Assembly (NCBI GenBank): GCA_030141605.1
Contig: JAQGDQ010001772.1
Span: forward strand, 1-26,041
Source of the DNA: Tubiluchus corallicola
Taxonomy: Eukaryota > Animalia > Priapulida
Direction: 5' to 3'
DNA length: 26,041 bases
A program made the position numbers and the translations under genes. The stretch's first letter is position 1; each line of letters begins with the position of its first letter. The notes under the pieces were generated by a model, which searched no databases, was not told the DNA's origin, and saw only the letters and a program-made list of their open reading frames with translations. Positions 1 through 26,041 of this stretch are shown one piece after another.

Positions 1-965
1 ATATAATAATTTTTGATATCCCACCTCTTTGGTTTGTCAATTATTATAAGGACCAGAAGAAACTTTCGATCAGATTTCCTTGAATTTCTACCTTCTGGTG
101 CCTGTGTATTTATAAATCTTATTATGAATTCCCTGTTCCTTTCTAGGCGCCCTGTCTTCATTTCACCATGCAGCCACAAACATCAGTTTCCGCACCAATG
201 TTAATTAGTTGTTATTAGATGTTGTAAACATGGTGTTTTTTAATTGTGTCATTGCATAGGTACCACCTTTGTCATTTTAAAGCAAATATAGAAAAGCTGT
301 TACTACATGTATCTACAAATGAAATAGACAGTAAGTCCTTACTTTTGTAGAGAATGAGCACAAAATACGTACAGAATGAGTTATTACATGTAATGAACTG
401 TTATACATGTTTTTATGAGTTGTTGTTAATTTTGCTAAACAATTGTTAAGTTAATTTTTAATAAAATATTTTGCACTTCACTTACAACTTAATATGAATC
501 AGTCCTATCAAACTAAATTAAAATATAGTAGTAGTTGTTTGTCCCAATATTTTATTGTTAAGATGTTAGAGTTGCCGTTTTTCTGTTTCAGATTTTAGAA
601 GTTGCTGATGAGGGAAGAAACTTGCTGTTTTCTAGTGTCAAGTCAGTTGCTTATTTCTTCTGTTTTGTCAATGGCAGTTGATAGCAGGTACTACATGCAA
701 AAAACCTCACGTAGGCTTAGTATTACTTGAGACGAACAGTATTTGTTCCAAACATTTAAGTAGAAATCACAACTTGTATCCTAGTCTAATATGAAGAATA
801 GTACAATGTTAATAATAATGTTTCCTGTGTGTCAAATCACAGAGGCAGCGCAAACGTCTTTTTCTTTACTTATCACTTCTTTGAGTGAATGTGTTCTGCT
901 TTGTGCTTCACCTCTTTCTTTACCAAAGGAACTATTCAAAAATTAGGTAAATGATTTCTCTACTT

Positions 966-1266
966 ATTACGCTTCGTGGTTCAAAATTTAGAAAGCATAA
1001 GCTAATATGCTTTGTCACGTTTGCACAACGTGTGCTTCTGTAAAGGTAGAGCGAAGGCATAGAAAAAATGTTGCGTGTTAAAAATGGTTGCAACGAAGAA
1101 ACACAAAAGGAAGCTATTACCAAATATTTCAAGAATTAAGAGCAGACACGACCAAATGATTTTTTTAAATTACAAGCAAATGACACCAACAATGTTTAGC
1201 GACCTGCTAGATAAAAGGAAAATTTCACCTGTCATACAAAAGAGTAATACCAACGTCAGTGCTAGA
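966..1266 (+). pseudogene. N-terminal fragment of a PIF/Harbinger DDE transposase, repeat copy 1
   Basis: Translation across frameshifts gives KWLQRRNTKGSYYQIFQELRAD..PNDF.NYKQMTPTMFSDLLDKRKISPVIQKSNTNVSA. This fits the recalled Harbinger N-terminal pattern W..RR...G.Y..L..ELR..DP..F.NY.RM....F..LL..I.P.I.K..T..R. It ends before the helix-turn-helix and DDE core. Confidence 0.8.
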
Positions 1267-1465
1267 GGGTAAATTTCGTGCATATAATATAATAATTTTT
1301 GATATCCCACCTCTTTGGTTTGTCAATTATTATAAGGACCAGCAGAAACTTTCGATCAGATTTTTTTGAATTTCTACCTTCTGGTACCTGTGTATCTATA
1401 AATCTTATTATGAATTCCCTATTCCTTTCTAGGCGCTCTGTCTTCATTTCACCACGCAGCCACAA
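1262..1465 (-). pseudogene. Probable N-terminal fragment of the Harbinger Myb/SANT-like (MADF) partner ORF; equivalents at 1-~180 and ~2550-2753
   Basis: The ORF-track peptide ..KKSDRKFLLVLIIIDKPKRWDIKNYY resembles the MADF start motif (LI......P.LWD.K...Y). It lies in the same unit as the transposase fragment, as expected for a two-ORF Harbinger element. Confidence 0.5.
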
Positions 1466-2253
1466 ACATCAGTTTCTGCACCAATGTTAATTAGTTGTTA
1501 TTAGATGTTGTAAACATGGTGTCTTTTTAATTGTGTCATTGCATAGGTACCACCTTTGTCATTTTAAAGCAAATATAGAAAAGCTGTTACTACATGTATC
1601 TACAAATGAAATAGACAGTAAGTCCATACTTTTGTAGAGAATGAGCACAAGATACGTACAGAATGAGTTATTACATGTAATGAACTGTTATACATGTTTT
1701 TATGAGTTGTTGTTAATTTTGCTAAACAATTGTTAAGTTAATTTTTAATAAAATATTTTGCACTTCACTTACAACTTAATATGAATCAGGCATATCAAAC
1801 TAAATTAAAATATAGTAGTAGTTGTTTGTCCCAATATTTTATTGTTAAGATGTTTGAGTTGCCATTTTTCTGTTTCAGATTATAGAAGTTGCTGGTGAGG
1901 GAAAAAAACTTGCTGTTTTCTAGTGTCAAGTCAGTTGCCTATTTCTTCTGTTTCGTCAATGGCAGTTGTTAGCAGGTGCTACATGCAAAAAAGCTCACAT
2001 AGGCTTACTATTACTTGAGAAGAACAGTATTTGTTCGAAAGACTTACGTAAAGATCACAAGTTGTTTCCTAGTCTAAAATGAAGTAAAGTACAATGTTAA
2101 TAATAATGTTTCCTGTATGTCAAGTCACAGAGGCAGCGCAAACGTCTTTTTCTTTACTTATCACTTCTTTGAGTGAATGTGTTCTGCCCTGTGCCTCACC
2201 TCTTTCTCTACCAAATTAAGTATTTAAAAATTAGGTAAATGATTTCTCTAGTT

Positions 2254-2554
2254 ATGGCGCCTCGTGATTCAAAATTTAGAAAGCATAAGCTAATATGCTT
2301 TGTCACGTTCGCACAACATGTGCTTCTGTAAAGGTAGAGCGAAGGCATAGAAAAAAATGTTGCGTGTTAAAAATGGTTCAAACGAAGAAACACATAAGGA
2401 AACTATTACCAAATATTTCAAGAATTAAGAGCAGACACAACCAAATGATTTTTTAAATTACAAGCAAATGACACCAACAATGTTTAGCGACCTGCTAGAA
2501 ATAATGAAAATTTCACCTGTCATACAAAAGAGTAATACCAACGTCAGAGCTTGA
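2254..2554 (+). pseudogene. N-terminal fragment of a PIF/Harbinger DDE transposase, repeat copy 2 (ATG retained)
   Basis: ATG at 2254 (MAPRDSKFRKHKLICFV..), then KWFKRRNT*GNYYQIFQELRAD / PNDFLNYKQMTPTMFSDLLE...ISPVIQKSNTNVRA*. Internal stops and frameshifts are present. Confidence 0.8.
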
Positions 2555-3553
2555 GGGTAAATTTCGTGCATATAATATAATAATTTTTGATATCCCACCT
2601 CTTTGGTTTGCCAATTATTATAAGGACCAGAAGAAACTTTCGATAAGCTTTCTATGAATTTCTACCTTCTGGTACCTGTGTATCTATTAATCTTATTATG
2701 AATTCCCTATTTCTTTCTTCGCACTCCGTCTTCATTTCACCATGCAGCCACAAACAACAGTTTCAGCACCAATGTTAATTAGTTGTTATTAGATGTTGTA
2801 AACATGGTGTCTTTCTAAATTGTGCCATTGCATAGGTACCACCTTTGTCATTTTGAAGCAAATATAAAAAAGCTGTTACTACATGTATATACAAATGAAA
2901 TAGACAGTAAGTCCATACTTTTGTAGAGAATGAGCACAGAACACGTACAGAATGAGTAATTACATGTAATGAACTGTTATACGTGTATTTATGAGTTGTT
3001 GTTAATTTTGTTAAACAATTGTTAAGTTAATTTTTAATAAAATATTTTGCAATCCACTTACAACTTAATATGAATCAGTCATATCAAACTAAATTAAAAT
3101 ATAGTAGTAGTTGTTTGTCCAAATATTTTATTGTTAAGATGTTTGAGTTGCCGTTTTTTTGTTTCAGATTATAGAAGTTGGTGATGAGGGAAATAACATG
3201 CTGTTTTCTAGTTTCAAGTCAGTTGCCTATTTCTTCTGTTTCGTCAATGGCAGTTGTTAGCAGGTGCTACATGCAAAAAACCTCACATAGGCTTACTATT
3301 ACTTGAGAAGAACAGTATTTGTTCCAAACATTTAAGTAGAAATCACAACTTGTTTCCTAGTCTAAAATGAAGTACATTACGATGTTAATAATAATGTTTC
3401 CTGTGTGTCAAATCACAGAGGCAGCACAAACACCTTTTTTTTACTTATCACCTATTTGAGTGAATGTGTTCTGCCCTGTGCTTCACCTCTTTCTTTACCA
3501 AGGGAAGTTTTCAAAAATTAGGTAAATGATTTTTCTATTGTTGGAAAAAGTGA

Positions 3554-4696
3554 GGTTATCATTCACCAAATATGCTTCCTTGGTTGCTGTCTATCAGGAA
3601 GAGGATAGAAGATTCAATTGACGTAGAGACAATTGTTAAAGAGATAAATGGCAAAGCAATGAACTATATTGGTTCTCAATCATTGCAAAACAATCATGCA
3701 TCTGGCATGACAAACAACACTGGAAATGAGCAAGCATCTGGTAGAGCAAAATTGGAAGCAATTCCCATTCCTGGTTTTCGTGGTGGCTACAGTGAATAGC
3801 CGACGTTCATCACAAATTGGAGGAGGTTTGTCGAAAAACATTATTCCAGTGAATTTTGGGCTGCCATCTTGAATGAGAAACTAAGTGGAGAGGCGGCGGA
3901 TCTAGTAGCTGCCTGTAATGACAACTACGCTAAAATGATTAAACGCCTTGAAAGAAAATATGGAGATAGAAAGAAAGTCACTGAAAGCATCATGGCAGAA
4001 ATCAGAGATGTTAAGCCTTTATCTTCTGGCAACCATGTTGGTTACATAAAGTTTGTCGACAGGATAGAAAAAGCCAGTACAAAACTAAAGTCACTAGGTA
4101 TGTAGCAGGAAATTAGCAATGCGGGGGCACTAGCTGAAATTGAACACAGATTACCGGAAGATATTCGTAATGAATGGGCAAGGCACATCATCAGCAAGAG
4201 TGATGAGGAGAGACTGGAACCTTTCAAGCATCTTTTACCATTTTTGTTAATGGAAAAGGAGCGCGTAGAGTATTTAACTGCAGGTGTACGAAAGCAATTT
4301 GGCAGTGTCAGTAGCCATTATCAGGACATTCAACCTGAAGCCTTTGGGACTGGTGGCAGTGCTAAGTTAAAAGGCTGTTTCAAATGTGGCAAACAAGGAC
4401 ATTTTGCTCGTAAATGTAAAGCAAACGGGAGGATGGGTGACAAAGGACCTTACTTCAAGTGCAGCACATGCGAAGTAAATGACCATTTAAACAGGGATTG
4501 TGAAAAGTTCAAAAACATGACTGTTAATCAAAGACGAGATGTAATAAAGAGGCATGGTGCTTGTTATATCTGTGGAAATCATGTGGCAGTAGTATGCAAG
4601 GGCACAGTAAGGTGCAAGAAGTGTCAGAATGGAGGTCTCCATACAATGCTCTGCTCCAAAGAGATGCAATCTGGGCCTAGTAGTGTTTCAAAATAA
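3554..4696 (+). pseudogene. BEL/Pao gag region
   Basis: KLEAIPIPGFRGGYSE*PTF motif typical of BEL gag. Cys/His knuckles CFKCGKQGHFARKC, CSTCEVNDHLNRDC, CYICGNHVAVVC and CKKCQNGGLHTMLC. In-frame stops at 3797, 4103 and 4694. Confidence 0.9.
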
Positions 4697-4809
4697 AATG
4701 TTGAAGTGGTTGATTCAACAACTATTTCAAATTGTTTGGATGCTAAGAAGGTTACATCAGCTACAGTGACGGATAGTGCGGTACTGATTCAACAACATTA
4801 CGTCATATA

Positions 4810-7800
4810 ATGGAGATTCAAGGACCAAGGCGGGGCAGTAAAATCAATGCTTTCTTTGATTCAGGAAGTTCTGGAATGTTTATAACACATGACTGTGCAA
4901 AGCAGAATAAGTTCCCTGGAAAAAGTGAGATAATTGATGTTAAAACTTTGCAGGGACACGTGGAAACTTTGGAAACTCAGGTGTATAACGTCACGATAAT
5001 GGATAAAGATAATCAACGTCATACCTTTTTGGCATATGGCTTGGATTCAATAACTGGAAGCATTTCTCCAGTTGACATGACAGTGGTGAAGGGTATTTTT
5101 CTAGGGATTTCAGTTGGGGATCTTAAGCGTCCAAGTGGCACAGTGGAGCTTTTACTTGGCAATTTTAAAGCTGGATGGCAACCTCAACCAATCAGATCAG
5201 ATGGTGCTCATCTTTTCATTATGGAAAATATGTTTGGTAGGTGTTTGGGTGGATCTCATCCAGAGCTATTTGACACCACCAGAAAGGCAAATGGATGCTG
5301 GAAAGAAGCTATTTTTCATGCAAAGGTCTCTAATTTCAGTACTGAAGTTTTAAGTCATCCACAGCTCAATCCACAGGAGTGTCTAGTGATAAAGCAGCCG
5401 GGTGATTCTATGTCATCATTTTCAATTGGTACAGAAGCTAACTGTGACACCTTCTTTGCAGCTGAAGCACTCGGAACTCAGATTGTGCAGAAATGTGGGG
5501 CATGTCGGTGTGGTAAGTGCCCTATACCCGGGCATACCTACAGTTTCCGGGAAGAAAGTGAGCTACGCTTGATCCGTGAAGGACTCAGCTACAATCTAGA
5601 TTGCCAAGTCTGGATTTCGAAGTATCCTTGGATAGTGGACAGATCGCAGTTGCCTGATAACTATCAACAAGCTCTGTCAGCTTTACAGTCGTGTGAGACA
5701 AGTTTGGCAGAAAATACAGAATGGGGTGCTGTGTATTCAGGTCAGATACAAGACATGGTCAATCGAGCTGCTGCACGCAAACTTAGTCAAGCCGAGATTG
5801 ATAACTGGAAAGGGCCAGTTTTCTATTTATGCCACTTAGCTGCGCTTAACCCTAAGTGCCAGTCAACACCCGTGCGAATTGTTTTCAACACAACAATAGA
5901 AAAGCCAAGCTTAACATTTCACTTAATTCATGTTTGGCTAATGGACCAGACAATTACCTTAATAATTTGCTTGGCGTGTTTTGCGGGTTTTGAGAGCACT
6001 CTTTTGCTATTCAAGGGGACATTAGGAAGATGTACAACTCAGTTGAAATGGATGTCAATGATCAGCACTGCCACAGATTTCTTTGGCGGGATTGTGATGA
6101 AAATAGGGCGCCAGATGTATACATCATTACTGTTGTAAATATTGGCGACCGTCGGCGGGAGCGATTGCCACTGAAGCGTTGTATATGACTGCTGAAATGT
6201 TCCAAAACTCACATCCTCAGGCAGCAAAGGTCATAAAAGAGTCAACATATGTTGATGATATTCTAGAGTCTTGTGAAGGAAGAGAAAGGGGCCTCGGACT
6301 AACAAAGGAGGTGGAAGATATTTTGAATAGAGGGAATTTTAAAGTGAAGTGTTGGCGTTTTTCTAGTGAAGCAACTACAGAAGAAAACTCTTCGGTTAAA
6401 GTGATTGCAAATTCAGAAGAGGAAGGTCGAGTGTTGGGAGTTGTGTGGGACTCAGTGGTGGACAAATTCAAATTTCTTGCAAAGATCAATTTCTTAAAAA
6501 GGAGGAGGAAAGTACGAACAGGTACAGACATATGTCGCGAGGAGTTAGCCAGAGAAATGGCACCAATTTTGACAAGACGGATGGTCATGAGCCAAGTCAT
6601 GTCACTGTTTGACCCATGTGGCTTTCTTACTCCAGTCACCATGAAGAGTAAGATACTGCTAAGGGAAACTTGGGTTAAGAAACTTGGCTGGGATGATGCA
6701 TTGCCATTGGATCTGCGGGAGGAGTTTTTTGAATTTTTTCAAGAACTCTATGATGTTCAGAGTTTATCATTCCCAAGATGCTTGCAGCCAAGAGAAACTG
6801 TTTGTGATCCGATGCTGATCATACTTTCAGATGCTAGTGAGACAGGATTTGGTGCTGTCGCCTATGCTCATTGGGAATTAACTGATGGAGGTAGTAAGAG
6901 TCAGCTTATAATGGCAAATGGTAAAATTGCTCCGCTGAAGCACATCACGATCCCAAGACTTGAACTAAATGGTGCTCTAGTGGGCAAACGAATAAGGAAA
7001 TTCATTGAAAGTGAAATGCGGTACAATTTCACAGAGGTTTTGCATCTCATTGACTCTAAAACAGTTTTGGGGATGCTACAAAAAACAAGCAGTAGATTCG
7101 ATCGCTATGTGGGAGTGCGTGTTGGAGAAATACAATCTGCATCTAAACTTTCAGAAGACGGGAAACTTGATGAGTGGATGTGGATCGATGGATCTCATAA
7201 TATTGCAGACTGGGTGACACGTGGAAAGAAGCCATCAGATTTAGCAAGTGATGAATGGGTAAACGGACCACATTTTCTGAGTTTACCAAGGAGTGAATGG
7301 CCTGTATCACCTGCTTCAGTCAGTGAGGATGAACTTTCAGATATCACAGCAGTTGGAGTAGTTTCTGTCAAGGAGAATGAGTCAGTATTTGATGTATCCC
7401 GGTTTAGCAAAGTTAATAGGCTACTTCGTTCAGTCGCAAGAGTGTTGCAAATAGTGAAACCATGTGGTGATGGGAAACCCCATTTTTCCAGTGGTTCAGT
7501 AATGGTAACAGCTGAGATGCTGGAGGCAGCCAGAAGACGTGTCATCAAAGAAGCTCAGGACACAGTAGAGGAAGAGTTAGAGAAATCGACACCAGATAAA
7601 GATGGTAAACCCACTGGTAGATTTATGAGGTTAGCACCTACGAAGAACAGTGACGGATTTTGGGTGGTTGGCAGTAGAATGCAGTGTTATGTCATTTTTA
7701 CGTGGGACAACCAGCTACCTATTATTTTGACATATGGACATCCATTGACACGACTTTTCATGGACGAAGCTCATGCTCAAGGGCATCTTGGGGTGGCTGC

Positions 7801-8907
7801 AACTCTGGAAAAGTTTCGCAGGTAGTACTGGGTTCCTCGTGGAATGCAATTGGCCAAAAGTGTCAAGCACAGATGTACTACTTGTAGACGTGTTGATGTC
7901 AGAGCAGCTAATGGGCCCTCTTCCAGAAGAAAAGCTTAAGCCAGCTCCACCTTGGAAAAATACAGGATTGATTTGTTTGGTCCATTTAGGGTAAGAGGAG
8001 AAGTCAATAAAAGATGATCTGGGAAATCATATGGGGTTCTGTTTGTGTGTTTAATAACAAAGGCTGTCCACATAGAACTTGCGAACAGTTACTCCACTTG
8101 CAGCTTTCTTTCATGTCTCCGTCGGTTTGGTGCAATCAGAGGCTGGCCAACAAAGATGTTCAGTGATGGTGGGTCGCAGCTGAGAGCAGCAGGCAAAGAA
8201 TTGTTGGAAATGCATCTTCAGCTAGCAGGAAAAGATGAGTCCACATTCAGTGCTTCAAATGGATTTGCTTGGTAGTTTAGCCCTGCACATGCTCCATGGT
8301 GGCAGGGGACAACAGAGAAGTTGATTCATACGGCAAAAGGGCAATTTCACTGGCAGTAGGATGTGCACTCAAGAGCTATTCCGAGTTACAAACTGTTCTT
8401 TACGAGGTGATGCAGCTAATAAACCAGCGACCTCTGCATGTACATATTTCAGAGGAGAAACATTTCAATGCTTTGACACCGAATGATATGTTGCTTGGTC
8501 GCAGCTCTGTGAACATACCTCTAGGTCCGTGGAACTACAAGGCATCGTACAGAGATCGCTTTAGAGTAATTCAGACAATTGTCGACACGTTTTGGCGCAG
8601 GTGGAGCAGAGACTGTGCACCAGCCTTGGTAGTTCGTCAGAAGTGGCATCATAGAGAGCGGAACATTTAAGTAGGAGATGTTGTGTTTGTTGCTGACACC
8701 AATACTCTGCGAGGAGAGTATCGCTTGGCAATGGTGGATGAGGTGTTTCCTGGATCAGATGGAAATGTTCGCCATTGCATCGTCAAATACAAAAACATCA
8801 AACCGGATGAGTATGCTAGGAACCATGGTGGGGCGACATATACATGGGTAAGACGGCCAGTTCAGTGGTTGGTTGTTCTTGTTCCTGCAGATGGTTGGGA
8901 GATTTAA
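4810..8907 (+). pseudogene. BEL/Pao pol region (aspartic protease, RT, RNase H, integrase), broken by stops and frameshifts
   Basis: Protease AFFDSGS; STPVRIVF; RT YVDD; RVLGVVWD; FDPCGFLTP; RNase H SDAS and TIPRLEL; NIADWVTRG; integrase HAQGHLG..C..C, AVHIE, FSDGGS, APWWQG; LTPNDMLLGR; FWRRWS; VRRPVQWLVVL*. Confidence 0.95.
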
Positions 8908-8938
8908 AGGAGCACCGCATTTTTTTTCATCTCGGGGG

Positions 8939-9544
8939 TGTTTAGGAAACAATTTGATGATATATTTTTTGTTATGCAGTTGTGTCATAATGAATGTTTT
9001 TTAAGACTAAGATTTAACACTTAGATTTTAAGACTTAGATTTAACAGAAACTTGTAGTATCTTGGGGAGGTGCTGCCATCTTTTGGCTGTAAAATTAATT
9101 TACCTATTTCTGAAACTGTTTACTGTACAATCTATTTACATACCATTTACTGGGTTTCAACTGAAGTTAAAGAGCTGTAACAGGAGTCCTGGCTAATGTA
9201 TGTTGGTCAGTTGTAGTTCAGGTCTCATAGTCTGCTGGTCAATAATGTAATTGGTGACTTTCATAATGTAGTTTGTCAAGGTATGTTGCTTTAAATTATA
9301 TTTTTGTGTTTTTTTCTGATTTGCTAAACTGAGAGGTTAGTGCTTTAATTTTTGTTATAAGAGTGTTAAACTTAGGTGAATTATTAAGTTAAACTTCCCT
9401 AAATGTTGCTTTTACTTTTATTTCAGACTGCAATTTATGTTGAAACCTACCCCCCCTCTGCACCGGCTTCACTTCTTCATCTTTTTTGACAATAAAGGAA
9501 TCAACCTGTATCAAAGTGTTCATCATTTTTATTTGGTTACAACA
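8939..9544 (+). repeat. 3' LTR of the BEL/Pao element (~606 bp)
   Basis: Starts TGTT immediately after the GGGGG PPT (8934-8938) and ends AACA (9541-9544), a 4-bp terminal inverted repeat. AATAAA at 9491. LINE coding sequence begins directly after the end. Confidence 0.85.
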
Positions 9545-10660
9545 TGCAGGCAGACAAACTGGACAAAACAGTAGGGATATTTTGTGACCTCTCTAAAGCC
9601 TTTGACACAGTTAATCATAAAATACTTCTTGCAAAACTACATCATTACAGTCTTAGAGGGGTAGCAAACGCATGGATATCTAGCTATCTTCATGGGAGAA
9701 CACAATAATGGTTCGACATAATAATGTAATTTCAAACGAAGCTTCTATAACCCATTTGGTACCGCAAGGCTCAATCTTAAGTCCATTGCTATTTTTAATA
9801 TATATAAATGACATAAAATATGCTTTAGATAGTCCAAATCTGTTCCAGTTTGCAGATGATACGAGCATATTCTTTGAATTAAACAAGGCTGATAATTTAA
9901 TGTATATCAACCGTGAGTTACAAAATATTGCTATTTGGTTCAAAACGAATAAGTTGTCATTAAAATCTACAAAAACTAAATCTATCATTTTTAGAGCAAG
10001 ACACAAGTAAATTCCAATTGATAATGGTGATATTAAAATCAATAATTCCCCAAATGAAATCATACAGGAAATGAAATTTTTAGGAATCATTCTAAATGAG
10101 CACATGGATTGGAAGCCGCACATAGACATGATCAAAAGTAAGATTTCAAAAAGTATAGGCGTCATATGTAGGACTAAAAATTGCTTTACTAATTTACACA
10201 TAATAACCTTATACAATTGTTTAATATTTCCATACCTCACATACTGTTGTCTCCTTTGGGACACTAATATAAATAAATTACGGGTTATCCAAAGAAAATT
10301 TCTTAGAATCACCTGTAATCTTAGAAAAAGAGAACATCTTAGTTTAACATGTTTTAAAACTAACAAAATTTTAACTGTTGACGATTTAATACACATGAAT
10401 ACAGCTACATACATGTATAAAACTAAATATAATCTCTTTCCAACGTTCTTTAATAATCCATTCCAACCAAATAATCAGCGTTACGCAACCAGAATGAATG
10501 AGTTTGTCGTAAATTTCTGTAGAACAGACGTGGCACGGCAATTCATTGCAAATATTGGTCCAAGTTTTGGAATGACATAAATGATGAATTAAAAACTGTT
10601 CAGCCAATTCCAAAATTTAAAAAGAAATACAGAGCAATGATTCTCAACAAGTACAACAAC
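9545..10660 (+). mobile_element. 3' half of non-LTR retrotransposon ORF2 (CR1/L2/Crack-like RT), degenerate
   Basis: [35 protein letters not shown]; VPQGSILSPLLFLIYIND; FADDT; WFKTNKLSL; KFLG; C-terminal FKKKY...LNKY. Several stops and frameshifts. Confidence 0.93.
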
Positions 10661-11715
10661 TTCCGAATTTCCCACACCTTAATGAGCTCTAACTCTGCAT
10701 GTATCCCTTTGAGACAATAGTGGCTTTCTTAAACAAGACACCTGCATTTCTATAACACGTGTGACGATTCTGACACATTAAATTCGGTCCACCAGCTGGG
10801 TGAGTTTCTTTTTTCATGAATTTACTTCATGAAATCAGGGAGGCGTGTGTGTATCAACTGAATCTAATTCAGCTGATAACTCCATTAATTATCATCCAAA
10901 ATACATATTCATAAATTTATTCACAACAACTTCTTTATCTCTTGTTGTGTAAAAACTGAATGTGTGACGTGAATAAATTATTTCTAAAGGTCGCTGCTCT
11001 GTAACATGCCAAGGACACTGGTCATTCATAACAACAGGTCGTATAAGAGAAGGAAACATAAAGAGGCACAATCAAGTATCATCATTATCATCGTCTTTAC
11101 TATCATACTTTTGGACTAAAAATGTTTTGACCTATTCAAATTTTTTGCAGCAGCCAGCCTCATCATAGCCATTGTCATTGACACTGTTGATAGATTTGGT
11201 TGTTGTTGTTGTTTCTGCCCCAGGACCACTTTCATTTTTTTAATTGCTAAGATTTAGTAGCGGGATTAGTGGCACGAAGTATATACTATAGTACAACTTG
11301 TAATGTAGGTAAATTTTACATTTTATTCTACAACTTTCTGCCACTCTAGACATCGTTTGTATCTATGTAATTTCCTGTTCCAGCTTTTTTATTTAGATCT
11401 TCAGACTCTCGCATATTTTGCAGCAAACTAGTTCAGAATGCGAAGCATTGTATTACTTGCTTTTTGAACTTTTTATACCCACGTGTCTGTTATGTCATTT
11501 AGAATGCCTTTCACTACTGATGATAAATATGAATTTTTCAATTAGACTTTGTTACTAACCAAGACGTTGAGATTGACAATTGGTGTAAACATATTTCAAG
11601 CTGAAAATGTGCTGCATATCGTAATCATATTAATAAAAAGCAATATAGTTTTTTATTGTCAACTAAAAGTGTTCAACACTCACCTCAGTAATACTTACTA
11701 ATAAAATTGAAAAGA

Positions 11716-12532
11716 TTAAGAACGAGTCCGCGAGAGCACCATGCAGAGGGTGGCACATGAGGGCTCACGAATTTATATCATTTTTTTCTAACATGAAGGG
11801 CGACCTCTCAAAACCATGTAACCAAGATATCAAATCGATCGAGCTACTATTGGCAGAGAAATGACCACATCAAAAAATTGACCTCAAAAAAGGCAAAAAA
11901 TCGCTATTTTGGGGGGTTATTTTAACATATATAAACGATTGTAGATGGGTCGATGTAAGTTGGCTGGTACATAGACCCAGACATTGTCTTCTGATATCCT
12001 AAACTTTTTCTGACATACTATTAATAGTATCAGAGAACGGGATTTTTCAAATTCGACTCTTTGTTAAGAGTCTAGGGAGAGGTTAAGTTGTAAGGCTCAT
12101 AATTCGCCCACTGCGGGGCTACAGAACTTCTGGTTTTCATGTATGTATTAACCATCATCCTCACTAACAATATAAAAAAGAAAATTCGCTGGAGCCTGTT
12201 TCAGTATTTAGTACTGGTACTTTAAAATTTCACAAAAATCAGCAAAATTCGCCTTTTTTGTAGTTTTTCAATATTTTTTCTATCTATATGCTGGATTATA
12301 AGTGACAAATCTGTATTCTAAATTTCATGAAAACGCACGAGGTGAGATAATATCATGAATGACATTATATAAAGGGGGCACTGTTAGAAAAAATTGCCAT
12401 ATATACACACTTTTTTACTTTCCATAGTAATTCCATCGATGTGTAAAAAGTAGACATAGTTGGCTCAGGTCGTATATGACAGTAGACATTTAGCCACGTT
12501 TAACCTTCATTTTCTGTGACTAGTGCTCTAAT
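11716..12532. mobile_element. Possible non-autonomous Helentron/HINE-like element
   Basis: Left end TTAAGAACGAGTCCGCGAGAGCAC and right end GTGCTCTAATT share the short inverted repeat AGAGCAC/GTGCTCT, subterminal on the left and terminal on the right. The interior is non-coding. Confidence 0.35.
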
Positions 12533-12661
12533 TTCCTATTAGCAATACATTCTTTGATAGATGGAAATTGCTCGAAATTTGCGAACTTCATCTTAAATTG
12601 GTTTAGTTATGTCGGAATTTTCATATGACCTCAAATATGAATAATTGCCTCTGGATTTCAG

Positions 12662-12804
12662 GACAGGACATCATGCATGCCCCTAGTACCGAGTCCGACC
12701 CTGATTCAGGACTCCGAATCGCCAATGGGTACCAGGAAAGACTAAACAATAAGCACTCTAATAGAAAAGAAGTGCCGATTGTTAAGATTGAGAGTCATTG
12801 CTAG
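12662..12804 (+). other. Candidate terminal coding exon (QDIMHAPSTESDPDSGLRIANGYQERLNNKHSNRKEVPIVKIESHC*)
   Basis: TTTCAG acceptor at 12656-12661, a locally GC-richer open frame to TAG at 12802, then AT-rich UTR-like sequence. The pyrimidine tract is weak. Confidence 0.3.
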
Positions 12805-14116
12805 CGAAAGAATCTGACAACACTTGGTATATACATAAGAAATAGAAATCCGTTCATTTTTACACATCCGTTCATTTTTTATACTTTTTATATGAATAAG
12901 CTTCATGGCTATACATGGAAGATTATGAATATCAGTACAAAAATGAAAAACTACAAAAGTCCAAAATACAGTTCCTATTGTAGCAGCATAATCCTATCAC
13001 TCAGGAGTAGTACAAGTAATCAAAACCATAATATCTAAACAATAGAGAAATAATTATCGATGCAGGTAGATTATCACTAGAAGATAGATACAGAAATATA
13101 GACCAATATATCATGGGGAAAGTGATAAAGTGAAAATCTTACAGCTAACCATGAGACAATATAAGCGTATTAGCTCAGAAAATTTTTCTTTGCCCAAAAG
13201 TTATTTGTGGCACAAAATCGATACTTCTGACAAAAATATTAATAGTGTGATTGAATGATTGGGCCAATGGCGCAAAAATTTTCGATGTTTTACAGTCAAA
13301 AATCATCGGACAAATGATATTTTGGGGGAAGTCTGTCCCATATTTTTTTGGGCATTCGATCAGATTTAGGACAATTTTCTTTGTGTCCTGGCTTGTACCC
13401 TATGTAAGACAATGAGTAATAACTAGGTAATAACCTGTACATAACATTTGCAAAGCATAGAAAATAAACAGTACATGAAACATTTGCCAGTCCTTGCAAG
13501 AAGCAATTTCCATTCCGTAGATATTTCATTTTTTAAGATTGGAAGCGCTCTAAATGCCGTCCAGTGTCTTTAGTACAGGCTAATAGATTCACAATATTCG
13601 TTTCGTGCGGATAACTAGTCAGAATACCGCATTTAACGCAGGTAAATAGCCCAGAAAACAAACATTTTAGTTCAGCAGTGGCCGCCATCTTGAACGATGG
13701 AGTCCAATCCTGTCGGTAGTTTAACCAATGTGCTGGCCAGGCCCCTAGTTGCCAAATATGAAATTTTATGATGTTTTGAAGTATTTTGACAAGATTTGAC
13801 AACTCATGTTTACCTACACGAAGCTTTTTGCTGAACGTTGTTACCTATATTTTCACCCAGTCACAATGAATTGTAGTTTAATCAAAACACACATATCAAG
13901 CAATAAATTTTAGACAAAAGCGTCAAGATAAGAAAAATAATAAAATGGTTTTCTTGAATCATTCAAAATTGATAAAACAAATTATTTGCCACCCAAAGAG
14001 TTGAGTTTATAGATGACAGGAGGAGACAAGAGACAGAAAAAAGTGGGAACAAAATTTCAGGGAACTCATAGTAATAAACCAGAGTAGTAAATGTTTCATT
14101 TCTATTTTACTTCATA

Positions 14117-14240
14117 TTTTTACTTCAAGGCATTTTGCAATATATTGGTGCAATCTCGTTAAGCAGAAACGTCATATAATGGATGATACACGTGCTCGGG
14201 ATCATAAATTAAATCTACGAGGTTCTTGAACAAACCAACA
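14117..14240 (+). repeat. Diverged duplicated non-coding block D1 (paralog at 15864-16002)
   Basis: Shares TTTTACTTCAAGGC, GCAATCT, AAGCAGAAAC, TATAATGGATGAT, ATCATAA and GAGGTTCTTGA, in the same order, with D2. Confidence 0.85.
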
Positions 14241-14270
14241 GCTCAAGGCGACTCAACATAGTTGCTCACT

Positions 14271-14325
14271 TACTGACTAACTAACTGACTGGCTGACTGA
14301 CTGACAGGCAAGTGACTGACCGCCT
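14271..14325. repeat. Degenerate (ACTG/ACTA)n microsatellite
   Basis: actgactaactaactgactggctgactgactgac... Confidence 0.8.
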
Positions 14326-14619
14326 AACAGTCTGCTTGAGTGGCTAATTGATTAACTCGGTATGCAGGAAGCAGACTCATTGAGTGACTTTCTGGTTGAC
14401 TAATTATTTTGAGGCAGCAGTTAGGTAAATAGAAACGGAGATAATGGAGTTTGTACCACCATCAAACATTGTCATAAAAAATTAATATGTTTAGAAATGT
14501 TAAACATGTCCCGTGGGACCACATTTTTTTAGAATTCGAATAAAAAGGATTAAAATATTTTAAAATCAATAAAAAATAAATTCCACTGGCATTAATTTTA
14601 AATCTGGAATAATTTATAA

Positions 14620-14665
14620 CATCATCACTGTCACCATCATCATCATCGTCGTCGTCGTCATCGCC
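14620..14665. repeat. (CAT/CGT)n microsatellite
   Basis: atcatcactgtcaccatcatcatcatcgtcgtcgtcgtcatcg. Confidence 0.85.
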
Positions 14666-14692
14666 GTTTCGGTTTTTCAAATAATAACAATA

Positions 14693-14892
14693 ATAAATCA
14701 ACACGAGCAGTATCAGAAGGATATTTACCTTGAGATGCCAATTTGGCCAGTAACCTTTTTTACTATTTCACATTACAACGCTCAATACCTACGAGACGCA
14801 TCATAAATAACACAGAACCCGCCTTTCCCTGATTTCAGTTGACAAGATTTATGATGTTGGTGCCGACAAAGGCAAGGCAATGAACGACCTTC
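14693..14892 (+). promoter_or_regulatory. Conserved non-coding module, copy A (putative enhancer/promoter)
   Basis: Motifs ATTTACCTTGA, TTGGCCAGTAACCTT, CGAGACGCATCATAAAT, TGATTTCAGTTGAC and AAGGCAATGAACGACCTTC are shared with copies B and C. The frames I translated contain stops. The repeat is certain; the regulatory function is inferred. Confidence 0.55.
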
Positions 14893-15863
14893 GCATAAAA
14901 CTAGTAGCTATTAAAATGATAAAATCTTGAAAACGCTCGGGGCTTTTTATACTTTCCAGAAACAGGTAAGAATTTTTTTATTCCAGCTAAAACACTGGTT
15001 TTTGTTTCTTTCTTTATTCATTTTTCTCTTTCATCTCTTTTCATTTCTTTTTCCTTTCGTTTCCTTCACTTTTTGTTACATAAATTTTTATTGTCATTGA
15101 CTCAAAATATAAATCATGAGTGCCTTCAGCAATGTGCTTTAGTAATAGTTGCCAGTTTAAGTGGAAAGATTAAAAACTGTCCAAGTGATGAATCGTGACT
15201 GGATTTCAAAATGTTTTAATGGATTTTTTTCACACACTAAACACTTATTGAGAGCTAAAGTTTGTGACATTTACCTGGAGGACATGTCTGAGATTTCTGA
15301 AAGTTTTGTAGACTAATGTTACATGACAGTAGCAAGAGATAAAATTCAAATAAATTCCAAAGTCTGTTCCCACGGCTATAGAAATGAAATAACAGCGTTT
15401 ACTGGCGGCTAATATATAAATTTGCTGGAGGCTGATGTCTTATCCTACATGACAGTGTCTAGAGTGAAGATTAATACCTGTGTGTCAGTACTCAGTATTC
15501 AATGTCAGTACCTATTACATTTTATGCCGACAGCTAGTAAAATTGATTAATAAAGCAGAGAAAAACTTGCTATATTTTGAGTGCAATAAACTCAGCACCG
15601 TCCAAGGACATTTCAAAGCGTTGCATTAGGAGACATCAATGACTGAAGATAGATGGTTGACTTTTGAGACAAACAAACATTTGTTCATTTTTCTTTTTAT
15701 TGCTGTTGCTGTTACTTCTAAAATTGCACAAACGATTACAAGTTTCTTAAAAAATAATTTATTCTGAGATTTTTTTCAGAATGAATTTTGAGGTGCATTT
15801 AAATTTTTACACTACGGACTTTAGAAAGCTTTAATTCTTTTACTTTTCAAATTTGCATTATAG

Positions 15864-16002
15864 TTTTACTTCAAGGCTATTCGTTGGCTTTTCTCTGTTG
15901 AAAAAGGTCATAAATATTTTGTCGCAATCTGTTCAAGCAGAAACATCTTATAATGGATGATGCAGAATCATAATTTAAGTCTGAGGTTCTTGACCAAAAC
16001 AA
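15864..16002 (+). repeat. Diverged duplicated non-coding block D2
   Basis: Collinear with 14117-14240. Confidence 0.85.
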
Positions 16003-16027
16003 TATATACTGCAAAATCTTCTCAACA

Positions 16028-16028
<1 letters not shown>

Positions 16029-16075
<47 letters not shown>

Positions 16076-16151
16076 CATCATCATCATCAACATTATTATT
16101 ATTATTATTATTGTCGTCGTCATCATCATCATCATCATCATTATTATTATT
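16029..16151. repeat. Compound (ATT)n/(ATC)n/(GTC)n microsatellite
   Basis: Read directly from the sequence. Confidence 0.97.
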
Positions 16152-16697
16152 AAGATTTTGCAGTTATTATTAAAATATTGCAATACTTGCAAAATCTTAG
16201 TTTCTAACTGTTGAGGAAGCAAGAAATCAAGAATTCATGAGAATGGACATGTTAGCGGGCCTTAACATGCGTTCCCAATTTGTGCATTGTGAAGACAATT
16301 GGGATTATCATAAATAATAAAAAAAACCATAATTTAACTTTATGATCATCAGTTTATTGGAAATTACATTCTTGCATTTACTACCGGAAAATTACATTTG
16401 CATACAATAATTGGAAACATTTTAATATTCAAATGTTTAATCATACAACTTCCCTAACTTAGTATGAAAAATGATGTTATTTGGCGTTCAAATAAGGCAA
16501 GATCATTCAGCTGTCTTAACTTGGAATAAATGTCTTCAGTGTGAAGATTTTTTAACTCTAAATGAGCATTATACTTTCAGAACATGTACAAAGTTGCTTA
16601 TTGTTTCACATGTAAAACTTTCTTATTTAAACTGACTCCACATTTATCACAGCGTTTATAACTATAATGCTGAAAGCATTCAATTTTTATCTTATGT

Positions 16698-16881
16698 GAA
16701 GGTCGTTCATTGCCTTTATTCTAAATGTAATTGTGAATTGTTACATCACGTCAAATGAAATCATATAAAATTCACATTCCAAGTTTTTGATGGTGCGCCT
16801 CGTACGTGTGAGGAATTCCAATTCAAAACGCTGGAAAGTTTACTGGCCAATAAAACAGCTCAAAGTAGATCTATATTTCTG
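16698..16881 (-). promoter_or_regulatory. Conserved non-coding module, copy B (inverted, most diverged)
   Basis: GAAGGTCGTTCATTGCCTT (16698), GTCAAATGAAATCA (16750), TGCGCCTCGTACGTGT (16794), TTACTGGCCAA (16840) and TCAAAGTAGAT are the reverse complements of the A/C motifs. Confidence 0.55.
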
Positions 16882-17377
16882 GAAGCGTTTTTGTAAAGTG
16901 GCATTTGCTTTTTTTTATTTTGCTGCTGGAGTATTACGTTAGCTTAGTTAATCTTATCTTAGTTTACTTTGCATAATAGTTTAGCATGTATCGCATTTTC
17001 ATAGTAATTAAATTGCAGAATTTGCTTTTCAGTTTAATTTCTTTTATCTGCTGCTTTTAAATTGCCATGTAAACTTATGATTATCAATTGAAACTCGTTG
17101 TATATATGATTGTATTTCAAGTAATTATGCATTTAAATGATTATAAAGTATTTTTTTATTTTGTCTAACATTTAAGTTGTATCTTAGTGAACAATTTTGT
17201 CTACGGATTTTAGTGGTCACAGAGTGGCGAAACTTTTAAATTTACAAATAAGTTTTTTCATTGGTTTTGCGCGTAGCATAAATATTTTTAACTTATTGCT
17301 TATAAAGCAAAGTGTGAGGTGGGAAATTGCTCAAATACTGTAACCAAAAGTAGAATCGTTGTACGCTGACTATTTCA

Positions 17378-17602
17378 TACACATGCACATACACCCGCAT
17401 GTAAATTGCACACACCACACACGCATTCATGCACACATCATCTTACATAAACACACACTCAAATCACACATGCACATTATGTAGCACATACGCCCGCACG
17501 TAATGCGCACACACCACACATGTATTCATGCACACATTATCTCGCGCACACACACACATACACACACTCAAACTACGCATCCATTCACGCATACCCGCAC
17601 AT
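17378..17602. repeat. CA-rich low-complexity tract with ~99-bp internal duplication
   Basis: GCACATACACCCGCA at ~17385 and GCACATACGCCCGCA at ~17484, with collinear downstream sequence. Confidence 0.85.
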
Positions 17603-18102
17603 TATATAGGTTTGCACGTAAAGACATTATTTGAGACGTTTATACGAATAGTTGTAGTAAACCCAGATAAGGGAATTCGATCTCATCATTAATCTTCCGT
17701 CTAGACTTCCATCTCTCTTGTGCATTATAGGCGTTACCAGCATCACAGAAATGTCCTCGGGGGAAGCTTTAGCTCACAATGTAATAAACTTTAATTCAGC
17801 ATAGGTGTTCGCACTTGTCAAAGAGTAAAACCGCTAAAAGATTTTAAACTCCAGCCCTGCATTTTCATGAACGTGAAGTTATTGGAAACTTGTGAAACAC
17901 GGCATGCAGAATGAAGGTCACTTGTAAAATATGCATGGAACAGCACCTGGTATACTACATCCTAGTAAAAAATAATGAATTGAAGAGAGAAAACAAATGA
18001 CGGATGAACACGTTATTTAGTAAACAAAAATACTTGCTATGTTTCAGTTTTTTCAGAAGAATTCTACTGTATAATACTGCTGGTTTATCATAACTCTGTA
18101 AC

Positions 18103-18303
18103 ATAAACAACACAGAAACATCAGAAAAACATTTACCTTGAAATGTTACTTTGGCCAGTAACCTTTTCTACTATTTTAGATTAGAACACTGAACACGTGC
18201 GAGGCGCATCATAAATAATAAAGAATCAACTTTCCCCTGATTTCAGTTGACAAGATTTATGATTTTATTGTTGCCGACAAAGGCAAGGCAATGAACGACC
18301 TTC
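18103..18303 (+). promoter_or_regulatory. Conserved non-coding module, copy C
   Basis: Closely similar to copy A, including identical runs CCCTGATTTCAGTTGACAAGATTTATGAT and TGCCGACAAAGGCAAGGCAATGAACGACCTTC. Confidence 0.55.
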
Positions 18304-18354
18304 AAAACTGGTACGTACTTAAACTCGGGAACCTAAAAACTACTTTTTAACGTT

Positions 18355-18410
18355 TTTGTTGTTTGTGTTGCTGTTGCGGTTGCTGTTGTTGTTGTTGCTG
18401 TTGTTGTAGT
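18355..18410. repeat. Degenerate (GTT/GCT)n microsatellite
   Basis: Read directly from the sequence. Confidence 0.8.
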
Positions 18411-19175
18411 TAATTTATCGCTTACTTTAGGGTTATTTCGCTGTTTAAGCTTTGGTAACCAATATGCAAATTTGAGTTTGTTAAAAGAAATGTGTAAACG
18501 AAGAGAGGTTATCTTAAATACAGTTTTGTAAGTTTTTTTTGTTTGTTTTTCACAATATTCTGAATGCCGCAGTTGATTTACTGTAGCCACTTTTTGAGGT
18601 TTTTGTAAAACAAAAAATAAGACCCCGTGGCTCAGCAAGCAAGATATTTATACCCAGTGCTTCAAAAAATTAATTAATCTATTTAATTATGTATTTTTAT
18701 ATAAAATATTCACTGAAATTTTAAATTGATTTGAACTTTGGATAGCGGCCATTTTAGTTTCTATTTTTATTAATCCAAAGTAACATGGCTCAGCAAGAAA
18801 AATATCTAAATCCATCTTCTCAAAATCTACTTTTAGTTTATACAAATATCTCAATACAATTTCGAAATTATTTAGCAACATAATTCATGCAAAATAAAAA
18901 TTATTTCCATTTATTCATGCAAAGACAATAAAACAAATTAATATAAACTAACATGACAAAATGTCATTATATTTTTATAAATCATTACCATCATCGCAAT
19001 TATTGCAAAAAAATAAATTCATTTTGATTGTAAAGATCACAGGGCCTCTAGCTAAGAAGACACTGTGCTGCCATCTCTTCGCAAAAACCAAAATTACATT
19101 TTTGTCTGATTTTCTAGTAAACTTTTCTATGTTTACAGTCATATAATCTGTTGTTAAGTTAAGGTAAAATTAACT

Positions 19176-19335
19176 GAACCAATAAGCTTACGTTACGCCA
19201 AGATACGACCAATCAACTGCTGGTGTTGATGCACCAATGAACACATGTGGGCGTGAGTATTCAGAGGCAGTAACTTATGGGCGTGGTTTCTTTAACATAT
19301 TTAACCGCAAAAGGAGCGCTGCTTACTTCTCAACA
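19176..19335 (+). promoter_or_regulatory. RNA polymerase II promoter (3x CCAAT, 2x GC box, TATA-like)
   Basis: CCAAT at 19179, 19209 and 19234, all preceded by A; GGGCGTG at 19249 and 19279; TATTTAA at 19298; pyrimidine-rich Inr-like sequence ~25-30 nt downstream; splice donors CAG|GTAATA (19411) and GTGAGT (19452). Confidence 0.65.
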
Positions 19336-20837
19336 CTGTAAACTCAACACTGCGCAAAAATTGCTGTGAATAAAACACTGTCTTGATCTTTTCATTTTTA
19401 ATCTGCACAGGTAATACAGAAGTCAGGTTTTGCAAAATTATTTTTGTAAATGTGAGTTTCTCACCTTATTTGGTGCAAATATCTCGTGAGTTGATTTTAA
19501 TGGCATTTCACTATACTTTTGTTGTGTTAATATTTTCTGAATTTCATCTAATTTCTTATGTGCAATATGTGAATTTTTGTGGGTAACAGAGCATTCAACG
19601 TTTTTGTGAAATATTTATGAACCAAGTGAATTGGATATTAACTGAGCGCCGATGTGAATAAAATGTCGATGCAGCATTCTTTTGCTTTTTCTAACGGTAA
19701 GGTCAACTTGCTGAATTACCCCTAAAAAATGCAAGAAAACGTTTTTTGGTGTTAGACCAAATTAGACCAAAATTTTATGCACTGTAAAGGGATTAATTGT
19801 GACGTTAAAAATATGCCACCATTTTTTCCAAAATTAATAGGTAGGATTTAGTCCAGGATGATGAAAAAATGCTCACATTGATTCAAAAGCATGAAATTTT
19901 TGCACAGTGCCAGAGCTCATTAAGTTAATTAATTTTCATTATTGAGTCAATTGATTTTTTTCAATGGCTGCAAGTTTCGAGATGGCTGGCAATATGTCTG
20001 CTGCTAGCTTATAAGGGTAATATCTTGACTGTCAGAACATACATGATAATGTTTTGGTGTCATAAGTTATAAGTTTATTTATTTCCACTCTGCATTTAAC
20101 AGTTATAATAAAAGTACAGATAATTTCACTGAAGTAAATATAAATATAAATACAATATTCTCCAGAAATTACAAAAGATGTTCTTATGCAGCATATACAT
20201 GTGCAAATTACATTACAGAATAATTTTGATGCATACAGTTTGAGCCTAAAAGCATAGCTTGACAGGCCAAACTGTACGTGGAAATCTTAAAGAAGTGATT
20301 AATAATTGAAATAATGATAATATATACATAAAGGTGTCGGGGAGTAGTGAATGAGAGATGAAATGGAGTGAGAAAGATGAAATGGAGCGATAACTAGTCC
20401 ATATATAGGTTCTCAAGAAATCCACATCTGATGCTTGAATGCCCCTATAATACCACTCCAAGATGGCGGCTAAGATGGCGGCAAACTTTGCACAAAATAA
20501 CGGAATTGGTCATTATAGTCAAATAGCAGCCATCTTTTTTGACGTCATAATGGACCCTTCGCAGTGATCAAATTTCGGCCTAATTTGGTATGATATTCTC
20601 TGTACAAATATTACCAGAATTTACCAAATATTAACACAAAAGCGTTTTCTTGTAATCTTTGAGAATTAAGGCTATTTTTTCCATTATATTGACACTACTA
20701 TAAAGTGATTGAATTTCTTATTTCACTTCAATTCGAGCTGTTATCAAAAGCAAATGCCTAATGTTTCAAAGCCTGATATTCCATGCTTGCAATGTGATTC
20801 TTTATTTTTATACAATTTTGATATATGTATAAACGTC

Positions 20838-20918
<81 letters not shown>
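20838..20918. repeat. Perfect (AAT)27 microsatellite
   Basis: Read directly from the sequence. Confidence 0.98.
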
Positions 20919-20920
<2 letters not shown>

Positions 20921-20965
20921 CGTAAATATTACACCTCGCCAGAGGACTTATTTTGCTTGTTAATT

Positions 20966-21130
20966 ATTTCGCCAGTCACTCTGTCGTTATACATATAAGA
21001 AATAGTCCTAAATACAGGCAGTACACATATATACAGTGTACACTTTGCCATGGCATCGTTCTGCCAGATATCATTTCTGTAGTGTACCATTTCGTCAGAT
21101 AACTGTTTTGCCAGTCTATTCCTTCGCTAT
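20966..21130 (-). repeat. Degenerate 16-bp minisatellite (TTTYGCCAG core), inverted relative to 22443-22730
   Basis: CCA/TCA cores at 21048, 21064, 21095 and 21111; ATTTCGCCAGT at ~20966. Confidence 0.6.
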
Positions 21131-21489
21131 TGCTTAAGTAGAGATGGTGTTTCAAAGTTTCCAATGAATATAACTACGTTTAGCCTCGTTTCATTGGCTG
21201 AAAATAATGGAATATTAAATAGCTTATGACTTATTGTTTTGTTTTAACAGTTTAGAAATCTTTAGCATTTGCGTTAATATTGTTTCAAAAAATGCCATTT
21301 ATTAAAATTTTCTCAGGAAAACAACAAAAACCAAAAACAGGATAAAGAAAATGTCTACTGTTTATAATGTTTGTAGCTGCTGTTTGTTGTTGTTTTGTTA
21401 TGACAGCGACTGTGTGGCTCGTGATTGGCATAGCAACCTACCAAAGCTTTTTAAATAAAACTGCATATTTATTAAACATAGACGCAGTA

Positions 21490-21780
21490 TAAATAGTGAG
21501 AAAAACATGCTAACTCTCAGGCTCCCAAGTCAGATTAGCTAGAGGTGCTGGCTACAATTCCTTTTGTTTAATTACCTAGCGCACTGGGCTTCTGCGCATA
21601 GCAGTTACATTATCTATCTACAGTCGTGAAGAATCCTTCTAAATGGGTCAAGCATCACGTGGTACGCCACACCGAGGTTCTGGCTTGAATCTTTAATTTA
21701 ATATTTAACCTTGAATCATCAAATTGATATTTTAATCTTTAATCATCAATTTGATATTTTAATCTTGAATCATCAATTTA
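21490..21780 (+). mobile_element. Old SINE-like element with a tandem-repeat tail
   Basis: Degenerate tRNA-like head (GAGGTGCTGGCTACAATTCC resembles a T-arm/B box), a GC-richer body, and a tail of ~27-bp units CTTGAATCATCAAWTTGATATTTTAAT at 21684, 21710, 21737 and 21764. Confidence 0.4.
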
Positions 21781-22442
21781 AAACACGCACTCTTTAAACT
21801 CTGCCTTTCTCGACGTTCTCAGCAAATACTCTGTCTTTATAGAAGACAAAAAAGACGTCATATAGAGGGCACCAATGAAGTGCATAAAATTGAGATTAAT
21901 ATCCCAGACCCCTTGATCATAGTCACATGGGTCACAGGCACTTGAGGTCTACTATAAATGTCCCATATTTGATCAAAGTACCAAGCCTTCGTTTTGAGTT
22001 ATCAATTAAAATATGTGTCATTGTGATGTAAACAATAACTCTTTAAACATGAAATTTTCTAAATGCGTTTGTATTTCCGGTGTGTAAAATATTTATCACA
22101 AATTTCTAGCTGAACAAAAACCGTCTTGCCATTTTAGCGTCATACTTCAAATTCTGTGTTTGTAAAGGAGATCAAATGGTGCGAACTTGTCACTCTCTTA
22201 TGAATTCTTCTTTGCACAATCATTTTAAATCAGTCACATTTGAAGATTTACGTGTCAAATAATACGGTAGGCAAAAGAGCACTTCATAAATTGTATTTGT
22301 CCTATTTCTAATATTCTCTGTTGAAATAAGACTAATGAAGTTATATGCTGGCAAAATATACCACTGTTTCTATGTATGTTGTAGTATTTCCAACATGAAT
22401 TATCAAAGTGGACTGTCGTCAGAGTCAAAGTCAAAGTAAAAT

Positions 22443-22730
22443 TTGGCAGTTCTAACAGATTGGCATACCGATAATCTGGTGAAATGATACTTTGGCAGTA
22501 CGCCGCACTGGCGAAATGTGCAACTGTCTATATGTGTGATGCACAATTTCTAATATACAGTACTGAAATCAGAGTGACAAAACGATAGATTAGAAAACGA
22601 CACACTGTCCAATTGATATACAGGTAATATGGTAGACTGGCGAAACACTACACTGGAGAAGTTACAGTAAAATAACAAAAAAAGTTGGCAAAATGACAGA
22701 CTGGCTAGCATTGGCAGAGCGATATACAAC
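22443..22730 (+). repeat. Degenerate 16-bp minisatellite (YTGGCRAAAT core), ~17 units
   Basis: TGG cores at 22461, 22477, 22493, 22509 and at 22638, 22654, 22686, 22702, each series in 16-bp phase. Confidence 0.75.
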
Positions 22731-22799
22731 TGTTACTACCTTGGTTTGAGAACAACTTCCATATCTCAACACTCCTGTATTTTATAGCTACAAAAGTTA

Positions 22800-23097
22800 A
22801 GTAGCCAATGCAGCAATCGTCTGCTAAGATATTTGTGTTTCTCAGCTGCACTGCAATATTTTAGAATATCTTAGCACGCCGCATCTAAAGTCTGGGACCT
22901 GACTAAATGAGATGTCTGGGAGCTGATTAAAGTCTGACTAAATGTCAAAAGTAACATATCTGAGATGATTCACTGCATGTTGGTCCTCTACGATATAAAT
23001 AGTCTAGGTTTATGAATATAAATTCATTGTAAGGGAGTCGAACCCACACAACTCAGCATGAAGTACCTAAACTCCATCACTGGATCACAGTCTCACC
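22800..23097 (-). mobile_element. tRNA-derived SINE-like element (left boundary uncertain)
   Basis: Minus strand reads GGTGAGACTGTGATCCAGTGATGG (A-box-like) ... GTGGGTTCGACTCCC (perfect B box, 23034-23044). It does not form a complete cloverleaf. Confidence 0.6.
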
Positions 23098-24084
23098 ACA
23101 GAGAGATACCTGATGAATCAGTATCAATGCCAAGGCATGATCAATAAATGAGTTGATAAAATTTTGTCAGGACAGCAAACGTTGTTGCCACTCAACTACT
23201 CAGAAACTTGAGGAGGCTGTGCCACTGTTTGCCCCGTGTGAACATTGTACCACCGATCCTACTATATAGTTTATTATCTCATATGCACATCTATTTGCTG
23301 CAGCTTGTCATTCCACTTCTCTTTGACTGTAGATGCCATTTCCTCTCATTCCGTTTTCAGATTTTCAGCAATTTCTTTTCTTTTTCAGTTATAAAATGTC
23401 ATCGGGATCTCCATTTGTTGTTTTCTTAGTCGTCATCCCTGTGATTAAATTATGTATTCTCTCATAGTGCTTCTAAAATATTGACTTTTCTCAAATCTTC
23501 TAAGGGGACGCGAAACAAAGAAGAGCATTAAATTTTTTGAACTTAATCTAAACTTGCATCCTTAGTTCATTTCTTCTCGTGTTGCATTTGCTCTAAGAAA
23601 CTATTTTTAAAACATGTGAATATTTATTTCCTTTAAAAATGAGACTGTAAAACTGAAATGTATAAAATTTTCTGTCCAAATTTCTAACCAACTTCCTCAA
23701 TTCTGCACCAAACTCCTTTTTTAAGTATCCCGTGTTCTTATCTTCACGTCTGTCAAACCTGGAAAACACATTAATTATTCAACAAAGCCAAAAACATCAA
23801 CTGGGCTATTCGTACTGTTAGAACAAAGAGTCTTTTTTCATTTAATTAGCAGAACTGTTAATCACTTGTTTCTTCGCAGTTTTTTCAATCAGTCCTGTTC
23901 TTCTTTTTCCTCTTTGTTTTATTTCATTTTTACATGACAAGTCAAGATCGTGTCACTGTAGCTGCAACCCTGTCATTACAAGCAGTACAGTAGTCTCTAT
24001 ATGTGTAAATCTGCTATCCCTTACTTATTACGTGACAAGATTCGTGACCTTTAAAAAAGCTGTTTTGAATTTTTCCAGTCTGAG

Positions 24085-24254
24085 CTTACATTGAGTAATA
24101 TTGTCTAAAGTATTAAAAGCTCTGGTGCCGATTAATAATGCGGCCATTCTAACCACTGACCATTGAAAAACTTAAAGAACTTGTTTTTATCAATGAATCT
24201 ATAAAACACCTTAAAGATGACCCTAGATTGACAACAATTTGCATACTGTAATAG
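24085..24254 (+). pseudogene. hAT transposase C-terminal dimerisation-domain remnant
   Basis: Across frameshifts: TLSNI / LKY / SSGA / LIMRP / LTIEKLKELVFIN. This fits the recalled hAT pattern P.LS..A..YL..PASS...ER.FS..G.IMRP.R..L....L..LVF, with the ER.FS part deleted. Confidence 0.5.
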
Positions 24255-24339
24255 ATAAACTCATGCGGTTGCAGCAATTAAAATTCAACTACCACGTCAA
24301 CTTATTGCCTTTAGTCAGATATCATTCGTCTTCTGATGT

Positions 24340-24810
24340 AAGTGTCATAAGTCGTGACATAAGTTGTCAAACATAGGCAAGCAAGTCGTGGGAATTTTGT
24401 GCCACATTGTCGCGATTTTCCCACGAGAAAAAAGTTCGAAATTCGTAGAAAAGTGGTAAAAGTTGCGCAGATTATTCAGAACTTCACACGATGATTAGAG
24501 ACCAGCACGACAAAGCCGGGTAGTGAGAAAATTTTCCATGGTCATAAAAAAGTGGAGGCACCGTGAAACCCTGGGTGAAAATGTCTCCAAATTGTTAAAA
24601 ATTAGTGCACAGTATTCTTAGAAAGCGTCCCACAATGTTCTCCAAGTAGGTCTCGATATTGTCGACGGATGCAACAAATAACTGACGACATATTTGTTCA
24701 TGGTTGGCAAATGTTCAGTAAACAGTGCGACACTTTAGAGAAGGTTTTGGGAGAGCGCGAGTTTTGCAGCTTTGGCGACAAACTTCGGCGATGACCGAGG
24801 CAGGTTATCG
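24340..24810. mobile_element. Possible decayed MITE / non-autonomous DNA transposon
   Basis: CpG-rich non-coding island with recurring GTCGTG/TGTCGC words on the left and GCGACA/CACGAC words on the right. Termini are not resolved. Confidence 0.3.
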
Positions 24811-25030
24811 CTGACTGACTACAATGTTGTGAAAACACACCACCACAAATACATATCTTGGTCCTATCATTCCGGAATGTGCAGAGATAAGTTCAGTTGT
24901 TACAGAGTATGTTGAGGAAAAATCTTGAGATCTGTAAATTCCATGAGTTTATAAGTAAGAAAAAAGACTTCCCCTCCTGGATGAAGAAAAAACTTTTGGA
25001 TAGCTCACTAACAGCGTATGTTTTTTATAG

Positions 25031-25227
25031 CTGGAACAAAGAAACGCGAACACAGCGACCTATTGACGACTACGACGAACACCAGCAGATGGCTTGCGGC
25101 TATTTCAGGATCAAATGGAGCATATTTGCAGTACATTTGGACTTGGACAATCTTGGATACCATGATACCCTGGCTTAGCATATTTGGTGTATATGGACTT
25201 ATTGTCTACGAGTTTGGCAATAACTAG
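25031..25227 (+). CDS. Terminal coding exon of an unidentified gene; Thr-rich stalk plus hydrophobic tail (GPI-signal or C-terminal TM-like)
   Basis: Branch point CACTAAC (25006-25012), TTTTTTATAG acceptor ending at 25030, open frame GTKKREHSDLLTTTTNTSRWLAAISGSNGAYLQYIWTWTILDTMIPWLSIFGVYGLIVYEFGNN*, and AATAAA at 25654. Confidence 0.6.
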
Positions 25228-25830
25228 GGCTGTGGTATATTTTCTTAAGGAGAAAGGGCAAAAAAGGACTTACGGGTAAATTTTGTTGTTACATATAAAT
25301 TTTATTTTTATTCTGTAGCTTTTCAAATATCTTGAAAATAGGTGACAAATATAAGATTGGTCTGGTCCGGAAATTAGTAGGTTTGTCAACAGAATGGCCA
25401 TCGTAATTGATAGCTATCTTAAACAATTAGGAGGGGTATCATTAATAGTTTAGTAAAAATAAGTTAGGGCAGAGGAGATAATGAGACTAGTTATACTTTC
25501 ACAAGCTTTATTATGACTTAAATCAGTTATCATTCGCTTAGCTTCAAAGATGTGAAGGACATCCTAGCATCCAAGAAAATATTTAAGTGTCACTGTATTT
25601 TCGTTGCCATGTCAGGCCCAATGGGGCTTGTTACAGTTCAGTTCAGGTCGTCAAATAAAACGCCAGTATTCTACTAGCAAGTGACTAGACAGTAAGATTA
25701 CATAACATTTTAAAACCTTTCACTGAAAAAAATTTAAAATAAGAAAAACAGAAATGATAAAAAATCAGGAATGAAAATGCATGTTTAAAATAGTGTCACA
25801 TTAAGCAGACATTAAAACTAAGTGGCCTTT

Positions 25831-25896
25831 AGAGAGAGAGGAGAGAGGAGAGAGGAGAGAGGAGAGAGGAGAGAGGAGAGAGGAGAGAGGAGAGAG

Positions 25897-25982
<86 letters not shown>

Positions 25983-26033
25983 CAGAGGGGAGAGAGAAAG
26001 AGAGCGAGAGACAGAGAGAGAGGGAGGGGGAGA
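25831..26033. repeat. Polypurine (GAGAG)n/(GA)n microsatellite
   Basis: Read directly from the sequence. Confidence 0.98.
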
Positions 26034-26041
26034 AAGCTACA

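What the first reader, a model, noticed from the sequence alone, without database searches (positions are those of the whole stretch)
14693..18303. Triplicated ~180-bp non-coding module with rigid motif spacing, middle copy inverted
Copies A (14693-14892, +), B (16698-16881, -) and C (18103-18303, +) share five motif islands. Between B and C the spacers have diverged but the offsets have not. Measured from the GTCG of GAAGGTCGTTCATTGCCTT, GTCAAMTGAAATCA is at +48/+48, TGCGCCTCGYACGTGT at +92/+91 and TTACTGGCCAA at +138/+138. The span to the final GT is 163/163 nt (160 in A), so the islands recur every ~46 bp. The frames I translated have stops. Islands contain nuclear-receptor half-site-like words (AAGGTCG, AAGGTTA, TCAAGGTA), an ACGTG bHLH/PAS core (B, C) and TGGCCAA. 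Inference: an enhanceosome-like element multiplied upstream of the 19.2-kb promoter. Alternatives: a non-coding exon bounded by AG|..|GT, a structured RNA (A has a CATCATAAAT/ATTTATGATG stem that B lacks), or a protein-bound recombination/inversion site.
Basis: partly seen in the sequence, partly recalled or inferred. Interest (0 to 1): 0.78.

Follow-up and report, generated by a model that had tools for sequence, protein, structure and literature searches.

The report
Fixed-spacing motif module in low-copy repeat
Three copies of a 175-base non-coding stretch in an animal genome keep five short sequence words at nearly the same distances while the DNA between them has drifted, and further copies exist elsewhere in the genome, so it is likely a docking platform for several DNA-binding proteins carried by a small repeat family, with no activity shown yet.

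Summary
Copies B and C match at 67 of 71 island positions but only 50 of 101 spacer positions. Their offsets are 48/48, 92/91, 138/138 and 158/158; A is 3 nt shorter. Changes made after A and C split avoid the islands (4 of 132 sites against 13 of 89, p=0.002), so selection acted on them.

Three corrections. (1) The period is loose: steps are 48, 43-44, 46-47 and 20. (2) This is not a local triplication. Public contigs show an A/C-like family at about 5-15 times the depth of B, with boundaries near the module, and the module lies in a larger four-block unit. (3) Rigidity is incomplete. Some family contigs carry 7- and 13-nt gaps, and two contig variants each delete about half of B.

There is no coding signal, Rfam match, folding excess or transposon end. 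Best reading (0.42): a spacing-constrained protein-binding DNA module that is duplicated and lost in a low-copy family. Rivals are a control region of an old transposon (0.28) and a non-coding exon or RNA (0.2). A link to the 19.2-kb promoter is untested.

The parts
14693..14915 (-). Module copy A. Islands 14874-14892, 14830-14843, 14785-14800, 14743-14753, 14723-14733; 3-nt gap in spacer 1; island 3 has three changes of its own
16698..16881 (+). Module copy B, inverted and divergent, at flank-level depth. Islands 16698-16716, 16750-16763, 16794-16809, 16840-16850, 16860-16870
18103..18323 (-). Module copy C. Islands 18285-18303, 18238-18251, 18193-18208, 18151-18161, 18131-18141; island 5 holds a splice-donor-like word
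14094..14270 (.). Block D1, partner of D2 in the same orientation (76% over 100 columns), followed by an ACTG-type microsatellite
15840..16030 (.). Block D2; also multi-copy in public contigs (up to 9 contigs per run at 15922-15931), followed by an ATT/ATC microsatellite
15197..15480 (.). Block E1; islands shared in inverted orientation with E2 (local score 46, best of 200 shuffles 27)
17686..17856 (.). Block E2, inverted like B; E2 and B would form one inverted unit inside the C unit (inferred)
15100..15170 (.). Block IIa, weak partner of the flank of B (score 26, best shuffle 27.5: not significant alone; a loose end in X4 at 15107 matches B's flank over 15 letters)
16600..16690 (.). Block IIb, directly beside island 1 of B
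19179..19285 (+). Promoter-like cluster about 0.9 kb from C: CCAAT at 19179, 19209, 19234 and the window's only two GGGCGTG words at 19249 and 19279. A link to the modules is untested
   Evidence: reading as NF-Y and Sp/KLF sites is recalled

Best explanation
The module is a non-coding block of about 175 bp whose five islands and spacer lengths have been kept while the spacer letters drifted, and it likely works at the DNA level as a platform on which several different proteins would bind at set distances, most likely as a cis-regulatory module. Shown: the island pattern, the kept offsets, the avoidance of islands by later changes, further copies in public contigs, and embedding in a larger unit of blocks E, D, module and II. 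Inferred: the unit was duplicated locally more than once, with one copy placed inverted inside another; copies are gained and lost (birth and death), so that some keep function and others decay. Three islands contain palindromic words (TGA-N2-TCA, TGGCCA, and CACGTG in C), as dimeric factors would read. Which factors bind, and which gene is served, is not known.
For: B-C islands 67/71 against spacers 50/101. Clustering p about 0.01. At sites shared with B, changes on the A and C branches hit 4 of 132 island sites and 13 of 89 spacer sites (p 0.002); the A branch alone gives 3/67 against 10/48 (p 0.008, and 0.011 with islands defined by a fixed rule from B and C only). Chance of keeping the four spacer lengths is 0.023 at 0.07 indels per substitution and 0.00015 at 0.25; the laid contigs list 98 indel rows to 394 substitution rows over 14400-18600 (rows are not events). 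No codon bias (mismatches 17/54, 21/54, 15/54), no folding excess (z -0.10, -0.71, -0.11), no Rfam match on the module. The island-2 palindrome is kept through a change on both sides in B. A diverged sample, X5, with next to none of the region's words, holds one contig that matches C over 85 letters with 8 differences. Flanks of A and C do not align beyond the blocks.
Against: No binding, accessibility or reporter data. The C branch alone is not significant (1/65 against 3/41, p 0.16). At 0.03-0.05 indels per substitution the kept lengths are unremarkable (p 0.18-0.06; the size distribution was assumed). A has lost 3 nt and the ACGTG word. Of 12 common family variants in the core, 3 lie in island 3. 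Three of the 17 pieces shown have gaps in the core (2, 7 and 13 letters; 121 pieces not shown), and one X4 contig replaces 63 letters around island 2 by 20. Two contig variants of sample S1 skip 16523-16810 and 16815-17113, each removing about half of B; large deletions hit modules at the chance rate (2 of 6, expected 1.6). X5's 90% match may be no better than neutral divergence, as its coverage is thin. Offsets are not whole helical turns.
Confidence: 0.42

Rival explanations
1. The blocks are internal parts of an old non-autonomous transposable element. B and A/C come from subfamilies whose master copies kept protein-binding or promoter words needed by the element itself; inserted copies decay neutrally. 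The inverted unit is a nested insertion.
For: Multi-copy A/C and D families, with depth about 15x (X4) and 5x (X1) that of B (depth is not a copy number). The 14400-15245 stretch is raised in X4 but not clearly in X1, which suggests copy-number change. One unit lies inverted inside another, microsatellites adjoin the blocks, and the window is rich in element debris. Decayed and deleted copies occur.
Against: No terminal inverted repeats or subterminal repeat pair bound the module or the unit among the 25 longest inverted pairs listed per region. No coding remnant near the blocks. DNA between blocks does not align between the A and C units although the blocks are 76-85% alike, which uniform decay of one inserted element would not give. 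Copy number at 80% identity is low.
Confidence: 0.28
2. The module is a non-coding exon or a small RNA domain. It would be spliced at the donor-like word in island 5, and the islands would be read by RNA-binding proteins or partner RNAs.
For: Family likeness ends close to the donor-like word. GT follows the exon-side AAG or AAA in A, B, C, in family loose ends and in X5; one X4 variant has GC there. A and C can form a similar long stem around island 2. The length, 163 nt, is exon-like or snRNA-like.
Against: No folding excess; the consensus covariation term is 0.01 and 1.67 kcal/mol on the two strands, with only three sequences. The stem of B is in another register. No Rfam family or tRNA. The acceptor is a weak AAG, the donor of B is weak, and C/D or H/ACA box words are not shared by all copies (read by eye; box consensus recalled).
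Confidence: 0.2
3. B pairs as antisense RNA with A or C inside one long transcript, as docking and selector sequences do, and this keeps the islands in register.
For: B is inverted and in register with both A and C. Unchecked earlier notes describe such pairings elsewhere in this genome.
Against: No excess of G-U-compatible changes on either strand (16 against 12 for C-B and 20 against 13 for A-B, with 27-30 transversions). No coding exon is regulated here. The islands are shared with family copies elsewhere.
Confidence: 0.05
4. The copies are protein-bound recombination or inversion sites.
For: Inverted arrangement; the two deletion variants of B both break at 16810-16815, next to island 3. 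Conserved boxes at rearrangement junctions are reported for nematode satellites (PMC3694981, abstract).
Against: None of the 9 joints listed changes strand (contigs drop rare variants). No recombinase gene in the frames scanned. No core-plus-spacer palindrome typical of recombinase sites (recalled).
Confidence: 0.04

Closest known systems
Enhanceosome-type enhancers (interferon-beta model; PMC10176946, passages read)
   Same: Different motifs in fixed order and near-fixed spacing within under 200 bp, with higher conservation of the motifs than of the surrounding DNA.
   Different: Here the spacer letters are free, the module is a multi-copy family with decayed members, and no factor, activity or target gene is known.
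Meloidogyne satellite monomers with conserved boxes (PMC3694981 and PMC8097292, abstracts and section lists only)
   Same: Divergent repeat units (32-64% alike in PMC3694981) that share short conserved motifs, including a fully conserved 19-bp box; island 1 is also 19 of 19 identical.
   Different: The module is not a head-to-tail array, has five different islands, and nothing links it to centromeres. I did not compare the box sequences.
HINE / DINE-1 non-autonomous Helentrons (PMC4067079, passages read)
   Same: Non-coding interspersed repeats with a conserved core and adjoining microsatellites.
   Different: No 12-15 bp subterminal inverted repeats or 3' stem-loop bound the module or unit, and copy number at 80% identity is low.

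Membership tests
Enhanceosome-type enhancer | Fixed composition, order and spacing of motifs | tested here: inconclusive
   Met for B vs C; A lacks 3 nt and one word, and family pieces have 7- and 13-letter gaps
Enhanceosome-type enhancer | Purifying selection on the motifs | tested here: met
   Post-split changes avoid islands, 4/132 against 13/89, p 0.002; the C branch alone is not significant
Enhanceosome-type enhancer | Direct cooperative binding of transcription factors | not testable with these tools
   No binding data; motif names are recalled
Enhanceosome-type enhancer | Spacing-dependent activation of a target promoter | not testable with these tools
   Needs reporter or chromatin data
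HINE / DINE-1 (Helentron) | 12-15 bp subterminal inverted repeats and a 3' stem-loop at the ends | tested here: not met
   None bounding the module or unit among the 25 longest inverted pairs in each of three regions; unit ends are themselves uncertain
HINE / DINE-1 (Helentron) | Internal microsatellite or tandem repeat | tested here: met
   ACTG, ATC/GTC and ATT runs lie between D and the module; weak evidence in this genome
HINE / DINE-1 (Helentron) | Insertion at TT and an autonomous Rep/helicase partner | not testable with these tools
   No whole genome is held
Satellite DNA with conserved boxes | Head-to-tail tandem monomers | tested here: not met
   No array over the copies; gaps between copies are 1.8 and 1.2 kb
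Satellite DNA with conserved boxes | Divergent units sharing an invariant box | tested here: met
   Island 1 is 19/19 and island 4 is 11/11 in all three copies
Curated non-coding RNA families (Rfam 15, tRNA) | Match to a covariance model | tested here: not met
   0 matches at gathering score in the window; none of 5 weak matches (E up to 10) in 14000-19800 overlaps an island; 0 tRNAs
Spliced non-coding exon | Conserved donor and acceptor | tested here: inconclusive
   Donor-like GT kept in A, B, C and most loose ends; acceptor is a weak AAG
Spliced non-coding exon | Junction reads in RNA | not testable with these tools
   No usable RNA run (see Tried and rejected)
Protein-coding exon | Shared open frame and third-position bias | tested here: not met
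   Stops in all 18 frames; mismatches 17/21/15 by position; no credible protein relative

The most novel reading that the evidence does not exclude
A natural family of enhanceosome-like modules: one rigid five-site protein platform, copied to roughly 5-15 loci, in which evolution has already randomised the spacers and kept sites and distances. If island 1 is an ecdysone-receptor element (it fits a recalled consensus at 12 of 13 positions) and island 3 a bHLH-PAS site, the family would be a moult-timing switch spread by duplication in a non-arthropod ecdysozoan.
Probability: 0.12. Interest if true: 0.75.

Novelty: new member of a known kind. Interest (0 to 1): 0.4.

Why it matters
Rigid motif spacing is usually inferred from one enhancer at a time. 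A paralog family with scrambled spacers and fixed offsets is a ready-made mutagenesis series: it names the likely binding words and the distances that matter, and it can be tested directly with spacer-length reporters. If it is instead part of a transposon, it marks an unclassified non-autonomous element with an unusually constrained internal region. At present it is a well-supported constrained non-coding element with no demonstrated function, so interest is moderate.

Tried and rejected
No whole genome is held for this window, so copies could not be listed. The metagenome scan for island 1 gave 5 loci of 49-59% GC; none has any other island, so they are chance matches. A two-island pattern gave 0 viral loci. 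Sequencing-run search: no RNA holder listed. X6, guessed to be RNA, laid 0 contigs on C; neither blank is evidence for or against expression. Rfam, tRNA and folding were negative. Pfam on 40 chosen frames gave hits above threshold only for 4 retroelement frames at 4.2-10 kb plus a borderline protease match; 4 more frames near the blocks gave none. B has a 98-codon frame if TGA is read through; its only hit among 1.84 billion proteins is a tandem-repeat protein matching mostly upstream of the islands at 26.6 bits per stretch, rejected as spurious. Block D resembles a last coding exon in one frame, but the D1-D2 alignment has frame-breaking gaps. Spliced-leader RNA, hammerhead and HDV-like ribozyme, tRNA-type A/B boxes, initiator plus DPE, Helitron 3' end and microRNA readings were considered by eye from recalled consensus words and dropped, because the partner features are missing or not shared by B. 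The recalled ecdysone-element consensus has 9 hits at one mismatch in the window against 11.8 expected, so it is not enriched; two literature searches did not give me the consensus. Six 14-letter island words are in no paper of the library; searches found no paper on such a family, and searches listed nothing on this element (listings only). Look-ups of earlier findings by sequence or place found no look-alike. A tandem unit with alignable flanks was rejected: flanks score at shuffle level, apart from one weak A-C downstream score that did not hold.

Full report
Setting. The window is AT-rich animal-type DNA with a 1.29-kb threefold tandem repeat at 1-3537, a broken Pao-type retroelement at about 3.6-9.5 kb and a LINE fragment at about 9.5-10.7 kb. 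None of the frames scanned between 11 and 25 kb reaches a Pfam threshold. Unchecked earlier notes call this genome a probable priapulid; I did not test that. No whole genome is held.

The observation. The three copies exist as described. A and C are 81.5% alike over 227 columns. B is inverted and 67.4% alike to C over 175 columns. Offsets from the GTCG are 48/92/138/158 in B, 48/91/138/158 in C and 45/88/135/155 in A. The steps between islands are thus 48, 43-44, 46-47 and 20, so the 46-bp period is loose and is not a whole number of helical turns. B and C match at 67 of 71 island positions and 50 of 101 spacer positions, with 0.29 expected at random. The clustering of matches beats permutation nulls (p 0.013-0.017 for B-C) and a uniform-divergence simulation (p about 0.01, slightly lenient).

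Is it selection? Islands were chosen after the fact, so I used a branch test. At sites where two copies agree, changes on the third branch (A or C) fall on 4 of 132 island sites and 13 of 89 spacer sites (p 0.002). The A branch carries the signal (3/67 against 10/48; p 0.011 when islands are defined by a fixed rule from B and C only). The C branch alone is not significant (1/65 against 3/41). The spacers are about 0.88 substitutions per site apart, yet their lengths differ by 0, 1, 1 and 0. Under an assumed indel model this has probability 0.18, 0.06, 0.023, 0.007, 0.0013 and 0.00015 at 0.03, 0.05, 0.07, 0.1, 0.15 and 0.25 indels per substitution. The region is rich in indels: 98 indel rows to 394 substitution rows in the laid contigs (rows overstate events). 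Constraint on words is therefore well supported, and constraint on spacing is moderately supported.

It is a family, not a local triplet. Contigs of public runs were laid at 80% likeness. On C, 67 contigs of X4 and 70 of X1 were laid, and depth rises from 17-36 in the left flank to peaks of 470 and 391 in the core, dropping sharply after 18303. Relative to B the core is about 15x in X4 and 5x in X1. Depth is not a copy number and A and C both contribute, so I read this as very roughly 5-15 loci, not hundreds. Copies under 80% alike cannot be seen. B stays at flank depth. Loose ends resemble the flanks of A for some tens of letters on both sides. X1 and X2 are one sample and may be the source of the window; X4 is a second study. 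X5, a third study with next to none of the region's words, has one contig matching 18135-18219 with 8 differences and one matching 14873-14938 with 11.

Results against strict rigidity. Of 12 common variants in the core, 9 lie in spacers and 3 in island 3; none lies in islands 1, 2, 4 or 5. With islands at 71 of 173 positions this split alone is weak. Three of 17 pieces shown have gaps in the core (121 pieces not shown), and one X4 contig replaces 63 letters around island 2 by 20. Two variants in sample S1 skip 16523-16810 and 16815-17113, removing islands 1-3 or 4-5 of B. Of the 9 joints listed I set aside the X4-only joint and two that switch between A and C. Two of the other 6 hit a module, against 1.6 expected by chance. 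Large deletions do not avoid B, so B may be dispensable now, or these contigs come from decayed paralogs.

A larger unit. Sensitive self-comparison shows more paired blocks: D1/D2 (76%, same orientation as A/C), E1/E2 (inverted like B; score 46 against a best shuffle of 27) and a weak block II (score 26 against 27.5, backed only by an X4 loose end that matches B's flank). Read in the A/C plus direction the order is E, D, module, II. The simplest reading is two units head to tail, with a third (E2, B, IIb) inverted inside the C unit. DNA between blocks does not align between units. D is also multi-copy, and one X2 contig joins E1 directly to D2. I found no terminal repeats for the unit.

What it is not. 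It is not coding: stops in all 18 frames, no position bias, and no credible protein relative for the one long read-through frame of B. It is not a curated RNA family. It shows no folding excess and no covariation, with low power at three sequences. An antisense duplex of B with A or C shows no G-U bias. No joint changes strand.

Mechanism. Sequence-specific islands, free spacer letters, kept lengths, palindromic words and no RNA structure fit best with proteins bound side by side on DNA. I put 0.42 on a host cis-regulatory module under birth and death, 0.28 on a control region of an old transposon, and 0.2 on a non-coding exon or RNA. The first two share the same physical mechanism and differ in whom it serves. 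The exon reading rests on a donor-like word in island 5 where family likeness ends. Factor names are leads only. Island 1 fits a recalled ecdysone-element consensus at 12 of 13 positions, but such matches are not enriched in the window (9 seen, 11.8 expected). Two half-site-like words lose their GG in B, and the bHLH-PAS-like word is lost in A. A promoter-like cluster of three CCAAT and two GC-box words lies 0.9 kb from C; nothing here ties the modules to it.

Comparison and novelty. It works like the enhanceosome model as described in PMC10176946 (passages), but membership cannot be tested without binding or activity data. It shares the invariant-box pattern of Meloidogyne satellites (PMC3694981, PMC8097292; abstracts) but is not tandem. 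It lacks the ends that define HINE/DINE-1 elements (PMC4067079; passages). The island words appear in no paper of the library, and searches found no description of such a family; most subscription papers are not searched and I read no supplements. I rate it an undescribed member of a known kind, interest 0.4.

Noticed in passing
window 1-3537: Three tandem copies of a 1.29-kb unit, 93-94% alike, each with splice-like words and a short frame at about 1130-1270 that resembles the start of a Harbinger-type transposase (resemblance recalled, not tested).
   Followed up: partly
window 3600-9540: Broken Pao/BEL-type LTR retroelement: zinc knuckle, protease-like, Peptidase_A17 and DUF5641 frames, with stops and frameshifts between them.
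   Followed up: partly
window 9540-10700: LINE reverse-transcriptase fragment (RVT_1, E 2.8e-11).
   Followed up: partly
window 16001-16199: Small structure: a 12-letter word, an ATT/ATC microsatellite, the inverted word, then an 18-bp hairpin at 16151-16199. It resembles a tiny HINE-like insertion.
   Followed up: partly
loose ends at window 18152 (X4) and 18135 (X5): Two family copies from different samples carry the same stretch of about 22 letters next to island 5 in opposite orientations, a possible micro-inversion (compared by eye).
   Followed up: no
window 14400-18600: Sample S1 holds several variants of the whole region, many only 85-95% alike and with frequent indels: very high heterozygosity, pooled animals or segmental duplicates.
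   Followed up: no
window 14400-15245: Depth is raised several-fold over the stretch to its right in X4 but not clearly in X1: possible copy-number change of the A unit between samples.
   Followed up: partly
window 20930-22720 and 21684-21782: Clusters of GCCAG words at 20.9-21.1 kb and CTGGC/TGGCA words at 22.3-22.7 kb in facing orientation, probably the subterminal arrays of a DNA element, with a 27-bp palindromic tandem repeat between them.
   Followed up: no
window 19179-19430: Promoter-like cluster (three CCAAT, two GC boxes) followed by donor-like words near 19410-19427; none of the downstream frames scanned reached a Pfam threshold.
   Followed up: partly
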